Source: Candidatus Thorarchaeota archaeon
GTDB taxonomy: Archaea; Asgardarchaeota; Lokiarchaeia; Sigyniarchaeales; SOKP01
Assembly (NCBI GenBank): GCA_048883045.1
Contig: JBHLRA010000001.1
Coordinates: forward strand, 19,841-83,840
Direction of reading: 5' to 3'
DNA: 64,000 bases
Positions within the stretch are counted from its first letter, which is position 1. Every line of letters begins with the position of its first letter. Positions 1 through 64,000 of the stretch are shown here, piece by piece. A program made the translations under genes and the position numbers. A model generated the notes under the pieces. That model saw only the letters and a list, made by a program, of their open reading frames with translations. It was not told the origin of the DNA and searched no databases.

Positions 1-182
1 ATATTTCCAGCTTTATCCCTCTTTTTAAACAATAATTATGTATATCATCAGCGCTCCATCTAGCCATATAGGTTAGTATAGGAGCAGTCTTATTTGGCAG
101 TCTTGGTTGCCTTAAAATGATTCCTGCTACAAAATGTTTAGCTGTAAGTCTTAGAAGAGGATAGTGTTTATAACAATCACAG

Positions 183-392
183 CTATTGCACATTATAAAA
201 TCTTTCTCCACATCTTGTACACAATTCATGTGAGTTAAAATCAATCTCAGGAGTGCCCATCAATTCAAATTTGTGGGCAAATAATTTACATAATAATTTA
301 TTTATCAATTTTAGCATCTCTTCCCCTTCCTCAAAAGACTGGGAAAGATGGCTGCGCCAACTACTATTTTGACCGACTGGCACAATAGACAT
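183..392 (-). CDS. small hypothetical protein with zinc-ribbon-like Cys pair
   Basis: 69-aa ORF co-oriented with the left-arm genes; C-terminal CTRCGERF motif; no family recognised. Confidence 0.4.
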   Translation of the reverse strand: MSIVPVGQNSSWRSHLSQSFEEGEEMLKLINKLLCKLFAHKFELMGTPEIDFNSHELCTRCGERFYNVQ

Positions 393-398
393 GCCTTA

Positions 399-432
399 TA
401 TATTTATTTTATATAGATAAAATAAATATATG
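399..432. repeat. AT-only 15-bp inverted repeat (ATATATTTATTTTAT / ATAAAATAAATATAT) with 4-nt spacer
   Basis: Read directly; lies between the stop of the RecA-like gene (489) and the start of the next - strand ORF (392). Confidence 0.6.
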
Positions 433-488
433 GGCTGCCAAGCTTAAGAGTTAATTGTTCAGCTTCTTCATTGGCTAAAATGTAACTC

Positions 489-1535
489 TCATTTTGCAGC
501 CATCTTTGCCTTTTTATCTTTCCCTTTAAGGTTTAACAACTCCCTTTTAGGTTTTCTCCCCATAGACTCAATGCTTACTTCGGCCTCTCCTTCATCCCAT
601 TTTTTTGCAACCCTTTGGGACAGCTTATCTTCTAGGCCATTATCTTCAATGAAATTGATAAGCTTGTTGATGGTCAAATCCTTCCCGTCCCAATTTATTT
701 TATCCCTTTTCTTGGCTTTGTCTTTCCCAGTATCCGTCTTTAAATCATACAAATATTTAATATCAGTTGAAACATTATCAATACCATAATTAAAAAGAAT
801 ATCTATATAACAGGTTTGAAATGGACGGCCAACTTTTACTTTTTCAGCCTTGACCTTGGAGCAAATTCCAATCGTTTTATCTTTTATCTCATATCTTTCG
901 GCTTCAGCTAGAACCATTATTTGGGCTGCATAAAAATCCAGCGCTCTTCCCCCGATTCTGGTCCATTTACGCCCGAAAGTAACCCCAATCTTATCTCTTA
1001 TTTGAGATATAACTATTAAGATTGCATTTTTTTGACGGATCTGCTGTTTCTTTTCTCTAAAAAATTGGCTAAAAAATTTGGGCTTTTCGGTTCCATAAGT
1101 GCCTTGATCGTATTTTTCGCCTTTCGCCATCGCTTTCCGCCTCGCAAGGCCCCGGCCTATTTCTGCATCGCTGGTAAGACCATCTAGGGAATCTAGAACA
1201 TATATCAAAATTTGATCATCCTCCAGTTTTTTAAGGCATTTGTCGAAGTTTAGATCAAATTCCTCTATACTATCGCTCATGTTGTCTTCTTCAGCTTCAG
1301 GAATTATATCAAAGCCATACATCTCTTTAGAGTTGAAAGTATACCCGGCCTCTACATCATCATATTTGTATACAATTTTATCCCCGAACTTTTTTATAGA
1401 TTGAGCAACAATTTCTGAAGCAATGAGAGTCTTGCCTGTACTCTTGTCGCCGATAATATTAACTATCTTCCCAATAGGGATTCCTCCCCCTATTGTACGG
1501 TCTAAAACATCTGAGCCTGTCGGTAAAAATTCCAT
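489..1535 (-). CDS. RecA/UvsX/RadA-like recombinase ATPase
   Basis: LPTGSDVLDRTIGGGIPIGKIVNIIGDKSTGKTLIA is the RecA-type N-terminal motif plus Walker A; Walker B-like ILIYVLDSLD; SD GGAGGGG upstream of ATG. Confidence 0.85.
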   Translation of the reverse strand: MEFLPTGSDVLDRTIGGGIPIGKIVNIIGDKSTGKTLIASEIVAQSIKKFGDKIVYKYDDVEAGYTFNSKEMYGFDIIPEAEEDNMSDSIEEFDLNFDKCLKKLEDDQILIYVLDSLDGLTSDAEIGRGLARRKAMAKGEKYDQGTYGTEKPKFFSQFFREKKQQIRQKNAILIVISQIRDKIGVTFGRKWTRIGGRALDFYAAQIMVLAEAERYEIKDKTIGICSKVKAEKVKVGRPFQTCYIDILFNYGIDNVSTDIKYLYDLKTDTGKDKAKKRDKINWDGKDLTINKLINFIEDNGLEDKLSQRVAKKWDEGEAEVSIESMGRKPKRELLNLKGKDKKAKMAAK

Positions 1536-1536
1536 A

Positions 1537-1809
1537 TTATTTTATCCCCTCCAATATATTTTTTATTTGATCTTTCTTAAACCAATATTTTATAGTACCT
1601 GAAATATTAAGTTTTATACAATCGTAAATTCTTGAAGTTTTACAAAATTCTCTCATACGTTTCAAATTATAATCAATTGGATTAGGGATGCTAAATTCAC
1701 TACTAAATCTTGATAATTTAACACTAGATATCCATCCTTTTTCATTTAACTCTTTTCTTTTGTCTTTATTATTCTTCCTAAAGATACAATATTCTTCTAA
1801 TATCATCAA
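1537..1809 (-). CDS. hypothetical protein
   Basis: 90-aa ORF abutting the RecA-like gene start; basic; no family recognised. Confidence 0.5.
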   Translation of the reverse strand: MMILEEYCIFRKNNKDKRKELNEKGWISSVKLSRFSSEFSIPNPIDYNLKRMREFCKTSRIYDCIKLNISGTIKYWFKKDQIKNILEGIK

Positions 1810-1921
1810 TAATATTCCTTTGTTCGAAAATATTAGAAAAGGCTTCTTCTATTCGACTAAACGCTCATCATCGAATATTTCAGAGGTGCACCCCTGCGTT
1901 TTTTCTTAAGGCCTTTAAATA

Positions 1922-1982
1922 GCGTTCTTTTAAACTAAGAAGAAGCCTGAAATTGTCTATTAGCGGCGTTCTTTTAAACTAA
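1922..1982. repeat. 17-bp perfect direct repeat GCGTTCTTTTAAACTAA (1922-1938 and 1966-1982)
   Basis: Second copy encodes the C-terminal codons of the SSB-like gene; first copy lies in the downstream spacer, so the gene 3' end is partially duplicated. Confidence 0.7.
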
Positions 1983-2979
1983 TCCGATTTTTCCTTTTCA
2001 ATTTGGTTTGCAAAATCGCACACTCTTTCCATATCTTCTCTTCACAGCTTTCACATTCTAATTTCTCATCACAATCTGCGCCGAACTTATGACCATTGGG
2101 GCAGTCAGGGGGTTCCTTTGATCTATTATTCTCCAAAGCTTTATTATAAGCCTTTTCCTTCTCATCAGTTCCGGAACCGTCAGTTATTTGCTCAACTCCA
2201 TCTTTAAAATTTTTGATCTCTTTATTCTCTTTCTCATCTTCTTCATCATTACCTGGAATAACATAAAAGGCATTCCTTACCTCTTCATAAGAAGGAATTA
2301 TGATCATTGCATCCAAGGGAAAGACTTTGTCCAAGATGCTTTCTGGATAGGGTTTATCTCTGTCTTCAAAGGTAAAAGTCTTATATTTGAAATAATCTCT
2401 TTTACCAAATTTGTGAGTCTTGGCTTTGAATTTTACTGAACGGCCATTACTTAGGGAGGAAAATATGATTTGTTCTTCCTTTTCCTCGAAATCTTCCAGC
2501 CTATCCAAAAGCCCATCTCTTTCAAAATAGGCATAGCTGGCGATGAATATCTTGATTGTATCAGGTTCATCTTCCTCGATTACATTATAAATTGCTTTTC
2601 TGGATGGAAGCAATTCTTGTATATCATCGTTCTTCCAGTCTACTCCTGCCTTAAGCCTTGATTCTCTTTCCTCGCATATAGGGCAGGGCTTGTGGAAAGT
2701 TCTTTCCAAACAAATAAAAGCATCATCATTAGGACCTACACCTTGGTGAACCCAGATGTCACATATATAATCTGGATCTCCTTTAGCTATACCTTGGGGA
2801 TGATTTTTTGTGGAGACTATATATGGAAGAATATCAATCAAATTGAAGCCTTCAGAAGGTTTATAAAATTTAACATCTTCATGGCCTTCAAGATTAAGAA
2901 AGCCTTTCCCCCCACTTTTCCCTTTGTTGTCAACATTGTCTTTGGTTCTTTTCCCCAATTTTTCATCTAAATTGCTCAT
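1960..2979 (-). CDS. T4 gp32-like single-stranded DNA-binding protein
   Basis: 339 aa. VKFYKPSEGFNLIDILPY resembles the gp32 N-terminal core. FICLERTFHKPCPICEE is a His/Cys zinc site like the gp32 CPVCQ motif. Acidic region DEEDEKENKE; sits next to the recombinase. Confidence 0.6.
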   Translation of the reverse strand: MSNLDEKLGKRTKDNVDNKGKSGGKGFLNLEGHEDVKFYKPSEGFNLIDILPYIVSTKNHPQGIAKGDPDYICDIWVHQGVGPNDDAFICLERTFHKPCPICEERESRLKAGVDWKNDDIQELLPSRKAIYNVIEEDEPDTIKIFIASYAYFERDGLLDRLEDFEEKEEQIIFSSLSNGRSVKFKAKTHKFGKRDYFKYKTFTFEDRDKPYPESILDKVFPLDAMIIIPSYEEVRNAFYVIPGNDEEDEKENKEIKNFKDGVEQITDGSGTDEKEKAYNKALENNRSKEPPDCPNGHKFGADCDEKLECESCEEKIWKECAILQTKLKRKNRISLKERR

Positions 2980-3440
2980 ATTCTCTCCTTTTTTAAACCT
3001 TCTCTTTGTTTCTGCTGTTTATCAGCCTTATCATTAGGCGAACTCCAATATTGAGCTATCCAAAGCTTACATATTTGTTCTAGGGCTTTGCTCCGATTCT
3101 TTAGAGTTTCCAATATATTCTTTAGAAGATGGACTTTTTGAGTCAAAGCTATATAGATTTTGTCTTCCTCTATTTTGTTGATTATCCGGTTTTCAGCCAT
3201 CTTTGGATCATCTTTTCTGAGCTTTGCAGCCATGTTTGATCTATAAATTGATCTTTTAGCCTCTAGCCCTTCATCTTCATCATCCCCGTATAATAGTCTT
3301 GAATATTTTGCTACAAGATTACAGTGGGTCGCCCATTCGGTGTGAAGATCATCCAAATCTATGGGCTTAAAATCAACCTCCATATCTCCTAAAATTTTGA
3401 AAAATTCTTTGCCTAAAATTTCTAGAATAGATTCTGCCAT
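2976..3440 (-). CDS. hypothetical protein, possible UvsY-like recombination mediator
   Basis: 154 aa, helical. LHTEWATHCNLVAKYSRLL...AKRSIYRSNMAAKL loosely parallels T4 UvsY (YEAANNVMLYSKWL...). Position directly upstream of the SSB-like gene. Weak, by eye only. Confidence 0.35.
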   Translation of the reverse strand: MAESILEILGKEFFKILGDMEVDFKPIDLDDLHTEWATHCNLVAKYSRLLYGDDEDEGLEAKRSIYRSNMAAKLRKDDPKMAENRIINKIEEDKIYIALTQKVHLLKNILETLKNRSKALEQICKLWIAQYWSSPNDKADKQQKQREGLKKERI

Positions 3441-3487
3441 AATTAATCTCCTCTAATATAATAACATGTTTAGAAACCTTTTTATGT

Positions 3488-4240
3488 TTATGTGATTATT
3501 TTCCAATCATCGCTAATTTTAGGGGTTAAAAGTTTTAATTGAAGAGGGGTATAATATTCACTCCAAGGGTGGAAAAATCTTCCTCCTCTAGGTATTATCC
3601 CATATTGATCAACTAAATTTGCAAAGCAGCTATCTACACAATAGATTTGAAAGGCCCCCTGAAGGATAGATAACCAATCAAATATATTATAACCTTCAAC
3701 TTTACCCAATCTAACTATTCCATAATGGTTAGACATTCCACCTATAATTTTATTGAAATCGAAATGCCTTCCATGGCTTCCATCTTCGTGCACAACTATA
3801 TAATTATCATTTTTATTTATTTCCTTAAGAGCCATCAGTTGAGATTCTTTGTCCCTATTTCTCACTATAAAATCATAGAGATCATATTTTGTTGTATAGG
3901 GCAAACCTGCGTGCTTATACTTCCACAAATCAAATGAAAGATTGGTTTCTTTCCAATTTTTGTCCAATAAAGGATTGCCAAAACCTATGGCTAGATCTAT
4001 ATAAGATTGTGTAATATATTCCCAAGATTTGGTTCTTAGCATATGGCCTTTTTCATCTATAGAGCCAATATTATAAATAAACATATGGCTTAGAAAATTA
4101 ACATTTTTAAAAACATCAATATACTCATTAGCTATGGGCCAAGTAACATCCAGCCCTTGGGAATAATAATAATATGCTATAGGCAAAACTAAAAGGAGAT
4201 CCCCCAAACGTCCTGGTTGGATTATTGTTATATTTCCCAT
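3488..4240 (-). CDS. GT9 (heptosyltransferase)-like glycosyltransferase
   Basis: N-terminal IIQPGRLGDLLLVLPIA and C-terminal IYCVDSCFANLV resemble the GT9 motifs (RxGD..LxxP; DSGxxHLA). Confidence 0.55.
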   Translation of the reverse strand: MGNITIIQPGRLGDLLLVLPIAYYYYSQGLDVTWPIANEYIDVFKNVNFLSHMFIYNIGSIDEKGHMLRTKSWEYITQSYIDLAIGFGNPLLDKNWKETNLSFDLWKYKHAGLPYTTKYDLYDFIVRNRDKESQLMALKEINKNDNYIVVHEDGSHGRHFDFNKIIGGMSNHYGIVRLGKVEGYNIFDWLSILQGAFQIYCVDSCFANLVDQYGIIPRGGRFFHPWSEYYTPLQLKLLTPKISDDWKIIT

Positions 4241-4306
4241 ATAGTTGCCTCCTCTAATTTCTATCTATTAACATTCGATCTAAAGATTTCCTAAATTTTT
4301 GTTCTG

Positions 4307-5185
4307 TCATTTTAGTCCTAGATTACTCAATACTTTGTTGAAAAATACTGGGTCACTCCAAGACATATTAAGGGTGTTTGCTCTTATAGGATGGATTCTT
4401 TTATTGTATATATCTGAATATAAAAAATAAGGCAATTTGTCAAAAAATAAAATTTTCTTTTTACCATTTTCCATTTCAAATCTATAAGAATAATCTTGTA
4501 TATGATCTGCGATAGATGAATTGATATTCCAATCAAATATTGATAATTTATTTGTTTCCTGTATTGGATAAGCCAAATCACAAGTAAGCGGAAAATAAGT
4601 ATTTACAAATTCTCTTATATAAGACATATCTGCCAAATTATATAATTTCCCAACTTTTCTTTTCTCTTCTATTATATTTTTGTGATAATTTTTAAAATCA
4701 TCATTTTTTCTTAATTCATAAATCATAGAACACAGCATCTCTAATTTTCTTATACTATTTACATAAGTTACACATCCGCTTATACCATTAATAATATAGT
4801 ATAAATTTGATAATCTAATTTCTGACAAGTCTCTACATATTATTGTGTCGGAATCAAAATACCAACAAGATTTTATTCTTTTTTTAGCCATAATTTCTCT
4901 TAATCTAGGCCAACGCATTATATTGAAATGGTGTTTAGGATATGCCCACTTAGGAGCAGATCCTATGTGAGCATAATTGTCTTTTAAATCTTTAAAATTA
5001 CTTCCTTTCCCATTATAATCCTCATAATAATCAAATATAGCCCCGGATTGTATGGCTATATCTTTATTTGAATCATCCCCGAATAGGAATATATTTGTAT
5101 CAGGGTTGAAAACCTTTGCACATTTCAAGGTATGTTCTAGATACCAGCTGTGCTCAAAATGCATAAATATTATAGGAGCTTTCAT
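4307..5185 (-). CDS. putative glycosyltransferase (DxD type)
   Basis: 292 aa; WYFDSDTIICRDL is DxD-like; embedded among glycosyltransferase/methyltransferase genes; family not recognised. Confidence 0.35.
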   Translation of the reverse strand: MKAPIIFMHFEHSWYLEHTLKCAKVFNPDTNIFLFGDDSNKDIAIQSGAIFDYYEDYNGKGSNFKDLKDNYAHIGSAPKWAYPKHHFNIMRWPRLREIMAKKRIKSCWYFDSDTIICRDLSEIRLSNLYYIINGISGCVTYVNSIRKLEMLCSMIYELRKNDDFKNYHKNIIEEKRKVGKLYNLADMSYIREFVNTYFPLTCDLAYPIQETNKLSIFDWNINSSIADHIQDYSYRFEMENGKKKILFFDKLPYFLYSDIYNKRIHPIRANTLNMSWSDPVFFNKVLSNLGLK

Positions 5186-5294
5186 AGCTTTTCAAATCTC
5201 CTCATCAAATAAAAAGTTTTATTCCAGGTCCAGCCAGAGGCTATATTTACACAGAATATAATAATATAAACAATAAACAAGAAGGTGAATTTTA

Positions 5295-5999
5295 TTAGAT
5301 TATATATTTTTTCAACCATATTTTCCTCTTAAAGACGCTATAGCCATTGCGCAAATTTAGATTTCTGACCACTAGCTCATAAGAATGATTATTCCCATCC
5401 AATATATTGTCAGAAAAATAGTTCTTAATACCGCTAACGTCATCTAGCACTATCCATTCAGCTAGATAAATAAGTTTCATGCAATCTGCATTACCAGTAA
5501 AAGCTGAACCATCTAAGATTGCTAGATCAAAGTTTTTTATATCATTGTGATTTTTGATGGCCTCTATCCCGTGGAAAGGGATTCTATTGGATTTTATATA
5601 CTCTATCTCTTCCCTTCTCCATCTCAAAACTTCTTCTAGAGGATAATTATTGAGGTTGGTTCTAACGTCTTTATAAAAACATTCTATCTGCCTTTCATCT
5701 AAATAATCATCCAGCCCAACAGAACAATAATTGTAAGGAATTATGAATGAGTTTTCTTTGTGATTTTTGGCCAATTCTGCACATCTAATTTTAGAGGCCT
5801 CTATACAAAATACTTTAGCTTTTTCTTCTAATCCGGTCGCTTTAATCCCATCCACAACAGCTTGAGTACTCCCTTTACCATCAGATGAGCCTATTTCTAT
5901 AATAGTTGTCATACTGTGATCACAGACTATATGGGCTATTTGATTGTATAATTCATCTTGAAATATTTCTGGAGGAATTAATTTATCTAATGTTGGCAT
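5295..5999 (-). CDS. class I SAM-dependent methyltransferase (O-methyltransferase-like)
   Basis: IIEIGSSDGKGST (motif I) and DLAILDGSAF resemble the Methyltransf_24/TylF-like pattern. Confidence 0.6.
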   Translation of the reverse strand: MPTLDKLIPPEIFQDELYNQIAHIVCDHSMTTIIEIGSSDGKGSTQAVVDGIKATGLEEKAKVFCIEASKIRCAELAKNHKENSFIIPYNYCSVGLDDYLDERQIECFYKDVRTNLNNYPLEEVLRWRREEIEYIKSNRIPFHGIEAIKNHNDIKNFDLAILDGSAFTGNADCMKLIYLAEWIVLDDVSGIKNYFSDNILDGNNHSYELVVRNLNLRNGYSVFKRKIWLKKYII

Positions 6000-6573
6000 C
6001 GTCGTTCTCTACTTTCCAAGTTTTATTGTTTTTGATTCCGCTAATAGCACATTCATTGACTCCAAATAAATCAGCTAATTGTTTTTGGGATATTAGCCCT
6101 TTACTTTTAGCCTCTTTATATTCTTTTGAATCCAATATATCTCTTATCCAATTGGCTGTCATTTGTGTTAGTTTACAATTAGGATGATTTTCTCCTTTTA
6201 TTTTTTCTGATATTTTGTTTTTGTGCTCTTTAGATAATTTTCTGCCATACATAGGATTCTTTTCCCCTTTGACTAATTCTGATTTTCTTTTTATTTGTTC
6301 TTTTGAAAATATATATTTATACATAGGATTATTTTCTTTTTTAAAATCAGCATGATTATTGGACATTTTTCGCTTAGTTTCTTCTGAGATTATTTTCCCT
6401 TTTTGATGTAATTTAGCATGTTCACTATGTGACATCTTCTGTAAATTATCTGGATCATCATTGCCGTGATCAAAATCCTTATGATGGATATCATATCCAT
6501 CACCTTTAATTATTGGATCATCTAGATGATGATCATTCCAAATCTTATGATATTTTTTAACATTTCTTGACAT
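5983..6573 (-). CDS. HNH homing endonuclease with NUMOD-like repeats and C-terminal HTH
   Basis: YHKIWNDHHLDDPIIKGDGYDIHHKDFDHGNDDPDNLQKMSHSEHAKLH; repeats ENNPMY/EKNPMYGRKLSKEHK/GENHPN; LISQKQLADLFGV. The ATG directly follows the TGA of the upstream gene, and the 3' end overlaps the next gene by 17 nt. Confidence 0.85.
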   Translation of the reverse strand: MSRNVKKYHKIWNDHHLDDPIIKGDGYDIHHKDFDHGNDDPDNLQKMSHSEHAKLHQKGKIISEETKRKMSNNHADFKKENNPMYKYIFSKEQIKRKSELVKGEKNPMYGRKLSKEHKNKISEKIKGENHPNCKLTQMTANWIRDILDSKEYKEAKSKGLISQKQLADLFGVNECAISGIKNNKTWKVENDDANIR

Positions 6574-8166
6574 TCATCTTATTCCTGCTAAATATCTTTT
6601 TATTTTCAAAATATTTTCTTCTCTTTCTTTTTTCTTCTTCTCTGAATGAAATAGTTCGTGATCTGCATTTATAATCCTGTGTCTATCTGGAAGTTTTTCT
6701 AAATAATTCTCATCTGGCTTAGCCCTTTTCAAAACTATACTATGATGATACGTTATTATATGTTTGAAAAACTCAAAACATCCCGCCTTTGTACAAATCT
6801 CATGGAGGTCTGAATCCATCCAAGTCTGCTTATAATCTGTGTCCAAATATCTCCCCAAAATATCGTGTAATATTTTATTGGTAAAAAATAGCGTTGATAA
6901 TTTTCTGAAATTATGTCTGCTTTCGTTTGTGCGAATAAAAAAAGGTTTGTTCTGATTTTTCTTAAATTCCTCTACAATTATTGAATCCCAAGAATAAGTC
7001 TCAAAACTGCAATCATCTCCAAAAAACCCGAAACAATAAGGATTATATTCAAGAGATTTATCATATAGCATGTTCCAGAATTTGGAATAGTTTATATCTT
7101 CCCCTCTTCTCTTTCTAGGTTCATAGTCCCAAAATATATTTTCAGTTAATTCTTTTTTCAAAGTTTGCAGCATAGATTCTGAAATTTTATCACTTCTAGG
7201 TATAAGAAAAAAGAAATATATCCGACTTGGAAAGCTTGATTTTTCTAGAGCTGATTCCACTAATCTCTTAATCCCTTCTGGCCTTTTCTTAGAAGGAGTC
7301 AAAATTGCTATCTTCTTTTTCCTACTATCATCACTTCTTATTGTATTTCTGTGCCGTCTAGAGGCTTGAAAATGCTCAATAACAGCATTATCCTTATTTC
7401 TTACTATATCATATATTTGGCAATAAGATAAAGGCAAAGGCCTTATCATTATTTTATCTTTTAAAGATTTAACGCAATCTAGGAGCAGATTTTGATCAAT
7501 TGTTCTATTGTCCTCTAAACATTTCATCTTCCACATTTCCAGCAATCTAAAGGCTCCATCAGTGTAATTAAAATATATAGTGCCAGATAGTAACCGATCC
7601 ATGATGAAATTAACCCCAGGGAATAGCTCTTTGTCTCTATCTCGCATAGAATTAGGGAAGTAAGCTGCAAAATCTATATCTTTCATTTTTTCAAATAGCT
7701 TGGGTTGTTTTTTAACTATCGCATCTGCATCAACACAAACAACTGGTTTACCTGACATCTTTAAGACTCTTTCTATTAACACAGGCTTATATTGAGTATT
7801 CATAACCCACCCACCCAAATCCTCTATGCCTTCTATATAATAATCAAGTTTTAGAGTCTCTAAGGATTTTATAAGATTTTTAACTTCTTTCTCATATGGA
7901 GTGTCTATTGTGAAAAATGAGACCATAACAAATTTAGATTTAGGGTCTATCCCGGTGGTTAATATTTTGGGCTCTTTTCTTACCGAAGGCTTGGGAATTA
8001 AATTTTGATTAGGAGGAGGTTGGGCTGGTTGAGTAAAAACTTCTTTTCTTTGTTCTAATACCCTTTTTTTTACTCTCTTTAAAACTTCTCTTTGTTGAGG
8101 CCAAGAAAACTGGCTATAATTTTTAGGTAAATGTTTTTTTATTGTTTCAAATAGGTCATTATCCAT
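6574..8166 (-). CDS. two-domain nucleotide-sugar glycosyltransferase-like protein
   Basis: 530 aa; basic/Pro-rich N-terminus. GT-A-like domain with PVVCVDADAIV (DxD). Second Rossmann-like block KKKIAILTPSKKRPEGIKRLVES. Confidence 0.5.
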   Translation of the reverse strand: MDNDLFETIKKHLPKNYSQFSWPQQREVLKRVKKRVLEQRKEVFTQPAQPPPNQNLIPKPSVRKEPKILTTGIDPKSKFVMVSFFTIDTPYEKEVKNLIKSLETLKLDYYIEGIEDLGGWVMNTQYKPVLIERVLKMSGKPVVCVDADAIVKKQPKLFEKMKDIDFAAYFPNSMRDRDKELFPGVNFIMDRLLSGTIYFNYTDGAFRLLEMWKMKCLEDNRTIDQNLLLDCVKSLKDKIMIRPLPLSYCQIYDIVRNKDNAVIEHFQASRRHRNTIRSDDSRKKKIAILTPSKKRPEGIKRLVESALEKSSFPSRIYFFFLIPRSDKISESMLQTLKKELTENIFWDYEPRKRRGEDINYSKFWNMLYDKSLEYNPYCFGFFGDDCSFETYSWDSIIVEEFKKNQNKPFFIRTNESRHNFRKLSTLFFTNKILHDILGRYLDTDYKQTWMDSDLHEICTKAGCFEFFKHIITYHHSIVLKRAKPDENYLEKLPDRHRIINADHELFHSEKKKKEREENILKIKRYLAGIR

Positions 8167-8857
8167 CGATAGTATCCTTTTTCATAATCCACATTTGATT
8201 GTAAAATTTTTTATAATTTATATCTATTTTTCTTAAATTAAAACCAAATTTTTTTACAATTGACATCAATTTTTCTTTAGAATAAGTATTTACGTAAGCC
8301 CCTTTATTCTTTCCATCTCTATCATTCCAAGTAAATTTTTCCTTTTTGGGGGGTTTAAACCAGGTGACTATGGCTAATTCTTTGGTAGTTCTAAGTAAAT
8401 TTGCAAAATAATTATATCCATCATAAGGATGCTGATGTTCCAAAGTATGTCTAGTATATATTATATCAAATTCTTTATCCTGATGCCTGCTAGTTGCTGG
8501 ACACAAATCCCAAAAAGACCCAACGCTAAAACAAGAATTATAATTATTGAATTTCTTTCTAGCATATTTAACAAACTGCTCTGTTATTTCCCAGCCCTTA
8601 TAAATTATATGCCCCATCTCGTGAAGATATTGGAAACAATGTTCAAAATCATAACCGTTACCGAACCCTATTTCAAGAAAAAGTTTTTTGTTTTTATTGC
8701 CTACATAATCTCTTATAATATAATAGGCCTCTTCTCGACCATAAGCATAATTATGGGCTAAGAATTTACACCATTCTTCATAGGATATTTCATTCAGCCA
8801 AGGGGCTTTAAAATCGTGATTGAAAATATTAGAGTTTTTTATAGTTTCTATTTTCAT
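8159..8857 (-). CDS. class I SAM-dependent methyltransferase
   Basis: LFLEIGFGNGYDFE (motif I), FDIIYTRHTLEHQ (motif post-II/III). Confidence 0.7.
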   Translation of the reverse strand: MKIETIKNSNIFNHDFKAPWLNEISYEEWCKFLAHNYAYGREEAYYIIRDYVGNKNKKLFLEIGFGNGYDFEHCFQYLHEMGHIIYKGWEITEQFVKYARKKFNNYNSCFSVGSFWDLCPATSRHQDKEFDIIYTRHTLEHQHPYDGYNYFANLLRTTKELAIVTWFKPPKKEKFTWNDRDGKNKGAYVNTYSKEKLMSIVKKFGFNLRKIDINYKKFYNQMWIMKKDTIDG

Positions 8858-8992
8858 AAATCTTTAGTTCCATCTTTCGTATGAAATTTTATTATCATTT
8901 GAATAACAAACTATTCAATTTGTTTCTGCATTTATTAATGCGTTTGTTTTCTCTTATCTTTTTAATTTTTTTTATTTTATATATCAATTTTT

Positions 8993-9163
8993 TCATTTTT
9001 TAATAACCTTTTCTATAATTCTTTGCAAAATCGGTTTTCCTTTTTCCTTAAGAGCTCTTTTTTTGGCATTTCCGCCAGCATGAAAAACCCAAGAATCAGG
9101 CTTATAGAATGTTAATTTTCTATAATTTTTTTTAGACAGCACTTTTCCTGATTTGTTAGACAT
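8993..9163 (-). CDS. small basic hypothetical protein (56 aa)
   Basis: Hand-translated MSNKSGKVLSKKNYRKLTFYKPDSW...; below the ORF-track cutoff; weak SD. Confidence 0.3.
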   Translation of the reverse strand: MSNKSGKVLSKKNYRKLTFYKPDSWVFHAGGNAKKRALKEKGKPILQRIIEKVIKK

Positions 9164-9170
9164 ATTATAT

Positions 9171-9374
9171 TCACTTCTTTCTATTTTTTTTAGTTTTAGA
9201 TATTATACCCAATAATTTTTCTCTTTCTCCACTAGGGGCTTGATATCCAGATGCTATTATTCCAAGACCTTGACGAGCTGCTTTTGTTTTTCCATTTGGC
9301 CCAGTATAACATTTTCCTTCGTCTCCCCATTTCCATCCATTTTTACCTTTTATTGTGCATCTCTTAATAGGCAA
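9171..9374 (-). CDS. hypothetical protein
   Basis: 67 aa, KGKNGWKWGDEGKCY motif; co-oriented. Confidence 0.5.
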   Translation of the reverse strand: MPIKRCTIKGKNGWKWGDEGKCYTGPNGKTKAARQGLGIIASGYQAPSGEREKLLGIISKTKKNRKK

Positions 9375-9380
9375 CTTATA

Positions 9381-9758
9381 TCATCCTTTCTTGGTATATA
9401 CATGGAATAAGTCTTTTATTCTATTTTCTATAGAACTTAAAGATTTATTTATTGATTTTAGATTAGAATTGATTTCTTTAAATTGAACAATAAATGGATT
9501 TTCAATAGTTAATTTCTCTTTCTCTGCCTTATCCCCGTCCACTATTTGAATAGTTTTTTTATTTTGACCACAATCGGCAATCCAAGGATATACACATTTA
9601 GGGCAACTACCTTCCCATTCCTCTAAAAATCCATCCTTGTTCATGGTGATTTTGTTTTCTGGCTTACCTATGAGGAAAACGTGAAACATTTTATATCCAC
9701 ATTTTTTACAAATAGTAAAAGTATTGTTAAGATCCAAAATTGTTGGCCCCATTGGCAT
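9381..9758 (-). CDS. zinc-ribbon hypothetical protein
   Basis: 125 aa; CKKCG ... CPKC pairs; coiled-coil tail. Confidence 0.5.
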   Translation of the reverse strand: MPMGPTILDLNNTFTICKKCGYKMFHVFLIGKPENKITMNKDGFLEEWEGSCPKCVYPWIADCGQNKKTIQIVDGDKAEKEKLTIENPFIVQFKEINSNLKSINKSLSSIENRIKDLFHVYTKKG

Positions 9759-9759
9759 C

Positions 9760-9930
9760 TTATTTCCCCCTTTTTTGGTTCAATCCTTCTCTTAAAGCTT
9801 TTCTATCTATAATCCTTATATCTTCAACCTTTATATTTCTTTCATTGGTTTCAGGATTTATTTCAGTTTTTATCCTTTTATAGGATCGATTATTGCCTAT
9901 CATTCTTTTAAACCCGTTTTTGTTTTTCAT
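9760..9930 (-). CDS. small basic hypothetical protein (56 aa)
   Basis: Hand-translated MKNKNGFKRMIGNNRSYKRI...; GGAGGA upstream; fills the gap between neighbouring ORFs. Confidence 0.35.
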   Translation of the reverse strand: MKNKNGFKRMIGNNRSYKRIKTEINPETNERNIKVEDIRIIDRKALREGLNQKRGK

Positions 9931-9949
9931 ATGTTCCTTTCATCCTCCA

Positions 9950-10174
9950 TTACATTTTAAATAGATTTTCATATAAATTCCAGCTTTTTAACAAAATATC
10001 ATCAAAACCAAGAATAAATTCTTCTCTAATTTCTAAATATTTATTTCTTAAATCTTTCAGATTAACTATTAAATCCTTTCTCTTTTTTTTAAGTTTTTCT
10101 ATTTCTAATTTGCACCTTTTGCTAATGATATCCATATTTTCTCTTTCTACTGATTGTCTTATGTTGATTTCCAT
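9950..10174 (-). CDS. coiled-coil hypothetical protein
   Basis: 74-aa ORF, heptad-rich. Confidence 0.45.
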   Translation of the reverse strand: MEINIRQSVERENMDIISKRCKLEIEKLKKKRKDLIVNLKDLRNKYLEIREEFILGFDDILLKSWNLYENLFKM

Positions 10175-10310
10175 AATGATACTAATTCTTTTTCTAAATT
10201 TATTTCTTTACTCATTTCCTGTCTCCTCATTATTTTTCTTTTTAAATCAACTAAACCAGTTATAATAAAATTATTTACAATCCCATTTTTAAAAATTGTT
10301 TTTTAAATTT

Positions 10311-10370
10311 ACTGACTCATCCTATCTGATCTCATCCGATCATATCTGATTGCATCTTACAATGATATAT
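10311..10370 (-). promoter_or_regulatory. intergenic element D, copy 1: ACTGACTCATCCTATCT followed by about 10-bp phased degenerate repeats
   Basis: Shares its 5' 17-18 nt with 11188-11250. Units cctatctgat/ctcatccgat/catatctgat/tgcatcttac. Lies upstream of the - strand gene starting at 10174. Confidence 0.5.
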
Positions 10371-10393
10371 TTATATTTCAACCTTTATCTCTT

Positions 10394-11023
10394 TTACATC
10401 CATACCATTCCTATTTCAAATGTTCCATATTGATATCCTTGTCTTAGATTGGGCCTCATATCCCCAATACCATTTTCAAATCCAGCTATTTTCAATAGAT
10501 TAAGAATTTGTTCTTTTGATATAAGTCTTTCATTGTAACAAATTTCAATTTCAAAACTCCAATCATAAAACATAGGTCTAATTCTGGTATCTATCGTTTT
10601 TACTATAACTTCAGGCCTAATATCAATATAATATAACTTATCTTTCGAATAAGGTCTAAATTTTAATTTAACCATTTCGGAATCATCATTGCTAAAAAAT
10701 CGAATAGCTCTCCTTAGAGTAGTCTTATTCAATCCATTGATTTCGGTGGCGGCGTTAATCATTGATTTATAGATCATTCTTATAGGAATTCCAATTTCTC
10801 CATTAGGTAATCTATAAATACAACTTTCTGCAATTTGATCAATATTGTACTCTTTTCTCCCTCCGGTTTTAGGGACTTTCATTTTTTTATCTAAAAGTTC
10901 TTTAACTGTTTCTTCTGGGAACTTATGCATACATAAAGGGGTAATCCCCACTATCTCAACTTTCATGCTTTTTAATGATAAAGCTGGTATTTCTAAAACT
11001 TTGGTTTCTTTTTTGCTTGACAT
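10394..11023 (-). CDS. conserved-looking hypothetical protein
   Basis: Start moved to ATG 11023 (SD AAAGGAGATAAAA). ITPLCMHKF near the N-terminus and a Gly-rich C-terminus GFENGIGDMRPNLRQGYQYGTFEI. Family not recognised. Confidence 0.5.
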   Translation of the reverse strand: MSSKKETKVLEIPALSLKSMKVEIVGITPLCMHKFPEETVKELLDKKMKVPKTGGRKEYNIDQIAESCIYRLPNGEIGIPIRMIYKSMINAATEINGLNKTTLRRAIRFFSNDDSEMVKLKFRPYSKDKLYYIDIRPEVIVKTIDTRIRPMFYDWSFEIEICYNERLISKEQILNLLKIAGFENGIGDMRPNLRQGYQYGTFEIGMVWM

Positions 11024-11187
11024 TTTTATCTCCTTTCTGAGATTAAAGTTTGTCATAGTGCAATTAAGTTAATAACATCCTTTCTAATATAGAAAGGAGA
11101 CGGAAGGATATGACTAGCAAATCATATCCTTCCTTACCAATCATTAAATTAGAGATGGAAAACCTACTTTCTTAACCATACAATTTG

Positions 11188-11250
11188 TACTGACTTATCC
11201 TATCTCATCATATCTCATCAAATCGTATCTTATCATATCATATCTCATAT
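11188..11250 (-). promoter_or_regulatory. intergenic element D, copy 2: ACTGACTTATCCTATCT plus five 10-bp tandem units
   Basis: tatctcatca tatctcatca aatcgtatct tatcatatca tatctcatat (11201-11250); upstream of gene 10394-11023. Confidence 0.5.
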
Positions 11251-11383
11251 AATTTTTTTATATTCAATAACCATGCCAATTCTTTTAACAATGACATTTC
11301 TCTTTACCTTTATAAAAGTTAATTTTGTGCTTCTATAATATTAACGTCTACTATCGTGATTTTTTGTTATCTTATTCCTTTTC

Positions 11384-11659
11384 TTATTTAGATATATTAG
11401 CCATAGCCATTAATTTATCTATATCGCATTTTTTGGCCAATAAAAACATTTTATTGAAAAATTTCTTTGCTTTTTCAAAAATCAAATCAGCTTTAATTAC
11501 ACATCAAGCATATTCTTTTTTATCATCAATAGTTAAATTATTAAGTTTAGCGAATGCTTTTATTCTATTTCCTCCGTTGCTGACAAATTCTTTTAGGAAA
11601 TCTAATAAATATTGCTCTTCTTTTATTTTTTCTAAATACATTCTATCTAAATTATCCAT
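11384..11659 (-). pseudogene. TerS N-terminal (HTH)-like paralog interrupted by an in-frame TGA
   Basis: SD GGAGGG + ATG 11659. MDNLDRMYLEKIKEEQYLLDFLKEFVSNGGNRIKAFAKL..DDKKEYA-TGA(11504-11506)-CVIKADLIFEKAKKFF... Aligns with TerS FLEEYIKNGGNAIQAYGIV..DQKEYLRAGVKAAQMM on both sides of the stop. Confidence 0.4.
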
Positions 11660-11719
11660 TATTTTCCCTCCTTGTATATTATATATAACGTATTTAAACT
11701 CATTTTTATGATCAAATCT

Positions 11720-12784
11720 TTAAAGTTCTTTGAAATTGATATCATATTTCTCAGATAATTGATTAAGGGTCAACACTCTTCCAGTTTTAATATCGCTAAA
11801 ATTTTCAAAATCCAGTTCTCCTTTCTTATAGGCTGCATATCGGTTAGGCCGCAAAACTTCTTTTTTAAACAGCTCATTTTGACGTTCAAACCAATCTCTA
11901 TATTTTTCAGATGCCTCAGTTTTTCCGTATCTAGTTTCATATTTTACTTTGCCAGTCCTAGTCACTCTTTTACTAATTATTTCTTTATAAGGCCTTTCTA
12001 TTCCTTCTAGATCATATTTAGTCAGCGCCATAAGAAGACATCGGCAAAGCCAGTGGGATGGCGGTGTTATTCCAAAAGCCACAATATCTTTATGCACTTG
12101 ACCATCTAGATGCCCACAAAGCAAACAAGTTCGATGATCTAGCGTCGCTATCCATCTATAACCTATAATAAAATCCTCATAACTTTTATACACTTCTTGA
12201 AGAGATTTATTGCTTACATCCATTATTGAAGTTCTAGCGATGCGAGTTGATTCAATGATAGAAAGATTGGTGGCTGTTTTTATATTCTTGGCCATAGTTT
12301 GCATGCTGTGGCCTTGAATAAGGCCATTCAATAGTGCTCTTTTAGAATTCTTAAAATGATTTCTAAAACTTTTATTGAATAGATCAGATAAAAGAAAATC
12401 TCCTATTTTAGGTTTAAGCATTCTTTTAAGAGCTTTGGCTGGTAGTCCTAAATTAGGAACCGATCTGGATATTAAATCTAGGCCCTCTTGTTTCAGAAGA
12501 GCATTGGCAACATTGTAATATTCTAGTTTAGCTACATCACCCAAAGAATCTAATATTTTTCCATCTATCTCTTCGTGAACTTGTTTTAATATATCAATAG
12601 TTTGGGCTAGAACATATTTATAATGGCTCCGGCTTATCTCATTTATCCAAGGTTTGGCCTCTAACTTTTTAAGGATTTCAATTTGTGATCTTCTGAGGCT
12701 GTTGATGATTTCTTGGTCTAAACTATTTCCAAATTCTTCCAGAAAATGCCGATTTTTAAGAATAAAATCCATTAAAGAAGACAT
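11720..12784 (-). CDS. head morphogenesis protein, SPP1 gp7 / Mu F family
   Basis: WIATLDHRTCLLCGHLDGQV...PPSHWLCRC is the Phage_Mu_F signature; located downstream of the portal. Confidence 0.85.
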   Translation of the reverse strand: MSSLMDFILKNRHFLEEFGNSLDQEIINSLRRSQIEILKKLEAKPWINEISRSHYKYVLAQTIDILKQVHEEIDGKILDSLGDVAKLEYYNVANALLKQEGLDLISRSVPNLGLPAKALKRMLKPKIGDFLLSDLFNKSFRNHFKNSKRALLNGLIQGHSMQTMAKNIKTATNLSIIESTRIARTSIMDVSNKSLQEVYKSYEDFIIGYRWIATLDHRTCLLCGHLDGQVHKDIVAFGITPPSHWLCRCLLMALTKYDLEGIERPYKEIISKRVTRTGKVKYETRYGKTEASEKYRDWFERQNELFKKEVLRPNRYAAYKKGELDFENFSDIKTGRVLTLNQLSEKYDINFKEL

Positions 12785-13578
12785 ATATTATCTGTTCTCC
12801 ATTGCATTATACGTTTTAAAGCTATTCGATAATATTCCTTGACTACTTCTATCCCAATATATTTTCTATTAGCCTTTAAAGCCATTGCACAAGTCGTACC
12901 AGATCCACACATAGGATCTAAAATTATATCTTTAGGATTAGACCAAGAAATAATGTGATCATATGCTAATTGTTCAGGAAATGGAGCTGGATGACATTTG
13001 CCTTTTTGTTTCTGTGGTGATTGCTCCCATATATTAAATCTTTGAGATAATTCATTTATAATCATTTTTTTATTTACAGGTTTTATACTTCCATCTGCAT
13101 TTCGTATAGTGCCAGAAACAGTTTTACCTCCATGTTTTGTTTTTCTATCTTTTATTGGATTGAATATTTTTATATTTCCTTTGGATAAAATAAACATATA
13201 ATCGAACACAGGACAATATCTTTTTTTTAATGCACCAACAGCTGAAAATCCGCCTTTATTCCATATCATAGTATCATGTAAATTGAAACCTATTTCTTTA
13301 AAATATAATGCTTGTTTAAAACTTGTTCCTGTTTTAGAACCCTTAATGATTGCGTCTCCAACAATCCAAACTACAACCCCTCCAATTTTAGTAATACGAA
13401 ATAATTCTTGCGCTATTGGCTCAAATCTAAACTTATCTAAATTATTTTTATAAGTTCTTAAATTATCATAAGGTGGAGATGTGACAGTTAAATCAATACT
13501 ATTATCTGGAATATATTTCATCATATCCAAACAATCGCCTAATATTATTCTGTTTATAAAATCTTCTGGATAGTCCAT
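12772..13578 (-). CDS. DNA methyltransferase (beta-class N4-C or N6-A)
   Basis: LTVTSPPYDNLRTY (motif IV, SPPY) is N-terminal to ILDPMCGSGTTCAMA (motif I). Confidence 0.85.
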   Translation of the reverse strand: MDYPEDFINRIILGDCLDMMKYIPDNSIDLTVTSPPYDNLRTYKNNLDKFRFEPIAQELFRITKIGGVVVWIVGDAIIKGSKTGTSFKQALYFKEIGFNLHDTMIWNKGGFSAVGALKKRYCPVFDYMFILSKGNIKIFNPIKDRKTKHGGKTVSGTIRNADGSIKPVNKKMIINELSQRFNIWEQSPQKQKGKCHPAPFPEQLAYDHIISWSNPKDIILDPMCGSGTTCAMALKANRKYIGIEVVKEYYRIALKRIMQWRTDNICLL

Positions 13579-13611
13579 ATTATAATAACGTATTTAAACC
13601 ACAAATTTTGA

Positions 13612-15324
13612 TTATTCTTCTTCCTCAACAAATTCTTCTTCCTTTTTATTTTTCTCCTTTTTTATCAAAGCTCTTACCTCTGCTTCTTTTTGAGCATTAA
13701 GCTCTATATCTTTGGCCTCTTCTTCGGCAATTTTTGCTTCCTCTTCCTCTTTATTGAAATTACGTGGCAATATTTCTCCTCTGCTCAAAATTTCCCATAA
13801 AGTGTCTCGGCTTAAATCCTTAGTCATTCTCATATCCAACAGAGCTTTGATAAGGTCAGATTCTATTTCTTTGATATCAAAATCAAGATTATAGCTGACT
13901 CTAATATCTTCATCTTTTCTATAGTCCAATTTCTCCCAAAGTGCAGCAAATTCCCAGCATTGCTGCTCAGAATTTGAAAAATTAATAGCTCTAGTTTGGA
14001 TATCAGATAAGGAATCTAATCTATCCAGCTTTTTAGCTTCAGCAGTTTGTCTGGCGCTGGTGCTAGGCCTTACTTGTTTCATGGCTAGATCGAATATTTC
14101 AGATATAATCATCTTTTCAGATTCCCTTAAAGCCTCTATAGAACTGCCAGTAAACTCCATCCATTTACCATCAGCTTTATCATTCTCTGTGATAATAGCC
14201 ATTTCTTCAGAAATAATAAGCTTTTCTTTATCTGTAAAACCTTTTAAAAATAGAAAAGGAAAAGCCGACATAACTTCTGCATGTTGGCGATCAGAATGTT
14301 TGTTATAAAATTCCAAAGCTAATTCAACTATATCAAAGATTGCTGATTTACCTACACCCCAATCTATTTCTTCACTATAGAATGGGACTAATGGGATTGT
14401 GTTTATAGATACAATCTTTTCTCCTAACTTTATTATTTCTTTTTTGTTACCAGGCAATTCTTTATAAGTATATATGGCTTGTTTATGGGGCCAAATAACT
14501 CGATATTGGACTTGATATTTAACTTCTAGAAAGGGGATATTTTCTATGATTTTCTTTTCCCTTATAATTACATAACTGAGTTCTTTATTCCCATCAATCT
14601 TTTCTCTCCAACCCCAATCCAATATATTTCTGGGATCTATTGGACAAAAATAAGGCCTTAGATTGAGGGCTTGTTCATCGGCTTGAGTTACTTTGGCCAA
14701 TTCTTTTCTTGCTTCATCTGAATCTTTGGCATTTTTTACAAAAGGATTTTCAGGATATTCAGTCAAAACATAATATATCCCTAATACTTGAGCCATTTTG
14801 GTTATAAAACTAAAAAATTTATTTGCGGATTTTCCCATCCTATCTACATTGCCTTTATATTCTTCCAGCAAAGGAGGCAGAATTCTTTCTGGTTCTTTTC
14901 TCCAAATATGTGATTGGAAAGTAGTGATGACTTGGGCAGGTTTGTTATAATATACTGCTTCCTTTTTTCTTTGATCATATTTTTTTTGAGGTTCATTGGC
15001 CTTTTTTATAAGATATACATCATCATCAGCATTTTGAACATTCCCTCCCCCTATAAAACAATCATAAAGCCTATCCCAATGAGGGTCAAGGATGTCATAA
15101 TTTGCATGCTGTTTGTCTAAATCTATTTCATCCATTTTATTATCAGGGGCAGTTGGACTTTGCTGATGAGATATTCTTTGCCTCAACACTTTTTCCTCAT
15201 AAGAAACTGTTACTTCATTTTTAATATTTGTTTCTGGATTTATGATTGTCTTTTGGCCTTTCTTAGCTCTTGGAGTATATGTTTTTTTCGTCAATTTAAT
15301 TTCCTCCTTATAGAAAATTATCAA
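13612..15324 (-). CDS. portal protein
   Basis: 570 aa between TerL and the MuF-like gene; acidic C-terminus. The likely true start is TTG 15294, preceded by AAGGAGG (the ATG at 15324 has no SD). Confidence 0.7.
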   Translation of the reverse strand: MIIFYKEEIKLTKKTYTPRAKKGQKTIINPETNIKNEVTVSYEEKVLRQRISHQQSPTAPDNKMDEIDLDKQHANYDILDPHWDRLYDCFIGGGNVQNADDDVYLIKKANEPQKKYDQRKKEAVYYNKPAQVITTFQSHIWRKEPERILPPLLEEYKGNVDRMGKSANKFFSFITKMAQVLGIYYVLTEYPENPFVKNAKDSDEARKELAKVTQADEQALNLRPYFCPIDPRNILDWGWREKIDGNKELSYVIIREKKIIENIPFLEVKYQVQYRVIWPHKQAIYTYKELPGNKKEIIKLGEKIVSINTIPLVPFYSEEIDWGVGKSAIFDIVELALEFYNKHSDRQHAEVMSAFPFLFLKGFTDKEKLIISEEMAIITENDKADGKWMEFTGSSIEALRESEKMIISEIFDLAMKQVRPSTSARQTAEAKKLDRLDSLSDIQTRAINFSNSEQQCWEFAALWEKLDYRKDEDIRVSYNLDFDIKEIESDLIKALLDMRMTKDLSRDTLWEILSRGEILPRNFNKEEEEAKIAEEEAKDIELNAQKEAEVRALIKKEKNKKEEEFVEEEE

Positions 15325-15331
15325 ATTTTAT

Positions 15332-17740
15332 CTAATATATCAAAATATCAGAAGTATCTATAACATCAGCGCTCTTTCTTAATTTCCTGAACATGCAAGC
15401 ATAGCGTACTTCGTCGCAATTCGAAACAATTATATTTCCTTGAACTGCGAATAGATGGCTCCCTTTTGTAGTTAAACAATAAACATCTGACTTTCCTATA
15501 CAATCAATTGATTTTATTTTTTTTCCTATTTTCTCCGCTGAGTTTTGCTCCGCAATCTCTTGAACAAGTTTTAGTCTTTCCATATTTGATTGTTTCGAAT
15601 TCTTTGCCACATATTGAGCATATTCTTGTTTCATGATCAAGTTTATTACTTCTTCTATATTTTGATTTGCAAACATTGGAGCAAAATTTTTGGAATGGAA
15701 ACCCTTCAAATTCATTCTTACATTGTAAACAATTTTTAATTTTTCTTGCAAGTATTTTATCTTTGCAATTTGATTGATATTGGCGTTTATGCCATTCTTT
15801 GCCTTCATCGCTCTTATGCCATTCTGCTGCCTTAATCCTAGCTTTGCTGCTTGCATTGAAAAAAGCTGAATTATCTTCTCTAAGATTAATATGTAATTTA
15901 GAATGTTGGCTTTGTGACATTGCTTCCAAATTTTCGATATTATTATTTGATCTATCAAAATCTTTGTGGTGGATGTGAAATCCATTTGGTATATTCCCAT
16001 TATGAAATTTCCAAACTGTTCTATGTAAAATATTCCCATTTTTTTTTCTAAAATATCTTCCTTGTAAGTAATATCTAATTCCATTAAATTCTTGTATTGT
16101 TTCACTAATGATAATGGTTTGCATTCATCCTCTCCTTTTAAAGAATAACAATAATCTCCTATTTTTAAATATTTAGCTTGTATTAGATTATAATTTATAT
16201 CTAAAAATTTATGATCTAATGTAGATTCAACTTTTGTTCCATCCTCAAACGATATGCGTATTAAATCTTGATTTCTTCTAGTCATTCTGCAATTATAATA
16301 ATCTGTATAAAAATTTCCAACTGTTATTATTTTCCCTTCAGTTCCGACTAAATTTTTTATGGGCTTAAATCCCTCTAAAGTTTTAACCAATGTGTTAGGG
16401 GATAAACATATATGATCTTCCTGATGAGGGGCTATATCTTCTAAATTTTTAGCATCTCTTTGCAGATAGGGTATAGTCCTTTTAAAATCATAACACCATT
16501 CCATTACCAGCAATCCTGGCCCAAATTCTTTATTTCCTATCAATCTATTACGGACTTGAGCCCATCCTGGAACTCTGCTTTTATCAGATTCAACAAACAA
16601 ATCTCCACCCATTTGCTTATGGATACTTTCTCCTCCTCTTTCCTCAAATATCTGATTATCTGCTGGTCCCTTTCTTATATTAAGACTGCCCCATTGTTTT
16701 TCTCTTTCTCTTATTTCTTTTCCTATCTGTTCATTAGACATGTAAAGACCGGATATTTTCCCGTTATCTCTTTTACATCCATACCATTCTGCAAATCTTA
16801 TCAAGGTTCCCCTTGGGTAGTATAAGCCATTTGGAGCTACATTCCCATCGCTTTCACACCACCAGCCAACTGAAAAAGGACTTGCACTGCCCCAATCAAA
16901 ACTTCTAAAACAAAACCAATCTGAAGGAGGCACAAAACATTGAGAGATTGGGATAACATTTTTTATTTCATTCCAAGCATCAGCAAAAAACGAACCAATC
17001 TTTACATCCCAAGAACCAAATATCCAAGATTTCTTAAGTTCTTCATCATTTAAACCAAACAAAGTCTTACGATAAGCTTTACCTTGATTATCCATAAATG
17101 GTATATTTTCCAACATATTACCAAAGATTGCTATTCTCTTTTCTCCCTGATTATTCTCAATAGGAACTCCCCAGCGCCCAACTGGATCAACAAAATATCC
17201 TTTGACCTCTGCTCTTCCTACACCCCAAGTATTGGCAGTTGATCTTATTCTGGGAAAGACTGATATTGGAGAAGATGCAAAGTTACAGCTCTTCATGAGC
17301 TCATAAGCCTCTAGATTAGGCCATTCACAAAGCTCATCCCAACCTATCCAGGGGAGAGCATGGCCATGAAAATTTCCATAATCTTTTTCATTATCCATAT
17401 AGGCAAATTTTAAAGTTTCTCCGTCTGGAAAATACCAAGTGCCTTCACTTTTGTTATATTCAGCTTTAAGAAATATTTTTTTATATAGCGTTTGGCTTTC
17501 AAATACTAAATCTCGGAGTTGGGGAAAAGTTCGCCTAAATAAAACACCTCTCCAAATAGGTCCATAACCTTTTCCTACATCTTGTAAAAAATCAACAAGT
17601 AAACTAGCACTTTTGCCAGCCTTTCTTGTTCCGAAATATAATGCCTCTTTAAATGGACAAGATAAAAAAAGAGATTGGGAGCCTGGATTAGGGGTCCACG
17701 CTAATGTATTTTTTTTATTATTTTGTTTTAAGATGTCCAT
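15332..17740 (-). CDS. terL: terminase large subunit precursor containing an intein
   Basis: Walker A FGTRKAGKSAS, Walker B IGWDEL. Nuclease motif EDHI|...|CDEVRYACM is split by a 330-codon insert. Confidence 0.9.
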   Translation of the reverse strand: MDILKQNNKKNTLAWTPNPGSQSLFLSCPFKEALYFGTRKAGKSASLLVDFLQDVGKGYGPIWRGVLFRRTFPQLRDLVFESQTLYKKIFLKAEYNKSEGTWYFPDGETLKFAYMDNEKDYGNFHGHALPWIGWDELCEWPNLEAYELMKSCNFASSPISVFPRIRSTANTWGVGRAEVKGYFVDPVGRWGVPIENNQGEKRIAIFGNMLENIPFMDNQGKAYRKTLFGLNDEELKKSWIFGSWDVKIGSFFADAWNEIKNVIPISQCFVPPSDWFCFRSFDWGSASPFSVGWWCESDGNVAPNGLYYPRGTLIRFAEWYGCKRDNGKISGLYMSNEQIGKEIREREKQWGSLNIRKGPADNQIFEERGGESIHKQMGGDLFVESDKSRVPGWAQVRNRLIGNKEFGPGLLVMEWCYDFKRTIPYLQRDAKNLEDIAPHQEDHICLSPNTLVKTLEGFKPIKNLVGTEGKIITVGNFYTDYYNCRMTRRNQDLIRISFEDGTKVESTLDHKFLDINYNLIQAKYLKIGDYCYSLKGEDECKPLSLVKQYKNLMELDITYKEDILEKKMGIFYIEQFGNFIMGIYQMDFTSTTKILIDQIIISKIWKQCHKANILNYILILEKIIQLFSMQAAKLGLRQQNGIRAMKAKNGINANINQIAKIKYLQEKLKIVYNVRMNLKGFHSKNFAPMFANQNIEEVINLIMKQEYAQYVAKNSKQSNMERLKLVQEIAEQNSAEKIGKKIKSIDCIGKSDVYCLTTKGSHLFAVQGNIIVSNCDEVRYACMFRKLRKSADVIDTSDILIY
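15419..16408 (-). mobile_element. intein in the TerL nuclease motif (codons 445-774)
   Basis: Block A CLSPNTLVKTLEG (Cys1 at 16406-16408), block B TLDHKFL, blocks F/G VYCLTTKGSHLFAVQGNIIVSN, +1 Cys at 15416-15418. Confidence 0.8.
15504..16124 (-). CDS. HNH homing endonuclease nested in the intein in a different reading frame
   Basis: 206 aa; HIHHKDFDRSNNNIENLEAMSQSQHSKLH; zinc ribbons CLQCKNEF..FCSNVC and CSICGKEF..CSRDC. Own SD AAAGGAGAGG 4 nt before the ATG. Frame offset 2 relative to TerL. Confidence 0.8.
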   Translation of the reverse strand: MQTIIISETIQEFNGIRYYLQGRYFRKKNGNILHRTVWKFHNGNIPNGFHIHHKDFDRSNNNIENLEAMSQSQHSKLHINLREDNSAFFNASSKARIKAAEWHKSDEGKEWHKRQYQSNCKDKILARKIKNCLQCKNEFEGFPFQKFCSNVCKSKYRRSNKLDHETRICSICGKEFETIKYGKTKTCSRDCGAKLSGENRKKNKIN

Positions 17741-17767
17741 TTTTCTTTTTCCGCCAATTTTTTTGCT

Positions 17768-18292
17768 TTAGACATCTATTGATCTCATTTCATCAGTTAT
17801 TTCTCTGACTTGGTCTAATTTTTTTAGCCAATTATCTTCGTCAGCCATTATGCCTGGTACTATTAAAACATTGTTTTGTTTTGTAACATTTATATCAATT
17901 CCAGGTTTAGGGAATAAATTTCTAAGCTTGCATAGAGTTTCTAGATAATTATGGCGAGCATTGAAATCGGGAAGCTGTATGCCTGATTTATCAAATTTGT
18001 AGGCCGCCAATCCTTCAAAAATCAATTCTGCTATTTTTTTTAGCGTAAGCCCTTGAGCTTCTAACTCTTCATCAATGGTTGGTTTTATTTTTTTCATCAT
18101 CTGAGCAGCTTTGACGCCAGCTCGAAGATATTCTTTTTGATCTCGTAAATCTAGTCCTTTAACTATGCCATAAGCTTGTATTGCATTGCCGCCATTTTTT
18201 ATATATTCTTCTAAAAATTTAAGTTCAATGGGCTTCAAACTCTTTCTATTTCTCTTAGATTCATCTAAAACAACAATATCTTTATTGTCCAT
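17768..18292 (-). CDS. terS: terminase small subunit
   Basis: LKPIELKFLEEYIKNGGNAIQAYGIV is a Terminase_2-like HTH; directly upstream of terL. Confidence 0.75.
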   Translation of the reverse strand: MDNKDIVVLDESKRNRKSLKPIELKFLEEYIKNGGNAIQAYGIVKGLDLRDQKEYLRAGVKAAQMMKKIKPTIDEELEAQGLTLKKIAELIFEGLAAYKFDKSGIQLPDFNARHNYLETLCKLRNLFPKPGIDINVTKQNNVLIVPGIMADEDNWLKKLDQVREITDEMRSIDV

Positions 18293-18378
18293 GATATCTC
18301 CTAATTCCTGTAAGCAAATTTCTTCTCCCTATATATATTATATTTATTTTTCGAAAAAAATAACGAAATTTCGCAAAT

Positions 18379-18417
18379 AGTATAAAAATTATACTGCTGA
18401 AGTATAAAAATTATACT
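18379..18417. promoter_or_regulatory. two identical 17-bp inverted-repeat operators AGTATAAAAATTATACT, centres 22 bp apart
   Basis: 18379-18395 and 18401-18417, in the divergent region between terS (-) and the + strand early genes. The bottom strand of each reads TATAAT. Confidence 0.6.
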
Positions 18418-18490
18418 ATTTTTTTTACAAGAAAAATCAATATTTAGCAAAAACAATAAGTTATAAAATTGTTAAATTGGGTATAAAATA

Positions 18491-18531
18491 AGCAATAGTA
18501 TATAATAGAACTTAACAAAGGAGACAATAAA
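18491..18531 (+). promoter_or_regulatory. element A variant (AATAGTATATAATAGAACTTAACAAAGGAG)
   Basis: Shares the TATAAT-like core, CTTAACAA and SD with element A copies; precedes ATG 18532. Confidence 0.4.
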
Positions 18532-18669
18532 ATGAACACAAGAGATAGAAGAAATCGCAAAGCGATAAGAAAAGTTTTATATAGTCTCAGATCTGAAGGT
18601 TATAAAAATAGTTACAATGGCGATATTTATAATAGCTTATCTAAAAAATTAAAGACTTGGTTCAAATAA
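18532..18669 (+). CDS. small basic hypothetical protein (45 aa)
   Basis: Hand-translated MNTRDRRNRKAIRKVLYSLRSEGYKNSY...; AAGGAG SD. Confidence 0.45.
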   Translation: MNTRDRRNRKAIRKVLYSLRSEGYKNSYNGDIYNSLSKKLKTWFK

Positions 18670-18675
18670 TAAAGA

Positions 18676-18738
18676 TTTTTTCAATAGTAACCGATAGTAT
18701 AAATAGAGGATAAAATAAGAATCTTAACAAGGGAGAGG
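18676..18738 (+). promoter_or_regulatory. element A copy (T-run, CGATAGTATAAATAGAGG, AAATAAGAATCTTAACAAGGGAG)
   Basis: Conserved promoter/leader block directly upstream of ATG 18745. Confidence 0.55.
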
Positions 18739-18744
18739 CACAAT

Positions 18745-18975
18745 ATGTTTAAACCAATAGCTTTAATTTATCCAGAGAAAGCAAAGAGGCCATTATTTAT
18801 AGGTTATTTCAAAAATGAGAAAGATGGCCTATATACGGTGCAATCTTCTTTTAGAACAGTGAAATCAGGATTATCTTCTCTTAAGGAAGTTTGTGCGCAA
18901 ATAGAATGGGAATTTGGAGATCATCCTGATTTTAAATGGATGCCGCTCTTTAATGCAAATAGTTTAATTATTTAA
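18745..18975 (+). CDS. hypothetical protein
   Basis: 76-aa ORF behind element A. Confidence 0.6.
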   Translation: MFKPIALIYPEKAKRPLFIGYFKNEKDGLYTVQSSFRTVKSGLSSLKEVCAQIEWEFGDHPDFKWMPLFNANSLII

Positions 18976-19120
18976 TCAAAATTTAATTCCCTGGACTACA
19001 AAGGGCATTGTTTACTTTATTTGGGAAAACGATATGGCGAATTGATGTCTAACAATCATAAGGGGAAAGAAGGTTAACAATCCTCTTCTTTTCAATTTTT
19101 AGCTATAGGAGGAAAATTAA

Positions 19121-19294
19121 ATGTGTGAAATTGGACTTCAATCTTATACCGGGTCTCAGGCCCCTTGGGTGTATAAAATGCTTTTCAATAGACGTTTGGA
19201 TTCTATGAAATTGAAAATTAAAGCAAAGCTGAATCCTAACCCTTTAAGCAAAGCTTTTGTTGAAAAGGAGATAATTAAAAATTATGTCAAATAG
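19121..19294 (+). CDS. small hypothetical protein (57 aa)
   Basis: Hand-translated MCEIGLQSYTGSQAPWVYKM...; SD TAGGAGG 8 nt upstream. Confidence 0.45.
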   Translation: MCEIGLQSYTGSQAPWVYKMLFNRRLDSMKLKIKAKLNPNPLSKAFVEKEIIKNYVK

Positions 19295-19346
19295 ATTGTT
19301 ATTTTTTAAAAAAATTTGAGTATAATATATATATGGGAGAAAAACT

Positions 19347-19589
19347 ATGATATTTCCAGAAGAGAAAAAACTGCTTTGTGTAACCTTTAAAGAGATGGGC
19401 TATGCTCAACTAAGGTATAGGGTTAAAGGTGATTTTGGAAAAAAGAAAGCTTTATTTGTTATAGTTGATTTGTTATCTAATGCTGTAAAGTATGAGGTGA
19501 TATGCCTAGGTTCTAAGCACAAAGAGAATGATGAAAAACACGAATACCATTGCTTTTCTTCAGCAATCCATCATTATAATCAAATTTGA
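19347..19589 (+). CDS. hypothetical protein
   Basis: 80-aa ORF, GGGAGA SD. Confidence 0.55.
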   Translation: MIFPEEKKLLCVTFKEMGYAQLRYRVKGDFGKKKALFVIVDLLSNAVKYEVICLGSKHKENDEKHEYHCFSSAIHHYNQI

Positions 19590-19598
19590 GGATATATT

Positions 19599-19988
19599 AT
19601 GAACTATTTTAAGCCAAAAAAAGGGAAAACATACGAGCTTATTTCTTCATCACTTTGCCAACATTTCAAGCCTTATAACCTAATTAAACCTGCAATAGGG
19701 TTTATAGAGGATGGAAAAGTTAAGCAAATAATCCCATATAAGGAGGCCCCTAGAGCAGTCAAGGATAAGGTTAAAGAGATCAGAAAAAAATGGCTGACTT
19801 ATCGTAATTTATTTGTAAGGCCTTTTGTTTTCCAATTTAGAAAAATTTATTTAAGGCTGGATGGCGTACAAAAGAAAGGAGAAAGTATTTATTATATGTG
19901 GACAATACTCTATAATTGCGATCCATTCCATAGGAATAGTACAACTATTACCGTTAGATTCGAAGATTTTTTTATAAATAGCCGATAA
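19599..19988 (+). CDS. hypothetical protein
   Basis: 129-aa ORF; its last codons overlap the upstream half of an element A copy. Confidence 0.6.
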   Translation: MNYFKPKKGKTYELISSSLCQHFKPYNLIKPAIGFIEDGKVKQIIPYKEAPRAVKDKVKEIRKKWLTYRNLFVRPFVFQFRKIYLRLDGVQKKGESIYYMWTILYNCDPFHRNSTTITVRFEDFFINSR

Positions 19989-20028
19989 TATAAATAGAGG
20001 GAAAAATAAGAAACCTTAACAAGGAGGG
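19967..20028 (+). promoter_or_regulatory. element A copy (TTTTTTTATAAATAGCCGATAATATAAATAGAGGGAAAAATAAGAAACCTTAACAAGGAGG)
   Basis: Directly upstream of ATG 20034. Confidence 0.55.
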
Positions 20029-20033
20029 GAATT

Positions 20034-20228
20034 ATGACAAGAATCGTTACTATTTATAGATCAGATTACAATGGCCACAAAGATAGCGAGGGCACAGAAT
20101 ATTTTAATTATCTCCTTGGTGCTCTTGGAGTCCCTGATAAAGAACAAGAGAATATACACGAAGTGACTTTGACGGTCAAAGATTTCAAAACTGAAGACCT
20201 ACAATGCCATAGTGACTGGAATAGCTGA
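20034..20228 (+). CDS. hypothetical protein
   Basis: 64-aa ORF behind element A. Confidence 0.55.
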   Translation: MTRIVTIYRSDYNGHKDSEGTEYFNYLLGALGVPDKEQENIHEVTLTVKDFKTEDLQCHSDWNS

Positions 20229-20258
20229 TTATATGAAATTTGATAACTAAGGGGAGAT

Positions 20259-20447
20259 ATGTTTGATATAAAACATCTAATTGATTTTGTCAATGAAATA
20301 TTAGGCCAAAATAGCCCTACTCAAGATCAAAAAAGAATGTGCTGCTATATATTGGAAAATATGCTGCAAAAATCTTGTGTAGATATTAAATTTCATTATC
20401 TTAAAGGAAATTATTTTGGGCAAGAATTTGATAGATTCTATTTTTAA
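20259..20447 (+). CDS. hypothetical protein
   Basis: 62-aa ORF, GGGGAGA SD. Confidence 0.55.
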   Translation: MFDIKHLIDFVNEILGQNSPTQDQKRMCCYILENMLQKSCVDIKFHYLKGNYFGQEFDRFYF

Positions 20448-20459
20448 AAGGGGGACAAG

Positions 20460-20636
20460 ATGAGCTGTAATGCTAGAATAAAAATATTAAGCTGTAAATG
20501 TACGTTAAATGAAGAAGATAGAAAATACTGTGATTTTAACCCTAATGAAGGAGAAGAATGTGAAGATTTTTCTCAAGGCGAATGTCAATCTAGTGAAGCT
20601 TTCAAAGACTCCTTGGAAAGTCAAGGTTATATATGA
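20460..20636 (+). CDS. small acidic Cys-rich hypothetical protein (58 aa)
   Basis: Hand-translated MSCNARIKILSCKCTLNEEDRKYCDF...; SD AAGGGGGA; ATGA overlap with the helicase start. Preferred over the antisense ORF 20505-20747. Confidence 0.5.
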   Translation: MSCNARIKILSCKCTLNEEDRKYCDFNPNEGEECEDFSQGECQSSEAFKDSLESQGYI

Positions 20637-22444
20637 ATAAAAGAATTGTAAGACTACTTTTGGAGAGCGATGAGCATATTGTGGGGGCCTTAATACATTT
20701 GGCTCAGCTTCGTCCTGAATTTTATTTTGATAAATCAGATTCAGCACTCTTCTATGAATCTTTTAATTTTTATACAAGCCGGGGGTATATAATTGAAAAC
20801 AGAGTGGAAATTATACGGAAAACTTTAATCAATTATTCTGATGCCCTTGAAAAGACAGGTTGGAATGAAAAGGGGCTTCCCCTAATTAGCGCTAAGATTA
20901 AGAATGGATCTGAAATAACTTTGGAAATAATTTTATCCAATACAATAAAAATGAAAAGTACAGATATGACTGAAGAACTCAAAAATATTATCCGAACAGA
21001 TCTGACTTTTAAGAACCCTTTATATGAAAATGCAAAACTTTATAGTTATTGGACAAAAGGCCTTAGCAAACATCTTTATGGATTCGATGAAAACAAAGGG
21101 GTATTCTCTATAAGTCGAGGCTATATAAATCAACTAGAGAAAACATTGAAAGAGCTGGGTTTAAAATGGAACATTGTCGATAAGAGAAGGATTTTGGATA
21201 AAATCAATTTTACATTTAAAGGCAAGTTAATAAATTATCAGAATAGAATAACCTCTAATGTTTTGCAAAAAGATTTCGGGGTGATATCTTCTCCTTGTGC
21301 ATCAGGCAAAACCGTTATGGCTCTATACATAATATCTGAGCGGAAACAGCCAGCTATAGTTATAGTCCATACTAAAGAGCTTTTGAATCAATGGATAGAT
21401 AGGATAAGCAATTTTTTAAATACGCCCCAAATCGGGATAATAGGAGCAGGGAAGAAATCTATAGGTCCTATTACTATTGGGATGGTTCAAACTTTGTCTC
21501 GTAAAACCCCTAAAGAGCTAGAAGCTATTTCAGAAAATTTTGGTCAAATAATATTCGATGAATGCCATCATATCCCTTGTCAATCTTTTATAAAAACTCT
21601 CGATGGCTTTGATGCCAAATTTATGTTAGGGCTGAGTGCAACTCCTTATAGAAGAGATAAATTGGACAAACTTATATTTACTGCTTTAGGCGGAATAGTT
21701 GATGGAGCCTCAAATGAGGATTTGGTTGAATCAAATAGAAGAATAAGGCCTGAAATAATTGTGAGAAAAACTGAATTCAATTATTACTATTTTGACCATT
21801 TGATGGGGTTAAGAGATAAAACTATAGAACTGATTAAAAAATTTGAAGACAAAGAAAGCAGAAGAATAATATTTAATAGGAGCCGAATAAATGAAATATT
21901 AGGTTATGATGAAGAAGATTATAGCGATGAAATTTCAGATATTCGAAGATTCATTGTAGGCAAAAGGCACTTCATGATTGATGCACTTATATCTGATTTT
22001 GAGCGCAACAAGCTTATAGTCAAAGATATCGAGAAAGAGTATAGAGCCAAAAATTATTCTCTAATACTGACTGATAGAATTAAACATTGTGCTTATATTA
22101 AAAAAATCTTAGATGGTAAAAAAATAAAGTATGAAATTTTGTTAGGAGTTATGGGGAAGAAAGAAAGGAAGAGGGTGATAGATGCACTTAATGGAAAGAA
22201 AACTAGAGTAGTAATAGCAACTGGACAATTAGCCGGGGAAGGGTTGGATGTGCCTCACATTAATAGACTGTTTATAATCATGCCTATAAGCTGGAAGGGA
22301 AGAGTCGAACAATATGTAGGCAGGATATTGAGACCGGCAAAAAATAAGACTGATGCTAAGGTTTATGACTATGTAGATGTAAACGTCGAAAATTTAAATA
22401 ATGCCTATAAAACTAGGCAAAGAATCTATAACCATTTCAAATAA
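20633..22444 (+). CDS. SF2 DEAD/DEAH-box helicase
   Basis: SSPCASGKTVMA (motif I), IIFDECHHIP (II), LGLSATPYRRD (III), ATGQLAGEGLDVP (V), QYVGRILR (VI). Confidence 0.85.
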   Translation: MNKRIVRLLLESDEHIVGALIHLAQLRPEFYFDKSDSALFYESFNFYTSRGYIIENRVEIIRKTLINYSDALEKTGWNEKGLPLISAKIKNGSEITLEIILSNTIKMKSTDMTEELKNIIRTDLTFKNPLYENAKLYSYWTKGLSKHLYGFDENKGVFSISRGYINQLEKTLKELGLKWNIVDKRRILDKINFTFKGKLINYQNRITSNVLQKDFGVISSPCASGKTVMALYIISERKQPAIVIVHTKELLNQWIDRISNFLNTPQIGIIGAGKKSIGPITIGMVQTLSRKTPKELEAISENFGQIIFDECHHIPCQSFIKTLDGFDAKFMLGLSATPYRRDKLDKLIFTALGGIVDGASNEDLVESNRRIRPEIIVRKTEFNYYYFDHLMGLRDKTIELIKKFEDKESRRIIFNRSRINEILGYDEEDYSDEISDIRRFIVGKRHFMIDALISDFERNKLIVKDIEKEYRAKNYSLILTDRIKHCAYIKKILDGKKIKYEILLGVMGKKERKRVIDALNGKKTRVVIATGQLAGEGLDVPHINRLFIIMPISWKGRVEQYVGRILRPAKNKTDAKVYDYVDVNVENLNNAYKTRQRIYNHFK

Positions 22445-22459
22445 AGAAAGAGGGGTACA

Positions 22460-22954
22460 ATGACTAAAGAACAAGAAAATATTATCCAAATATTAGTTAA
22501 ATCTTTTTTTTTAAGATTTGGTACTATTGTAGATTTAGACATTCTAAAAAGTGAAGCTTTTTTTGTATACTCTTGGCTTTTAGATAAAAACAATAATTAT
22601 TATTTAGGTGAAGATAATGAAGGCATTAAATTTTATGTCACTAAAAGATTAATTGATTTGGTTATAAAAAAATTTAGAGAGCTTAAAAAAAATACAATTA
22701 TATCTGAAAAGCTGGAAGATTATAGCATTAATAGTACTCTCATTAATCCAGATCATGAATTAGATTTCAGAATTGGGCTTAATAAATTATCCCCTAATGC
22801 CAAAATTTTGATAGATTTAATATTTAATGAAAAATCAGATATAGATAAATTTAATATCCAAGGCGTCATAAGGGCATCCAAAAGAGCCGGAATGAAAAGA
22901 ACTGCCTGCCTAAAAGCCGTTAAAGAAATACAAGCTTTTCTAAGGAGTCTATAA
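22460..22954 (+). CDS. hypothetical protein, possible sigma-like/HTH regulator
   Basis: 164 aa; LSPNAKILIDLIF resembles sigma region 4; weak. Confidence 0.3.
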   Translation: MTKEQENIIQILVKSFFLRFGTIVDLDILKSEAFFVYSWLLDKNNNYYLGEDNEGIKFYVTKRLIDLVIKKFRELKKNTIISEKLEDYSINSTLINPDHELDFRIGLNKLSPNAKILIDLIFNEKSDIDKFNIQGVIRASKRAGMKRTACLKAVKEIQAFLRSL

Positions 22955-23157
22955 TGCCATTACCAGAAGAATTATTTAAATTGAGTCTTTCTGATTATGT
23001 ATTGGAAAGATACAACAGGTTAGCTAAAAACAAAGTCTTCAGTGCTTATGCAGATAAATGGGATTTCAATCAATGGATGGCTGTCAATAGACTTTGGCTA
23101 CTTCAATATTGCGGGGTTATTTGTAACCGTATAGATCCTAAACACCTTAGAGATTAG
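22954..23157 (+). CDS. hypothetical protein
   Basis: 67-aa ORF, ATGA-type coupling to the upstream gene. Confidence 0.55.
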   Translation: MPLPEELFKLSLSDYVLERYNRLAKNKVFSAYADKWDFNQWMAVNRLWLLQYCGVICNRIDPKHLRD

Positions 23158-23166
23158 GAGAGGAAG

Positions 23167-23445
23167 ATGAAAATATTTATTCTAATAGCTATATTATGTT
23201 TGATTTGGTTATTTGCAATAGCTGCTTATAAAGATTTCAAAGAAAATGAAAAACACAAAAAGGAAGAAGAGAAGAAATTGGCAGCTATTCCTGACATCAT
23301 GCCATTATTTGACCCTAACTCTAAATGTTCGGCTTGCACAGCTCCCAATCCTTATTTAAGATTTGTAATTTGTGGATTTCAATCTTCTCTAGGATATAGC
23401 GGAGAAGCAATTAAAAAAGAATGTTGTAATTGTGGTCATGTTTGA
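23167..23445 (+). CDS. membrane-anchored Cys-rich hypothetical protein
   Basis: N-terminal TM IFILIAILCLIWLFAIAA; CSAC...CCNCG. Confidence 0.55.
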   Translation: MKIFILIAILCLIWLFAIAAYKDFKENEKHKKEEEKKLAAIPDIMPLFDPNSKCSACTAPNPYLRFVICGFQSSLGYSGEAIKKECCNCGHV

Positions 23446-23517
23446 TGGGAACATATAGCTAATTTCAAAAAACCTGAAAAAATAAAAATAGCTAAATTTA
23501 ATGCAAAAAAAGGAGTC

Positions 23518-23859
23518 ATGATGAAATTTTCAAATTTTAGAAAAAATAAAAATCAATATGAAATAGATGGGGTTTGTGATTTTTGTAAAAAGGAATTCTC
23601 CGGGTCTATAATAATCGGAACCAGCCTTTATACTCGATTAAACATATTTAACAGACCTAAATCTAATGGCGCTATATTTTTATGGAATACTCCCGGCCCA
23701 ACTAGAAAAGATATTGAAGATTATTTAGCAGGAAAGGATTTGATCAAAATAAAATATATAACAAAAGTGCTGACTAGATTTAAAAAAGAAGTTTCTATCA
23801 GGTTTGGCTTTCCTAAACTTATGCTGGCCTGCCCAGGCTGTTTTAGAAAGGATAACTAA
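23518..23859 (+). CDS. hypothetical zinc-ribbon protein
   Basis: CDFCKK ... CPGC. Confidence 0.55.
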   Translation: MMKFSNFRKNKNQYEIDGVCDFCKKEFSGSIIIGTSLYTRLNIFNRPKSNGAIFLWNTPGPTRKDIEDYLAGKDLIKIKYITKVLTRFKKEVSIRFGFPKLMLACPGCFRKDN

Positions 23860-23861
23860 TA

Positions 23862-24098
23862 ATGACATATTATGTAATTATAAGAACTTTAAAAGGGGAA
23901 TCCAATCCAGGCAAGGCTATGATAACTAGCTATGAATCTTTCAAGAGGCTGCTTTCTTATGAAAACGCTAAAGATTGGATAGAATATTGGGTTAAACCTT
24001 TTGAAAATTATCAAAAGGCACTTGATAAATGCAAAGAGCTAAATGATTACTGGGATTATTTTATAGATTCTTCATGGAGAGGCTTTGAAATACCGTGA
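23862..24098 (+). CDS. hypothetical protein
   Basis: 78-aa ORF. Confidence 0.55.
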   Translation: MTYYVIIRTLKGESNPGKAMITSYESFKRLLSYENAKDWIEYWVKPFENYQKALDKCKELNDYWDYFIDSSWRGFEIP

Positions 24099-24124
24099 AA
24101 GGAATAATTTAAAAGGAGAGAATT

Positions 24125-24280
24125 ATGAGATATTTAAGAATAAACTATGGGACAGATTCGCAAAATACTAAGATGGAAAACGCTTTGATATACTTATTGA
24201 GAATTTTTGGGTACAAACCATATACTACCGGCAGCAATATACAAGATAGGGTTTTGATTTTTGAAAAGGAAGATATATAA
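24125..24280 (+). CDS. small hypothetical protein (51 aa)
   Basis: Hand-translated MRYLRINYGTDSQNTKMENALIYLL...; SD AAGGAGAG; 1-nt overlap with the primase ATG. Confidence 0.45.
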   Translation: MRYLRINYGTDSQNTKMENALIYLLRIFGYKPYTTGSNIQDRVLIFEKEDI

Positions 24281-25182
24281 TGCCTTTTAAAGTCGAAGAA
24301 TTTTTAGCAGACTATTCTATCCCTTCAAGAAAAGAAGGGTCTAATACTCATTCAGGCTGGATCCAGATCTGTTGTCCATTCTGTTTGGGCAGTGATGACA
24401 ATTATCACGGCGGGTTTAATATCGCTGGGGGGTATTATAATTGTTGGAAATGTGGGGGTCATAGTCTTAATTATCTTATCATCAAACTATTAAAATGCTC
24501 TTACGAGGAAGCCAAAAAGATAATCAGGACTTACGAAGGTTCCTCCTCTACCCAAAAATATAATCTAAAGAATGATTTTAAGAGGCCTAATGTATTTGAT
24601 TTCCCCAAATATTTTAGGCCTATAGAAGGAGTTTATAAGCTGTATTTGGAGAATAGAAATTTTGATCCTCGATTTTTAGTTAAAAAATACAATCTAAAAT
24701 CCTCCGGTCCGGTAGGGTTTTATAAATTCAGAATAATAGCGCCTATCTATTATGGAGGCAGGATAGTTAGTTTTCAAGGTCGAGATATTACTGGAGCTAA
24801 AAAAGCTAAAAGATATAAAGCTTGCAATAAGGGGAATGAGCTTATTCATCACAAAGATATCCTCTACAATTTGGACAATTGTAATAAAGACACAATAGCT
24901 GTGGTAGAAGGATTTTTTGATGTCATGAGAATAGGCGATGATTGTGCGGCAACTTTCGGAACCGAATGGACTATTGAACAGTTTATGATATTAAAAGAAA
25001 AGTTTAAAAGAATATTTATAATATATGACAATGAAAGAGAGGCCCAGAATAAAGCCATAAAATTAGCAATAGGCCTCGATTCTTTTGGTAAAGATGTTGA
25101 AATTTTTAAACTAGATAGAGGAGATCCTGCTGATTTAAGTCCAGATGATGCTTTGCATCTAAGAAGGGAGCTTAATATATGA
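24280..25182 (+). CDS. DNA primase (zinc finger + TOPRIM)
   Basis: CCPFCLGSDDNYHGG...CWKCGGH zinc finger; VVEGFFDVMRIGD, IIYDNEREAQNKA and DPAD TOPRIM motifs. Confidence 0.85.
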   Translation: MPFKVEEFLADYSIPSRKEGSNTHSGWIQICCPFCLGSDDNYHGGFNIAGGYYNCWKCGGHSLNYLIIKLLKCSYEEAKKIIRTYEGSSSTQKYNLKNDFKRPNVFDFPKYFRPIEGVYKLYLENRNFDPRFLVKKYNLKSSGPVGFYKFRIIAPIYYGGRIVSFQGRDITGAKKAKRYKACNKGNELIHHKDILYNLDNCNKDTIAVVEGFFDVMRIGDDCAATFGTEWTIEQFMILKEKFKRIFIIYDNEREAQNKAIKLAIGLDSFGKDVEIFKLDRGDPADLSPDDALHLRRELNI

Positions 25183-26537
25183 ATAGAGAAGATAGACCAA
25201 AAAAACCTAGACAAATAAAGATGAAAATATACCCTGAACTTTTTTCTTTAGGGAGAGATGAAGCGATGATGATAAGTGATTTTATTGACACTTGGGTGGA
25301 TAAATATAGGAAAGGCTTATTAGATAAAGATGGTTTTTTTGAGTATTCTAGGCTTGAAGTTTCTAATCGTTTAAATCTAGGTAAAGATTTCCAACATAAT
25401 GTATTGAAAATATTAGAATATTTAGGAATAATAGAAGTCAAAATTTTAAAAAAATCAAAAGGCAAAAGTAGCATTTCCACAAAACGCTTGATACGCCTTA
25501 ATCAAGAGACTTTTTCGACGTCGCCACAACTTGGTTTTTCGACTTCGTCTAGCCAGACGTCGAAAAATGAGGATAACTATAGGGATTTAAAGGAGAAACT
25601 TGATGAGGCCAAAAATCAAACGTGTATTATATATAATATACTACTATATTATATACTTTCTTTTTCTAATACTTACGTATTAGAATATAATACTAACGTA
25701 TTATCTTCTAATTCTAGAGTATTAGAAAAAGTATGCCCCGATAAATCGGGGCAAGAAATTATCTCTTTTTTTAATTCCCTAGAAAATCTTAGAACCCATA
25801 ACCGTGTTAGAGGGGGAAGATTATCCAAGACTTATATTAGATGTGAAAAGAAAATAAAGCTCCTAAAAGATGGTCTTTTCTATAGCCGATATAGATTAAA
25901 TAAAAACTTCCTAGACAAACATCAAATACCTAATCTGATATATAAAAAATTTACTGATAGAGAAATAATGAGAGGTTTCAGAAATTTATCAATCCTAGTA
26001 GAGAATGAGTATGGCTATGTGACTGGAAAAAAGATTTGGCCAAATGTAGGAATTAAAGAAAAGATAAAAAAGCTCTCTATAGAAGATTTATTGTTTCATC
26101 CAGTAAATAAAAATAGTTGGTTTCTCATAGCTTTATACCACAAACCTAAACTAATTTATGAACAATTGAGGGTGCCTTTTGAAGAAAAGTATCTCAATAT
26201 ATTTTCATCTGTTCTTTCTCCTGATGTTGATTTAAATATAAAACAAAGGCTAGTATATACAATAGATAGCATAATAAAAGCTCAAGACTATCTAATAGAC
26301 ACCAATAAGTTTAATTGGAATGGGATGAGTCTAGGTTATAAGGGAGACCCTGAAAACTTTTTAAAAAAATATTTTTGGTTTATTAAGGATGAATTAGGCA
26401 TAGATGGGGAGAGAAATAAACTTTCTTTCCTCCGAAATAGCATACGATCTAAGAGTTTTTGGAATTCTTTCTGTGATTTTTTAAGAGAGGAATTCTTTTT
26501 AGAAAATACAGAAGGGGCAAAGAAAATGTTCAAATAA
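25179..26537 (+). CDS. replication initiator/replisome organiser-like protein
   Basis: N-terminal winged-helix-like segment (NVLKILEYLGIIEV). A low-complexity linker coincides with iteron-like DNA repeats. Position after the primase. Confidence 0.45.
   Translation: MNREDRPKKPRQIKMKIYPELFSLGRDEAMMISDFIDTWVDKYRKGLLDKDGFFEYSRLEVSNRLNLGKDFQHNVLKILEYLGIIEVKILKKSKGKSSISTKRLIRLNQETFSTSPQLGFSTSSSQTSKNEDNYRDLKEKLDEAKNQTCIIYNILLYYILSFSNTYVLEYNTNVLSSNSRVLEKVCPDKSGQEIISFFNSLENLRTHNRVRGGRLSKTYIRCEKKIKLLKDGLFYSRYRLNKNFLDKHQIPNLIYKKFTDREIMRGFRNLSILVENEYGYVTGKKIWPNVGIKEKIKKLSIEDLLFHPVNKNSWFLIALYHKPKLIYEQLRVPFEEKYLNIFSSVLSPDVDLNIKQRLVYTIDSIIKAQDYLIDTNKFNWNGMSLGYKGDPENFLKKYFWFIKDELGIDGERNKLSFLRNSIRSKSFWNSFCDFLREEFFLENTEGAKKMFK
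25511..25752. other. candidate origin of replication inside the initiator-like gene
   Basis: TTTTTCGACGTCG (25511-25523), TTTTTCGACTTCG (25535-25547), inverted GACGTCGAAAAA (25556-25567). About 110-bp AT-rich stretch with AATACT(T/A)ACGTATTA x2 (25668-25682, 25689-25703). Inverted repeat GCCCCGAT-AA-ATCGGGGC (25735-25752). Confidence 0.45.
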
Positions 26538-26573
26538 TGTGTGTTTGATACGTTAATATTAAAGAGGGAAAAA

Positions 26574-27092
26574 ATGAAAAAAAATGTAGCATTGATTGGG
26601 ACTTTTAGAAAAGATAGTAAAGGCTTGGTAAATATTTTTAATGAATTAAGAGATTTGGGATATAATATTACAACGCCTCGAAATCCAATTCCTGATAAAA
26701 ATGAAAATGGATTTGTTTATATGAAAGGGGAAACAATATTTACTCCTGACTCTATAGAAGAAAGAGCTTTATTCAATATTAAAAAATCGGATTTTGTTTG
26801 GTTTTTTTCTCCTAATGGTTATATAGGATATACTACTTTAGCTGAAATAGGATATGCTTTATCTATTGGAAAAAAAATATTTTCTAATTCTTTTATAGTG
26901 AATAAAAGTTTAAATGGGTTAATTAATATTGTTGAAAATGCAAAATGTTTAAATGATTTTAAAATGAGATCAAATATGATTAATGATATTTATCTATCTG
27001 AGAAATTTTATAAATTATCATTTGATAGGAAAATAGAAGATTTACGTAAAATTGAATTATTGATTGGTGAAATAAATAAAAAATTGGAATGA
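26574..27092 (+). CDS. nucleoside 2-deoxyribosyltransferase-like protein
   Basis: Start moved to ATG 26574 (SD AGAGGGA). VALIGTFRKD...DFVWFFSPNGYIGYTTLAEIGYALSIGKKIF resembles the NDT/DUF4406 fold pattern. Confidence 0.45.
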   Translation: MKKNVALIGTFRKDSKGLVNIFNELRDLGYNITTPRNPIPDKNENGFVYMKGETIFTPDSIEERALFNIKKSDFVWFFSPNGYIGYTTLAEIGYALSIGKKIFSNSFIVNKSLNGLINIVENAKCLNDFKMRSNMINDIYLSEKFYKLSFDRKIEDLRKIELLIGEINKKLE

Positions 27093-27113
27093 ACTAAAAT
27101 TAGAAGGAGTAAA

Positions 27114-27950
27114 TTGATGAGATGCTGCTTTACTATAATTTTGAATGGTCTTCATCATTTAGCTGCTAATGGTCAAGCTGAATTTATAGCTAATAATTTT
27201 GATCGGTGGTATATAGCTGAAGGGGCCTCCTTTAGTCAGGGCTCAACAAAATGGTGTAAACCGATGCTAGATAAGTATCATAATTGTGGAAGATCAATAG
27301 ATGGAACTTGGCTATATTTAAAACAACTTACTGATAGGTATCCAAATATTATTTTGGTCAATAATATTTTGGTTTGCCAAAAAGAATATATGGATAAGGG
27401 TTTTTGGAAATCAAAGGATGCTCAAGTTAATGCCTGTATAACTTCCTTAAAATTACAAAAGGTCCAAGAATGTTATCTGTGGCAGATAGATGTTGATGAA
27501 CAATGGTCATTAGAAAATATAGAAAAATCAGAAAAAGAACTTTATCAGAATGATTGTAAAGTTGGTTTATTTAAATGTAATTATTGGGTTGGGCCAGGAT
27601 TGGTGGCAAAGGGAACTTGGGGAGAAGGCGATAATGAAAATGCTTACAAAAGACTTTGGAAATGGGAAGGAGAATGGTTTAAATCTCATGAACCCCCAAT
27701 ATTGGGGGATGGAGACCTTACAGAAATAACACTCCCTTATCGTTTCAATCATTATGCTTATTACTATGATCAAGATGTTAAATTTAAAGATGATTGGTAT
27801 GGCGGGCACGAAGGAATATATTACCGATGGAAATGGCTTCAAAGAGAGGCTAAAGACAAGAAAGTTGGTCATATGTGGCCAATAAGTGTTTTGCTTGATC
27901 CTAATACTTATTGGGGTAGAACAGATACTATAATCACTAAAGTTGGGTAA
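27114..27950 (+). CDS. GT-A (GT2-like) glycosyltransferase
   Basis: CFTIILNG..., RSIDGT, WQIDVDEQW (DxD). Confidence 0.45.
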   Translation: MMRCCFTIILNGLHHLAANGQAEFIANNFDRWYIAEGASFSQGSTKWCKPMLDKYHNCGRSIDGTWLYLKQLTDRYPNIILVNNILVCQKEYMDKGFWKSKDAQVNACITSLKLQKVQECYLWQIDVDEQWSLENIEKSEKELYQNDCKVGLFKCNYWVGPGLVAKGTWGEGDNENAYKRLWKWEGEWFKSHEPPILGDGDLTEITLPYRFNHYAYYYDQDVKFKDDWYGGHEGIYYRWKWLQREAKDKKVGHMWPISVLLDPNTYWGRTDTIITKVG

Positions 27951-27952
27951 AT

Positions 27953-28357
27953 ATGAAATCAAAAAAAATATCTTTGGCTAAGCGTAAGATTAAATTTTGG
28001 GAAAGGCGTATATTATCAATAGATCAAAGGCTTGAGAGAAGTAAGGATGGCGTTGAAGAAATAAACGATATCATAAGCAATCCTCCTATAATAGCAGGAA
28101 TTAGAATAAAAATAGATTTGGATTGCCTACTTAGCCTTTCTAAAAAATCTGAATATTTGCTTAAACAATATCAAATTGATTATGGCAAAAGGCAATTATT
28201 TGTTCAATATAGAAGTAAATGGAAAAGTAAATATCTTGAACTTATAGACCCAAGAACTCCTGAAGAAATAGACAAAGGGTGGGATAGTTTTTGGGATCAG
28301 ATTAAAGGTAAAAGAAAGCCTGAAATAAAACTGGATGGCTTTAAAGGCAAATTATGA
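27953..28357 (+). CDS. hypothetical protein
   Basis: 134-aa basic ORF coupled to the flanking glycosyltransferase genes. Confidence 0.55.
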   Translation: MKSKKISLAKRKIKFWERRILSIDQRLERSKDGVEEINDIISNPPIIAGIRIKIDLDCLLSLSKKSEYLLKQYQIDYGKRQLFVQYRSKWKSKYLELIDPRTPEEIDKGWDSFWDQIKGKRKPEIKLDGFKGKL

Positions 28358-29130
28358 AATTATCTTTTATTGTCCCATATAAACACAATTCTGAAAGGCT
28401 TGGACTTTTAGGTGCTACAATAAATAATCTTCCCAAATGGAACAATATAGAAATTTGCGTTTCTGAGCTTGGGGAAAGACCTTGCTTTGAAAACACTTAT
28501 GTCTATAAGATATTGTCTAAATTTTATAATTTAAAATATTGTTTTAATTATTATGGTGGAATATTTAATAGAGCTTTAGCCATCAATATAGGCGCTAAAA
28601 GCTTGGCTACAAATAAAATTTTTTGTCTTTTGGATGGAGATATAGTTTTTAAATATCAAGAAAACACTATATGTGATATTTTAACATATGGCTTCCAACC
28701 TTGTGCAGGTTTTAATTCTATGTATTTTATGAATCCAGAAGAGACTAAAGATTATTTGATAAAAGGAGTTTATCCTTCTAGTCATCCTAGTCATAAGATG
28801 AGATTTTCTAAGCCTGGAGGACTGGCTGGGGGTCTGATAATTATGTCTAAAGATATATTTATGAAAATAAAAGGAATCCCAGAGATGTTCAAAGGGACTT
28901 GGGGCAATGATGATAATGCTCTTTGGTATAAGCTTCAAGCTTATGGTTATTATTTTCGATCTATACCTAGATGTTTTTATCATCTCCATCATTTGCACAA
29001 GACCGAGAAAGATGCAGATATTATGTCTAAGATAGATGAAATAAGAAATTGGACTATTTTAGATTGGAAAAAATATGATAATGAGATAGGCAATAATTGG
29101 GGAATATATGATAATAAAAAATACAAATAA
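28354..29130 (+). CDS. glycosyltransferase (GT2 / galactosyltransferase C-terminal-like)
   Basis: SFIVPYKHNSERL, LLDGDIVF (DxD), GGLIIMSKDIFMKIKGIPEMFKGTWGNDDNALWYKL. Confidence 0.65.
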   Translation: MKLSFIVPYKHNSERLGLLGATINNLPKWNNIEICVSELGERPCFENTYVYKILSKFYNLKYCFNYYGGIFNRALAINIGAKSLATNKIFCLLDGDIVFKYQENTICDILTYGFQPCAGFNSMYFMNPEETKDYLIKGVYPSSHPSHKMRFSKPGGLAGGLIIMSKDIFMKIKGIPEMFKGTWGNDDNALWYKLQAYGYYFRSIPRCFYHLHHLHKTEKDADIMSKIDEIRNWTILDWKKYDNEIGNNWGIYDNKKYK

Positions 29131-29150
29131 AAAGGTTTGGAGGAACTAAT

Positions 29151-29486
29151 ATGAGAGAAATGACTTTTAGCATATATGAGGAATTTACAAAAACAACTGA
29201 TGTTTTTGTTGATGATGTCAATAGGATGGTATGTGTAGTTTTGGGACTTAATGGAGAGGCTGGTGAAGTTGCAGAAAAATTCAAAAAAATATTTAGAGGT
29301 GATGTCAAATTTGATAAAAATTCTAAAGAGCAAATAGCTTTGGAACTTGGCGATGTTTTATGGTATCTGAGTCGATGCGCAAGTGTAATTGATTATACAT
29401 TAGAGGATATAGCTAAGATGAATATTGAAAAGTTAAAAAATAGATTGCATTTAAATAAAATAAAAGGATCAGGAGACACAAGATAA
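29151..29486 (+). CDS. mazG: MazG-like nucleotide pyrophosphohydrolase
   Basis: GLNGEAGEVAEKFKKIFRGD ... ELGDVLWYL. Confidence 0.85.
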   Translation: MREMTFSIYEEFTKTTDVFVDDVNRMVCVVLGLNGEAGEVAEKFKKIFRGDVKFDKNSKEQIALELGDVLWYLSRCASVIDYTLEDIAKMNIEKLKNRLHLNKIKGSGDTR

Positions 29487-29491
29487 ATAAA

Positions 29492-30049
29492 ATGTATATT
29501 GCAATGGATTTAGATGAAACTTTAATTGATTGGATCAATAAACCAGAAAAAGTAGCAGCCCAAAGGCTTGGAGTGAAGGAACCTAAAAGGCTTGATTACT
29601 TTTATAAAAGGGTTCCTATAAAACTTAGGGCAGAAATAATGTCTTTATTTGAAGATTTGGAATTTATGTCTATGAAAAATCTTACCTATGATGTTTTAGA
29701 CAAACTTGCTCTTATGAAATGGAAAGAGAAAGGACATATTTTGACAGTCATAACCTCTAGAGATAAAAGCTTGGAGATGAGAAAAGAGACTGAAAGAATA
29801 ATCAAAGAATGGTTCCCCGAAATAGATAATCTCATAATAGTAAAGCATGGTGTGGATAAGATAGGTTATTTTAAACGCATGAAGCCTGATGTTTGGATAG
29901 ATGATCGCCCGGATATAGCACATATGGCGATGGAAATGGACATAAGAACTTTTCTTATAGACAAATCATACAATAATGATCCCTTTTGGGCAGAGCTGCA
30001 AAGAATACAATCTATATATCAATTGTGGGCGAAAGGAATAATAAAATGA
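29492..30049 (+). CDS. HAD-family 5'(3')-deoxyribonucleotidase-like protein
   Basis: IAMDLDETLIDW (DxDxT), VITSRD, WIDDRPD. Confidence 0.7.
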   Translation: MYIAMDLDETLIDWINKPEKVAAQRLGVKEPKRLDYFYKRVPIKLRAEIMSLFEDLEFMSMKNLTYDVLDKLALMKWKEKGHILTVITSRDKSLEMRKETERIIKEWFPEIDNLIIVKHGVDKIGYFKRMKPDVWIDDRPDIAHMAMEMDIRTFLIDKSYNNDPFWAELQRIQSIYQLWAKGIIK

Positions 30050-30525
30050 ATAAAATTGTAGCAGATAAAATGGATTTTATTGAAATGACCTTATGTATTA
30101 TTTTCTGCAAATGCGGTAGACGGGATAAAATTTTGTTAGGCAAAAAGGCAAAAGGGCTAGGCAAAGGCTATTGGAATGGCTTTGGGGGTAAGATAAAGCC
30201 AGGAGAAAGTATTAAAGAAGCTAATACTAGAGAAGTTTTTGAAGAAACCGGGATAGAACTATATGAAGATGATACATTTTTGATGGGGCTTAATAGATTT
30301 ATATTCCCTGAGAATAAAACTATATTGGAAGTTCATGTTTTTGTTGCGCATATTAGGGAATTGATAAACCCTAAACTAAATGCAGAATTTGATGGATTTG
30401 AATGGTTTGATAAAGGCCAATTGCCTTATGAAAATATGTGGTCAGATGATAGGTATTGGGTGCCATATCTTTTTGAGGAAAAATTTTCGAAGGATTTTAT
30501 ATTATGGATAGCAGCAACAATCTAA
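30046..30525 (+). CDS. NUDIX hydrolase, MutT/MTH1-like
   Basis: Start at ATG 30046 (ATGA overlap). KGLGKGYWNGFGGKIKPGESIKEANTREVFEETGI is the Nudix box with an MTH1-like preamble. Confidence 0.85.
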   Translation: MNKIVADKMDFIEMTLCIIFCKCGRRDKILLGKKAKGLGKGYWNGFGGKIKPGESIKEANTREVFEETGIELYEDDTFLMGLNRFIFPENKTILEVHVFVAHIRELINPKLNAEFDGFEWFDKGQLPYENMWSDDRYWVPYLFEEKFSKDFILWIAATI

Positions 30526-30576
30526 TTTCTTATTGTATTAGATAAAAAGGAATAAAATTTGAAAAGGAGAACGATA

Positions 30577-30936
30577 ATGACGGTATATGATCCAAATGGA
30601 ATTCCTATACTTGGGAAAGAGGATGATGTAAAGATTAAGATAGAAGAATTGAGCAGAAATTTGATGATAGCTAGAGGATTAATTCATCAGCTTCAAGAGC
30701 AGGTGGAGCTTCTGAAGTCAAGCAATACAAATATTTTATGCTTTTTATTCTCTCTTATGAAAAAAACAGACAATAATCGCTTTAGAGTTCCGATTAAAAA
30801 ACTTGAATCTTTAAGGTCTGAATTTTTGAGCCAAAAGATAATTCTTAAAACTTATCAAGATAAGGCTAAAAATGTAGTTATATATCGAGAAGATGTTAAG
30901 CCGGAAAAGGATAATGAAAGTGAAGCCAAAAAATAA
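30577..30936 (+). CDS. coiled-coil hypothetical protein
   Basis: Start at ATG 30577 after AAAAGGAGA. Confidence 0.5.
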   Translation: MTVYDPNGIPILGKEDDVKIKIEELSRNLMIARGLIHQLQEQVELLKSSNTNILCFLFSLMKKTDNNRFRVPIKKLESLRSEFLSQKIILKTYQDKAKNVVIYREDVKPEKDNESEAKK

Positions 30937-31450
30937 CAATAATGCGTTGGTAGAAAATAATATAGGATTGGTATATCATACTATAAAAAGATGTTTTAAT
31001 TTTAAAATTAAAGATTTGTCTAGCCTTAAGTTGACTAAAGATGATCTTTATCAACAGGGCAAATTAGGCCTTATTGAGGCCAGTCAAAGATATGATGAAA
31101 GGCGAGGTAAATTTAGCACTTTTGCTTGTCGATTGATTAGAGATTATATTTATAAGATGATTAAGGATGGATATAAAAATTCTTTTGTCCCTTTGCTAAT
31201 AGATATTCCTGATTACAACTCTATAGAAAAAGCAGAAATGATGATAGATTTTGAGCGATGTTGCAAAAAATATTTGAAGCAAAAAGATATTAATATAGTC
31301 TGTGATCATATCTTTGAGGGCTTGACTTTCAAAGAAATATTTTTGAAAAACGATATGGAAAATGAAATGCAAGCTTTTAGAATTTATAATGAAAGTATTC
31401 AAAAAATTAAAAGACAGATTTGCATAGATTTACATAGAAATAATTCATAA
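30914..31450 (+). CDS. sigma-70 family RNA polymerase sigma factor
   Basis: Region 2: LYQQGKLGLIEASQRYDERRGKFSTFACRLIRDYI; region 4-like EGLTFKEIF...IYNESIQKIKRQ. The start could be 30893 or 30914. Confidence 0.7.
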   Translation: MKVKPKNNNNALVENNIGLVYHTIKRCFNFKIKDLSSLKLTKDDLYQQGKLGLIEASQRYDERRGKFSTFACRLIRDYIYKMIKDGYKNSFVPLLIDIPDYNSIEKAEMMIDFERCCKKYLKQKDINIVCDHIFEGLTFKEIFLKNDMENEMQAFRIYNESIQKIKRQICIDLHRNNS

Positions 31451-31464
31451 ATTAGGAGAATAAA

Positions 31465-31677
31465 ATGTATATAATATTTGGCAAAAAAATATGTAGCGCT
31501 TGTCAAGAGGCTAAAAAAACATTTGAGGAAGATGGAATTGATTATAAATACATAGATTTGGACAATATGAATCTTGAAGAAAAAGCGACTGCCGCTTGGT
31601 ATGAGGCTTTAAAGGAAGATATTATGTTACCTTATATCATAAATACAGATGATGATAGAAAAGAAAAGTTGAGTTGA
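31465..31677 (+). CDS. glutaredoxin/NrdH-like redoxin
   Basis: MYIIFGKKICSACQEAKKTFEEDGIDYKYIDLD (CxxC at the strand-helix junction). Confidence 0.7.
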   Translation: MYIIFGKKICSACQEAKKTFEEDGIDYKYIDLDNMNLEEKATAAWYEALKEDIMLPYIINTDDDRKEKLS

Positions 31678-31698
31678 ATTCTTTAAATTTTCCCGAAG

Positions 31699-31765
31699 TT
31701 TTTTTTATAAATAGTCGATAATATAAATAGAGGGGGAAATAAAAGGAATCTTGAAAAAGGAGGTA
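31699..31765 (+). promoter_or_regulatory. element A copy (TTTTTTTTATAAATAGTCGATAATATAAATAGAGGGGGAAATAAAAGGAATCTTGAAAAAGGAGG)
   Basis: Directly upstream of ATG 31772. Confidence 0.55.
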
Positions 31766-31771
31766 AATAAA

Positions 31772-31873
31772 ATGACAATCTCAACCGAAGCCCAAGTAAG
31801 CGCCAAAAATATTTTTTATGGAGTTTTCACCGGTTGTTTAGCATTATGCATTTTTTGCCTTGCGATTTTATAA
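31772..31873 (+). CDS. small hydrophobic peptide (33 aa)
   Basis: Hand-translated MTISTEAQVSAKNIFYGVFTGCLALCIFCLAIL; strong SD. Confidence 0.35.
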   Translation: MTISTEAQVSAKNIFYGVFTGCLALCIFCLAIL

Positions 31874-31894
31874 ATAAAGGAGATAGAAGGGAAT

Positions 31895-32005
31895 ATGATA
31901 TATAATTATGATCCTTTTTGGATAAATATAGGAGTAGTTGTTTTTCTTTATTTTTTTGTAAAAGTTGTTATAGATTTAGATGCTTGGACAGATAGGGGAG
32001 ATTAG
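31895..32005 (+). CDS. small membrane peptide (36 aa)
   Basis: Hand-translated MIYNYDPFWINIGVVVFLYFFVKVVIDLDAWTDRGD; SD AAAGGAGA. Confidence 0.3.
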   Translation: MIYNYDPFWINIGVVVFLYFFVKVVIDLDAWTDRGD

Positions 32006-32244
32006 TGAAAAATATATCTAGAATAAATATGTTCAAAAGAATAGTTAAAAGAATAGATTCTAATTGGAAAGGATGCAAGAAAGAGGCGAAAACTAAAGAT
32101 ATACAGTTCATAGGCCAGCTCCTTTCTGATCTAGTAGATACCGAAATGGAGCGAGATGCTTATAAGATCCGGTACAATTTTTTGTCTCAATATATAGGTT
32201 TAAAAGCCCATTTAGATGGGAATATTGAAAAAATAAAAGGATAA
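32005..32244 (+). CDS. hypothetical protein
   Basis: 79-aa ORF (GTG start, or ATG at 32029). Confidence 0.45.
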   Translation: MKNISRINMFKRIVKRIDSNWKGCKKEAKTKDIQFIGQLLSDLVDTEMERDAYKIRYNFLSQYIGLKAHLDGNIEKIKG

Positions 32245-32270
32245 AATATGCATAGGATAAAAAAAATATC

Positions 32271-32317
32271 TCGTTATTTTTTTGTATTTTTAGGTATAAT
32301 ATATATAAGAGGAAAAA
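32271..32317 (+). promoter_or_regulatory. element B copy 1: TCGTTATTTTTTTGTATTTTTAGGTATAATATATATAAGAGGAAAAA
   Basis: Contains a consensus TATAAT (32295-32300); about 35 nt upstream of the scaffold gene; near-identical to 34407-34455. Confidence 0.6.
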
Positions 32318-32351
32318 CATCAATAATTTTAAATGGGGAGGATTTTTGAAT

Positions 32352-33302
32352 ATGTCTTGGAAAATCGAAGATTTTAAGTACATGGATGGAGAAGAGGAGA
32401 AAACCTTACAAATAATTGCTACAAACAAATCAGGTGATCCTATCTGGGTTCACGAAAAGGACGGAGTCGAAGCTCCTATTGATGCCAAACATTATTTCAA
32501 CAAAATTCCTGAATTATTGGAAGAAAAAAGGCAACTTAAAGAAGCCAAGAAGCAATTGGAAGGAGAATTTAATGAGCATAGATCGAAATATGAAGACATT
32601 GAAGATCCCCAAGCTGCACTTAAGGCTCTGGAAATTGTTGCGAATTTGGATAGTAAAAAGCTTATTGATGCTAAAAAGGTTGATCAGCTAAGGAATCAAA
32701 TGAAAGAGGATTTCGATAAAGCGATGGAAAAAGAACGGACTGTTCACAAAGACGAAGTAGATAGTTTGAAAGCCCAATTGGAAGATCAAAAGAAAACCAA
32801 TTATGGCCTTACTGTTTCCAATAGTTTCAAAAGTTCCAAGCTTTTGGCTGGTCCTGATGCCATAGTTGGAGTTCCTGTCGATATGATAGAAGATAAATGG
32901 GGCAAAAACTTTTCTACCGAAATCGTTGATGGAAAGCCAGTAACTGTTGGTCATTATGATGATGGGCGACCTATTCTAAGTGATGTAAAGCCTGGAGAAT
33001 TTGCTAGTTTTGATGAAGCTCTTAAAAAACTCATTGATGTTTATCCTAATAAAGCTGGAATTCTTAAAGGAAAACAACAATCTGGCGGAGGCGTTGGCGT
33101 TGGAAATGCTAATAAGGAAGTTAAAAGTGAAGCTGTTAAAGATCTGTCCAGTTATACCCATATTAGCGATTTTAAGACTCCTGCCGAAAAGCAAGCTTTT
33201 ATTGACAAATATGGACTTGAAAAATGGCGAGTTATTCTTAAAAATAGTCGGGGAACAAGCAATGTCGGGCGAGTTAATGATATGGGATCAGTTAATCGAT
33301 AA
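32352..33302 (+). CDS. scaffolding protein
   Basis: 316 aa, long charged coiled coil (EEKRQLKEAKKQLEGEF...), upstream of the capsid gene. SD GGGGAGGA. The track start is TTG 32346. Confidence 0.7.
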   Translation: MSWKIEDFKYMDGEEEKTLQIIATNKSGDPIWVHEKDGVEAPIDAKHYFNKIPELLEEKRQLKEAKKQLEGEFNEHRSKYEDIEDPQAALKALEIVANLDSKKLIDAKKVDQLRNQMKEDFDKAMEKERTVHKDEVDSLKAQLEDQKKTNYGLTVSNSFKSSKLLAGPDAIVGVPVDMIEDKWGKNFSTEIVDGKPVTVGHYDDGRPILSDVKPGEFASFDEALKKLIDVYPNKAGILKGKQQSGGGVGVGNANKEVKSEAVKDLSSYTHISDFKTPAEKQAFIDKYGLEKWRVILKNSRGTSNVGRVNDMGSVNR

Positions 33303-33847
33303 ATGAAATTGAAACTAGTTCCAGCATATAAACCAAGAGATATTAGAGGCTCTTAGAAAGATTTAATGCTATGAATGATAATGATAAACCAACAAATCAA
33401 ATTGAGGAATCTTCACCATCAGACATAAAAAAGCCTTTTGATCCATCTCAAATGGAAGAAACGATAAAATATGGCTATATTGATATAATAGTGAAATAGA
33501 TATAGGATATTAAAAGTGTTTAAAAAATGTTTATGGGAGAGATTTTATAAGTGGATAAAAAAATTGATTCCTAATGTAGAGCTTTTAACGGAAATGTTAA
33601 TAGAAATAATAAATGAATTATTATAGTTTTTATCTTGTATAGAGATTAAAGATTAAAGCTTTTTAAAAATTAATTGAATATAAGCTATTGTTTTATAAAG
33701 ATTGTGTTATAAATTCTTAAATATCAATAGTTTAGAGGATGTGTAATTATAGATTAATTTTTATATTGAGCTGTGAGCGGAGTTTTTAATTTCTTTGACT
33801 TGTGAAAAAATGAGATGCGAAAGAGGTAGTTTAAAAAGAGGTTTCTT

Positions 33848-34219
33848 ATGAATAAATATTTTAATGAATCAAAAAATCTTTTTGATGATTTATCTAATGA
33901 AGCTACAACTGATGAAGCATTAAAAAGAATAAAGTATTCAGAATCTACTGAAAGAATTGAAGATATAAAAATAGAAGTTGATTTAGAAAAATTACGCACA
34001 AGCAAATCAAAAGCATATTCTAAAATTATTGGATATGAAATATCTAATAATTTCCCTATGCCGAAGAATTTTGATCGAAGTATACAATGTGATAATCAAA
34101 TGTGCCCTTATCACGATAAAGGACGTAATTGCTCTTCTCCTTCTGTAGTAAAAATAGGGGCTGGAGGGCAATGTGTACCTTATCAAGAATGGTTAGCTAA
34201 AGCAGCTAAGAGGAACTAA
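33848..34219 (+). CDS. hypothetical Cys-rich protein
   Basis: 123 aa; C-terminal QCDNQMCPYHDKGRNCSS...GQCVPY. An isolated unit between scaffold and capsid genes, followed by a terminator. Confidence 0.55.
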   Translation: MNKYFNESKNLFDDLSNEATTDEALKRIKYSESTERIEDIKIEVDLEKLRTSKSKAYSKIIGYEISNNFPMPKNFDRSIQCDNQMCPYHDKGRNCSSPSVVKIGAGGQCVPYQEWLAKAAKRN

Positions 34220-34272
34220 GGTCTTTGTGTGAATAGGATCTTAGACCTGAAAATGGCTGGGTCTTTTATAGA

Positions 34273-34328
34273 GGGGCTGGTGAAAGACTCTCGTGTTAAT
34301 GTAGAGCAAGTAACTTGCCCCTTTTTTT
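34273..34328 (+). terminator. rho-independent terminator candidate
   Basis: GGGGC...GCAAG-TAA-CTTGC/GCCCC stem(s) followed by T7 (34322-34328). Confidence 0.5.
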
Positions 34329-34406
34329 GATTTTAAAAATAGAATCATTTGTGTATACTTGATAGACTCTGTAAGAGATGGGCGTTAGCGGGGAATTTGC
34401 ATTTGT

Positions 34407-34455
34407 TCGTTATTTTTTTGCGTTTTTAGGTATAATATATATAGAAGGGAAAAAA
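34407..34455 (+). promoter_or_regulatory. element B copy 2: TCGTTATTTTTTTGCGTTTTTAGGTATAATATATATAGAAGGGAAAAA
   Basis: Same block as 32271-32317; lies about 360 nt upstream of the capsid gene ATG. Confidence 0.6.
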
Positions 34456-34714
34456 TAAACATATTACGAGACCAATGATGATATCATTAAATTTTTAATG
34501 GAAAACGGTAATTGGTTTCTTCAAATTCTAAGGTTAGGGGAAAATCCTTATATTAGAGCCAATATAAGGTGAGATTGAATTTTAGGAGATCTAATATTTA
34601 ATCTTTTAGGGAGATCCTACTAAGGCTTGTCCGCCCTGAGATGGGGCAACTAGAGATAAGAGATTTATTTCTGGTCAAATCTATTATTTATCAACAATTT
34701 TAAAGCTTTTGCTT

Positions 34715-34742
34715 GTAACGAATATTATACAATATTCGTTAC
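34715..34742 (+). repeat. perfect 12-bp stem hairpin GTAACGAATATT-ATAC-AATATTCGTTAC in the capsid leader
   Basis: Read directly; no T-run follows. A second hairpin CCTTATATT-AGAGCC-AATATAAGG lies at 34546-34569. Confidence 0.7.
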
Positions 34743-34817
34743 GGATATAGAGCAATCAATTATTCATCAGAATAGACAAAGATTGCCATCTTTAATAGTT
34801 AGGAGTTGAAAACGACA

Positions 34818-35813
34818 ATGGCGATGGGGAAAGCTTCTGATTTTCAGGTCTATCATGAACAGTTCTATGGTGGATTATATGAAAAGTTGGCACAGAATGT
34901 TGACATATTCAATGCGGCTTCGAGAAACGCTATCAGGCTGGTCACCGAAGATATGATAGGTGATTACAATAAAGAGTCTTTCTTTGATCGGGTATCTAAT
35001 CTCGTTTCAAGAAGGGATACAACTAGCGTAAGCGCTGCAGCAGATCAAAAGATGACTCAGGGCGAATTAGTTGGCGTCAAGATCAACCGCAAGATCGGAC
35101 CTGTGGCTCAAACTTTGGATGCGTGGGAAAAGATCGGACTTACTGGGCCAGTAGCTATGAAGGAAATGTCCTTTCAATTAGGCAAGCAGATCGGCGAGGA
35201 AATGGCCCATGATATGGTTGAAACTTCGATTCGTTGTGCAGAGTCTGCCCTTTCCGGCGAGGCCGCCAATACTTATGATGCGACCGGCCAGTCTACCACA
35301 ACCATGACCATAACCCACCTCTTTAATGGTTTGAAGAAGTTCGGGGATATGGCATCCAAAATCATAATCTGGATTATGCATTCCAAGCAATATTTTGATC
35401 TCAATATTCAGGCTGCGGCCGATAAGATTTACGAAGAGGCCGGGGTTGTTGTTTATGGAGGTGCGCCAGGAACCGCTGGACGGCCTGTTATCGTAACTGA
35501 TGCCGACGCCCTTAATATCGGCGCAAATTCCAATACCAATACCTATCAGTGTTTAGGTTTGGTAGAAAACGGCGTTGTAGTGACTGACTCTGAATCCAAG
35601 AGGTTAGTGGATGAGATTGTAACTGGTCTTGAAAACTTATCTTTTAGGGTACAGGGAGAGTATGCCTATAATATCAACCTTAAGGGATTCGCTTGGGACT
35701 CTACCAATGGTGGAGCAAATCCGAATGATGCCGCTCTTAGGTTGGCTTCTAATTGGGATAAACAATATTCCAGTGCAAAGAACCTTTTAGGCATCCGTAT
35801 AGTCACTACATAG
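34818..35813 (+). CDS. major capsid protein
   Basis: 331 aa after the scaffold gene; SD AGGAG. GC-rich, Ala/Gly/Thr-rich composition typical of a highly expressed structural gene. Family not assigned by eye. Confidence 0.75.
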   Translation: MAMGKASDFQVYHEQFYGGLYEKLAQNVDIFNAASRNAIRLVTEDMIGDYNKESFFDRVSNLVSRRDTTSVSAAADQKMTQGELVGVKINRKIGPVAQTLDAWEKIGLTGPVAMKEMSFQLGKQIGEEMAHDMVETSIRCAESALSGEAANTYDATGQSTTTMTITHLFNGLKKFGDMASKIIIWIMHSKQYFDLNIQAAADKIYEEAGVVVYGGAPGTAGRPVIVTDADALNIGANSNTNTYQCLGLVENGVVVTDSESKRLVDEIVTGLENLSFRVQGEYAYNINLKGFAWDSTNGGANPNDAALRLASNWDKQYSSAKNLLGIRIVTT

Positions 35814-35842
35814 ACCTTAAAAATTTAGGGGGAGTTATTCAT

Positions 35843-36622
35843 ATGATGTATGTAGTTTTCGAAAAATGGGCATGTGAACGGGTCAAATGGTCTGCTTTAA
35901 TTGCTATTGGGGATTCTATGCAGCAAGGCGGTATGGATACTATTGAATATTTTGTACCGTCTTGCTTTAACCCAGAAATTGGGGATATGCCATTGACCCC
36001 GGAACCTGCTATTGAAGGAATTTTTACATGGCATTGGAATTATTTTGAAATCCAGGAATATTATAAGGCAAAGAGAATTAATGTCTATACTATCGATTGG
36101 GGATTTTTAGGACGAGATAAGGGATATCAATTTATTCTTAAAAATAATACTTTCGTTGAAGGTAAGCCAGACGATAGGTTTAAGGCCTTAAATTGTACTA
36201 TCAAATCAAGTTGGAAAGAGGGCGGGCATATACTTGTAGCCAAACAGAATCATCATCTTGATTGGTATGAAAGAGCTATAAATACTTTGGAGGCCAAAAC
36301 TGATCGAGAAATTAAGATCAGAGAATTTGATGAAAAAAGGCCTTTAGAAAAAGACCTTAAAGGGGCTAGTGCCTTGGTGACTTATAATTCAACTTGTCTA
36401 TATAAAGCCTTAACCCATAAGATTCCTATTTTTTGTAGCAGAGATTGCCCGGCGGCCAATTCTAAGAGTGCCGTGGATTCGAGGATTATTAATACCAATT
36501 TCGCTTTATTGAATGATGTAGGAAAAATTGAAGATCCTATGCCTTTTCTTTCCAATGTGGCATATAATCAATATACCTTGGAAGAAATAAAGGAGGGTCT
36601 TTGGATAAAGGAGCTAATATAA
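35843..36622 (+). CDS. possible GT-B/capsule-synthesis-like glycosyltransferase
   Basis: GHILVAKQNHHLD ... EIKIREFD ... ASALVTYNSTCLYKALTHKIPIF parallels the KpsS/KpsC-type pattern (..vTinStvglEAL..gkPv). By eye only. Confidence 0.35.
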   Translation: MMYVVFEKWACERVKWSALIAIGDSMQQGGMDTIEYFVPSCFNPEIGDMPLTPEPAIEGIFTWHWNYFEIQEYYKAKRINVYTIDWGFLGRDKGYQFILKNNTFVEGKPDDRFKALNCTIKSSWKEGGHILVAKQNHHLDWYERAINTLEAKTDREIKIREFDEKRPLEKDLKGASALVTYNSTCLYKALTHKIPIFCSRDCPAANSKSAVDSRIINTNFALLNDVGKIEDPMPFLSNVAYNQYTLEEIKEGLWIKELI

Positions 36623-36655
36623 TATAGCTCCTTTATATTAAAGGAATTGATATAA

Positions 36656-36931
36656 ATGGCAACTTTGTTATCAGACGTAGTAGAAGTTAGCATTAATGCT
36701 TCGGGATGGAGTGCTGTTCAAATTCCTTCCCAAACTAATGCTGCAAAGTTTCTGGCCAAGTGCCGTGATAACTCCTCCTTTTTAATTAAGAAAGAGAATG
36801 CAGCCTCTAGATATATGACTGTGCCATCGTCTCTTGCTGGCAATATCGACCCTGAGACTGATAGAACTTTATTTTACGTTAAAGGTACTACAACTACGAC
36901 GTTGGAAGTTCTATTGCAGAGAAAGCCTTAA
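36656..36931 (+). CDS. hypothetical protein (possible head decoration/accessory)
   Basis: 91-aa ORF in the capsid module. Confidence 0.5.
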   Translation: MATLLSDVVEVSINASGWSAVQIPSQTNAAKFLAKCRDNSSFLIKKENAASRYMTVPSSLAGNIDPETDRTLFYVKGTTTTTLEVLLQRKP

Positions 36932-36939
36932 GGGGGGGG
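36932..36939 (+). repeat. G8 homopolymer forming the SD of the fibre gene
   Basis: aGGGGGGGGa, 6 nt before GTG 36946; the longest G run seen in the window. Confidence 0.8.
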
Positions 36940-36945
36940 ATTATT

Positions 36946-38805
36946 GTGGATTTGAATTTGGGCAATTTTGGCATATTGATAGAGGAGCAAGACGGCAGCC
37001 CTTCAGGGTTTTGTACCAAGTTAATAGCCTCTAATGCTTCTTTAACAAATAATGGAGATGGCAGCTTCACCCTTACTACTGGGGGAGGAGTTTCTGACCA
37101 TGGGGCTTTGACTGGTAAGTTAGATGATGATCATACACAATATGGTCTTTTAGCTGGAAGGGCCGGAGGTCAAGCCTTGATAGGCGGTGCAGCTTCAGGG
37201 GAAGGCTTAACCCTTAACTCCACAGCTCACGCTACAAAAGGCTTAATATCTATAGGTGGAGCTCTATATGTGGATGAGGTAAATGGTAGGATAGGAATTG
37301 GCGAAAATGCCCCTACGGCTGATTTTGAAATAAATTCTACAGGCGGAGAAAATATTTATATTTACCGATATGCTACCAGTGCAAATCCTCCAGGTATCAA
37401 ATTTTGGAAAGCCAGAGGAACTGAAGGCTCACCGATTGTAGCCAATGATGCTGATGATACTGGAAAATTTGAATTTTGGGGTTATGCAAGAAATCAAGGA
37501 GATACTGATGATGCATTTGTAAGAACGGGAATGATAATTGCTGAAGTGGATGGAGTAGATGCTCAAGGAAGAATTGGAGGCAGGATAGAATTTTATACAT
37601 CAGCTGGTGTTTCGGTTACTCCAGGAGAAAAGTTTTCTATAGGTAAGGATAACATTGAGGTCTATAAAATTGCGACTGCTACGGCTGGAACTCAGTATGA
37701 TAGTTGGGATTTTAGATTTAGATGTTCGATTTGGGATACAGATAATACTCAGGCTGAAGATAGATTAATATATGCTAGGGCTAATGCTGGAAGTGGAGCG
37801 AATGGTTCAGAACCTTACGATCTTACATTTTATGATAATAGCGATAATGCTGTATTAGTTATAAATCCATTAACCCCTACAATTCAAATTCAACAATATC
37901 TTGGCCATATAGGAGACTCTAACACAGCACTAGAGTTTAATGAGGATAGAATAAAGTATTTAGCAGGAGGAGTTGTTTTTGTAGATATATTTGAAACTAC
38001 TCAAGATGTTATATATCTTGGTAATGGGGCGTTAGGAGTTGGAGGAACTGATATAGATGTTTATATAGGTACCAATAATGCTTTAATGGTGGAAGGTTCA
38101 AGCGGAGACATTACTATTAATAAGAGTGGTACAGCTACAGCTGGAACTCAATATGATAGTCAAGACATTAATCTTATGGCTTCAGTTTGGGATACTGATA
38201 ATACTCAAGCTGAGGATAGAAATATTACTTTGAGGAATGTTGGCGGATCTGGGGCGGATGGATCAGAACCTTATTATTTTGCTGTATTAGATAATGATAG
38301 TAATGAAATTTTTACAGTTGATCCAGTTAATGCTAGAATAGGAATGACTGACAAGTTATATCATATAGGGGATACAAACACTTGGATTCAGTTTACTGGT
38401 GATCAAATAGAATTATCAGCAGGTGGTGGAAATGCAGCAGTTAAAATAGTAGAAGCATCGGAGTTAAGTTATGTCCAAATAACAACAAGTGTAGGGGTTG
38501 AAAGACAGAAAGTTTGGCGTACATCTCTAGCTGATGATGCTACGGATTCTTTAGATATATCTGTGACTGATGCTTGTAGAGGTTTCATAATTTCTTCTAA
38601 TTCTGGAGTAGTGGATGCTTGGGCTGAATTTGTATTAGGAGGAGATGGGAATGTCACCCTTACTAATAATTCTGCCAATGTAGTGGCTAATGCGGATACA
38701 GACGCCAATCTTTGTATTGGTACGGCTGCTGCTCAAGAGCCATTAACCATAAAAAATAGACTTGGCGGAAGCAGAGTGATTCAAATTCATATTTGGTTTT
38801 ATTAA
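36946..38805 (+). CDS. fibre protein (head or tail fibre) with internal repeats
   Basis: VSDHGALTGKLDDDHTQY is a fibre N-terminal motif. Duplicated module TATAGTQYDS.D....S.WDTDNTQAEDR...GSGA.GSEPY. Confidence 0.6.
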   Translation: MDLNLGNFGILIEEQDGSPSGFCTKLIASNASLTNNGDGSFTLTTGGGVSDHGALTGKLDDDHTQYGLLAGRAGGQALIGGAASGEGLTLNSTAHATKGLISIGGALYVDEVNGRIGIGENAPTADFEINSTGGENIYIYRYATSANPPGIKFWKARGTEGSPIVANDADDTGKFEFWGYARNQGDTDDAFVRTGMIIAEVDGVDAQGRIGGRIEFYTSAGVSVTPGEKFSIGKDNIEVYKIATATAGTQYDSWDFRFRCSIWDTDNTQAEDRLIYARANAGSGANGSEPYDLTFYDNSDNAVLVINPLTPTIQIQQYLGHIGDSNTALEFNEDRIKYLAGGVVFVDIFETTQDVIYLGNGALGVGGTDIDVYIGTNNALMVEGSSGDITINKSGTATAGTQYDSQDINLMASVWDTDNTQAEDRNITLRNVGGSGADGSEPYYFAVLDNDSNEIFTVDPVNARIGMTDKLYHIGDTNTWIQFTGDQIELSAGGGNAAVKIVEASELSYVQITTSVGVERQKVWRTSLADDATDSLDISVTDACRGFIISSNSGVVDAWAEFVLGGDGNVTLTNNSANVVANADTDANLCIGTAAAQEPLTIKNRLGGSRVIQIHIWFY

Positions 38806-38828
38806 TTTATTTTAGAAAGGAGTTTTTT

Positions 38829-39542
38829 GTGAAGAAAATATTTATTTTTTCTCTAATTGTGTGTTTCTTTTTTTTCATTTACAATATAGCTATAGCTGCT
38901 AATACTTTTGTAACTGAGGGGTTTGAGGGGCCGGGATATGAAAATGCGGTTTGTGACCCTAATATCATTACATCTTGCTGGACAGAATATACAGATGGAA
39001 ATTCTTTTATAGACTCTGAATATGAATGTTCTTGTAATCCTCCTGAATCTGGTGATTATTGCTTAAGAGCTTATTCAGATGGTAATGGTGAATTAGCAAA
39101 AATTACCTGGATATTAGATGAAATAAGCCCTTATAATGAAGTATCAGTAAGGGTCAAATTGATTGATCATAATCTTGGTAACACTGATCAAGTTCAGATA
39201 GCTAATATTACAACCAATTCTGGAAGTAAGCTTATAATTGTATATTACTATTATTACAATAGTACTATGTATATGGCAGCTAGGTATTTTGATGGAACAG
39301 GAGGCTTTGGGGATAGTGATTTTTATGAAGTTAATGAGAATGATTGGAATTTAGTATCTTTTCAATATGATTCTTCAAGATTAAGGTTTAAGCTTAAAAT
39401 AAATCATAAAACAACCCTAAAAGATACAGATTTAGATAATACTTGGCCAATAAATGCAAGAAAGCTTGATTTAGGAGTTTGTTATAATAATGGGGATGGT
39501 TCGGCTGAAGTTCTTATATCTTCTATGGAATGGGATGATTAG
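38829..39542 (+). CDS. secreted beta-rich protein with N-terminal signal peptide
   Basis: Start GTG 38829 after AAAGGAG; KKIFIFSLIVCFFFFIYNIAIAANT signal-like. Confidence 0.5.
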   Translation: MKKIFIFSLIVCFFFFIYNIAIAANTFVTEGFEGPGYENAVCDPNIITSCWTEYTDGNSFIDSEYECSCNPPESGDYCLRAYSDGNGELAKITWILDEISPYNEVSVRVKLIDHNLGNTDQVQIANITTNSGSKLIIVYYYYYNSTMYMAARYFDGTGGFGDSDFYEVNENDWNLVSFQYDSSRLRFKLKINHKTTLKDTDLDNTWPINARKLDLGVCYNNGDGSAEVLISSMEWDD

Positions 39543-39732
39543 ATTGAATTTTCATTATTGGTTTTCTGTTATTATAGAGATAGTTGGAATATGTACAATA
39601 GGGATTGGCCTAGTTGAAATGTGTCATTTTGGCATGTTAAATCCAGCTAATCTTTTAATAACCAGTGGATCATTGATGCTGGCTATAGGATCGGCTATAT
39701 TTGCTAAATACATCAAATGGAATAGGGAATAA
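39535..39732 (+). CDS. small two-TM membrane protein
   Basis: MIRLNFHYWFSVIIEIVGICTIGIGLV...LITSGSLMLAIGSAIFAKY; ATG overlaps the upstream stop. Confidence 0.5.
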   Translation: MIRLNFHYWFSVIIEIVGICTIGIGLVEMCHFGMLNPANLLITSGSLMLAIGSAIFAKYIKWNRE

Positions 39733-39735
39733 AAT

Positions 39736-40245
39736 ATGGCTATAACGATTGATGCGAGTGTGGGGGGAACTTCTTCTAATAGCTATGTGACTTTAGCGGA
39801 AGCCAATACTTATATGGAAGCGGTGCCTTGGTTTGATTCAACTTGGGATGGCCTAACGGATGCGGTAAAGAATAGTTGGCTGGTATTCTCTACTAGGGCT
39901 ATCGATAGGATGAAATTTCAAGCTTCTCGATATGATAAGGATCAAGCCCTGGAATTTCCTCGGACTATAACAGATGACCAAACCGATGAAGGTGATATGC
40001 CCCAGAAAGTTAAAGATGCCCAATGTGAGATGATTATATATTTGTATAATCACATGAGCACTGATGATGGAAGCCCTGAAAGAGAGATTTCAGCCTTAGC
40101 GGTGGGTCGTGGAGCTTTGGACATTAAATTTAAAGACAGCGAAAGGCCCGAATATAGCCTAGTTGGCGGTTATCCTGATGCAATAAGAGCGCTTTTGAGA
40201 GAGTGGGTATTGTCCAGACACAATATCCAAATATTAAGAGGGTAA
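39736..40245 (+). CDS. head-tail adaptor (gp6/gp15-like connector)
   Basis: SSNSYVTLAEANTYMEA N-terminal motif typical of head-tail connector proteins; position. Confidence 0.6.
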   Translation: MAITIDASVGGTSSNSYVTLAEANTYMEAVPWFDSTWDGLTDAVKNSWLVFSTRAIDRMKFQASRYDKDQALEFPRTITDDQTDEGDMPQKVKDAQCEMIIYLYNHMSTDDGSPEREISALAVGRGALDIKFKDSERPEYSLVGGYPDAIRALLREWVLSRHNIQILRG

Positions 40246-40248
40246 AGT

Positions 40249-40632
40249 ATGGGATTAGTTCCTAAAGATCAGATTAAGTCTATAGTTAACAAATATTTGT
40301 ATGATTCTAGTATAACTAAGTCTGCAATCTATAAAAGTTTGGCTAAATCCCATAGCACAACTACGTTGGAAGTAACTGAGACCCCAACTTTGGTTTCTAC
40401 AAGGGTTTTGCCTATTAAATTCACTAAAACAGAAATAAAGAATTCAGGAGGATCTATCCAGGAGGGAGATCAAAGATGGCTGATACGAGAAAAAGATTTA
40501 TCAGATAATAGCGTTATTCCTAAGATTGGGGATAGAATAACGGTGGATAGCCAAGATTGGGAAGTTTTAGATATAGAAAAAGTGGAAGTGAATGACCAAG
40601 GCCTTATGTGGGAATTTCATTGTAGGTTATAA
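40249..40632 (+). CDS. head closure / head-tail joining protein
   Basis: 127 aa following the adaptor; call rests on synteny. Confidence 0.45.
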   Translation: MGLVPKDQIKSIVNKYLYDSSITKSAIYKSLAKSHSTTTLEVTETPTLVSTRVLPIKFTKTEIKNSGGSIQEGDQRWLIREKDLSDNSVIPKIGDRITVDSQDWEVLDIEKVEVNDQGLMWEFHCRL

Positions 40633-40642
40633 AGGAAAATAT

Positions 40643-41182
40643 ATGCAAACTTGTGCTTTAGTTATTGGCCATAGAAAAGAATCACCTGGGGCTTGTAATG
40701 CTAATTATAAAGATTCAGAATATAAGTTCAATGATGTTTTGGCTGGAATGATAGAAAACAGAATGGAAAAAGGCTCTATCATAAAAGTGTATAGAACCGG
40801 GTCTTATATTAAATTGCCAATACAGATTAATACTTTACTGCCTAGCTTTATATTGAGTCTTCATTGCAATTCTTTTAATAGAAAGGCTTCAGGTACAGAA
40901 GTTTTATATTATGAACATTCAGGTAGAGGAAGGATAATTGCTGGCTTTTTGCAGGAGCGATTGGTCAGATGTTTAAAACTTTATGATAGAGGAATTAAAG
41001 CTAAGAGTGAGGATGATAGAGGAGGATATTTGCTGAAATATACTTCCGCTCCTTGTATAATAGCTGAGCCCTTTTTTATAGATAATGATGAAGATTTACT
41101 TACTGCAAAAGCATTGATGGGGAAGCTCGCAAAAGCTTATGCTGATGCAATATATGAAATATTTAGCTTTTTAAGGAGGTAA
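40643..41182 (+). CDS. N-acetylmuramoyl-L-alanine amidase (Amidase_3-like)
   Basis: ALVIGH..., SLHCNSFNRKASGTEVLYY, YDRGIKAK, IIAEPFFIDNDED. Confidence 0.8.
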   Translation: MQTCALVIGHRKESPGACNANYKDSEYKFNDVLAGMIENRMEKGSIIKVYRTGSYIKLPIQINTLLPSFILSLHCNSFNRKASGTEVLYYEHSGRGRIIAGFLQERLVRCLKLYDRGIKAKSEDDRGGYLLKYTSAPCIIAEPFFIDNDEDLLTAKALMGKLAKAYADAIYEIFSFLRR

Positions 41183-41183
41183 T

Positions 41184-41252
41184 AAAAATGGAGAATTTAA
41201 AGATGAGTAGACTTTGTATAGGAATTTCATTGTAAATTATAGAGGGGAAAAT
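41184..41252 (+). repeat. junction scar: copy of the 5' end of gene 41421 fused to a copy of the 3' end of gene 40249-40632
   Basis: 41184-41209 matches 41417-41442 (23/26); 41221-41252 matches 40611-40642 (GGAATTTCATTGTA...TTATA.AGG..AAA). Confidence 0.7.
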
Positions 41253-41418
41253 GGAAAATATATTTATAGTGTTGGATGTGTCTAATAAAGAGAATCCTAA
41301 ATTTGTTGACATCGAAAATGATTATTATGAAAGTATTAAGATAGGAGAATATATCAAAAAATATGCAGGTAATAAAAATTTAGATGCAATAAAAATCAAT
41401 TTAAAAGGAGGCAATTAA
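41251..41418 (+). CDS. small hypothetical protein (55 aa)
   Basis: Hand-translated MENIFIVLDVSNKENPKFVDIENDYYESIK...; SD GAGGGGA. Confidence 0.4.
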   Translation: MENIFIVLDVSNKENPKFVDIENDYYESIKIGEYIKKYAGNKNLDAIKINLKGGN

Positions 41419-41420
41419 AA

Positions 41421-41564
41421 ATGGCAGATTTAAAGATGAGTAAGGATAAAGTTGATTATAACCAGAAACCGGATTTTATTAATCAGAATACGGTTGATGC
41501 CGGAAAAGGCGGCTCCACTCCTACAGTTCCCAGAGAAGATAATGGGAGTAAAAAGGTTGGCTAA
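41421..41564 (+). CDS. small hypothetical protein (47 aa)
   Basis: Hand-translated MADLKMSKDKVDYNQKPDFINQNT...; SD AAAGGAGG. Confidence 0.4.
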   Translation: MADLKMSKDKVDYNQKPDFINQNTVDAGKGGSTPTVPREDNGSKKVG

Positions 41565-41823
41565 TTCAGCTACAAATAAAGAAGAGGAATGTTAAATGTA
41601 AAGGAAAGAAAAACGAAAAGGGAGGGAATGATATAATTGATAGGGACTAAAAGAGATTTTGTAGTATATAACAAATTTAATACTACTGTCTCCAAGATGA
41701 CGCCCAAAACAACCCCAGCCTATACTCGAAGGAGATTGAGAGATAAATATATGGGACCTTATTGGAAAATAACTGGGAAAACTGTGAATAATATTCAGTA
41801 TCCCATGATCAGGAGGTAAAGAG

Positions 41824-42324
41824 ATGAAGAAAATATTATCTATCCTTGCCGTTTTATGTTTTTTATTCATTTCAATGAATTGTTTTGGTCTAGATGATGG
41901 TCTTTATGAAGGAAATTATTTTATGTATGTTGATAATCCGACTCAATGTGCTTCTTCTGAGCCTGGATATGCTAGAATTATCAACTTAGAGGGTCCTAAT
42001 GTTGTTTTCCAATTAATTGTTTTTTGGGAAAACGAAGAAATAGTTTTAGAAGAAAGACAATGTACTATAACTGGAAAGACCATGCATTGTCCATGTAGCG
42101 ATCAGATAATAGATTTTTCTATATATGGATTTGATGCAGTTCTTACAAATGAAGCTAATCATGGTATTAGTATTATTAAAGATTATGGTTTTAGGATGAA
42201 TAATTCGGTTAGACGGAATACTTGTGAGGGGTCTGATTGTCCGATTATAGAGCAATGGATGGGAGCCAATTTCCCATGCAATATTGGTTCATGGATAACA
42301 GAGTATACAAGGATAAGTGATTGA
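41824..42324 (+). CDS. secreted/lipoprotein-like Cys-rich protein
   Basis: MKKILSILAVLCFLFISMNCFG signal peptide with a lipobox-like Cys; SD AGGAGG. Confidence 0.55.
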   Translation: MKKILSILAVLCFLFISMNCFGLDDGLYEGNYFMYVDNPTQCASSEPGYARIINLEGPNVVFQLIVFWENEEIVLEERQCTITGKTMHCPCSDQIIDFSIYGFDAVLTNEANHGISIIKDYGFRMNNSVRRNTCEGSDCPIIEQWMGANFPCNIGSWITEYTRISD

Positions 42325-42325
42325 A

Positions 42326-42574
42326 ATGGCTGAGTTAACCACTAAGAGGAGAAAAGCCCTCCCTAAGAGAGCTTTCGCTATTATTGAATATTATACGGTT
42401 GGAGGGAAAAGGAAATGGCGGGGTCATTATCCTATATATGATAAGGCTCATGCAGTTAATGCTTTGGCTAGAGTAGATCAGCATGGGTCTTCATCTGAAA
42501 AAGCTAAGGTAAGAGCTGCAGTTAAAGCTAAATATCCAGGCTTACCATATTTTAAGAAAAAGAGTAAGAAGTAA
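42326..42574 (+). CDS. hypothetical basic protein
   Basis: ALPKRAFAII...YPIYDKAHAVNALARVDQ; start ATG 42326 (the track start is GTG 42317). Confidence 0.5.
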   Translation: MAELTTKRRKALPKRAFAIIEYYTVGGKRKWRGHYPIYDKAHAVNALARVDQHGSSSEKAKVRAAVKAKYPGLPYFKKKSKK

Positions 42575-42575
42575 A

Positions 42576-43037
42576 ATGTCTGGCATAAGCGGTAATTGGA
42601 GTGAATTTGAAAGCTCTTTGAAAAAAGATGTCGAAAGATTTCATTCTAAAAAAATTGAATTAGTGAAGACGATAGCCATTAATGGCTTGTCAGGCCTCCA
42701 AATAGGAAGTCCGGTAGATACAGGCCGGTTTAGATCTGCTCACGATCTGACTGTTAATGAACCTAGCACATTTAATCCCGATAAAGGTCTTCCTAATGAA
42801 GTATATACACAGATTGCTGAAGAGGCCTTGAAGGAGGCGGGCCATAAACTGGAGAGTCTTCCAAAGGGCTTTTTAGACAAACTTGTAGTTTTCATAACTA
42901 ACAATGTTGAATATGGTCAATTTATTGAGGATGGATCTTATAGTAAAGATCCCAATGCCCCCAGAAAGCTTTATGCTAAGATGGCAGAGATTCTTAAGGC
43001 TAAAATTGATGAAGAAATTGCTAAATTTAGGCTATAA
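42576..43037 (+). CDS. HK97 gp10-family tail-completion/connector protein
   Basis: GSPVDTGRFRSAH signature. Confidence 0.7.
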   Translation: MSGISGNWSEFESSLKKDVERFHSKKIELVKTIAINGLSGLQIGSPVDTGRFRSAHDLTVNEPSTFNPDKGLPNEVYTQIAEEALKEAGHKLESLPKGFLDKLVVFITNNVEYGQFIEDGSYSKDPNAPRKLYAKMAEILKAKIDEEIAKFRL

Positions 43038-43047
43038 GGGATTATAA

Positions 43048-43368
43048 ATGGATAAGTTTAGTCAACTAGTTGAAGATTTGAATAACAATAAGTTGTGTTT
43101 AAGACATATACAGAATGCTATTAGAGTTCATATTAGGGGAAGGGAAGATTTGCCTAAAGAAATAAAGGATTTATTGGTTGGGAAAGAAGGCTTTACAACT
43201 AGTTCTGGCTTTGTTTATCAAATATTTGTGTTATTAGAACAAATAATGAGTTCTTTGGATTTGGCTTATAGAAGAGGCCGTGATGGTTTTGAAATTGATG
43301 ATAATTTTATAATCCAATTATATAATGCTAGGCATCTTAGGAAAAGAATTAAAGAGAATGATGATTAA
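43048..43368 (+). CDS. hypothetical protein
   Basis: 106-aa ORF in the connector module. Confidence 0.5.
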   Translation: MDKFSQLVEDLNNNKLCLRHIQNAIRVHIRGREDLPKEIKDLLVGKEGFTTSSGFVYQIFVLLEQIMSSLDLAYRRGRDGFEIDDNFIIQLYNARHLRKRIKENDD

Positions 43369-43370
43369 AA

Positions 43371-43820
43371 ATGGGTACAACAACAACTTTTGAGGATATT
43401 GCTAAGAAAATAACAGCTTATTTCGGGGCTAATTGGTCAGCTACCAGTGTTCAATACCCTAATATAGACCTTTTAGACCCTAGTAGCTTGGAATATTTTG
43501 CAATTTTCAATGTTGTAAAGTTCCCTTCCCGGAGACTTTGCATAACAGGCAACGATGATACAGGCCTTATCCATACCGGGGAGGCTGTTATAAACCTATA
43601 TAGGCGGTTAGGAAAGGGAGTTGGACAACTTCAACAATATGTGGATGACATTTGTGACCTTTTCCGGTATCACGCTATAGAATGGGATAGTAAAAAAATA
43701 CAATTTTTTGTTCCCCAAGTCAATGAAATAGGGCATGCCGGTAGAGCTATATTGGGTGAGTCTACTATATATAATTGGTGGCAAGTGAATATTTCTACAA
43801 GATGGGAGTATTTGACGTGA
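43371..43820 (+). CDS. possible tail terminator protein
   Basis: 149 aa; call rests on synteny only. Confidence 0.4.
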   Translation: MGTTTTFEDIAKKITAYFGANWSATSVQYPNIDLLDPSSLEYFAIFNVVKFPSRRLCITGNDDTGLIHTGEAVINLYRRLGKGVGQLQQYVDDICDLFRYHAIEWDSKKIQFFVPQVNEIGHAGRAILGESTIYNWWQVNISTRWEYLT

Positions 43821-44026
43821 TAATATATAAAGGGGATAATGAAGGCGAACATTGCAAAAGGTGTAAGAAATTATATCATGAAGTTTATGAAGTATCTGAT
43901 AAATTGCGGAAGAAAGTTACAGGGTGGAAAAATGGAAAGGGCCTATTGTGTTTAGAATGTTTTACTAAAATGGCTTTTGAAAAAGGAATAACTATTTTTT
44001 GGGAAGGCAAAGAAGATGATGAATAA
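43802..44026 (+). CDS. zinc-ribbon hypothetical protein
   Basis: CKRCKK...CLEC; ATG 43802 overlaps the upstream gene end. Confidence 0.45.
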   Translation: MGVFDVIIYKGDNEGEHCKRCKKLYHEVYEVSDKLRKKVTGWKNGKGLLCLECFTKMAFEKGITIFWEGKEDDE

Positions 44027-44115
44027 AAATATAAGGATAATAAGAGCTAAATCTAAAAGCTCAGTCACTAGAAAGGCAACAAGAAAGGTTGCAAAGAAAC
44101 CAGAAGAGGGGCAAA

Positions 44116-44739
44116 ATGGTAAAAAGCGAAAATATTGAATGGGCAACTGACGAAAAATTTAAAAATATTTGGAAAGGCCAAGAAGGTCTTATAATAGGCC
44201 GTGGAGCGGGCCGGGATTATGCTCGCAAAAAGGCTTTGGATGCCTTTGATGGCAAAGTTATAGGCTGTAATGCTGCTTTTAATACCCGATTTTGTGATGC
44301 TATAGTGCTGATGGATGAAAAAGTGTTTATGAATAATAAAGAGGATTACCGGAAATTGGCAAATCAGGGTTCTTATATTTTCGTTATAAATCCTATCTAT
44401 CCTCTATATGGCGTCGAAATAGTGGGCTTAGAGGCCAGAAAACCTGCAAGGTGCTCAAATAGCTTTGATACAGGATTTTACCCTTGCCGACTAAGTGGTT
44501 ATATAGCTGTGAATGTGGCTATATTGATGGGTCTTAATCCTATCTATTTGTATGGATTTACTCCTTCTAAGGCTATTGATGAAAAGGTTGTTGAGAGGAG
44601 TTTTGATTTTGATCCTATAGCAGATTATTGCTATAATAACGGAATCAAAATATATACCACTAACCGAGATCCAATTATGGAACTTTATTTTGAATATAAA
44701 TCATTAAGTAAAAGGAGGTGTGATGAAAATCTATCATAA
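44116..44739 (+). CDS. DUF115/MAF_flag10 (MptE-like)-type putative glycosyltransferase
   Basis: GLIIGRGAGRDY...FDGKVIGCNAAFNTRFCDAIVLMDEK resembles the Maf/DUF115 Rossmann core. By eye only. Confidence 0.4.
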   Translation: MVKSENIEWATDEKFKNIWKGQEGLIIGRGAGRDYARKKALDAFDGKVIGCNAAFNTRFCDAIVLMDEKVFMNNKEDYRKLANQGSYIFVINPIYPLYGVEIVGLEARKPARCSNSFDTGFYPCRLSGYIAVNVAILMGLNPIYLYGFTPSKAIDEKVVERSFDFDPIADYCYNNGIKIYTTNRDPIMELYFEYKSLSKRRCDENLS

Positions 44740-45169
44740 AATCTGGAATAGACATCCTCCTGATGATTCTATATTACCTGGAGATGGGAATGTAATCCAT
44801 CACATAGATTTTGATCATTATAATGATGATCCTGACAATTTACAGAAAATGACAAGAGCAGAACATAATGTTGTTCATTTTAAAGATAGGCCCGCTCCAA
44901 AAATAGCAAAACTTAAAACTGGATTAAGACTGTCTTATGAGACTAGAATGAAACAAAGTAGAATAATGAAAGAAAAATATAGCAATGGAAATCATCCTTT
45001 ATGTGGAATAAAAAGAGATGATATAATTGGCGATAACAATCCAATGGCTGATCCAATTATAAGAGAGAAGCAGAGAATAAATATAGGAAAGGCTCAAAGG
45101 AAAAGAAGGTTAAAAGAAAAAATCAGCAAAATGAATCTACTTTTAATCTTTGGTAACTTATTGAATTAA
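44723..45169 (+). CDS. HNH homing endonuclease
   Basis: YHKIWNRHPPDDSILPGDGNVIHHIDFDHYNDDPDNLQKMTRAEHNVVH; NUMOD-like GNHPLCG/DNNPMAD. Overlaps the upstream gene by about 17-20 nt. Confidence 0.85.
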   Translation: MKIYHKIWNRHPPDDSILPGDGNVIHHIDFDHYNDDPDNLQKMTRAEHNVVHFKDRPAPKIAKLKTGLRLSYETRMKQSRIMKEKYSNGNHPLCGIKRDDIIGDNNPMADPIIREKQRINIGKAQRKRRLKEKISKMNLLLIFGNLLN

Positions 45170-45184
45170 AGGAGGTAATTAGCT

Positions 45185-46135
45185 TTGTCATGGTTAAAAG
45201 GATACAAAACCCAGATGCTTCTGGATTGGGAGGATACTTATGGAGATGATCCAAGTGCTGCTTCAGCTTATAAAGTCCCTTTTAATACAGAGGATCTGAC
45301 TCAGAATCAGCCAAATCAGCACGCTGCTACGATTAGGAATAATCGGAATCCAACTAAGCCTTTTAGAGGCAATAAGGATGCTGCTGGAACTATTGTTGTG
45401 CCTGCTGATTTAAGGGCTTTAGGACTTTGGTTGAAAGGGGCTTTCGGATCTCCCACAACCACTGGGTCAGCTGATCCTTATACTCACACTTATAAAATAG
45501 GAGATAGCGTGCCTAGTTTCTTGTTAGATATAGGCCATACAGATGGGACTCTCTATTATAAGTATAATGGGTGTAAAGTTAATACTTTTGGAATGACTGT
45601 TGGAGGAGACGGGGAGCTTGTGGCTAATGTTGGGGTTATAGCTGCCAAGGAGACTAAAGGAGTTTCGGCCTATGATGGTTCTCCAACGGATTATTCTAGT
45701 GTGACTACGAGGTTTGAAAACTTTGAGGCTTCGGCTTCTGAGGGTGGGTCCAGTATAGCGTATTTGACTGAGTTTGCTTTTGAACTCAACAATGGTCTTG
45801 TACCGGCCTATTGTATAGGTGATGCAGGGACTAAGAGTGATTTAAGTGGAAATTTGGTTGTTGTGACTGGATCTATTACTGGATTGTTCCAAGATGATGC
45901 TCTATTGGTTAAAGGAAGAAATGCAACAGAAACCTCTTTGCAAATTGTTGTAACAGATGGTTCTTATAGTATAACATTTAACATGGATGAACTTGTTTTG
46001 GACCCAACCACGCCTCCAGTTCCAGGACCTGAAGGCTTAATGTTAAACCTTAATTATGAGGCCTATTATGATAATGGGTCAGATGCTTCGGCTTTAAAAG
46101 CCATACTAGTCACCAGTGTAGCATCTTATGCTTAA
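45185..46135 (+). CDS. major tail (tail tube) protein
   Basis: 316 aa, TTG start 9 nt after AGGAGG; located immediately before the chaperone/frameshift/tape-measure trio. Confidence 0.7.
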   Translation: MSWLKGYKTQMLLDWEDTYGDDPSAASAYKVPFNTEDLTQNQPNQHAATIRNNRNPTKPFRGNKDAAGTIVVPADLRALGLWLKGAFGSPTTTGSADPYTHTYKIGDSVPSFLLDIGHTDGTLYYKYNGCKVNTFGMTVGGDGELVANVGVIAAKETKGVSAYDGSPTDYSSVTTRFENFEASASEGGSSIAYLTEFAFELNNGLVPAYCIGDAGTKSDLSGNLVVVTGSITGLFQDDALLVKGRNATETSLQIVVTDGSYSITFNMDELVLDPTTPPVPGPEGLMLNLNYEAYYDNGSDASALKAILVTSVASYA

Positions 46136-46251
46136 TAGTATAGATATTTATTATTTAATATCTATATTGATCTAGTGAGTAAAGAGTAATATTGATGAGA
46201 TGAAAAATTTATTCGCTAGAATTTAATTTTATTGCTCATAAAGGGGAGAAA

Positions 46252-46662
46252 ATGTCTGAATTTAATGGATTAACTATTGATTTAGAAAGCAATGAAGTAG
46301 TAATTGATGGTTATAATAGTGCTTTCGAGAATACGCCTTATGCGGGGAAGGATTTTGAAATCATAGTGGAACCGGTTACTCATAGAGAGTATGACCGGAT
46401 AAAAAAGAAATTCACCAATCGCAAAAACAACACTGATGAGGTTAAGCTGGAAAGAGAGCTTTTCATGAAGCAGGTTAAGGGTTGGAAAGGGATCAAAACC
46501 CCGGATGGAAAAGACCTTGAATGCACTGATGAAGTAAAGGAGATTATTGTTGAAAAAATATTCTTCTTCACCAGAGCTGTCAATATTGCCTGCTTAAATG
46601 CTAGGGCAGAAATAAGTGAGGAAGAGGAAAAAAACTTAGGCGAATCTGGGAATGGCGTATAA
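46252..46662 (+). CDS. tail assembly chaperone (gpG-like, zero-frame product)
   Basis: 136 aa, acidic C-terminus, position. Confidence 0.7.
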   Translation: MSEFNGLTIDLESNEVVIDGYNSAFENTPYAGKDFEIIVEPVTHREYDRIKKKFTNRKNNTDEVKLERELFMKQVKGWKGIKTPDGKDLECTDEVKEIIVEKIFFFTRAVNIACLNARAEISEEEEKNLGESGNGV

Positions 46663-47039
46663 GCTCTAAACCGGAATATTGCAAAGCTTGCCGGAGTAAA
46701 GCTGAAAAAAGAGATGAATTCCTAGATTGTCTAGAATGTGAATTTTGTATACCTGATCCTTTGCCAGGGAATAGGCTTTTTATAGTAATAATAAGTGATT
46801 GTATTTTTGGGAGGGATATAAATGGGCGATTAGACCTGAATGTGTTTTTAAAAGTTGTTGATATTTATAGTGAAGTGATGAACCTTGATGCTCGTGATAA
46901 GTTAGATCTTTTGCGAAAGGCCCGGATTATCTCTAGCATCGAGGAAGAAAAGAAGGATAAAACACCTCTTGGTGGGAGCAATAAAGCCCCTAATAGAGGC
47001 GCTAATAAACGAATCAAAACTTTGAAAGGGAAAAGATAA
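46252..47039 (+). CDS. tail assembly chaperone -1 frameshift product (gpGT-like)
   Basis: The -1 frame opens right after a TGA at 46617-46619 and stays open to 47039. The extension contains CKAC...CLECEFC. Confidence 0.6.
46629..46635 (+). promoter_or_regulatory. -1 programmed frameshift slippery heptamer A_AAA_AAC
   Basis: Zero frame reads gaA AAA AAC; canonical X_XXY_YYZ, 9 codons before the zero-frame stop. Confidence 0.6.
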
Positions 47040-47042
47040 TAG

Positions 47043-50000
47043 ATGCCTACTCCTCTTGTATTAAAAATCGAAGTTGACGACCGGGGAAGTGTAAAAGTTG
47101 ATAAAGTCGTTGGCTCTTTTGATAGATTAAAAGATGCCACCAAAAAGGCCGATGGAAAGGTTAAGGACTTTTCACACACAATGGGTACAGTTAGGGGAGT
47201 TTTAGGCGGAGTAACAAAGGCTGTTTTCTCTTTAAAAGGCGCTCTAGCTGCTTTAGGATTAGGCTATCTAGCCAAAAGTGCAATTGGGGTAGCTGCTAGA
47301 TTTGAACAAGTTCAGGTTGCTTTAGATACTATAACTAAAGGTAAGGGTGTTGAGACATTTAAGGCATTAAATCTTTGGGCTTTAAGGATGCCGGTTAATA
47401 CTGAAAGAGCTATCGAAGCCTTTCAAATGATGATTGCTATGGGTCTGAAACCTTCTATTAAAGATATGACCACTTTAGTTGATACTATGGCTGCATTAGG
47501 TGGAAGTGAAGACATCATGACTAGCATCGCTTTGGCTTTGGGCAAGATACAGGCTAAAGGCGGAGCTACTGCTAGGGAATTATTGATGCTTACTAGGCGA
47601 GGTATTCCTGCTGTTCAAATATTAAGAGAGGAACTTAAGGATACTTCTATAGGCTTTGAAAATATAGCTACGTCCTCTTATAATGCAAATCAGATTATTA
47701 CTGCTTTATTGACTGGATTGGAGAAAAGATATGGCGGATTATCTGAAAGAATACACCATATTTGGGTAGGATTAATGGAAACCATTGTAAGTGAATACAA
47801 AGAGTTTGTGAGGGTTGTCTTTGCCTCTGGTGTAATGGAATATCTTGAATCAAAAATACAAAAATTTATAGACCAAATAGATATTTGGAGAGCTTCTGGT
47901 CAATTAGATGTATGGGCAAAGAATGTTGCTAATGTTCTTATAGGGGCTTTTCAGAAGATAGAAAGGGCTATTGTTTGGGTAATAGACCATATAGATGATC
48001 TAAAAAAGGCCTTTAAACTCTTACTTATCCCGGTTAAAGCTTTTATAGCTTTTAAACTAGCTGCTATTTTGACAGAAATAGGTGATGGGGCTGTATTTGC
48101 TGTCAAAAAAATAATTCATTTAAGGTCTTCAATGGAATTATTAAATACAAAAATGTCTAAATTATCGCCTGGCACTAAAGGTGGGTTAATAGGTCTTGCT
48201 TTGTTTGGAGGTTGGGAGATAGGAAAATGGTTGAATCAATTCAATATAGTTAAAAAATGGGGTATAGCACTTGCTGCTGGCTTACATAAGACTTTTCTAT
48301 GGTTAGAAAAATCATTAAAAGGAACTTGGGATTTAATAAAATTTGCATTTGATAAAATGGTTCAAGGAATAGAAAAAACTTTAAATGCTTTGCCAGAATC
48401 TATTCAATTTGTTCTTAATTCTATTATAGATGGAATAAATAAATTATTAGATTCTATGAGTAAATTACCAATAATAGGTAAAAAAATACAAGGGGCAAAA
48501 CTTGGTAAAATAGAATTCGGAACAATAAAATTAAAAGAAGATTATATGACCTTTGAAGAAGTTTTACAAAATTTACTTAAATATGAATCTGATTATGAAA
48601 AGGCCCTTAAGGATGCTAAAAAAATATGGCAAGAAATGTTTGATGAAGTAGGCAAAGTTGAAGAATCTACTAATGAAATTGTTCAGACAGCAAAAGAAGT
48701 TCCTAAGGTTGAGTTGCCTGATTTAGGCGGAGAAGCAGAAATAGAAATAACAGAAATGATGGCTGCTTGGAATAAATTATGGGAAGATATGAACGAAGGA
48801 TTTGTACAAGGATTTGCTGATATGTTGTCAGGCAATATTAGAAAATTTAGTGATTTTATGAAGAGCCTTAAAAATATTTTCATCCAAGGAATTGCTAAAA
48901 TGGCTAGTGAACAATTTATTAGACCTATTATAGAACCAATAACTGGGCTTTTAAAAAATACATTTTCAGGAATATTTGGTGGCATATTTGGAGGAAAAGA
49001 TGGTAAATCTATTTTCGGAGAAGGCTTGTTGGGTGGAATGACTGGCGCTGTTGCTTTAGGTGGAATAGGCACTATGATTTCTAATTTTGTAGATAGATTC
49101 ACCAGAGAGAAACCAAGTATAGAGCTTAAATGGTCTATAGATAAAGATGAATTCCAGCAAATAGCCGATTCTTGGAAAGGAGGAGCAGAGAAAAATGAAG
49201 CTTTGATAGGGACTGTAAATGATACTATAGGTAATTTAGTAAAAATGTATTCTAAGATGTCAAATTTCGTTAATATAGATATGGCTAAGATGGAAATAAC
49301 TATGAATAATATTTATAAAATATCTAGAGACATGGCATCAATCCCTTATCAATTTGCTGCAGCCAATATAGATATTTTAGAAAAAATGTTTGGTGAAGCA
49401 GTTGCGACTGATTTGATGAGTCAAATAGAAGAAGTTCAAGCAGAAATAAAAAGAGTGCAAGAAGAAGGATTCAGACTCGCAGGCATCGCTGGTGCATTTG
49501 GCGGTAAAAATATTGCAATCGCTACTATATTTGGAACTAGAAAAAATGTTGAAGAATTAGAAGATGAATTGAAAATTTTATATGATGCTTTAAGTGGGAA
49601 TATAGAGGAATTATTTAATAAATTTGAATCATTTTTTGAAGAATTTTCTGATATAATAGGGAAATCTTTTTTAGAATCTTTAGAAACTAAAGAATTTCAA
49701 TCTTTTAAAGATGGATTAAGAAAAGGTATTTATGATTCTTTTAGGACAGCTTTATTAATTGAATTCCAAAAACAAACTTTAGAACAAATTATGCCTAATT
49801 TATGGCAATCTTTTGGTATTACTGGCTGGGGAGATGTGGTTAATATGGCTATGCAAGGCGATTCTTCACAGGCCTTAGCTATGATAGAAACGATGACTGC
49901 CGCTATTGATCAAATAGAACCCGCCTTCAATATTTTAACAGATGTAATAATCCAAATGGAAAATGCATTGAATCTGAATACTGAAGCGATTGTTTCGAAC

Positions 50001-50441
50001 AATAATTTATTGGAAAAACAGCAAATGGTTGAAGATTTTATTTCTGAATTAACGACCGGAGGCTTAGCTCCTGTTCAAAGCTATGAGGCTATTATGGGGC
50101 GTTATCAAGATCTTTTGGCCAGCGATAATTTACAAGAGCTTTTTAATTTTGTAACTGGAACTGCTTTGCCTTTCCTCCAAACTTATGGCGGTAATTATCA
50201 AGAGGCTTTTTCTGGAGTAATTGAGGATTTAAGGAATTTAAGCGGCTTGTATGGAGCCAATATAAGTCCTTCAGCTATTGGGGAAGCTGTGGCTGGTGCT
50301 ATAATGCCAGCTTTACAAGGTGGGTCTCAGACTATTCATGTTACAGTTGAAGTAGATGGGCGGGAAATAGGAGAAATTTTATTGGATCAGCTTCAAACTA
50401 ATCCTCAGCTAGTCCAGGAAATTAAAGAAATAGCGCAATAA
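47043..50441 (+). CDS. tape measure protein
   Basis: 1132 aa, helical, Gly-rich hydrophobic segments (FSGIFGGIFGG), position. Confidence 0.9.
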   Translation: MPTPLVLKIEVDDRGSVKVDKVVGSFDRLKDATKKADGKVKDFSHTMGTVRGVLGGVTKAVFSLKGALAALGLGYLAKSAIGVAARFEQVQVALDTITKGKGVETFKALNLWALRMPVNTERAIEAFQMMIAMGLKPSIKDMTTLVDTMAALGGSEDIMTSIALALGKIQAKGGATARELLMLTRRGIPAVQILREELKDTSIGFENIATSSYNANQIITALLTGLEKRYGGLSERIHHIWVGLMETIVSEYKEFVRVVFASGVMEYLESKIQKFIDQIDIWRASGQLDVWAKNVANVLIGAFQKIERAIVWVIDHIDDLKKAFKLLLIPVKAFIAFKLAAILTEIGDGAVFAVKKIIHLRSSMELLNTKMSKLSPGTKGGLIGLALFGGWEIGKWLNQFNIVKKWGIALAAGLHKTFLWLEKSLKGTWDLIKFAFDKMVQGIEKTLNALPESIQFVLNSIIDGINKLLDSMSKLPIIGKKIQGAKLGKIEFGTIKLKEDYMTFEEVLQNLLKYESDYEKALKDAKKIWQEMFDEVGKVEESTNEIVQTAKEVPKVELPDLGGEAEIEITEMMAAWNKLWEDMNEGFVQGFADMLSGNIRKFSDFMKSLKNIFIQGIAKMASEQFIRPIIEPITGLLKNTFSGIFGGIFGGKDGKSIFGEGLLGGMTGAVALGGIGTMISNFVDRFTREKPSIELKWSIDKDEFQQIADSWKGGAEKNEALIGTVNDTIGNLVKMYSKMSNFVNIDMAKMEITMNNIYKISRDMASIPYQFAAANIDILEKMFGEAVATDLMSQIEEVQAEIKRVQEEGFRLAGIAGAFGGKNIAIATIFGTRKNVEELEDELKILYDALSGNIEELFNKFESFFEEFSDIIGKSFLESLETKEFQSFKDGLRKGIYDSFRTALLIEFQKQTLEQIMPNLWQSFGITGWGDVVNMAMQGDSSQALAMIETMTAAIDQIEPAFNILTDVIIQMENALNLNTEAIVSNNNLLEKQQMVEDFISELTTGGLAPVQSYEAIMGRYQDLLASDNLQELFNFVTGTALPFLQTYGGNYQEAFSGVIEDLRNLSGLYGANISPSAIGEAVAGAIMPALQGGSQTIHVTVEVDGREIGEILLDQLQTNPQLVQEIKEIAQ

Positions 50442-50591
50442 TGATCAGAAAGATAAAATATGTGCAAATTCAAAATCCAAAAAGCAAGAATTGAGTTAAA
50501 ATAGATAAAGATGAGGCATCATCTTGGGATATAAAGAAAAACTTTGGAAAAATATTAAAAAAAATAATTAGATAAGAAAAAGGGGGATTAA

Positions 50592-50996
50592 ATGGCAATC
50601 AAAGAGCTTTATGATTATTTGCCTACTGTTTCAGCTGATGTTGATCAAACTTTGAGTATAAATCCCCAATCCGTCCTTACCGAAATTATAACTAAAAATG
50701 ATCAAGTTCAAGAGGGCGACGATAGAAGCGAAGAGAGAGCAGAATTTACAGGAGATTTTATTGCTTATATTGTCATTAGATATGATATTCTTGATGATGA
50801 AGATTCCGGGACTACTATTGATTTTTTTTACAATTCTTCTAAGGGAAATGGTCTTATAAACTCTTTCAAATTTGCCCATCCCGATAATCATACCTATGTA
50901 GTTCGATTTGATACCGATATGACTAGGCTAATGAATCCAACAAATTATAGTAATAAAAATATAAGATTAAAAGTATTAGGAAGGATAGCCGATTAA
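50592..50996 (+). CDS. distal-tail (DUF2460/GTA g12-like) domain protein, short paralog
   Basis: FKFAHPDNHTYVVRFDTDMTRL resembles the VRFDTD end of DUF2460. Paralogous to the C-terminus of the next gene. Confidence 0.45.
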   Translation: MAIKELYDYLPTVSADVDQTLSINPQSVLTEIITKNDQVQEGDDRSEERAEFTGDFIAYIVIRYDILDDEDSGTTIDFFYNSSKGNGLINSFKFAHPDNHTYVVRFDTDMTRLMNPTNYSNKNIRLKVLGRIAD

Positions 50997-52498
50997 TGGC
51001 CGTAACTAAAACTTTAATTTGGAATAATAATATAAGTTTTCATGGACATAGGAAACATTTTGGAGTAACTAGCGGAGGCCGTTTATGGTCAGTCGCTTAT
51101 GTGAGTAATATTATTAAAGCTAAATATTCTGATGATGATGGATCAAATTGGAGTTCAGAAGAAACCGTTCATTTAGCTAATATTGGATTCCCTGCTATAT
51201 TTATAGATGGAAATGATGCTTTACATGTTGTGGGTTCTAATGGAAATTATGTATCTTCTCCTAGATGGAGAAGAAGGAATGGTTCATGGTTAGATGTTGA
51301 AACTATAAAATATGATGTCATGGCTTATAACAATTATGGTGATATAGTTGTTACTCAAGGACATCAACCATTTTGTTTTTGGGCTGATGTTGATGTTCCC
51401 GGCGATCGTATATGTAAATTAGAAAGATCAGGTGATTCTTGGCAAGCAGAAGTTACAACATCTTTTACAAGTGGTTTTACATGTTGGGGAGTATGTGCTT
51501 GTATAGATGATTTTGATTTAATGCATATAATTTGGTTAGAAGTTGAAAAAGTTGATACAAATCATAGAAAAGTAATGCACGCAACTTTTAATGGTTCTTC
51601 TTTCTCTTCCATTACAACTTTAGATGAAGTAACTAATGGTTCTTTACAAGAGCCTATAATAAGATATGTTGAAAGTGGTAAATGTTGGGCTATGTGGGCC
51701 AGGGATGGAGTTGGGGATGAGACTTCTTATGATCAAGTAAGATATAGAATATATGTAAATGGAATTGGTTGGTCTGGCGGAGTGCAAAATTTAACAAATA
51801 ATGCTAGAAATCATCAAGGTTATGATGTTATTTATTGTAATGGTTTTGTTACAGCTGTTTATGGGGAATATGGATCTTATGCAAGCGCTCCAACTAAATA
51901 TAATTTAGTATATAAAGCTTATAATACCTCTATTTCTGAATGGGGGGATGCAACCCAAGTAACGGAAGAATCAGATGATATTGTAGCTCCTAATTGTACT
52001 ATAATAGGAAATAATCTTCATCTTAGTTTCTGGTTAGATAATGGAGCGAATTATGATATTTATCATGGAACTTTTGTCCCTATCGGTCCAGTTCAAGAAA
52101 AAGAAATTTATGATTATTTGTCTACTGTTTCAGCTGATGTTGATGTTACTTTATCTTTAGATCCTCAAGTTGTTATTCAGGAAGTTGGTGGAAAAGGAGA
52201 TATTGTCCATTTGGCAGATGATGAATCAGAAGAAAGGGTTGGATATAGTTCGGATTTCAAATTTTATATAATTATAAGATATGATTTATTAGATGAATCT
52301 GATGCCGGAACTTTATTGGATATTTGGGCGGATTCTAGCAAAGCTAATGGAAGGGTGAATAGTTTCAAATTTGCTCATCCCGATAATCACACCTATGTAG
52401 TTCGATTTGATACCGATATGACCCGGTTAATGTCTCCAACTTATTATACGATAAAAAATATCAGATTGAAAGTTTTAGGAAGGATAGCTGATTCATAA
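50996..52498 (+). CDS. tail protein: BNR/Asp-box propeller-like N-domain + Dit-like C-domain
   Basis: YSDDDGSNWSSE is an Asp-box (S-x-D-x-G-x-x-W). C-terminal 132 aa are paralogous to 50592-50996. Confidence 0.5.
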   Translation: MAVTKTLIWNNNISFHGHRKHFGVTSGGRLWSVAYVSNIIKAKYSDDDGSNWSSEETVHLANIGFPAIFIDGNDALHVVGSNGNYVSSPRWRRRNGSWLDVETIKYDVMAYNNYGDIVVTQGHQPFCFWADVDVPGDRICKLERSGDSWQAEVTTSFTSGFTCWGVCACIDDFDLMHIIWLEVEKVDTNHRKVMHATFNGSSFSSITTLDEVTNGSLQEPIIRYVESGKCWAMWARDGVGDETSYDQVRYRIYVNGIGWSGGVQNLTNNARNHQGYDVIYCNGFVTAVYGEYGSYASAPTKYNLVYKAYNTSISEWGDATQVTEESDDIVAPNCTIIGNNLHLSFWLDNGANYDIYHGTFVPIGPVQEKEIYDYLSTVSADVDVTLSLDPQVVIQEVGGKGDIVHLADDESEERVGYSSDFKFYIIIRYDLLDESDAGTLLDIWADSSKANGRVNSFKFAHPDNHTYVVRFDTDMTRLMSPTYYTIKNIRLKVLGRIADS

Positions 52499-55400
52499 TG
52501 TTATCTTTGAATGCAACACAGCAAGCTGTTGTGGCGTCTGCCAAAAAGCCAGAAATTTCTTGGCTTTTTGAAATAGATACCGATAATGATGGCGCGCCTG
52601 AATATAGATATTCTACGAAAGCTAAATCTTTTGGAGGAAATAGCTATATATTCAAGATTTTAAAATTTACTCCTATTGGAATGCAAAAAAATTCATCTGA
52701 ATATGGATTAATTGCTCCTAATAAATTCACTTTTACTATAGATAATCATGACGACGCTTTAACTCCTTCTGATTTTAATGGGGCTGCCATAAAAGTTAGA
52801 CTTATAGTAGATGATGGGACTAATGGCGATACCGAGATTGCTTCTTGGGAATTTGAAGTTATAAATTATGAAGGAATTTATAAGGAAATAACTTTGGTGT
52901 GCCGGGATTGGCTACAAAAATATTTAGATGGAGATTATCCAAATACAAGCCTTATAAAAGATCTTTGGTATAGTGATGATCCTAAAGATGACAACGTATG
53001 TGTCCCTATTATGTATGGTACGCCTTATTTTCCAATAAGAAGTGCTTATATTACAGATCAAAGATATTATATTCTAGGACCTTCTTCTCCGACTTATACA
53101 ATAACAAAAATAAGATCTCCCCGTGATTGGCCTTCTAAATCTGAATGGAGTTCTGGGTCTTATACTTTTACTCAATCCAACAAAACAGGATCAGATGGCA
53201 ACACTTATAAAGCTGTCCAATTTATTATAGCAGATTCAGACAATGATGGAAGCGCAGATGCTAATGGTTTATTTGTAAATGGAGAAGAATTTTTGGATGT
53301 GCCTTGTAAATATACCAGAAGTGATACGAATTCTACAACAAATCCAGCCGATATAATAGAAGCAATATTGCTGGACTTTGGGATTCCTAGCGCCAAAATA
53401 GATTCTACAACTCAGAATTCTGCGGCCTCTTCTTTTACGAGTTGGGGATTGACTTGGAATATGTCTCTTTGGTATAAAATGTCTAGGAAGAAGTTATTGG
53501 CCAAGCTTTTAGCTATGTGTCATTTGGAGCTTATAATTAGAGACAAAATTTATTTCAAAATTCATTCAAAAACTTCTCAAGGAACTATAGATAACAGCTA
53601 TATTTTGAGAAAAAAGGAGCGAGGAAAAGGAACTTTTTCTATAAAAAATTTATCAGTCAAAAATCAAAGTAAAGATTCTGGATATGGTGCTTTTCAAGAA
53701 TCAGATGAGCCTATTGATAAACTTCAAAAGTTCTTGGTTCCGGCTAAGGCTTCGACTAATGATATATCTAATGATGTCATAGAATGTGATTATATACAAG
53801 ATTCACAAGATGCCCAAAAGATAACTCAATTAGCTTTGCAAAGGAAGCTTTTGGCCTTTCAAGCTATCTCCTTTTTATCCAAAGGAACAGCTCTTGCTTA
53901 CGAAGTGGATGATGTAATAACGATTGCTAATGATGCCAATTATGGAGCAGAGGGGACCACATATGATGTTTTAATAGATAAAATAATTATAAATAAAGAT
54001 CTTTCTATAAAATTCGAATGTACTCGATTTAGTGATTCTTTGGATGATTGGGGGGATTTAAGCCCAAGCGCTATAACTATTGTTTCAGATGATTCAAGCT
54101 CTTTATATTCTCCGGTGGTTTGTGGGCCAGATACAACTGGCATAACAGGGTCTCAAGTTCCAAATGCCCTTCCGGGTAGATTAAGAATTGGAGATGATTC
54201 GAATTATATAGTTATTGATCCAGACGATAGCGGAGATAGATATGTTGCTAGCGGAAAAACTGATTTTACTACTACGGGCAATGGCTTTATAATTGGTATT
54301 GATCACAGTGATAGCGATAAGGTTAAGCTATATTTGGGTAATACAACTGATTATATGTATTGGGATGGATCTAATCTTGTAATATCAGGAAATATTACTG
54401 CTACAACAGGAAATATCGGCGGTTGGACAATAACTTCTACAACTTTGCATTCTAGTAACAATATAGTCCTCGATAGTGGTAATAAAGCCATATATATAAA
54501 TGATACTACTTATGGCAACGAAGGAATTCAATTAGAATATAATAATGGCTATCCTAGAGTATATGTAGGAGATGGTGGAAATAATTATTTCAAATATGAT
54601 GGCACAAAAATTCAATGGAAAGGCGCTAATACAGAACTAGATGGCTCTGGAAATTTAACTTGTACAGGCGGAACTATAGGAGGTTGGACTATAGGGGCCA
54701 CAACTATTTCTTCCACAAATATTACTATAGATAGTGATAATGAGCGGATAAGATCAACAAATTATGTTTCTGGCTCTGCTGGAGCTGGATTTACTTTAGA
54801 ACCTGAATTATTAGAAGTTGGCAATATTGCTTGTCGAGGGATCATAAGGACGGCTGTATTTCAAAAAGATATAATATCAGCTATAGGTGGTAATCTTCTT
54901 GTTTCTAAAGGTTCGGATGTTTTAGACGCCGATATGAATTCATTAGATAGCTCTAATCTAAGTGTTGAAGGAAATGAAAGTTTTGCTGTTGGAGATATTT
55001 TAAGAATAAAAGATGGGATAGACGATGAATGGTTAGAAATTACTGACAATACTTATGATCCTATATATACTGTAATTAGAGATTTAGCAGGAAGTTATGT
55101 ATCAGATTATAATCCTGAATGGGGGAAAGGTGCTACAGTCGTAAATTATGGCGCTAATGGAGATGGGCTTATACATATGACCGCCTCTGAAGCCAATGCT
55201 CCATTTATATCTGTTCTAACTCATGCAGGCGCTCCTTATACAACTATTACTACTAGACTTAGAATAGGGAATTTAAATGGATTTTTAGGGTATTCTAGTG
55301 ACAAGTATGGTATTGCTATAGGAGAGACTAATAAATATTTGAAATATGACCCAACTGGAGGATTAGTTATCCAAGGGACTGTAAATATTATTGGATCTGC

Positions 55401-57009
55401 TACCCTTGGGGATGGTTCTAATTATTCTGGAACAATAACCCTTTCTATTGCAGATGGGCAAGGAGATTGTTACATTGCTGCTGGAAAATCTGATTTTACT
55501 AACACTGATAATGGATTTATTCTAGGTGTTGACGATAGCGATAGTGATAAGGTTAAATTTTATCTTGGCAATTCTACAAATTATTTTAATTGGGATGGAA
55601 CTAATATTATAATAAATGTTGCCTCTACAGACGCCATAACTGTTAAATCTGGCGGAGATATAGTTTTGGAAGCTACTGCGGCTAATCCTGGCCGTATAAA
55701 ATTTGTAGGCACTACTTATGAGACTCAGTTTGGAAGCTTTACTGCTGATGGTAGTGCTGTTAATTTTATGGCCCAAACTGATAATGCAGTCACCCTTTCG
55801 GCCTATAATGGGAGCAATTATTTTTCTCAAATACAATGGTATTCTAGAAGCCAATGTTCAGTTGGTTGTATAGAGGATTCTAATAATCAAGCCACAATAG
55901 CTTGTGATAGATCGAGTGCTATGGCTCAAGCTTATTTTTATATGAGAGATGGCGGGACAACTAAGACTTTGGAGATGAGATATGACAGTGTGGGAGGTAG
56001 CCAATATTTTGCTCCTAATGATAATGAAGAATGGGATTTGGGGAATTCTACCTATTACTGGAAAGATATATATGCAAGAAATCTTTATTTAAAGGATTCT
56101 GATGCCCATCCAATTATACAAATAACTGCTGCTCACGCAACTGATTATGATCCTCAAATAAAGTTTGCCACCGATGCAACCCCGACTGTTAAATTTAGTA
56201 TGGGAGTGGATGGGTCTGATGATAAATTCAAAATCTATTCCGGGGATGGTATTGGAGGCACTACAGAATTTGTTATAAGTTCATCAGGAACCCTTTATTT
56301 GGGGGATGATTCTGGGGGTAATATGACCGGGGCCGGTATAGTTATTAATCAAGGCACTTCAGATGATTTTATAATGTGCTTTAAAAGCACAGATATAGCT
56401 CATGGATATACGGCTGTTATTGAAGAGGATTCTTATGGATTATTTTCTAAATATAGCAGCACTAATGGAGGCCTTGATATATATGGGATTTGCGAAGCTG
56501 GAGCTACCACTGGATTGGCTATAACTGGATTTGGAGGAACGGCCCCGGATGAAACAACTGCTTCAGGTTCAGATGGAATAGTTGAGGTCAACGCTTGGTT
56601 AGACGGAGGAGATTATGCGGCAGATTATCCTAGTGGGGATGATAATGTGTTTGTTGTTAAATTGGGGAAAGCAACTGCTTGTTTTATAGTTAAAGCAGAT
56701 GGGGATATATATTATAATGGAGCAGATCAGGGGTCTTTTGATAGTTTTGAAGATGCTTTGGCTTGCCGAGATTTATCTTATAATTTATCTAATCAATTGG
56801 TAAAAGTCCTCAAATACAACAAAAAAAAATTAAATGATATGGGCGTTATAGCTCATACTATTTGTGAAAATGGTAAGGAGGATATTTTCGTATCAACTAA
56901 AGGAATGACTATGCTTCAATTAGGGGCTATAGGTGAGCTTTATAAAGTTTGTAATTATTTGTGCTCTAGATTAGGAATAACCTATGAAGAGGCCAGAAAG
57001 GAAGTGTAA
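52498..57009 (+). CDS. tail hub / host-specificity fibre protein
   Basis: 1503 aa after the Dit-like genes. Internal duplicated module GKTDFTTTGNGFIIGIDHSDSDKVKLYLGNTTDYMYWDGSN / GKSDFTNTDNGFILGVDDSDSDKVKFYLGNSTNYFNWDGTN. Confidence 0.7.
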   Translation: MLSLNATQQAVVASAKKPEISWLFEIDTDNDGAPEYRYSTKAKSFGGNSYIFKILKFTPIGMQKNSSEYGLIAPNKFTFTIDNHDDALTPSDFNGAAIKVRLIVDDGTNGDTEIASWEFEVINYEGIYKEITLVCRDWLQKYLDGDYPNTSLIKDLWYSDDPKDDNVCVPIMYGTPYFPIRSAYITDQRYYILGPSSPTYTITKIRSPRDWPSKSEWSSGSYTFTQSNKTGSDGNTYKAVQFIIADSDNDGSADANGLFVNGEEFLDVPCKYTRSDTNSTTNPADIIEAILLDFGIPSAKIDSTTQNSAASSFTSWGLTWNMSLWYKMSRKKLLAKLLAMCHLELIIRDKIYFKIHSKTSQGTIDNSYILRKKERGKGTFSIKNLSVKNQSKDSGYGAFQESDEPIDKLQKFLVPAKASTNDISNDVIECDYIQDSQDAQKITQLALQRKLLAFQAISFLSKGTALAYEVDDVITIANDANYGAEGTTYDVLIDKIIINKDLSIKFECTRFSDSLDDWGDLSPSAITIVSDDSSSLYSPVVCGPDTTGITGSQVPNALPGRLRIGDDSNYIVIDPDDSGDRYVASGKTDFTTTGNGFIIGIDHSDSDKVKLYLGNTTDYMYWDGSNLVISGNITATTGNIGGWTITSTTLHSSNNIVLDSGNKAIYINDTTYGNEGIQLEYNNGYPRVYVGDGGNNYFKYDGTKIQWKGANTELDGSGNLTCTGGTIGGWTIGATTISSTNITIDSDNERIRSTNYVSGSAGAGFTLEPELLEVGNIACRGIIRTAVFQKDIISAIGGNLLVSKGSDVLDADMNSLDSSNLSVEGNESFAVGDILRIKDGIDDEWLEITDNTYDPIYTVIRDLAGSYVSDYNPEWGKGATVVNYGANGDGLIHMTASEANAPFISVLTHAGAPYTTITTRLRIGNLNGFLGYSSDKYGIAIGETNKYLKYDPTGGLVIQGTVNIIGSATLGDGSNYSGTITLSIADGQGDCYIAAGKSDFTNTDNGFILGVDDSDSDKVKFYLGNSTNYFNWDGTNIIINVASTDAITVKSGGDIVLEATAANPGRIKFVGTTYETQFGSFTADGSAVNFMAQTDNAVTLSAYNGSNYFSQIQWYSRSQCSVGCIEDSNNQATIACDRSSAMAQAYFYMRDGGTTKTLEMRYDSVGGSQYFAPNDNEEWDLGNSTYYWKDIYARNLYLKDSDAHPIIQITAAHATDYDPQIKFATDATPTVKFSMGVDGSDDKFKIYSGDGIGGTTEFVISSSGTLYLGDDSGGNMTGAGIVINQGTSDDFIMCFKSTDIAHGYTAVIEEDSYGLFSKYSSTNGGLDIYGICEAGATTGLAITGFGGTAPDETTASGSDGIVEVNAWLDGGDYAADYPSGDDNVFVVKLGKATACFIVKADGDIYYNGADQGSFDSFEDALACRDLSYNLSNQLVKVLKYNKKKLNDMGVIAHTICENGKEDIFVSTKGMTMLQLGAIGELYKVCNYLCSRLGITYEEARKEV

Positions 57010-57011
57010 TA

Positions 57012-57263
57012 ATGGCTAAAATAGATCGGAATTTTATTCCTATAACTCCTGATCGCTTAGTTAGAAGGATAGAGGATGTTGAAGTAAAAAGGACTTATAA
57101 TCATGATGATGATTATGAAGAAATTTTGAGTCTAAAGTTCATCGATGAAAAAATAGATGAACTTACTCGAAAAAGGAGAGAGCTTCAAGACAAAATAACT
57201 GAATATAGGAGATTAAGGGCATTAGTTTTATCTGAAGCTTCATCTGTTATATTAAGACTTTAA
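57012..57263 (+). CDS. coiled-coil hypothetical protein
   Basis: 83-aa ORF. Confidence 0.5.
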   Translation: MAKIDRNFIPITPDRLVRRIEDVEVKRTYNHDDDYEEILSLKFIDEKIDELTRKRRELQDKITEYRRLRALVLSEASSVILRL

Positions 57264-57295
57264 TTTTATCTTAAACCTTAAAAGGGGGAGAAAAA

Positions 57296-57754
57296 ATGTT
57301 TAAAGCCAAGAATACTATTTATTCAATGAATACGATAGAATCTTTGAATAAGATTACATCATCTACTAAATTTAAGAGTATGCAGTTATCTTTTTCTTTG
57401 ACCAAATTAAAAGTCGAATATGAAAAAGGGAAAGAAGTGGTTGAAGAAGAGCGCAAAAAGATAATAGAGCGTTTGTGCGAAAAAGGCGAAGACGGAAACC
57501 CCAAGATGACTCTGCAAGGACAATATAATTTTAATTCAAAGAATGGCTTGAAAGTCCAAGAAGAGATAAGAAAGCTTTATGAAACAACTGTGACTGATAT
57601 ACATATGGATAAGATAACTCTTTTATTGGACGAAATACCTGAAGGGCTACTAAGCCCCGATGATATGTACAATCTTATGGAATTAATTGATTTTAAAGAG
57701 CCAAAATCATTACCAAAGAATGAAAAAAGTAAAAATATTGGGTCTAAGAAATAA
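57296..57754 (+). CDS. hypothetical protein
   Basis: 152-aa ORF, SD GGGGGAGA. Confidence 0.5.
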   Translation: MFKAKNTIYSMNTIESLNKITSSTKFKSMQLSFSLTKLKVEYEKGKEVVEEERKKIIERLCEKGEDGNPKMTLQGQYNFNSKNGLKVQEEIRKLYETTVTDIHMDKITLLLDEIPEGLLSPDDMYNLMELIDFKEPKSLPKNEKSKNIGSKK

Positions 57755-57917
57755 AGCCAAAAAATGTTGGGAATTATATTGCCCAATATGTGATAATTCA
57801 ATTACTAAAATCTCAATCGCTATTGATACGGAATGTGATAGATGCGGATGGGAATGGAAAGGAATCGATAACACAAAAGATTTAGATTCTAAAATAGCTT
57901 TAATTTCGTTTGAATAA
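57720..57917 (+). CDS. zinc-ribbon hypothetical protein
   Basis: CPICDN...CDRCG; ATG 57720 overlaps the upstream gene. Confidence 0.4.
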   Translation: MKKVKILGLRNKAKKCWELYCPICDNSITKISIAIDTECDRCGWEWKGIDNTKDLDSKIALISFE

Positions 57918-57929
57918 ATAGGGGCTTAA

Positions 57930-58091
57930 ATGATAGGATACAAAAAATTAATAGTCAAAGGCAATATGGTTATATTGCCAGAAGGTAAGGGGAAGGATAA
58001 GATTATATTGGAAAAAGCTTTATTCCTTTTGAAGGGCATTTATGCTGATAAAATAGGGAAGAAACTGGAAAAGCCTAAAAGAGATAGGTAA
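57930..58091 (+). CDS. small hypothetical protein (53 aa)
   Basis: Hand-translated MIGYKKLIVKGNMVILPEGKGKDK... Confidence 0.35.
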   Translation: MIGYKKLIVKGNMVILPEGKGKDKIILEKALFLLKGIYADKIGKKLEKPKRDR

Positions 58092-58093
58092 AT

Positions 58094-58468
58094 GTGAATA
58101 ATTCTGCTGTACCTAGAGAGATATTTTTAAAAGATATTTATTATATGCAGATATTTGTTGAAGACCGGCAGGGAAATGGAAAACCAGGACTTATAATCCC
58201 TTATTATATTTATCAAGCCAAAGGAGGATATTTACGTAAGCAAGGGATTATGATTGAAGATTTTACTGCTCCTGGAATATATGTCCAATCATATCTTTTC
58301 AATAGATTAGGCCAATTTAGGATAGTATATAGACTGCCTTCACCTTACAGTGATATGTTAGAGATAGTGAATGTGATAGATGGAGAAATAAGCATTAAAA
58401 CTTTTCATAGACATTTTCATAGGTATTTTGTTGTAAGAAAAATTGAAACCAAGATACCTAAGAAATAA
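58094..58468 (+). CDS. hypothetical protein
   Basis: 124-aa ORF, GTG start. Confidence 0.5.
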   Translation: MNNSAVPREIFLKDIYYMQIFVEDRQGNGKPGLIIPYYIYQAKGGYLRKQGIMIEDFTAPGIYVQSYLFNRLGQFRIVYRLPSPYSDMLEIVNVIDGEISIKTFHRHFHRYFVVRKIETKIPKK

Positions 58469-58482
58469 AAGGAGAATTACAT

Positions 58483-58902
58483 ATGGGTTTAGGATCTTTT
58501 CTAAGCAAATTAGTTGGTTCAGGAGTAGGGTCTACGGTTGATAGCATAGGCAATACTATTAATAAATTTATAGAAACTCCGGATGAAAAAAGGGCTGCAG
58601 AGATTGTTATGGCCAAACTTCAGCAAAATGCTGATAAATGGCAAATGGAAATAAATAAAATCGAAGCAGGACACCGGTCAATCTTTATAGCTGGATGGAG
58701 GCCGTTCATTGGCTGGGTTTGCGGAATAGGGCTTTGTTATTATTTTATTTTAAGCCCATTTATAGCTACGATAGTAGCCGTTTGTGGTTTTGAAGGGGCT
58801 TTGCCCCAAATAGCGATAGGCCCTTTAGTTAGCATTCTTTTAGCTATGCTTGGAATGTCTGCTACAAGGACTTATGAAAAATTTCACCATTTAACTAAAT
58901 AA
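58483..58902 (+). CDS. holin, GTA-type 3-TM family
   Basis: HRSIFIAGWRPFIGWVCGIGLCYYFIL plus two further TM segments and ..TRTYEKF.. C-terminus resemble GTA_holin_3TM. Confidence 0.7.
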   Translation: MGLGSFLSKLVGSGVGSTVDSIGNTINKFIETPDEKRAAEIVMAKLQQNADKWQMEINKIEAGHRSIFIAGWRPFIGWVCGIGLCYYFILSPFIATIVAVCGFEGALPQIAIGPLVSILLAMLGMSATRTYEKFHHLTK

Positions 58903-58915
58903 AGGGGATAGGATA

Positions 58916-59110
58916 ATGTTTAATGTAATTAGGGATTTGGTTAAAAGCAGTCAAATAATTACTATCGTTACATCAGATACTACTTTTGATGACGCTGTAA
59001 TTACCGATGTAGATGATTTATTTTTCAAATTCGATTATCCTGGCAATGGCCTTACTTATATTTATCCTTTAGAGGCGATTGTTCAGATCAGGTTTCCAAT
59101 CTCCCCCTAA
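58916..59110 (+). CDS. hypothetical protein
   Basis: 64-aa ORF, last gene of the + strand block. Confidence 0.5.
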   Translation: MFNVIRDLVKSSQIITIVTSDTTFDDAVITDVDDLFFKFDYPGNGLTYIYPLEAIVQIRFPISP

Positions 59111-59131
59111 ACTATCTTTATAGATAGTTTG

Positions 59132-59158
59132 ACCCGCCAATTTTTATAATTGGCGGGT
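59132..59158 (+). terminator. rho-independent terminator
   Basis: ACCCGCCAATT-TTTAT-AATTGGCGGGT followed by ATTTTATT. Confidence 0.75.
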
Positions 59159-59221
59159 ATTTTATTCTTCCTATTTTTTATTTAATTTTATATTAGAAAT
59201 AGTTCTTTTATTTTTTTTTCT

Positions 59222-59250
59222 AAACCCCCTGGCTAAAAACCAGGGGGTTT
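59222..59250. terminator. bidirectional terminator between convergent blocks
   Basis: AAACCCCCTGG-CTAAAAA-CCAGGGGGTTT flanked by T runs on both strands. Confidence 0.75.
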
Positions 59251-59264
59251 TTATTTATAGGATA

Positions 59265-59510
59265 TTAGAGAAAGAGATGTACAATAAATGTTATTACTGC
59301 GGTCGGTATTGAAGCGGTATTGATTCCTGGGATGGCTCCTAATATATAACCTACCCAGAAAAAGCCAATCTTAGGTTTTTCAAAATATACTAGCCAAGTA
59401 TTGAGAGAATAAGTCCAAGCTCCTCCGAAAATTGGAGCAAATATTAGTAAATATATAAATACAGCTACGATTGCTATTAAACCTATTGTAGAATAAGATA
59501 AAGATGACAT
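59265..59510 (-). CDS. multi-TM membrane protein
   Basis: Start moved to ATG 59510 (SD AAAGGAGA); MSSLSYSTIGLIAIVAVFIYLLIFAPIFGG... Confidence 0.55.
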   Translation of the reverse strand: MSSLSYSTIGLIAIVAVFIYLLIFAPIFGGAWTYSLNTWLVYFEKPKIGFFWVGYILGAIPGINTASIPTAVITFIVHLFL

Positions 59511-59525
59511 AAATAAAATCTCCTT

Positions 59526-59548
59526 TATATATGTAAAGTGTTGCAAAT
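59526..59548 (-). repeat. 23-nt perfect repeat ATTTGCAACACTTTACATATATA (- strand), copy 1
   Basis: Identical to 59757-59779; sits between a stop codon and the next SD. Confidence 0.8.
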
Positions 59549-59739
59549 TATGATGAGTGCCTTTCCCCAAATGTTTTCATCCAGTATGATAGGACCTTTG
59601 ATGCCCTGTCCTTGGTGAGATCTGGAAACTTTTTCCTCAAGTATGATCCTGCTCCAAACATATTTGTCTTGCCGGACACACGCAGGCTGTCGAGATACTT
59701 AAGATGTTTTTCGGTGACAAAATCGGGTTTGGTATCCAT
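59548..59739 (-). CDS. hypothetical protein
   Basis: 63-aa ORF, SD AAGGAGA. Confidence 0.55.
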   Translation of the reverse strand: MDTKPDFVTEKHLKYLDSLRVSGKTNMFGAGSYLRKKFPDLTKDRASKVLSYWMKTFGERHSS

Positions 59740-59755
59740 AATATTCTCCTTCTTC

Positions 59756-60031
59756 TTATATATGTAAAGTGTTGCAAATCACAACGGTTGCTCCGTCAGT
59801 TCCGATGGGAGGGTATTGCTTACCATCTATATTAATTGTAGCTCTCTCCCCCATACAATAAAAACAAGTTGCAGTAGATTTATGGAGTTTGTATCCAGTC
59901 CAATATTCTTTTGGTAAACGGATTGGGCCTTTCTTTTCAATCATCTTCTTAGGCTTTTTGCCATTAAGTTTCTGTTCCATGTTTTTATCCTTTCCTTTGT
60001 GATCGGCGCTGAATGCCAATTCTCTTTTCAA
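59756..60031 (-). CDS. hypothetical protein
   Basis: 91-aa ORF; the start may be the internal MEQKLNG. Confidence 0.5.
   Translation of the reverse strand: MKRELAFSADHKGKDKNMEQKLNGKKPKKMIEKKGPIRLPKEYWTGYKLHKSTATCFYCMGERATINIDGKQYPPIGTDGATVVICNTLHI
59757..59779 (-). repeat. 23-nt perfect repeat, copy 2
   Basis: Overlaps the last codons (VICNTLHI*) of ORF 59756-60031, just upstream of the SD of the next gene. Confidence 0.8.
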
Positions 60032-60057
60032 ATAATAATTAGTTCATGGGCTTATCA

Positions 60058-60549
60058 TCATTTTGATTCTCCTCCTTTAATTCTTTTTCTATTGTTATTG
60101 TGATTATTCTTTCTTATGTGAATTTTGTATACCTGATCCTTGCCTTTTGGCCAAATATAGGGTAGATTAATTATCAATTCCCAACCGAATTGCTTATAAT
60201 ACTCAAAATTTTTTCTTAATAAATTAGATTTATGGGCTTTATGGAATTTATAATTTCCAAACCACCATGGATAAACAAGATGTTTTCTGTTTACTTTTTC
60301 CGTCGGCATATTATTTTTATAACCTCTATTTATCCATTCTGCTATACACCAATCATAATATAATTTCAAAGCTTCTTCATAACCTACCCACATTTTAACA
60401 GCAGGATGATTGTGCCATCCCCTTTTATTGGTTCTATTTAGTAAAATATCTAATATTTGTTTGGCTTCAACTCTTTGTTTGCCGAGTCTTCTATAATCCA
60501 AACATTTTACTGATTTTTTGAATGATGGATAGGGCATAAAAGTTTGCAC
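60058..60549 (-). CDS. Pyr_excise-related (pyrimidine-dimer DNA glycosylase-like) protein
   Basis: MQTFMPYPSF..CLDYRRLGKQRVEAKQIL...GWHNHPAVKMW...EWINRGYKNNM matches the conserved N-terminal pattern of this family as I recall it; GTG start. Confidence 0.5.
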   Translation of the reverse strand: MQTFMPYPSFKKSVKCLDYRRLGKQRVEAKQILDILLNRTNKRGWHNHPAVKMWVGYEEALKLYYDWCIAEWINRGYKNNMPTEKVNRKHLVYPWWFGNYKFHKAHKSNLLRKNFEYYKQFGWELIINLPYIWPKGKDQVYKIHIRKNNHNNNRKRIKGGESK

Positions 60550-60554
60550 AATTA

Positions 60555-60610
60555 TCTCCTAGTTAAGTTTCTTATTTCCTGCTCTATTTATATTATCGGC
60601 TATTTTTTAT
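60555..60610 (-). promoter_or_regulatory. element A copy on the - strand (AAAAAATAGCCGATAATATAAATAGAGCAGGAAATAAGAAACTTAACTAGGAG)
   Basis: Directly upstream of start 60549. Confidence 0.55.
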
Positions 60611-60735
60611 TTTTTCTTCGGTTATCTAAAAGTTTTTTTAATTTATCTGCCCTAATTGAAAATTTAAAACCAATAATGATGTCAAAGTGCCATATATTAT
60701 TTCATAAGCCTCTATTTTAGCTTGTCTATTAGTGA

Positions 60736-61434
60736 TCATATAAACCTCATGCAAAATATTCCATCCCAATAGGTAGGATGATTGCTGTCTTTATTGGTTT
60801 GTTGAAATAAAAGTATTTCAGATCTATAAGTTGCAGGCCTAGATTTTGTTACAAAATCCATAGTTTGGTTGTATAAATTTTCATAATTCATCCCAGTACA
60901 AATTATTATACTTCCTCTAGAGAATAATCCTCTTTTTTCTATGGCTTTAAGAAGTTTACAATTGGTCCCTTGAGTAAATAAGACCCCTATTTTTTTAATC
61001 CCATATTTTTTATGGTTTTTCATACAATATATGGGATTATTATTTGATAGCAAATGGTGAGATTTAAGACAAGGATGCAAAAGTCTGCGACATGTGCTTT
61101 TGCTTATAGTTTGATTGGCTATCATGCAAAGTTTTTCTCCATTCCCGGCTATTGCTGCATGGAAATAAGCTAAATTATTGCCTAAAAATATAAAATGATT
61201 ATTGATATCCATAAGAGAAACGATTTTATTCAATATTCCAGCTATTGTAAAAGAATAATCAGGATTTAAATATTTATACAGCAGTATATCTCTTAATAGA
61301 TTCCTTATTTTGCTATCATCTTCTGGAAATATTGGATTATTGAGAGATTTGGTGATATTCCAATCTTCTGGTATAGACTCGTAAGGCTGAAGATAGCTAA
61401 ATCTAATGCCTTCTAGAAATTGTTTAATATCCAT
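60736..61434 (-). CDS. hypothetical protein
   Basis: 232-aa ORF. Confidence 0.5.
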   Translation of the reverse strand: MDIKQFLEGIRFSYLQPYESIPEDWNITKSLNNPIFPEDDSKIRNLLRDILLYKYLNPDYSFTIAGILNKIVSLMDINNHFIFLGNNLAYFHAAIAGNGEKLCMIANQTISKSTCRRLLHPCLKSHHLLSNNNPIYCMKNHKKYGIKKIGVLFTQGTNCKLLKAIEKRGLFSRGSIIICTGMNYENLYNQTMDFVTKSRPATYRSEILLFQQTNKDSNHPTYWDGIFCMRFI

Positions 61435-61436
61435 CG

Positions 61437-61916
61437 TTATTCCTTTCTATACCCAAATTTTATCTTAGAAATAGTTCTGGGTTTAACCCCAAATAATTCC
61501 GCTAATTTGGTTTGATTTATTAATTTTTTACTTTTAGCTTCTTTATATTCTTCTGAACCCAATATGTTTCTTATCCAAATTATAGTCTTTCGACTTAACT
61601 TCCTTCTAGGGCAATTATCTTTTACTTTTTTGGATATAATTTTTATTGTATTTAAGGTGTGTTTTTTGCCATAAAAAGAATTATTTTCCCCTTTGTTAGC
61701 TTTTGATATTTTTTCTCTCCATTCTTTGTTCATTAGCCTACCTTTATTGTGGAAACTAAGATGATCAAAAGCTTTCATCTTTTGTAAATTATCAGGATCA
61801 TTATTGTTATGGTCTCCATCTATGTGATGGATATGATAACCATCCCCAATAGTTATAGGATCATCAGGATGATGTTCATTCCAAATCTTGTAATATTTGT
61901 GTTTATTTTTAGTCAT
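61437..61916 (-). CDS. HNH homing endonuclease with C-terminal HTH
   Basis: YYKIWNEHHPDDPITIGDGYHIHHIDGDHNNNDPDNLQKMKAFDHLSFH. The tail WIRNILGSEEYKEAKSKKLINQTKLAELFGV is close to that of copy 5983-6573. Confidence 0.85.
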   Translation of the reverse strand: MTKNKHKYYKIWNEHHPDDPITIGDGYHIHHIDGDHNNNDPDNLQKMKAFDHLSFHNKGRLMNKEWREKISKANKGENNSFYGKKHTLNTIKIISKKVKDNCPRRKLSRKTIIWIRNILGSEEYKEAKSKKLINQTKLAELFGVKPRTISKIKFGYRKE

Positions 61917-62478
61917 AATTGTTATCTAACTTTATTAATTCGTCAAAATTTATACAGTTTAATGGTACTTCAACAGGCAGATATTTTACTCCCCATTTTA
62001 ATGCTTCTTCTCTAGTTTCCATCCAAATATCTAAAGTATTGATTATTTTTATTTTCCTTTTTTTTGTTGTTTTATATTCCCCCATTTTATCCAGTATTAT
62101 CCCATGTATATCTCCTTTTTTATATTTTATAACTATAGGCGTCCCATTTGTTATCCCTATTTTTTCCAAATCCCGGCTTACAGCGATCATTCCTTTTCTT
62201 ACTTTGTTCGCCCACGCTCCGATGTAAGGCTCAGAATCAGTTTGGCTAATTTCTGAACTGTAAGCAGTTATTTTAAGTCTAATTTTTACATAAAGCTGCT
62301 CATTTGGAGAGGAATATTGGAACCTTTTTGGGCTATTTTTTGATTTTTGGTTCATATTTTGGATTGTAGTCCCTATCTCTTGAAGCTGAATACTTAGCTT
62401 TTCTAATTTAAAACTGATAATGAATAGATAGAATATAATCGATATACAAAGTAAGATATATAATATTTTTTTCAACAT
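61909..62478 (-). CDS. membrane-anchored 3D-domain (MltA/YabE-like) cell-wall protein
   Basis: N-terminal TM; ITAYSSE..TDSEPYIG...GMIAVSRD...GIILDKMG...LDIW pattern. Confidence 0.6.
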   Translation of the reverse strand: MLKKILYILLCISIIFYLFIISFKLEKLSIQLQEIGTTIQNMNQKSKNSPKRFQYSSPNEQLYVKIRLKITAYSSEISQTDSEPYIGAWANKVRKGMIAVSRDLEKIGITNGTPIVIKYKKGDIHGIILDKMGEYKTTKKRKIKIINTLDIWMETREEALKWGVKYLPVEVPLNCINFDELIKLDNNYD

Positions 62479-62925
62479 CTATCTCAACTCCTTAAGGTCT
62501 TCTTCAGTTATTATTACACAATTTATTTTATCATAACAGCTTTCATCTAAAAATATGTGTAAGAATGGGTGATTTATTCTAGGCATGAGCCCTTTGACCA
62601 ATATGCGACCTTTCTTATTCTTGTATTTCCAAACCGGGACATTTAATATCCCATAATCTTTCTCCCCCACACATTCCATTTTATAGACAAAATCTTTCCA
62701 GGTCTCAAATATCCAAATTCTCATCTCTTTATATAGGCCAAGTCTGGCAAATAGAGGAGGAATGCCCAAAAATATTCGTCCTATATATGAAGCTGTTGTG
62801 CCAGCAACTTGTGATGAACATCCAAAATCTTCTTTGAATCTAGCACAATTGCCCGGCCTATTTCCACATATACATCCTGAACATTGATATTCAGCTATTG
62901 CTCTGTTGAATTTAGGCGAATTCAT
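62479..62925 (-). CDS. Cys-rich hypothetical protein
   Basis: 148 aa; CSGCICGNRPGNC. Confidence 0.5.
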   Translation of the reverse strand: MNSPKFNRAIAEYQCSGCICGNRPGNCARFKEDFGCSSQVAGTTASYIGRIFLGIPPLFARLGLYKEMRIWIFETWKDFVYKMECVGEKDYGILNVPVWKYKNKKGRILVKGLMPRINHPFLHIFLDESCYDKINCVIITEEDLKELR

Positions 62926-63221
62926 CTGTTTTTATCCTTATCTATATGATATAACATGACGGACTTAGGGAATTTGCTTTTATCAATTTTGATCACCTTA
63001 TGACTATTTATGAAATCATTGACCCAGCGCTCTAGAGTGCTTTTATCTGAAGCCTTAAGAGTAGTTATCTTCAATACGAAACCAATTGGTATATCTAGCT
63101 CACAAGATGAGCAAGGATTGACTGTTTGAGCATTTGCTTTTATTATAAGGAATAAAAGCAATAAACAAATGGTTAAAAATATTAATACCAATTTGATGAG
63201 TTCTTTATTTATTGGATTCAT
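62922..63221 (-). CDS. secreted/membrane-anchored hypothetical protein
   Basis: LVLIFLTICLLLLFLIIKANA signal-like; SD AAGGAGG. Confidence 0.5.
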   Translation of the reverse strand: MNPINKELIKLVLIFLTICLLLLFLIIKANAQTVNPCSSCELDIPIGFVLKITTLKASDKSTLERWVNDFINSHKVIKIDKSKFPKSVMLYHIDKDKNR

Positions 63222-63230
63222 ATGACCTCC

Positions 63231-63383
63231 TTATATATTCAGTATCCACTTTATTAATGGCCAAACAAGACATATAGTTATTAAGGCCAAAATTATCATC
63301 ACTAAAAACCCGCAAAGTTCTTTGGGTATTCCTGGCATAAAAACAACCATTATATCAATCAATTTAGTTATTATCCATCGCAT
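63231..63383 (-). CDS. small membrane protein (50 aa)
   Basis: Hand-translated MRWIITKLIDIMVVFMPGIPKELCGFLVMIILALITICLVWPLIKWILNI; SD AGAGGAGA. Confidence 0.4.
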   Translation of the reverse strand: MRWIITKLIDIMVVFMPGIPKELCGFLVMIILALITICLVWPLIKWILNI

Positions 63384-63408
63384 ATCTTTTCTCCTCTATA
63401 GAGACAGG

Positions 63409-63438
63409 AGGGTGGGGCCGGTAGGATGGCCCCACCCT
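63409..63438. terminator. GC-rich hairpin AGGGTGGGGCC-GGTAGGAT-GGCCCCACCCT
   Basis: 11-bp GC-rich stem in an AT-rich genome, just downstream of the - strand gene ending at 63463. The T-rich tail is only on the + strand side. Confidence 0.5.
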
Positions 63439-63462
63439 TATTTGGCTGCTATTTCTAAAATT

Positions 63463-64000
63463 TTATAGATCAATCTCAAATACTCCGTGCCACATGTTGT
63501 TGCCGTGCCTGTCGGTTTTCATGCCTCCGGAAAGTCCCCACCCCCAGGTAGTCTTATTTTGGCTTACGCCTATCATTGCAGTAGAATCAGCCTCGTTGGT
63601 TGTGAAGCGCATTTTCCAATCTAAAGCTTCTTTATTTTCGAAAACAATCATTGATTTTTGACTTAACTCTTTATTTGGGCCGTCTGGATCATTTGGGTCA
63701 GCTAGAGTCAATGCGTCCTCGAAAGTAATAAAAGCATATTCCCATTGAGCTGCTTTGGATTTAAAATATAATTGAACTTCTGCAATAGCGGGCGTATTTT
63801 CCAATACAATAATCTCTTTGGTAATAACTTTAACATTGGGATTACTGCATTTGATCTTCAATACGGCATTTATATCGGATATTATTGCAATTTGAACGCT
63901 GCAAAATTCACCCTTCCTAAGTTGGACAACCTTTTTTGTAGGATTGAGATGAATATTGGGATTTGTACCGAAATCAATGTTAGGGTCAATATTTATAGAT
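63463..64000 (-). CDS. hypothetical protein, 5' end outside the window
   Basis: The track ORF starts at TTG 63861, but the frame stays open to position 64000 (..NIDPNIDFGTNPNIHLNPTKKVVQLRKGEF..). Confidence 0.5.
   Translation of the reverse strand, partial: SINIDPNIDFGTNPNIHLNPTKKVVQLRKGEFCSVQIAIISDINAVLKIKCSNPNVKVITKEIIVLENTPAIAEVQLYFKSKAAQWEYAFITFEDALTLADPNDPDGPNKELSQKSMIVFENKEALDWKMRFTTNEADSTAMIGVSQNKTTWGWGLSGGMKTDRHGNNMWHGVFEIDL

Follow-up and report, generated by a model that had tools for sequence, protein, structure and literature searches.

The Chlorovirus PBCV-1 protein A064R, which joins two glycosyltransferase domains to a methyltransferase, makes a methylated, N-linked capsid glycan. 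In cluster O mycobacteriophages, an O-methyltransferase and three glycosyltransferases modify the capsid and the tail tube (PMC11600133), and virion glycosylation operons are reported for Che8, Corndog/cluster O and Myrna (Freeman et al. 2023, via PMC11600133 and PMC13445384). Other phage clusters decorate 5hmC with mono- to tri-saccharides, heptose among them (Pyle et al., bioRxiv 10.1101/2023.12.21.572611).

We analysed a 64,000-nucleotide stretch of DNA (the window) that encodes an intein-containing TerL, a portal, MuF, a major head protein of the HK97 type and the tape measure protein of a tailed phage; its source is an uncultured bacteriophage. The initial annotation had placed five consecutive genes for glycan-building enzymes at 3488-8857 on the minus strand. 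All five ORFs are present there with the motifs ascribed to them, although they are not strictly adjacent: the interval holds six ORFs (P1 to P6), five for enzymes and one, P4 (5983-6573, minus strand, 196 aa), between P5 and P3 for an HNH/NUMOD3 homing endonuclease (Pfam NUMOD3 2.4e-12, HNH_3 1.5e-5; PHROG homing endonuclease). P4 is paralogous to two other ORFs of the window (61437-61916 and 44720-45169), is missing from the P5-P3 junction in the relatives L001 and L005, and is a mobile insertion in the cluster without a role in the pathway. The cluster follows portal-MuF in the window and in the relatives L001 and L002, and in L027 it comes directly after the major capsid gene. A terminator-like hairpin at 11133-11102 separates it from MuF in the window, which suggests cotranscription with the gp32-like and RecA genes beside it and not with the head genes. 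The cluster enzymes lack predicted membrane segments, with a maximum Kyte-Doolittle value over 19 residues of 1.41 compared with 2.66 for a control protein.

Pfam returned no match for three of the five enzyme proteins (P1, P2 and P3), yet each of the five proposed assignments was upheld by other means, and the glycosyltransferase and methyltransferase identity of these families, nearly all unnamed by Pfam, is real. P1 (3488-4240, minus strand, 250 aa; motifs RLGDLLLVLPIA and DSCFANLV) matched nothing in Pfam, PHROG or NCBIfam, including PF01075 at E ≤ 1. Its AF2 model (pLDDT 95.3) agrees best with GT9 enzymes, as had been proposed: a Foldseek search of the PDB returned TibC, a protein heptosyltransferase, as best match (5.8e-6), together with Veillonella GT9 3tov (TMq 0.61), WaaC and WaaF, at a Foldseek probability of 1.00 and E values of 6e-6 to 1e-4, with TM-scores of only about 0.5-0.6. 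P1 is thus predicted to be a compact GT-B fold glycosyltransferase nearest CAZy GT9 (heptosyltransferase-like). Like WaaC, WaaF and TibC, it pairs an N-terminal G-D ... L-P with a C-terminal D-S/T-G-like motif, at positions that we take to be the catalytic Asp sites of WaaC, and all of 20 homologs retain G13-D14 and D203-S204; it is shorter than those enzymes (250 aa versus 320-390). GT9 likeness, the one hint to its sugar, only suggests heptose as a putative substrate. Relatives of P1 occur at 157 loci in IMG/VR.

The model of P2 (4307-5185, minus strand, 292 aa; motif FDSD; pLDDT 96.7) points to a GT-A fold DxD glycosyltransferase, nearest retaining GT8 by fold, in line with its earlier description as a DxD protein. 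Its PDB matches include glycogenin (1.3e-5), SetA, GlyE, XXYLT1, LgtC and PaTox, and many viral GT-A proteins were matched in BFVD. D111-x-D113 is invariant across 57 sequences, and the family is large (1086 representative proteins at E ≤ 1e-3) and without a Pfam model. The probable bifunctional glycosyltransferase P5 (6574-8166, minus strand, 530 aa; motif CVDADAIV) comprises an N-terminal leader of about 75 aa, domain A (about 78-278, with invariant D146-A-D148) and domain B (about 282-491, with invariant G383-D-D385). Of the two proposed domains, B matches phrog_14945, a glycosyltransferase (2.5e-10), and Streptomyces phage genes annotated as glycosyltransferase, and is also found as separate proteins, about 250 aa long, adjoining P1 homologs at four loci (L072, L077, L049 and L090). 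For domain A there is one weak Pfam match, Nucleotid_trans (E 0.0057, below the cut-off), and a tblastn match to a huge uncultured phage (2e-18). P5 is probably a two-domain GT-A enzyme, with putative functions for both domains.

Although P3 (5295-5999, minus strand, 234 aa; motif EIGSSDGKGST) has no Pfam match of its own, six members of its 19-member family alignment match Methyltransf_24 (best 1.2e-5) and one matches Methyltransf_3, and a PDB profile search returned the O-methyltransferase family 3 protein 8c9v (2.1e-4) and YrrM (1.4e-3). By its sequence relationships P3, described earlier as Methyltransf_24-like, is a predicted SAM-dependent O-methyltransferase resembling Methyltransf_24 and O-methyltransferase family 3 enzymes and is probably metal-ion dependent; E35, G37, G41, G43, T45, E67, D163, D186, D187 and K192 are invariant. 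P6 (8159-8857, minus strand, 232 aa; motif LEIGFGNGYDFE) passes the Pfam cut-offs for both Methyltransf_23 (27.6 bits, cut-off 27) and Methyltransf_11 (25.2 bits, cut-off 21.2), confirming a class I SAM-dependent methyltransferase, and 4 homologs share its LEIGFGxxYD motif without variation. P6 opens the cluster, with an 8-nt overlap between its stop and the start of P5; the overlap with the P5 homolog is identical in L002.

Four more glycosyltransferase-like genes had been counted elsewhere in the window, and two of them, both on the plus strand of the right arm, could be verified. We chose 35843-36622 and 44089-44739 by eye as a guess at the remaining two, and neither matched anything in Pfam, PHROGs, the PDB or the phage tblastn search. 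GT278 (27114-27950), a GT2-like glycosyltransferase, aligns by BLASTP (4e-28) with residues 512-785 of P0169, a stretch flanked by the P3-like and GT4 domains of that protein; in L027 the homologous domain matches Glycos_transf_2 weakly. Of 56 non-redundant viral loci that contain P1, 22 have GT278 homologs, GT278-like and P1-like sequences share one ORF in eight viral loci, and in 21 of 22 other loci a GT278-like gene lies on the same strand within 11 nt of P1. Given this fusion and neighbourhood evidence, we place GT278 in the pathway of the cluster. The second verified gene (28354-29130) encodes a GT-A glycosyltransferase containing Glyco_transf_7C (Pfam 1.1e-7), with weak PDB matches to beta-1,4-galactosyltransferase and chondroitin synthase; only 1 of 56 locus groups has a homolog close to P1, and membership of this gene in the pathway, suggested by proximity to GT278 only, is possible. 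Both genes sit amid MazG-, NUDIX- and nucleotidase-like genes, as judged by eye and with only weak Pfam matches there.

Domain fusions and conserved neighbourhoods likewise strengthen the idea that the cluster genes form one pathway. P0169 (1176 aa) fuses P2-like, P3-like, GT278-like and GT4 domains, with the P3-like domain (E 8e-77) lying between glycosyltransferase domains, and P2-like domains are fused to GT4, GT9, TPR-GT41 or sulfotransferase plus Methyltransf_24. A P3-like gene lies near P1 in 16 of 80 loci; the full set is kept in L005 and the order P6, P5, P1 in L002, where P2 and P3 are missing. Further neighbours of P1 homologs are an FkbM methyltransferase, GT11 and GT4. It is very probable that the cluster encodes a glycan-building glycosyltransferase/methyltransferase pathway.

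The initial annotation held that known systems give no way to infer the acceptor. This proved too strong, because bacterial TPR-GT41 fusions and the mycobacteriophage operon provide a lead to protein. Bacterial TPR-GT41 (OGT-like) proteins carry, or adjoin, P1-like and P2-like catalytic domains. A 1027-aa Azospirillum protein joins TPR-OGT (PDB OGT 8.5e-115) to a P1-like domain, a second such fusion occurs in L109, and at five further loci (L093, L094, L099, L100 and L113) the 8-kb flanks of the P1-like gene contain OGT-like genes. P0161 joins a P2-like domain to TPR-GT41, P0130, P0186 and P0179 each join one to TPR, and a TPR-GT41 gene lies immediately upstream in the P0169 locus. This association with protein glycosyltransferases suggests that the P1-like and P2-like families extend protein-linked glycans and leads towards a protein acceptor; in the same direction, the best fold match of P1 is the protein heptosyltransferase TibC, and glycogenin, GlyE, SetA and PaTox, all of which glycosylate proteins, are among the fold matches of P2. 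However, neither an OGT-like priming enzyme nor any TPR or GT41 domain was found in the window or in the 80 viral loci, so the bacterial fusions speak to the capability of the P1 and P2 families and not to their role in the phage, in which another enzyme must prime. A protein acceptor may be given an even chance. A virion protein as acceptor is a tentative proposal that falls somewhat short of even: the position of the cluster after portal-MuF or the major capsid gene speaks for it, whereas the hairpin between cluster and MuF speaks against it, and none of the virion proteins shows an obvious Ser/Thr-rich tail.

As in the mycobacteriophage operons, an O-methyltransferase stands with several tandem, soluble glycosyltransferases and without base-modification genes; the product of the operons, O-glycans on capsid and tail tube, is known, whereas virion glycosylation by the window phage is a proposal. 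No mycobacteriophage was returned when P1, P5 and GT278 were searched by tblastn against 50,697 phage records, and no sequence relationship was found. Unlike the operons, the window has GT9-like, unnamed GT8-like and two-domain GT-A families, a pathway split over two genome arms and a host that is not an actinobacterium. With A064R the window shares virus-encoded cytoplasmic glycosyltransferase domains and a sugar O-methyltransferase that are independent of host glycosylation machinery, but A064R is a eukaryotic-virus protein with an N-linked glycan and has no sequence or top fold match to the window enzymes.

GT9 and GT8 enzymes jointly build the LPS core, and the fold likeness therefore suits an envelope acceptor equally well. 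The enzymes would then act at the inner membrane face, with LPS/LOS core, teichoic acid or some other lipid-linked glycan as their substrate, altering the surface so that, for example, superinfecting phages are excluded or progeny are kept from re-adsorbing to debris. P1 comes closest by fold to WaaC and WaaF, which are LPS heptosyltransferases, LgtC-type GT8 LPS/LOS enzymes are among the best 50 fold matches of P2, the bacterial genomes that hold P1 relatives all belong to Gram-negative lineages, and the lack of membrane segments is in line with LPS core enzymes, which are peripheral and have none. We nevertheless consider an envelope acceptor unlikely. Surface conversion is chiefly a trait of temperate phages, whereas no integrase or lysogeny gene was found among the ORFs scanned and the replication and recombination gene set is consistent with a lytic phage; moreover, the cluster has no Gtr-, Wzx- or Wzy-like membrane component, and the bacterial P1- and P2-family fusions are to OGT-like protein glycosyltransferases and not to LPS enzymes.

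Decoration of a modified phage base with the methylated oligosaccharide, for restriction evasion, is distinctly unlikely. A nucleotide-pool gene setting such as that of the right-arm glycosyltransferases is typical of DNA-modifying phages, and the cluster adjoins the gp32-like and RecA genes. As in the clusters of Pyle et al., in which GT-A and GT-B enzymes, including GT8-like secondary transferases, build such glycans, multiple GT-A/GT-B enzymes resemble LPS or teichoic-acid enzymes, oligosaccharides including heptose are possible, and packaging and replication genes lie nearby; those clusters are found near terminase and structural genes. A search here for their defining partners (a C5-methyltransferase with 5mYOX, or a ThyS homolog) yielded none. 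The absence of a visible hydroxymethylase, remarked on earlier, holds for the window, and no C5-methyltransferase, TET/JBP or ThyA/thymidylate-synthase-type hydroxymethylase was found among its ORFs of at least 200 aa. Nor were base-modification partner enzymes found in the 6 kb left of the window, the L002 flanks or the 80 related loci, where no thymidylate-synthase relative was found either; of the source contig (84.6 kb), all but about 14 kb was covered. The sole DNA methylase in the window is of the N6_N4 type and is absent from L001 and L002. Whereas T4 beta-glucosyltransferase- or TarP-type matches marked the DNA-acting enzymes of Pyle et al., the window enzymes match GT9 and GT8, with T4 beta-glucosyltransferase outside the best 50 fold matches of P1 and TarP outside the best 50 PDB matches of P2; in that study JGT was matched in the AlphaFold database, a library outside the P2 search.

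Glycosylation of host proteins, either flagellin or pilin (receptor masking) or cytosolic factors (takeover in the style of glycosylating toxins), is improbable. The OGT-fusion evidence for a protein acceptor applies to it equally, the fold of P2 is like that of SetA, PaTox and YeGT, which are toxin glycosyltransferases, and a gene for another protein-modifying enzyme, ADP-ribosyltransferase-like, lies nearby in L002. Yet a single-sugar modification of the toxin type would take fewer than six or seven enzymes, no candidate target suggests itself, and we know of no precedent for multi-enzyme glycan synthesis by a phage on host proteins. That the genes are chance-neighbour accessory genes or decayed remnants without a common pathway is scarcely credible and already disfavoured, since the loss of P2 and P3 in L002, the inserted homing endonuclease and the three Pfam blanks are set against catalytic motifs invariant across homologs, high-confidence structure models, and repeated fusions and an adjacency kept in dozens of independent loci.

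The reading that we prefer, in which a soluble phage assembly line builds a methylated O-glycan on proteins and probably on those of the virion, has just under an even chance of being right. The line would be cytoplasmic and phage-encoded, drawing on host nucleotide sugars and SAM. The left-arm cluster would supply four glycosyltransferase domains (P5 domains A and B, the GT8-like P2 and the GT9-like P1) and two SAM methyltransferases (P6, translationally coupled to P5, and the O-methyltransferase family 3-like P3), and would be joined by the GT2-like enzyme of the right arm. The folds and families of P1, P2, P3 and P6, the linkage of the genes and the lack of predicted membrane segments are established here; we infer the functions of the P5 domains, the acceptor, the sugars, the order of steps and the sugar as the target of methylation. 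Sugars would be attached singly, straight onto the macromolecular acceptor, and some would be O-methylated. That acceptor would most likely be protein, probably Ser/Thr residues of the phage's own virion proteins.

The region at 3488–8857 holds six closely packed ORFs on the minus strand, which ORF calling places in the transcription order P6-P5-P4-P3-P2-P1: P6 (8159–8857, 232 aa), P5 (6574–8166, 530 aa), P4 (5983–6573, 196 aa), P3 (5295–5999, 234 aa), P2 (4307–5185, 292 aa) and P1 (3488–4240, 250 aa). Two gene pairs overlap, P6/P5 by 8 nt and P4/P3 by 17 nt, P5 abuts P4 and the remaining intergenic gaps are 47–135 nt; the GC content (0.30–0.31) is the same as in the rest of the left arm. The initial annotation described five consecutive enzyme genes here. 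All the motifs it quoted are found in the cluster ORFs and five of the ORFs do encode enzymes, but these are not strictly consecutive, as P4 had been overlooked. P4 is an HNH_3 and NUMOD3 homing endonuclease (Pfam 2.4e-12 and 1.5e-5, respectively; PHROG agrees). It alone in the cluster has paralogs elsewhere in the window (44720–45169 and 61437–61916; phmmer 1e-41 and 2e-20), whereas the cluster enzymes have none, and it is missing from the P5–P3 junction in two related loci, L001 and L005. Given these paralogs and this absence, we regard P4 as a selfish insertion rather than a pathway enzyme. Two more HNH genes lie immediately past the left end of the window (L008, 11537–12433 and 15273–15785); such endonucleases have colonised this genome heavily.

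P1 has no Pfam match at E ≤ 1, PF01075 (Glyco_transf_9) included, and no NCBIfam match; a precomputed Pfam domain is present in 0 of its 21 homologs, and sequence and profile searches of the PDB gave nothing significant. An AF2 model computed from the homolog alignment (pLDDT 95.3) predicts a GT-B fold, with two domains of the Rossmann type, that can be superposed on GT9 enzymes of known structure. The PDB matches of this model at ranks 1–26 are all GT9 (E 5.8e-6 to 2.7e-4, TMq 0.46–0.62) and include the protein heptosyltransferase TibC (5.8e-6), the Veillonella GT9 enzyme 3tov (TMq 0.61), WaaC and WaaF; the first non-GT9 match, EspG2, stands at rank 27. G13-D14 and D203-S204 are invariant among the P1 homologs, at what we take to be the positions of the catalytic aspartates of WaaC. 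Among the window genes, none was recognised as serving heptose synthesis.

P2 belongs to a much larger family than an indexed search, which found only six homologs, had indicated: an exhaustive profile search recovered 1086 representative proteins at E ≤ 1e-3, 488 of them at ≤ 1e-10. P2 itself has no Pfam match, Glyco_transf_8 included, nor does Pfam name the P2-like domain in any of 47 relatives, where only accompanying domains are named; PDB sequence and profile searches were again without significant result. Its AF2 model (pLDDT 96.7) predicts a GT-A fold with a DxD metal/nucleotide-sugar site. The closest structures are retaining GT8-type enzymes (glycogenin, SetA, GlyE, XXYLT1, LgtC and PaTox; E about 1e-5), at TM-scores of just 0.35–0.48 to the PDB matches, and the model also resembles many viral GT-A proteins. 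D111-x-D113 is invariant in 57 sequences.

The P3 protein of the window has no Pfam match; its close homologs alone gave no result, and a first alignment found nothing significant in the PDB. A second alignment of 19 members, distant viral relatives included, revealed invariant E35, G37, G41, G43, T45, E67, D163, D186, D187 and K192, which comprise a class I-type SAM motif I (E35-x-G37-x3-G41-x-G43-x-T45) and an acidic residue, E67, at the end of strand 2. Six of the 19 match Methyltransf_24 at E ≤ 0.1 (best 1.2e-5) and one matches Methyltransf_3; the family profile matches PDB entries of O-methyltransferase family 3 (2.1e-4 to 9e-3, in the N-terminal half only), among them 8c9v (2.1e-4) and YrrM (1.4e-3). 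By hhalign, motif I of P3 is in register with the bona fide Methyltransf_24 domain of the protein P0179. One P3 homolog, P0030, carries an N-terminal MTES_1575 restriction-endonuclease-like domain (PF18741, 2.5e-7). P6 exceeds the Pfam cut-offs for Methyltransf_23 (27.6 versus 27) and Methyltransf_11 (25.2 versus 21.2) and is a class I SAM methyltransferase. P5 is a probable two-domain GT-A glycosyltransferase. Its domain B (282–491) matches phrog_14945, a glycosyltransferase family (2.5e-10), has an invariant GDD and shares 24% identity with Streptomyces phage glycosyltransferase genes (tblastn); domain A reaches 17.1 bits with Nucleotid_trans in Pfam, under the cut-off of 22, matches a huge uncultured phage (2e-18) and has an invariant DAD motif. 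PDB sequence and profile searches with P5 found nothing, and NCBIfam returned nothing useful for any cluster protein.

The surrounding genome is that of a tailed phage. For packaging and the head it encodes an intein-bearing TerL, a portal of the DUF4055 type, MuF, a scaffold protein and a major head protein of the HK97 type (34806–35813). It further encodes a tail protein (45185–46135; 'minor tail protein' in PHROG, perhaps the tail tube), a tape measure protein and the replication and recombination proteins helicase, primase, gp32-like protein and RecA. At NCBI, the source contig (84.6 kb) is filed under Candidatus Thorarchaeota archaeon (an Asgard MAG); outside the window, about 6 kb on its left and 3 kb on its right were recovered. 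Considering the Amidase_3 endolysin (40592–41182; Pfam 4.7e-21), the sigma-70 region 2 protein (30893–31450; Pfam 9e-9) and the bacterial-type RecA (489–1535), the contig is probably a bacteriophage mis-binned into the Thorarchaeota MAG. We rejected an Asgard archaeal virus on these three genes, the gp32-like gene and the presence of PolA in relatives; the literature on Asgard viruses, searched for genes of this sort, yielded nothing specific. A nucleotide search with the cluster against 50,697 phage records gave no match.

Several further features of this genome were observed. The intein of TerL (15332–17740, −) spans residues 487–774 (Pfam Intein_splicing), and the TerL of a related locus, L002, has a faint LAGLIDADG match. 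An N6_N4 DNA methylase gene (12772–13578, −; 7.6e-39) forms an insertion between portal and MuF that L001 and L002 lack at this position. There are signs of duplication: a 134-aa ORF (50592–50996) resembles the N-terminus of the adjoining 500-aa tail-region ORF (50996–52498; 2.5e-57), an internal duplication, and a 51-aa ORF beside MuF (11504–11659) resembles a 174-aa ORF upstream of TerL (17768–18292; 1e-7). Within 34000–39600 (+), three ORFs without a family match follow the major head gene, in a stretch with a GC content of 0.38–0.40 versus about 0.30: 35843–36622, with distant relatives in Caulobacter jumbo phages; 36946–38805 (619 aa), with an internal duplication; and 38793–39542, with an N-terminal hydrophobic segment. 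As candidate glycosyltransferases, 35843–36622 and 44089–44739 found no support from Pfam, PHROGs, phage tblastn or the PDB.

Three independent lines, synteny, gene fusions and gene neighbourhoods, indicate that the cluster enzymes form one pathway. In L005 the order is P6-P5-P3-P2-(extra gene)-P1, with gp32-like and RecA genes next; L002 shows MuF ... P6-P5-(80 aa)-P1 without P2 and P3, and L001 portal-MuF ... P6-P5-P3. By this synteny, P6-P5-P1 is the core and P3-P2 an accessory unit. The extra gene of L005 (5467–6183) encodes 238 aa, and L002 encodes, between MuF and the glycan cluster, a 384-aa protein (5879–7033) with a weak ADP-ribosyltransferase match (PF01129). Among the fusions, a cellular protein of 1176 aa, P0169, combines four domains: a P2-like domain (6–235), a P3-like domain (284–503; E 8e-77), a domain (512–785) homologous to GT278, the GT2-like glycosyltransferase encoded in the right arm at 27114–27950 (+) (BLASTP 4e-28), and a GT4 domain. 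P1 relatives occur in 157 IMG/VR loci, and GT278 homologs accompany P1 in 22 of 56 non-redundant groups; the two are joined in one ORF (850–1354 aa) in 8 loci, and in 21 of 22 other loci the GT278 homolog lies ≤11 nt from P1 on the same strand. In 16 of 80 loci, P1 has a P3-like gene nearby, P5 domain B adjoins P1 homologs as a stand-alone protein in four other viral loci, and other frequent neighbours of P1 are FkbM methyltransferases, GT11, GT4 and a radical SAM enzyme. By these fusion and neighbourhood links, the pathway is split between the arms, with five enzymes on the left and GT278 23 kb away on the right.

In the right arm, GT278 adjoins a Glyco_transf_7C protein (28354–29130, +). The flanking genes were read by eye as deoxyribosyltransferase-like (26541–27092), MazG-like (29151–29486), HAD/nucleotidase-like (29492–30049) and NUDIX-like (29986–30525), all on the plus strand and with at most weak Pfam support; they may be relevant to the metabolism of DNA precursors or sugar nucleotides. 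In the left arm, a strong terminator-like hairpin with a 14-bp stem (11133–11102, −) lies between the MuF region and a 220-aa ORF; transcription of the unit with the glycan cluster may begin here. The hairpin parts the cluster from MuF, which would place it in a unit with the recombination genes. A promoter scan of this AT-rich DNA yielded 56 sites against 44 ± 7.6 expected, and thus no usable signal.

That the enzymes constitute a glycan-building pathway is highly probable. As to the molecule that receives the glycan, the initial annotation held that it could not be inferred. Sequence indeed cannot settle the matter, but the evidence is not neutral, given fusions to OGT-like enzymes. In an Azospirillum protein, residues of about 50–760 match human OGT (8.5e-115) and are followed by a P1-like domain (789–1023); a second fusion of P1-like and TPR-OGT parts occurs in a Tepidisphaeraceae genome, and in five further loci a P1-like gene has an OGT-like gene in its 8-kb flanks. 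Likewise, a P2-like domain is fused to TPR-GT41 in one protein (P0161) and to TPR modules in three others, and a TPR-GT41 gene lies immediately upstream of P0169. To our knowledge, GT41 contains protein glycosyltransferases only. The best fold match of P1, TibC, also counts for a protein acceptor. Against it count the lack of an OGT-like primer in the window and in 80 viral loci, the position of the right-arm glycosyltransferases among nucleotide-pool enzyme genes assigned by eye, and the fact that GT9 and GT8 are LPS-core families. We put the chances of a protein acceptor at about even.

Virion proteins in particular are favoured by a related locus (L027) in which the module comes right after the gene for the major capsid protein, and by the location of the cluster after portal-MuF in this lineage. 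In mycobacteriophages, virion glycosylation is established, and the glycans reduce recognition by antibodies. The hairpin-separated unit, which groups the cluster with recombination genes and not head genes, counts against a virion acceptor, and no convincing Ser/Thr-rich acceptor tails were found in virion proteins. A virion protein is a tentative choice, at somewhat less than an even chance.

Remodelling of the host envelope is unlikely. With regard to Gtr-type seroconversion, no cluster enzyme has a hydrophobic segment above 1.41 on the Kyte–Doolittle scale, so no membrane segment is predicted and the membrane flippase and transferase parts of Gtr-type systems are lacking. Nor was an integrase, as expected of a temperate lifestyle, found among the larger ORFs that were scanned.

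Glycan-modified DNA is established in other phages, in which it blocks restriction. Here, sugar hypermodification of DNA is rather improbable, as the acceptor-base enzyme of known hypermodification clusters is lacking from window ORFs of ≥200 aa and from the flanks that were scanned (about 6 kb left of the window, and those of relative L002), a search that took in all but about 14 kb of the source contig. In agreement with the initial annotation, which saw no hydroxymethylase or other base-modification enzyme, Pfam found no ThyS-type hydroxymethylase, TET/JBP or C5-methyltransferase in those window ORFs, TET-like enzymes having been screened within the window only; phmmer with an approximate E. 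coli ThyA query, serving as a screen only, found none in the window or the 80 loci. The phage enzymes that Pyle et al. describe as glycosylating DNA have T4 beta-glucosyltransferase, JGT or TarP as their matches (bioRxiv 10.1101/2023.12.21.572611). Neither T4 beta-glucosyltransferase nor TarP is among the best 50 PDB matches of P1 and P2; JGT was an AlphaFold-database match in that work, and this comparison was with the PDB.

In a further and similarly improbable reading, the P1–GT278 pair marks an uncharacterised glycosylation module, without an OGT-like primer, that is widespread in phages of the environment outside the actinobacteriophages (157 IMG/VR loci). Its methylated glycans, perhaps with heptose, would be built on something other than the three expected acceptors as they are known; this may be DNA, by a route that does without hydroxymethyl-pyrimidine, or host proteins in takeover or receptor masking. 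Host proteins as the target are, in our estimate, quite doubtful. The synteny, fusions and neighbourhoods make it very improbable that the enzymes share no joint pathway.

For the glycan-building pathway, we propose that the soluble enzymes would work in the cytoplasm during infection, fed by host nucleotide sugars and SAM. One domain, most plausibly of P5, which belongs to the conserved core, would prime the acceptor; the other P5 domain, P2, P1 and GT278 would then lengthen the chain sugar by sugar, and P6 and P3 would O-methylate sugar hydroxyls. That P3-P2 is accessory and that relatives carry extra genes suggests a glycan that differs from one related phage to another.

An established mycobacteriophage system uses an O-methyltransferase and three glycosyltransferase genes to modify capsid and tail tube (PMC11600133). 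The window phage is alike in having an O-methyltransferase and tandem glycosyltransferase genes; it differs in that no homology to the enzymes of Che8, Corndog or Myrna was found, a tblastn search of the phage collection with P1, P5 and GT278 having brought up no mycobacteriophage. Among sequenced phage records, P1 matches only two records, both of huge uncultured phages, and GT278 matches none (tblastn). The cluster thus belongs to a known kind, phage multi-glycosyltransferase and methyltransferase clusters that build glycans on virions or DNA. What sets it apart are the enzyme families, most without a Pfam model, the two-arm layout, the wide spread in uncultured phages, the bacterial links to OGT-like enzymes and the near-absence from sequenced phage records. 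We regard the cluster as a sound lead with a testable acceptor question, and as no surprise in principle.

Taken together, these data describe a distinct enzyme set, mostly unseen by Pfam, which uncultured phages from Gram-negative-type communities commonly carry. It consists of a GT9-like enzyme of compact size, a GT8-like family without a name and with >1000 representatives, an enzyme resembling O-methyltransferase family 3, and a GT2-like partner. The profiles and structure models could annotate hundreds of phage genes presently called hypothetical. The fusions of TPR-OGT with P1-like and of TPR-GT41 with P2-like domains make the acceptor question testable, and the gene set is defined for heterologous reconstitution. 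If the acceptor is indeed the virion, glycosylation of phage particles would reach well past the actinobacteriophages.

Follow-up and report, generated by a model that had tools for sequence, protein, structure and literature searches.

The terminase large subunit (TerL) gene of the window, that is, of the whole 64,000-nt stretch of DNA that was analysed, very probably contains a contiguous intein inserted in the TerL nuclease motif, with its endonuclease slot filled by an out-of-frame HNH gene. The TerL frame would be read through this gene and the insert removed by splicing, the HNH protein would be translated separately, and the element would probably be capable of homing. Motifs, profile matches and reading frames support the anatomy put forward in a preliminary description of this DNA, in which the endonuclease slot of a mini-intein-like splicing domain is taken up by an out-of-frame HNH gene of free-standing type.

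Intein, host protein and nested gene

The identified features, listed in the direction of transcription, are as follows.

15332..17740, (-): TerL precursor ORF, 802 aa; one open frame through N-extein, intein and C-extein
16409..17740, (-): TerL N-extein, aa 1-444, C-terminal end ...APHQEDHI; aligns with intein-less TerL
15419..16408, (-): predicted intein, 330 aa in the TerL frame, residues 445-774; Cys1, block B TLDH, end ...IIVSN
16125..16408, (-): intein N-terminal splicing segment, about 95 aa, blocks A and B; equivalent segment matched by an IntN HMM in relatives
16129..16137, (-): Shine-Dalgarno (SD)-like AAGGAGAGG, 4 nt 5' of the HNH ATG, inside the TerL coding frame
15504..16124, (-): putative HNH homing-endonuclease gene, 206 aa; HNH_3 domain, helical linker and two YacG-like zinc ribbons
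15419..15503, (-): intein C-terminal splicing segment, blocks F and G, ...SDVYCLTTKGSHLFAVQGNIIVSN
15332..15418, (-): TerL C-extein, CDEVRYACMF..., 28 aa plus stop; would complete the nuclease motif once spliced

The precursor gave Pfam matches to Terminase_6N and Intein_splicing, and Walker A (GTRKAGKS) and Walker B (WIGWDE) motifs were recognized by eye in the TerL translation. Alignment of the N-extein with the intein-less TerL proteins of phages PaMx11 and RcRudolph reaches the ...AEDHI/L motif, and residues D446, E447, R449 and Y450 of the C-extein are invariant in the alignment with intein-less TerL. In silico removal of the insert yields a contiguous conserved host protein; when compared with 623 phage TerL genes, spliced TerL aligned in a single piece through the junction (40-44% identity), showing that the extein junction had been placed correctly in the preliminary description. 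The junction reads QEDHI-CDEVRY in the window and AEDHIADEVRY in intein-less PaMx11; the intein-less variants found among phage TerL proteins are AEDHIADEVRY and AEDHLGDETRY. At the DNA level, a synthetic intein-less junction would have the form ...CAAGAAGATCATATT followed by GCN GATGAAGTN...

No matches were obtained with the window terL in blastn (distant mode) against cultured phages, or with spliced TerL against PDB sequences. Presence/absence polymorphism of the insert would be the hallmark of homing; a search of viral and metagenome contigs for a close intein-less allele of the window TerL gave, as the best match, an intein-less TerL of 45% identity. Since the 330-aa frame-0 intein product found no match at E ≤ 0.001 in a collection of 5.8 billion proteins, the TerL precursor of the window contig seems to be absent from protein databases, not having been called as a protein.

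The intein runs from CLSPNTLV, which provides the Cys1 nucleophile, to the terminal Asn of ...IIVSN, and is followed by Cys+1 (CDEVRY); its coordinates, blocks A, B and F/G and the +1 Cys are all as first described. The 330-aa product matched Intein_splicing (41.2 bits; cut-off 35.8) as its sole Pfam family and gave no match to an endonuclease family, in agreement with the earlier reading that the TerL-frame insert holds no endonuclease motif. Alignment revealed that blocks A and B are kept across 61 relatives, with blocks F/G aligned too. A home-made IntN HMM matched the equivalent segment in both nested and split relatives, and the C-terminal intein motif lies directly 3' of the HNH stop in 60+ relatives. 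The penultimate residue of the intein is Ser (IIVSN) in place of the penultimate His of block G. Such a His is not universal among active inteins; the VSN ending followed by Cys is shared with the cultured phages phiCDHM19 and TJE1, and an SN ending occurs in many relatives.

The window holds one uninterrupted 802-codon ORF, lacking both the stop after IntN and the separate IntC start of a fractured gene. The HNH gene is read in a frame shifted by 2 nt, with a TGA directly 5' of its ATG, which distinguishes the element from a canonical in-frame HNH intein. With 0 host-frame stops over 621 nt, it belongs with the non-canonical inteins with an out-of-frame endonuclease, in the sense of Gosselin et al. 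(2025).

Removal of the insert as RNA, as a group I or group II intron carrying the HNH ORF, has next to no probability in our view. Phage group I introns often contain HNH_3 genes, which speaks for such an origin. However, the insert is bounded exactly by Cys1 and the Asn/Cys+1 junction, blocks A, B, F and G are all present, and an open host frame would be unneeded in an RNA intron. Moreover, an Rfam scan of 15000..17000 revealed no intron family even at E ≤ 1; it gave one sub-threshold, unrelated match and neither a group I intron nor any other RNA family, which rules out a group I intron.

The HNH gene coincides with the dual-coded stretch, the TerL frame being +1 relative to the HNH frame. 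Its 206-aa product matched Pfam HNH_3 (E = 8.6e-17) and carries two YacG-like ribbons, so that both the ORF and the two zinc-ribbon pairs reported for it are borne out. All 21 invariant family residues are present in the window protein; H52, H53, D55, N60, N61, N65, H74 and H78 are invariant in 32 homologues, and the HNH beta-beta-alpha-metal motif with its conserved His and Asn was identified. Of the two structure predictions suggested earlier, that of the HNH protein was confident (AF2 with an alignment of 32 sequences, pLDDT 94.2), whereas that of the 330-aa insert was uninformative (single-sequence AF2, pLDDT 35.8), a value which it would be unfair to compare with the model based on 32 sequences. 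Foldseek comparison of the HNH model with the PDB placed I-HmuI (1u3e) at the top, but with E = 0.12 and TM 0.23, the low score being attributable to the elongated, multi-domain form of the protein; the C-terminal modules matched YacG zinc fingers. An exact look-up of the window HNH protein among contigs returned no record.

The HNH start has the context AAGGAGAGG-ATGA-ATG, and the TGA stop at 15506..15504 lies a few codons 5' of block F; the SD 4 nt 5' of the ATG and the TGA shortly before block F had both been described accurately. An SD core of 5 nt or more precedes the HNH gene in 12 of 56 nested relatives; the corresponding figure is 16 of 24 for split relatives and 7 of 8 for free-standing relatives. 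Since a clear SD is found in only these 12 nested relatives, HNH initiation may differ in mechanism in most of the family. Analysis of RNA structure around the HNH start predicted a 9-bp stem sequestering the SD, yet this was no more stable than those of shuffled sequences (z = -0.05). An internal promoter (TTGGAA-17-TATAAT at 16320..16292, (-)) was considered and rejected, the number of promoter-like sites being 18, compared with 14.3 ± 4.6 in shuffles.

Selection on the two reading frames

Over the 621-nt HNH stretch no stop was counted in the TerL frame, as the preliminary description had stated, and 33 were counted in the third frame. The naive chance of an open TerL frame, calculated with independent bases, is 3e-9. 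The value of 1e-7 to 1e-8 given earlier overstated the improbability by about four orders of magnitude, as the chance conditioned on the HNH protein is about 1e-4: when synonymous codons were permuted with the HNH amino acids fixed, the host frame was open in 29 of 300,000 trials (P = 9.7e-5), with 5.3 stops expected and 0 observed. Permutation with window-wide codon usage gave an open host frame in 0 of 20,000 trials.

None of the 15 Leu, Ile or Val codons standing before a purine-starting codon ends in A, in contrast to 9 of the 13 standing before a pyrimidine-starting codon (Fisher p = 1e-4); every NTA codon for these amino acids precedes a pyrimidine-starting codon. Split and free-standing relatives, which provide a natural control, are interrupted by 1-13 stops when read at +1 and by 11-39 when read at +2, and per-locus permutation gave P ≤ 2e-4 for most of the loci tested. 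The open TerL frame is clearly non-random. The selection for it that had been suggested earlier finds support in the permutation and in the contrast with the stop-bearing relatives, and its maintenance by selection against stops is supported.

The number of substitutions at HNH codon positions 1/2/3 was 38/29/88 and 51/38/116 between relatives, and 16/8/24 between the window and the contig-end fragment L001. Since substitutions cluster at position 3, the HNH frame is, on this evidence, the one under protein-level purifying selection, and no relic. The TerL-frame linker is without conserved protein sequence (44 and 36% identity in relative pairs, for which HNH amino-acid identity was 73 and 70%, respectively), and its sole need, as far as these comparisons indicate, is to stay open.

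It is very improbable that the HNH ORF is a decaying remnant of an earlier invasion, with the splicing domain as the one part that still counts and a host frame that is open since any stop kills TerL. Selection on TerL alone would suffice to keep that frame open, and many nested relatives are without an obvious SD. However, own-frame stops, or deletion down to a mini-intein, would be expected of a decaying gene, and each of the 62 complete nested loci has an uninterrupted HNH ORF. The retention of all 21 invariant residues, the third-position excess of substitutions, an HNH protein identity far above that of the linker and the high pLDDT (94.2) of the AF2 model also argue for a maintained gene.

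Relatives and distribution

The distribution of the arrangement was examined in a survey of 100 viral loci with this HNH family, the window counted. In 64 loci the HNH gene was found to be nested and out of frame, with another frame of the same strand open over its full length (49 at +1 and 15 at +2); in 63 of these it has N and/or C pieces of an intein on its flanks and lies within a TerL intein. In about 24 loci the intein is split and the HNH gene stands between its two parts, and in 10 the HNH gene is free-standing. The same out-of-frame layout occurs in 11 further genome loci. An in-frame HNH was found in none of the 100 viral loci, in none of the 11 genome loci, and in none of the best 150 of 1168 family representatives (50% clustering, E ≤ 1e-30). 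A pair of 1-2 nt indels would give an in-frame fusion; this was never seen replacing the nested form in the loci surveyed.

The nested layout was identified in the cultured phages phiCDHM19, TJE1 and vB_AbaM_Highwayman, in each case in the only terL gene, which is annotated as one long host-frame CDS with the HNH gene left unannotated; going by these genomes, the layout is compatible with viable phages, which is indirect evidence for splicing. Allohahella sp. A8 has the layout too, in its finished chromosome. A search of the literature library found no paper reporting an intein in terL of phiCDHM19, phiCD119 or TJE1.

The window comes from a metagenome-assembled contig, and an identical HNH protein is labelled as belonging to a Thorarchaeota MAG, both of which might suggest a sequencing or assembly artefact in which two compensating indels mask an ordinary in-frame HNH intein. 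Such an artefact is hardly credible. The HNH ORF has its own ATG, an abutting own-frame TGA and its own stop, the layout recurs in 64 of the 100 viral loci and in the 11 genome loci, including cultured phages and a finished bacterial chromosome, an in-frame version was seen neither in the surveyed loci nor in the best 150 of the 1168 representatives, and codon-level stop avoidance would not arise from indels. The artefact was rejected on the recurrence in cultured and finished genomes, the own start and stop, and the stop avoidance; judged by these genomes, the nested arrangement is real and common in phages.

The closest full-length HNH relative found (52% aa identity) resides in L016, where TerL is fractured and its intein split. 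The fragment L001 is closer (83% aa and 88% nt identity to the window), and a search of viral and metagenome contigs gave no nearer HNH kin beyond it. A stop after IntN and a separate IntC start were observed in relatives L016, L027-L029 and others, while other relatives of the HNH gene are free-standing beside an intact TerL. In a rough NJ tree the nested, split and free-standing states are scattered, implying at least 13 changes of state; such a distribution fits a mobile element and would be in line with homing. Sequence comparison supports an evolutionary link between the window intein and split inteins with an interposed endonuclease gene. In the preliminary description the element was seen as intermediate between such split inteins and canonical in-frame ones: relative L016 upholds the first half of this view, and the second is unsupported, since no in-frame relative occurs among the surveyed loci.

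In HK97-like phages TerL is helped by HNH proteins (Kala et al. 2014, as cited), and it could be argued that the HNH protein has been domesticated to serve the terminase as a co-factor in packaging, is lodged in the intein by chance, and is not a homing enzyme. The whole HNH family is tied to terminase genes, and free-standing relatives (PAE1; L017-L019) lie directly between terL and the portal gene. We nevertheless consider this unlikely, given (i) the sporadic distribution of the gene (in related phages, among them PaMx11 and RcRudolph, the portal gene comes directly after terL, with neither HNH nor intein), (ii) its position in the canonical endonuclease slot of an intein, (iii) the frequent switches between nested, split and free-standing states in the rough NJ tree, and (iv) the HNH_3 domain, with the homing enzyme I-HmuI as the best structural match (E = 0.12, TM 0.23).

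Working of the element and known systems

From the arrangement of its parts we infer how the proposed intein with its out-of-frame HNH gene would work, from splicing and internal initiation to the cleavage target and homing. The intein would have inserted in the C-terminal nuclease motif of a phage large terminase (...EDHI-CDEVRY...), and its slot between blocks B and F would have come to be occupied by a free-standing-type HNH gene in another frame of the same strand. Ribosomes translating TerL would pass through the HNH gene in the +1 frame, producing a 207-residue passenger linker; the N- and C-terminal splicing segments would then come together in one fold, cut out all 330 aa of the insert and join the exteins into active TerL. 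The HNH protein would be translated separately from the same mRNA, using its own SD and ATG. Its probable targets are the intein-less terL alleles of co-infecting phages, and repair would copy the unit of intein and HNH gene into the cut terL (homing).

The preliminary description supposed that such an arrangement had not been described. It is, however, a further case of a kind already reported, with a different endonuclease family, since inteins with out-of-frame or antisense endonucleases have been presented by Gosselin et al. (2025; bioRxiv 10.1101/2025.01.02.630785), by Phillips et al. (2026; bioRxiv 10.64898/2026.09.14.751524) and by Gorbalenya (1998), as cited in the latter. Gosselin et al. 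described inteins with the endonuclease in another frame while the intein/extein frame stays open, in four types of host protein that include the terminase large subunit, and proposed invasion of the intein by a free-standing endonuclease gene. The window shares with these the same-strand, other-frame endonuclease ORF between the splicing blocks and the open host frame. It differs in encoding an HNH_3 (I-HmuI-like) enzyme with two YacG-like zinc ribbons, where theirs is Endonuclease VII and the HNH inteins of their paper are in frame. The hosts here are environmental phages and diverse bacteria, and theirs actinophages; the present family also has both +1 and +2 relations and many split and free-standing sisters.

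The cyanobacterial DnaX intein with an overlapping or antisense LAGLIDADG endonuclease (Phillips et al. 2026; the same arrangement is attributed there to Gorbalenya 1998) likewise combines an open intein frame with an overlapping, functional endonuclease under purifying selection, read as a secondary invasion of a mini-intein. In that case the endonuclease is of the LAGLIDADG type, lies on the opposite strand and has as its host gene dnaX of a cellular genome.

In fractured genes (Dassa et al. 2009, PMC2677866), a free-standing endonuclease gene stands between the two parts of a split intein. The order of parts (IntN, endonuclease gene, IntC) is the same in the window, and L016 and about 24 other relatives lie in a fractured terL, in which the endonuclease 3' end overlaps the IntC ORF, as Dassa et al. 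described. In the window, by contrast, the TerL frame continues past IntN without a stop and needs no restart before IntC, so that the intein is contiguous and predicted to splice in cis. The endonucleases of Dassa et al. are GIY-YIG and Vsr-like, HNH fracturing being only predicted.

The hidden HNH insertion of ShiLan type in phage DNA methylases (Arsenault et al. 2025, PMC11855218) is similar in that an out-of-frame HNH gene lies in a stop-free host ORF, with HNH translation unexplained there too. Since ShiLan has no splicing domains, its insert is thought to stay in the host protein, whereas in the window the insert has the borders of a complete intein and its excision is expected. An HNH-superfamily enzyme likewise fills the endonuclease slot, from block B to block F, of canonical in-frame HNH inteins (Dalgaard et al. 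1997, as cited), but the window enzyme lies outside the intein polypeptide, and no family member in the surveyed loci is in frame.

The nested state is the majority form (64 of the 100 viral loci), occurs at either of two frame offsets and interconverts with the split form. It is conceivable, if doubtful, that the out-of-frame layout is a selectively preferred, long-lived state of the HNH/TerL-intein family and not a rare accident. Were this so, selection would be actively keeping the endonuclease separate from the TerL precursor, possibly because ribosome traffic over the internal start allows control of dosage or timing, or because a DNA-binding domain would interfere with splicing or packaging; the family would then be a natural system for the birth of split inteins from contiguous ones, or the reverse.

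The element offers a clean statistical signature of dual coding, in which codon-level stop avoidance can be set against split and free-standing relatives as natural controls. The occurrence of contiguous-nested, split and free-standing forms within one endonuclease family bears on how inteins acquire endonucleases and on the origin of split inteins. Genome annotators have overlooked the hidden HNH gene in the cultured phages phiCDHM19, TJE1 and Highwayman. The HNH/TerL-intein family may also supply new cis- or trans-splicing intein pairs that tolerate an arbitrary insert of roughly 200 residues.

Genetic context and anatomy of the TerL intein

Analysis of the window revealed the following features:

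11720..12784: Mu F-like head protein
12772..13578, minus strand: N6/N4 DNA methyltransferase (Pfam N6_N4_Mtase, E = 7.6e-39)
13612..15324: DUF4055 portal protein
15332..17740, minus strand: TerL precursor ORF, 802 codons, with Pfam Terminase_6N and Intein_splicing matches
15419..16408, minus strand: intein (TerL residues 445-774), starting CLSPNTLV, with block B TLDH, ending ...SDVYCLTTKGSHLFAVQGNIIVSN and followed by Cys (CDEVRY)
15504..16124, minus strand: HNH ORF, 206 aa (HNH_3 match, E = 8.6e-17)
47043..50441: tape-measure-like protein

The window, which also encodes a helicase and in which no tRNAs were found, looks from its gene content like a tailed-phage genome. Flanked by the portal and Mu F-like head genes, the methyltransferase gene lies midway through the packaging/head module. 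The TerL shares 40-44% identity with those of siphoviruses of Pseudomonas, Xanthomonas and Rhodobacter, and the SD used is bacterial-type. At NCBI, an identical HNH protein is listed under a "Candidatus Thorarchaeota archaeon" MAG. The window is either from a virus of an Asgard archaeon or from a bacteriophage contig that was mis-binned, the latter being more probable.

Both ORFs are read from the same strand, the TerL frame being +1 relative to the HNH frame. Across the 621 nt of the HNH ORF the TerL frame contains no stop codons and the remaining frame 33. Upstream of the HNH ATG, at a spacing of 4 nt, lies AAGGAGAGG, and 5′ extension of this ORF is impossible, because an in-frame TGA lies immediately 5′ of the ATG. 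The coordinates, motifs, frame offset, open TerL frame and SD spacing recorded in the preliminary description were re-read in the sequence, and all of its factual statements were borne out. The penultimate intein residue is Ser, as in the cultured carriers phiCDHM19 and TJE1. A sigma-70-like site (TTGGAA-17-TATAAT, 10/12 matches) occurs at 16292..16320 (minus strand), within the region coding for IntN (the N-terminal splicing piece), some 170 nt 5′ to where the HNH ORF starts. In the AT-rich DNA around this start promoter-like sites were not enriched relative to shuffled sequences, and no significant RNA structure was found there.

Residues 445-774 were removed from the precursor. The spliced sequence (query residues 3-459) aligned in one segment, with 40-44% identity, to the TerLs of 623 cultured phages. 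In a three-way alignment, QEDHI/CDEVRY of the window corresponds to AEDHIADEVRY (PaMx11) and AEDHLGDETRY (RcRudolph), with D446, E447, R449 and Y450 invariant. This one-piece alignment across the junction places the insert in the C-terminal nuclease motif of TerL, which is restored upon its removal; the extein junction proposed earlier is thus confirmed by intein-less homologs. An Rfam scan of positions 15000..17000 identified no family, introns included. A close intein-less allele of the window TerL, which would reveal presence/absence polymorphism, was sought in viral and metagenome contigs and not found.

Selection in the two reading frames

The preliminary description attributed the open TerL frame to selection, using a chance figure that assumed independent bases (recomputed as 3e-9). 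This null is wrong, since, given the HNH gene, +1-frame stops can arise only from Leu, Ile, Val and Met codons. When synonymous codons were permuted within the HNH gene, 5.3 TerL-frame stops were expected (0 observed) and the frame was open in 29/300,000 trials (9.7e-5); with the codon usage of the window, 7.5 stops were expected and none of 20,000 trials left it open. Moreover, 0/15 Leu/Ile/Val codons preceding a purine-starting codon end in A, compared to 9/13 preceding a pyrimidine-starting codon (Fisher p = 1e-4). The permutation and codon-ending tests show that selection acts on synonymous sites of the HNH gene to keep the TerL frame free of stops.

Between related nested loci (HNH gene out of frame within an open TerL intein), substitutions are concentrated at HNH codon position 3. 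In +1 host codons this corresponds to position 2, where every change is non-synonymous (in +2 host codons, to position 1).

Substitutions at HNH codon positions 1/2/3 and amino acid identity of the HNH and of the linker (the TerL-frame product across the HNH gene) in pairs of nested loci
L003 / L011: 38/29/88; HNH 73%, linker 44%
L068 / L072: 51/38/116; HNH 70%, linker 36%
window / L001: 16/8/24; HNH 83%, linker 77%

All 21 invariant residues of a 32-member HNH alignment are present in the window protein. In its predicted structure (pLDDT 94.2), a beta-beta-alpha HNH domain at the N-terminus is followed by a helical linker and a pair of zinc ribbons. The top PDB matches are I-HmuI, which is globally weak (E = 0.12), and the zinc fingers of YacG. 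The position-3 bias, the retained residues and the confident fold indicate that the HNH is a functional protein under purifying selection. The TerL-frame linker has no conserved sequence, the absence of stops being its sole constraint.

Nested, split and free-standing forms

When IMG/VR was first searched with the HNH protein, 15 loci were identified, in all of which the HNH ORF lies out of frame within a long open TerL ORF; in most, stop avoidance is individually significant. A profile scan added 80 further loci. The window and viral loci L001-L099 (n = 100, including a few duplicates) were classified using home-made HMMs for the intein flanks, and stops in relatives were counted over the last 170 HNH codons, with split and free-standing loci as a natural control.

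Classification of 100 loci and stop codons in the same-strand frames
Nested (frame open over the whole HNH ORF): 64/100 (49 at +1, 15 at +2); flanking intein pieces in 63/64; 0 stops in the host frame, whether +1 or +2
Split (IntN and the C-terminal piece IntC around the HNH, host frame closed, "fractured" TerL): 24-26/100; +1 frame 4-13 stops, +2 frame 11-39
Free-standing (no intein pieces): 10/100; +1 frame 1-11 stops, +2 frame 20-30

In nested loci, block F/G (..VYxLxV..HxFxANGxLVHN/C..D..RY) begins immediately after the HNH stop. No single-frame IntN-HNH-IntC was present among the surveyed loci (L001-L099 and L102-L128 of the species-genome collection); such a fusion would need merely a 1-2 nt indel pair. 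IntN and HNH share a frame in L031, L059 and L061, with stop codon(s) between them. The best 150 of 1168 family representatives (E <= 1e-30) are almost all 160-410 aa long (mostly ~200-260), and none is as long as a TerL fusion would be, except for an unrelated 1662-aa repeat protein. At L075 (2743..3393) an open frame without intein pieces overlaps the HNH, and at L070 (2760..4115) a 451-aa ORF in the HNH frame overlaps the host ORF. L075, at least, looks GC-rich (a singleton survey class at 64% GC is taken to be this locus), in which case the long open frames could be due to chance.

The closest full-length relative found, P0002 (52% identity, exceeded only by the 83% of the contig-end fragment L001), lies in a textbook fractured terL: TerL-N with IntN, a stop, an HNH with its own SD, and an ORF for IntC and the C-extein beginning MKIKSI...LIVHN/CYDSWRY. 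The IntC ORF is +1 relative to the HNH in 20/24 split loci, usually overlapping the HNH 3′ end, and +1 nested loci have this same 3′ junction. A common frame for IntN and IntC was seen in 14/24 split loci, compared to one third expected. This excess suggests that nested and split forms interconvert; a rough NJ tree requires 13 or more changes of state.

Within the species-genome collection, the finished chromosome of Allohahella sp. A8 carries the nested form, as do MAGs of Sedimentisphaerales, Smithella, Terriglobia, Ktedonobacterales, Planctomycetales, Patescibacteria and others (L103, L105, L112, L115-L119, L122, L124 and L128, mostly Gram-negative/other phyla). The split form (L108, L110, L111, L117) was found in isolates of Firmicutes: Peptococcus simiae, Leuconostoc falkenbergense, Lactobacillus sp. 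and Limosilactobacillus gastricus. This contrast may be related to the stronger SD usage of split loci, a clear SD preceding the HNH in 12/56 nested, 16/24 split and 7/8 free-standing relatives. In the +2 nested clade (L003-L008, L011, L012, L071, L076) a conserved TGATACGCTGCGTTACATATG lies upstream of the HNH start, and no SD-like element was found there.

Cultured phages carrying the nested form are Clostridium phage phiCDHM19, Tetrasphaera phage TJE1 and Acinetobacter phage vB_AbaM_Highwayman, in whose deposits TerL is one long CDS in the host frame and the HNH is unannotated. The same layout in independent assemblies and cultured phages rules out an assembly artefact, including the compensating indels named earlier as an alternative. 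A search of a 5.8-billion-protein collection with the 330-aa intein product gave no match, and no record of the window HNH protein was found on contigs. On the window contig, it seems, the TerL precursor was never called as a protein and the nested HNH was; annotation is reversed in the three cultured phages. In Pseudomonas phage PAE1 (L185) the HNH is free-standing and flanked by terL and the portal gene; two genes downstream of it, in the portal/head module, another homing endonuclease is annotated (Orf6, 4523..5110).

Proposed mechanism and relation to published inteins

Ribosomes would read TerL through the HNH gene, and the linker would form a passenger loop at the usual endonuclease-domain site of canonical inteins, the linker-bearing insert being excised through splicing by the flanking Hint segments. 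The HNH would be made independently from the internal SD/ATG and would drive homing of the whole intein-HNH unit. Of this scheme, the analysis shows the anatomy, selection for dual coding, purifying selection acting on the HNH, the recurrence of the arrangement and the viability of carriers; we infer splicing, internal initiation and homing. Phages with the nested layout in their sole terL are viable, which is the strongest indirect support for splicing. The weak points of the mechanism are the penultimate Ser, the few nested SDs, the lack of an RNA-structure or promoter signal and of a close intein-less allele.

The mechanistic reading given in the preliminary description was sound. Its remark that no such arrangement was known to have been described does not stand, since arrangements of this kind are already known, and the feature is not categorically new. 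Gosselin, Arsenault & Gogarten (bioRxiv 10.1101/2025.01.02.630785) described 63 non-canonical actinophage inteins in four host protein types, including the terminase large subunit, with antisense LAGLIDADG and VSR-like endonucleases and an endonuclease VII-like one "in reading frame 3 relative to the intein", and proposed free-standing endonuclease genes as invaders. The cyanobacterial DnaX intein was interpreted likewise by Phillips et al. (bioRxiv 10.64898/2026.09.14.751524), who remarked on the scarcity of broadly distributed examples. Arsenault et al. (PMC11855218) found an out-of-frame HNH inside an intein-less methylase whose frame is open, and Dassa et al. (PMC2677866) reported fractured genes (one a terminase) with GIY-YIG and Vsr-like endonucleases, predicting that HNH genes are capable of the same fracturing. 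As in the inteins of Gosselin et al., the endonuclease of the window is read out of the intein frame, but its family is different (HNH_3 with zinc ribbons).

The window feature is therefore real and selected, and belongs to the recently described out-of-frame homing-endonuclease inteins. New here are the endonuclease family, the +1 and +2 frame relations within it, the codon-level test of stop avoidance, the family's size and breadth, and the hidden, unannotated HNH examples in cultured phages; in the literature searched, no report of an intein or hidden HNH in terL of phiCDHM19, phiCD119 or TJE1 was found. The finding would gain in interest should selection, and not sampling, prove to underlie the never-in-frame pattern and the interconversion of nested and split forms.

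Follow-up and report, generated by a model that had tools for sequence, protein, structure and literature searches.

The class III promoters of bacteriophage T7 are 23 bp long, and its gene 10 leader is a standard leader; promoters of this type consist of a long invariant block ending in ATA, a G-rich start, an A/U-rich unstructured leader, and a strong Shine–Dalgarno (SD) sequence. In the SPO1 cascade, host sigmaA is followed by gp28 at the middle genes and then by gp34 at the late genes, small phage-encoded sigmas that redirect the host core polymerase, and the promoters of the temporal classes differ in their non-canonical consensus sequences (PMC13401047). Sigma28-type promoters follow the consensus TAAAGTTT-n11-GCCGATAA (PMC2859248), in which the -10 octamer spans positions -15 to -8, with A-11 flipped out and G-12 contacted (PMC12784957); replacing T by C at position 1 of the -35 of the Escherichia coli aer promoter lowers activity ∼10-fold. 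The SAS of Cluster K mycobacteriophages is a 13-bp ribosome-binding site (RBS) element, GGGATAGGAGCCC, that lies 3–7 bp upstream of start codons without a promoter and occurs ∼15–20 times per phage, at non-structural genes (PMC3203893).

The 84.6-kb contig deposited under a Thorarchaeota MAG, which carries the gene for protein MFW9899708.1, is a bacteriophage genome. The census of two repeated elements, A and B, covers a 64-kb stretch of it (the window, 64,000 nucleotides), and the analysis reached all but ∼13 kb of the source contig. Element A, a unit of ∼78 nt, was found in the window as four full copies, at 18670–18747, 19961–20036, and 31694–31774 on the forward strand and at 60620–60547 on the reverse strand, these coordinates taking in the start codon. 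All four are intergenic and share the orientation of the downstream gene, and in each the conserved block stops 5–6 nt before the start codon (ATG 18745, ATG 20034, ATG 31772, and GTG 60549 on the reverse strand), in agreement with the original prediction. That prediction counted at least five copies. Its four main blocks were recovered where it had placed them, and its fifth, a shorter variant at 18491–18531, is not a copy; it matches only over the 16 nt proximal to the RBS (profile E = 57) and over an AATAG-NN-TATAAT piece and is instead a separate promoter-like site, PE, described below. The 17-mer CGATARTATAAATAGAG occurs without mismatch four times in the window, at 18692, 19983, 31716, and 60598 (reverse strand), and a window search allowing up to 3 mismatches gave 5 matches, compared with 1.03 expected by chance. 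A profile made from the four copies recovered all of them (E = 1e-14 to 3e-19), with the next-best match at E = 1.1. The motif search across relatives that had been proposed gave 8 more copies in 6 related metagenomic phages (7 distinct sequences), and the whole sample comes from one narrow lineage.

Element A begins ∼6 nt further upstream than was predicted, at a -35-like pentamer, CGAAG (TAAAG in copy 1), placed exactly 17 nt before CGATA. It remains correct that no TTGACA-type -35 is present, with the amendment that a conserved -35-like block exists. The 17-nt spacer is fixed in length and free in sequence, although A/T throughout, which is typical of a promoter spacer; AAG-N17-CGATA was found in 9 of the 10 copies that could be measured in the window and relatives, with spacers that are T-rich, A-rich, or mixed. 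The T-run is the promoter spacer, and an A-run takes its place in copy 4. No terminator was found upstream of the T-run at any copy, and the copies are therefore operon heads or boosters in co-directional arrays. Beyond the spacer lies the invariant block AAATAGCCGATAATATAAATAGAG; the 24 nt of invariant sequence here, AAATAGCC-GATAAT-ATAAATAGAG, lead into a purine run. Every full copy contains the octamer TATAAATA. Copy 1 (18676 in the original account) deviates from the consensus quoted there as AGTAACCGATAGTATAAATAGAG. Canonical TTGACA/TATAAT sites are not enriched in the window, and a consensus scanner called no copy of element A.

Copy 1, the most divergent, has TAAAG at 18670–18674, a 17-nt spacer, and ACC-GATAGT at 18690–18698; its predicted +1 is A18705, and its leader (18705–18744) carries the SD sequence AGGGAG at 18730–18735 ahead of the ATG of a 76-aa ORF. 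In copy 2, CGAAG (19961–19965) and a 17-nt spacer are followed by GCCGATAAT at 19981–19989, a predicted +1 at A19996, and the SD sequence AAGGAGG at 20021–20027; the stop codon of the upstream ORF, 19599–19988, falls within its GCCGA-TAA. Behind copy 2 lie small ORFs and then genes for a helicase, ORF 22460, a primase, a replication initiator, a NUDIX protein, a sigma factor, and a Grx-like protein, a replication module that contains both sigma-like genes of the phage. Copy 3, directly 3′ of the sigma and Grx-like genes, has CGAAG at 31694–31698, the spacer, GTCGATAAT at 31714–31722, a predicted +1 at A31729, and the SD sequence AAGGAGG at 31757–31763, and its ATG opens the gene for a 33-aa hydrophobic peptide. 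On the reverse strand, copy 4 has CGAAG at 60620–60616, an A-rich 17-nt spacer, GCCGATAAT at 60600–60592, a predicted +1 at A60585, and the SD sequence AGGAG at 60560–60556, and its GTG belongs to a pyrimidine-dimer glycosylase (denV-like) gene. The four units headed by element A are all non-structural (small ORFs, the replication module, small membrane peptides, and the denV-like repair gene) and are of early/middle type.

The predicted transcription start of element A is the A of TAGAG, which follows GATAAT by 7 nt, and would give a leader of 33–43 nt. The leader is A-rich and purine-rich and ends in a strong SD sequence 5–9 nt before the start codon, and conservation does reach through this presumed 5′-UTR. 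The leader contains AAATAAGAAACCTTAAC. It had been proposed that the leader binds a regulator, and a structured RNA of this kind is not indicated. An Rfam search of the leader gave no family match at the gathering threshold, a search for known RNA families and tRNAs found none, the consensus fold was a 4-bp hairpin at -1.8 kcal/mol, and single-sequence folds had z-scores of -1.3 to +0.8, with no stable structure. A structured cis-regulatory leader RNA (riboswitch or attenuator) was rejected for lack of an Rfam match or a conserved stable fold; a linear protein-binding site in the leader is conceivable.

A second promoter-like class, element B, has the form T(C/T)GTTA...TATAATATATATAG. Its reverse-strand copy (18330–18366), with TCGTTA at 18366–18361 and TATAAT at 18342–18337 followed by ATATATAGGGAG, precedes the packaging operon (a 174-aa ORF, TerL with an intein, and portal). 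The forward-strand copies are at 19296–19346 (TTGTTA 19296–19301, TATAAT 19321–19326, then ATATATATGGGAG and ATG 19347), at 32271–32319 (TCGTTA 32271–32276, TATAAT 32295–32300), upstream of the scaffold-like gene 32346–33302, and at 34407–34455 (TCGTTA 34407–34412, TATAAT 34431–34436), upstream of the major head protein gene 34806–35813. In the copy with TATAAT at 19321, the SD sequence comes directly after ATATATAT and so pins the start site to ∼7 nt beyond the hexamer; this start site, together with the shared register, identifies GATAAT as the -10 of element A. The class B starts are predicted at about 19333, 32307, and 34443 and, on the reverse strand, about 18330. The -10 was originally taken to be TATAAA/TAATAT, for which GCC-GATAAT, of sigma28 type and in register with the class B TATAAT, is the better assignment. 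Both classes have the -10/start core (T/G)ATAATATA(A/T)ATAG, and a 13-mer census of the window found only four A and four B sites with a -35 block. G at -12 always accompanies GCC and CGAAG (ACC and TAAAG in copy 1), T at -12 always accompanies T(C/T)GTTA, and zero-mismatch sites in the relatives obey the same rule. The positions specific to A relative to B are thus G at -12, GCC at -15 to -13, and AAG at -35, and these differences fall where sigma28-type and sigma70-type promoters are separated; from its T at -12 and its T(C/T)GTTA -35, class B looks sigma70-like. The classes are also split by the genes they serve, with B at TerL/portal, the scaffold-like gene, and the major head protein gene and A at the helicase/primase/sigma module, the denV-like gene, and small ORFs.

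The site PE (18477–18534, forward strand) consists of TTGGGT at 18477–18482, an 18-nt spacer, and TATAAT at 18501–18506 followed by GAACTTAACAAAGGAG, with the ATG of a 45-aa ORF at 18532. Its only parts in common with element A are AATAG-NN-(T/G)ATAAT and the RBS-proximal module. The PE block is orthologously conserved and adjoins two palindromic operator-like sequences, the 17-bp palindromes AGTATAAAAATTATACT at 18379–18395 and 18401–18417, which lie between the divergent element B (reverse) and PE (forward) and are kept in the relatives L013 and L012. The palindromes look like operators, and PE is a putative sigmaA-like, operator-controlled site.

Element A is conserved at orthologous positions of related phages whose flanking DNA is 75–88% identical and whose sigma proteins are 58–65% identical. 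Despite this flank divergence, its promoter half is base-perfect in L006, L008, L014, L016, and L022, the core being base-perfect in the orthologues of copy 3 in L006 and L008. In a three-genome alignment, 31694–31733 is the most conserved 40-nt stretch (92.5% invariant versus ∼55–80% in coding flanks), with the element A core as its longest run of unchanged bases. Part of this conservation may come from recent duplication or gene conversion. Intergenic location, gene orientation, two blocks joined by a spacer of fixed length and free sequence, and orthologous conservation all bear out the proposal of a promoter-plus-leader cassette, and element A is very probably a promoter fused to a translation leader. 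Beyond these relatives, an exact search of IMG/VR with the core 17-mer gave 5 matches, each single and without flank similarity, as expected of chance; an IMG/VR locus search by sigma returned nothing, and megablast against annotated phage records gave no match. The nearest phage sigmas, of Clostridioides and Bacillus phages, are ∼37% identical over region 2 only, and the nearest portals, of YuA-like Pseudomonas phages, are ∼25% identical; neither set gave a usable host or literature anchor among annotated phages. In a genome collection, 24 nt of the core were found upstream of a 209-aa protein, for which no annotation was obtained, in three Lachnospiraceae/Pseudobutyrivibrio MAGs and one metagenome contig; these represent a single independent locus and are consistent with chance.

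Two sigma-like proteins are encoded in the window, as had been predicted. The product of 30914–31450 (forward strand) is a genuine sigma factor with sigma2 and sigma4 domains and no sigma3 (Pfam Sigma70_r2 E = 9e-9; sigma4 fold probability 0.99) and may be what reads class A or, alternatively, class B. Its best full-length Foldseek matches are WhiG/FliA, at a weak E of 0.03–0.3, and against the FliA/WhiG model TIGR02479 it scored 29 bits with a cut-off of 189.6, so that it is not a scored member of that family. Where group-3 sigmas carry the Arg that contacts G-12 (Pa R80/Ec sigma70 W434), the phage protein has Leu, with an Arg one position earlier. ORF 22460–22954 (forward strand) encodes a diverged protein of ECF-like size with a sigma4-like C terminus. 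The ORF itself had no direct Pfam, NCBIfam, or PDB match, and direct profile comparison with the sigma family gave a probability of 0.6%. It is regarded as sigma-derived because its family is linked through a bridging homologue, P0018 (Sigma70_r2 E = 3e-10), at an hhalign probability of 95.7%, and because the top Foldseek matches of its AF2 model (pLDDT 55) are nearly all ECF sigmas, although non-significant (E ≥ 0.05). Its region 2.3 motif is degenerate, and a role as second sigma is possible. The ∼35 window ORFs scanned, the largest ones included, contained no gene for a single-subunit RNA polymerase.

Judged from the sequence comparisons, we regard as evenly balanced the fuller reading, in which element A is an early/middle promoter-plus-leader cassette and the sigma that reads it is non-primary and probably encoded by the phage. 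RNA polymerase would start at the A of TAGAG, and the 33–43-nt leader would be built for efficient ribosome loading. With moderate confidence, one of the two phage-encoded sigma-like proteins would direct the host core polymerase to element A. Because both sigma-like genes lie inside the copy 2 operon, a sigma-dependent class A would need read-through bootstrapping: the first sigma would be made by read-through from the operator-controlled upstream promoter PE, and positive feedback through copy 2 would follow this initial synthesis. Alternatively, the clear sigma may read B as a classical late factor. Some observations count against the best explanation. A classical cascade puts the sigma at the end of the replication module, driving the late class, which would be B and not A. 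The shared -12 to +1 core of A and B would also be expected if one holoenzyme, that of the host primary sigma, reads both, an alternative that includes class-specific factors acting at -35. The resemblance to sigma28 promoters is incomplete (CGAAG not TAAAG; n12 not n11).

Reading by the host primary sigma holoenzyme is rather unlikely in our estimate. The holoenzyme would recognize A through GATAAT/TATAAAT, with CGAAG and AAATAGCC as the site of a phage activator or sigma-appropriation factor, for which T4 middle promoters of the MotA/AsiA type would be the model, or with the -35 tolerated; in both versions class B (late) or other targets would be left to the phage sigma or sigmas. This agrees with the common hexamer position and downstream ATAWATAG of A and B and with the AATAG-NN-TATAAT of PE; since all three share -10 features, one -10-reading domain could serve them all. 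Temporal logic also favours it, as the A-headed replication operon has the clear sigma gene at its 3′ end, just before the B-carrying late genes. GATAAT agrees with the TATAAT of a canonical sigma70/sigmaA promoter in 5 of 6 bases, and the 17-nt spacing falls within the canonical 16–18 nt. CGAAGW, however, has at most 2 of the 6 bases of TTGACA in place, and a TG extension is absent. Moreover, G at -12 and GCC at -15 to -13 are nearly invariant in the copies and relatives (copy 1 with ACC, copy 3 with GTC, and a diverged L016 copy with AACT being the exceptions), a sigma28-type signature that would be unexpected in a primary-sigma promoter. No MotA/AsiA, gp55, or gp33 homologue was identified, most small ORFs being without annotation. 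That the repeats are instead recombination or boundary sequences, or RNA processing or translational-operator sites, without promoter activity of their own, is very improbable. Such an origin would fit cassette indels bounded by copies: L016 has two A copies flanking a gene (geneX, 71 aa) in place of the single copy 1, L022 carries a copy behind its replication-initiator gene, a position at which the window lacks one, and a 2,136-bp indel has an element B copy at each boundary. It would also fit the several metagenomic contigs that end inside element A and the RBS-proximal module that occurs alone at 18511 and 57277, which recalls the Cluster K SAS (PMC3203893). The two-block layout, strict gene orientation, and register shared with the TATAAT of class B are nevertheless promoter properties that a recombination site would not require, recombination is the expected by-product of any 70-nt repeat, and neither RNA structure nor an Rfam match accompanies the element.

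A decidedly unlikely explanation is that the flagellar-type sigma of the host (sigma28/FliA/SigD) reads element A, tying early/middle expression to the motile state of the host. The octamer GCCGATAA is matched at 8 of 8 positions in two of the four window copies (2 and 4) and in seven of the eight copies in relatives, in correct register to the predicted start, whereas inexact octamers occur in copy 3 (GTCGATAA, 7/8), copy 1 (ACCGATAG, 6/8), and the diverged L016 copy (ACTGATAA, 6/8). By a rough estimate, the chance of an exact octamer in a 55-nt element of this base composition is ∼5e-4, or ∼5e-3 if ∼10 candidate motifs are allowed for. AAG(T/A)TT at -35, and TAAAGATT in copy 1, point the same way. 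Most A copies nevertheless have CG at the first -35 positions, where the T-to-C change in aer is so costly, and a spacer 1 nt longer than consensus; a sigma28 in the host is hypothetical, and the phage's own sigma genes make reliance on a conditional host sigma less necessary. To our knowledge, there is no precedent for a phage promoter class read by a host flagellar sigma. A broader proposal, also unlikely, is that class A is a true sigma28-type class, read by the host flagellar sigma or by a converged minimal phage sigma, with the 78-nt unit portable and recombining. If so, early/middle phage expression would be gated by host motility with the host sigma as reader, or a minimal phage sigma outside the FliA family would have acquired sigma28 -10 specificity by convergence, and related phages would exchange gene cassettes by recombination between 78-nt promoter–leader–RBS units.

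It is well known that phages have promoter classes of their own served by phage sigmas, and the principle is not new. A and B form a natural pair with a common -10/start core, differing only at positions of sigma28 versus sigma70 type, and with one clear and one degenerate sigma they make a compact system for promoter partitioning by minimal sigmas. Promoter, standardized unstructured leader, and RBS together amount to a ready-made expression cassette that might be useful in low-GC hosts. Direct evidence was also obtained that element cassettes mark junctions of gene-cassette gain and loss.

Among known systems, T4 late promoters (gp55/gp33/gp45) recall element A through TATAAATA. They differ in that element A has a -35-like block and the phage sigma has sigma4, which gp55 lacks; a T4-late reading was rejected on account of this block and the confident sigma4 domain. 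T4 middle promoters (MotA box), in which a phage factor replaces -35 recognition, are a live rival model. Like T7-type promoters, element A combines a long contiguous invariant block, ending in ATA before a G-rich start, with an A/U-rich unstructured leader and a strong SD sequence in a portable expression cassette, but its -35 block stands apart at a constant distance, a feature that T7-type promoters lack, and the phage carries sigma genes, with no polymerase gene among the ORFs scanned. For want of such a gene in that scan, a T7-like reading was rejected. SAS/ESAS (PMC3203893) are likewise asymmetric repeats that include the SD sequence, lie a few nt before start codons in one orientation, serve non-structural genes only, and are conserved in related phages before unrelated genes; the sequence of element A is unrelated, a promoter makes up the 5′ half of its 78 nt with the RBS module at the other end, and it has 4 copies per 64 kb compared with roughly 15–20 SAS. 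With sigma28/FliA/SigD promoters, element A has in common the octamer GCCGATAA, with G at -12 and GC at -15/-14, and a purine at the sigma28 start position, 8 nt beyond the octamer (PMC2859248, PMC12784957); its -35 region holds AAG(T/A)TT, with TAAAGATT in copy 1. Element A departs from them in having CGAAG(T/A)TT rather than TAAAG(TTT), with AAG invariant and TAAAG only in copy 1, a spacer of n12 (9 of 10 measurable copies) rather than n11, invariant AAATA upstream and TATAAATAGAG downstream of the octamer, and a continuation into a conserved leader and RBS, and its targets are phage replication and repair genes. The parallel with Bacillus phage SPO1 would lie in small phage-encoded sigmas that redirect the host core polymerase to promoter classes with non-canonical consensus sequences; the phage described here has two sigma-like genes, two phage-specific promoter classes, and a sigmaA-like, operator-controlled site. 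Its sigma-like proteins have no sequence relationship to gp28 or gp34, and the common leader and RBS to which element A is fused have no known counterpart in SPO1 promoters.

Element A, the repeated ~78-nt promoter-like cassette, is present at all four places to which the original prediction had assigned a full block; copies 1-4 span 18670-18747 (+), 19961-20036 (+), 31694-31774 (+) and 60620-60547 (-). The 17-mer CGATARTATAAATAGAG has four exact matches in the window, and searching with a profile of these four sites returns each of them at E = 1e-14 to 3e-19, with the next match at E = 1.1. All four copies are intergenic and oriented toward the next gene, and the conserved block stops 5-6 nt before the start codon in each, in keeping with the claim that the blocks end shortly before start codons. 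Eight further copies, representing seven distinct sequences, were found in related phage fragments, nearly all of them base-perfect in the promoter half. Around copy 3, an alignment of three genomes puts the most conserved 40-nt stretch at 31694-31733, where 92.5% of columns are invariant versus ~55-80% in the coding flanks, and the longest invariant run is the element A core. Element A is a real regulatory repeat under selection. The 129-aa ORF 19599-19988 upstream of copy 2 runs through the promoter half and stops at the TAA of GCCGATAA; either the promoter encodes the protein C-terminus or the ORF end is fortuitous.

The window (GC ~31%) is a tailed-phage genome. A minus-strand block (1-18300) encodes the portal protein and an intein-containing large terminase. 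The plus-strand block carries, from 18500, small ORFs, a replication module (helicase, primase, replication initiator, NUDIX), a sigma-70-family gene and a glutaredoxin-like gene, and later, to 59100, a scaffold-like gene and genes for the major head protein, endolysin, minor tail protein and tape measure protein. A second minus-strand block (59265-64000) includes a denV-like glycosylase. These last two blocks converge on, and are closed by, two strong GC-rich hairpins with T-tails (59132-59158 and 59222-59250), which are likely bidirectional terminators. The product of ORF 22460 is 100% identical to MFW9899708.1, encoded on an 84,609-bp NCBI contig labelled as a Candidatus Thorarchaeota MAG. 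This contig, to which the window belongs, is probably a mis-binned bacteriophage, because it carries phage genes (terminase, portal, tape measure), an amidase endolysin, a bacterial-type sigma and strong SD sequences. Neither a close cultured phage nor a relative in IMG/VR was found; related metagenomic phage fragments (L006/L015, L008, L012, L013, L014, L016 and L022) were recovered by protein look-ups and pattern scans, with flanking DNA 75-88% identical to the window and sigma proteins at 58-65% identity.

Several other features of the lineage were noted. The terminase gene, 15332-17740(-), contains an intein (Pfam Intein_splicing) in which an HNH-like segment is embedded. L013 lacks ~1 kb at its 5035-5040 (window 15417-16412), so the lineage is polymorphic for the intein. 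Several paralogous genes or segments of HNH/NUMOD homing endonucleases lie at 6056-6500, 15891-15985 and 61483-61843, one of them within the terminase intein, and more occur in L018 (4963-5553, 11537-12433 and 15273-15785). Direct repeats of ~10-nt period, resembling ATCTCATCAtAT, at 11186-11253 (in the intergenic region 11056-11325) and 10318-10345 look like iterons and could mark an origin of replication. Lachnospiraceae/Pseudobutyrivibrio MAG contigs (L009 at 2268-2295, L010, L011 and L017) have 24 nt, AAATAACCGATAATATAAATAGAG, in common with the element A core; a perfect hairpin comes next, and then a 209-aa protein to which no annotation could be given. TAAC sits 15 nt upstream of ACCGATAA in these contigs, and the site may be either a SigD-type promoter of a bacterium or a match by chance.

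When all copies of element A were set in register, a two-part layout emerged. The -35 block is (C/T)(G/A)AAG: most copies have CGAAG, copy 1 has TAAAG and one diverged copy has TGAAG. Of the 10 measurable copies, 9 place this block exactly 17 nt from CGATA, and the sole exception adjoins assembly Ns. The initial 7-9 nt of this stretch are A/T but otherwise free (T-rich in copies 1-3, A-rich in copy 4). The invariant block AAATAGCC-GATAAT-ATAAATAGAG follows, then a purine run GnAm of constant total length, then AAATAAG-RAAYCTTRAM-AAGGAGG and 5-9 nt to the start codon. Two conserved blocks separated by a spacer of fixed length and free sequence constitute the classical signature of a two-block promoter with a sigma4 plus sigma2 reader. 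The view that in element A a promoter is fused to a translation leader has good in silico support, and we consider it highly probable. The predicted leaders are 33-43 nt long and have no Rfam family; their only consensus structure is a 4-bp CCUU/AAGG hairpin (-1.8 kcal/mol), and the folding of single leaders is no better than that of shuffled controls. The most fitting description of the leader is a 5'-UTR that is unstructured, rich in purines and in A, and equipped with an SD of 5-7 nt; it may contain a linear binding site for a translational regulator. The 3' module of the leader, CCTTAA.A.GGAG, is also found by itself at the gene starts 18511 and 57277, and parallels the start-associated sequences of Cluster K mycobacteriophages in position and gene class (PMC3203893).

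Repeat analysis identified a second intergenic class, element B, T(C/T)GTTA-T6...-TATAAT-ATATATAG, whose tract, also written T(C/T)GTTA-T6...TATAATATATATAG, is conserved in L006, L008, L013 and L014. Its copies lie upstream of the minus-strand packaging operon (18366-18330, -), an 80-aa ORF (19296-19346, +), the scaffold-like gene (32271-32319, +) and the major head protein gene (34407-34455, +). Unlike element A, element B has no conserved leader and lies ~14 to ~360 nt from the start codon. The two classes align base for base from the -35 block to the start region. In the B copy at 19321 the SD GGGAG directly follows ATATATAT, which places the transcription start ~7 nt after TATAAT; by the shared register, the -10 hexamer of element A is GATAAT and its start the A of TAGAG, predicted at 18705, 19996, 31729 and 60585(-). 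Allowing no more than one mismatch, a census of (T/G)ATAATATA(A/T)ATA returned only four A and four B sites with a -35 block in the window. G at -12 always accompanies GCC at -15 to -13 and CGAAG at -35 (ACC and TAAAG in copy 1), and T at -12 always accompanies T(C/T)GTTA; zero-mismatch sites in the relatives obey the same rule. The supposed shorter variant of element A at 18491-18531 shares the RBS-proximal GAACTTAACAAAGGAG and an AATAG-NN-TATAAT piece but nothing else. In the relatives this site, PE (18477-18534), is conserved as a unit of its own, TTGGGT-18-TATA(A/G)T, which lies just downstream of a pair of conserved 17-bp palindromes. PE is a separate, operator-associated promoter-like site. 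The palindromes, identical copies of AGTATAAAAATTATACT at 18379-18395 and 18401-18417 that are conserved in L013 and L012, occupy a divergent control region between element B(-) and PE and look like operators of a putative repressor.

Copies of both elements mark cassette junctions, an expected by-product of 50-80-nt repeats and no evidence against promoter function. L016 (146-511) has a 71-aa gene between two A copies, the second diverged, where the window has copy 1 only, and in L022 an A copy that the window lacks follows the replication-initiator gene, with the L022 contig breaking inside this copy. A 2,136-bp scaffold-gene segment (32317-34406) lies between two B copies in the window and is present in L008 and L014; L006 (9624-9698) lacks it and has a single B copy, an indel by recombination between promoter repeats.

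The sigma-70 family protein predicted at 30914-31450 was confirmed by Sigma70_r2 at E = 9e-9 and a match to a PHROG sigma family. Its sigma4 domain is confidently modelled, matching SigD4 and SigF sigma4 at a probability of 0.99, and no sigma3 was found. Its best full-length fold matches, WhiG/FliA and ECF sigmaH, are weak (E = 0.03-0.3), it scores 29 bits against a FliA/WhiG family cut-off of 189.6, and it has R/L where sigma70 has W433/W434 and sigma28 I/R. These features mark it as a non-primary two-domain sigma outside the scored sigma28 family. ORF 22460-22954, proposed as a second sigma-like gene, gave no direct family or PDB match. An exhaustive profile search linked its family to P0018, a bridging homologue with a significant Sigma70_r2 domain (hhalign probability 95.7%, E = 9e-9 over 121 columns), and its low-confidence model matches almost only ECF sigmas, none significantly. 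The ORF thus appears to be sigma-derived, but its region-2.3 motif has degenerated and sigma function is putative.

The class-defining positions argue for a non-primary sigma as the predicted reader of element A, for which the phage itself encodes one or two candidates. Copy 2 heads the operon that contains both sigma genes, and no terminators were found preceding the element A copies, so a sigma-dependent element A would need read-through from PE to supply the initial sigma, followed by positive feedback. An SPO1-like cascade, which the gene order fits (PMC13401047), would be equally coherent: PE would be read by host sigma, element A (middle) by the ORF 22460 product and element B (late) by the 30914 sigma. 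The main rival has one host holoenzyme reading the -10 common to all classes, with class-specific factors acting at -35. A host sigma28 as the reader of element A would be a further, less likely option.

The published sigma28 consensus is TAAAGTTT-n11-GCCGATAA (PMC2859248). Within its octamer, which covers -15 to -8 in the open complex of P. aeruginosa, A-11 flips as it does in sigma70 promoters, and G-12 makes contact with an Arg that group-3 sigmas conserve (PMC12784957); because of these features, the difference between elements A and B corresponds to that between sigma28-type and sigma70-type promoters. The match is incomplete, however: the -35 of element A starts with CG, the consensus with TA, and T-to-C at the -35 start is deleterious in E. 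coli (PMC2859248). The spacer of element A is also one nucleotide longer than that of the sigma28 consensus. The geometry of element A, xGAAxx-N16-CGxxxx, also resembles that of ECF-type promoters. Element A is best seen as a phage-specific promoter class with a -10 of the sigma28 type, joined to a standard leader and RBS, in an uncharacterised phage lineage.
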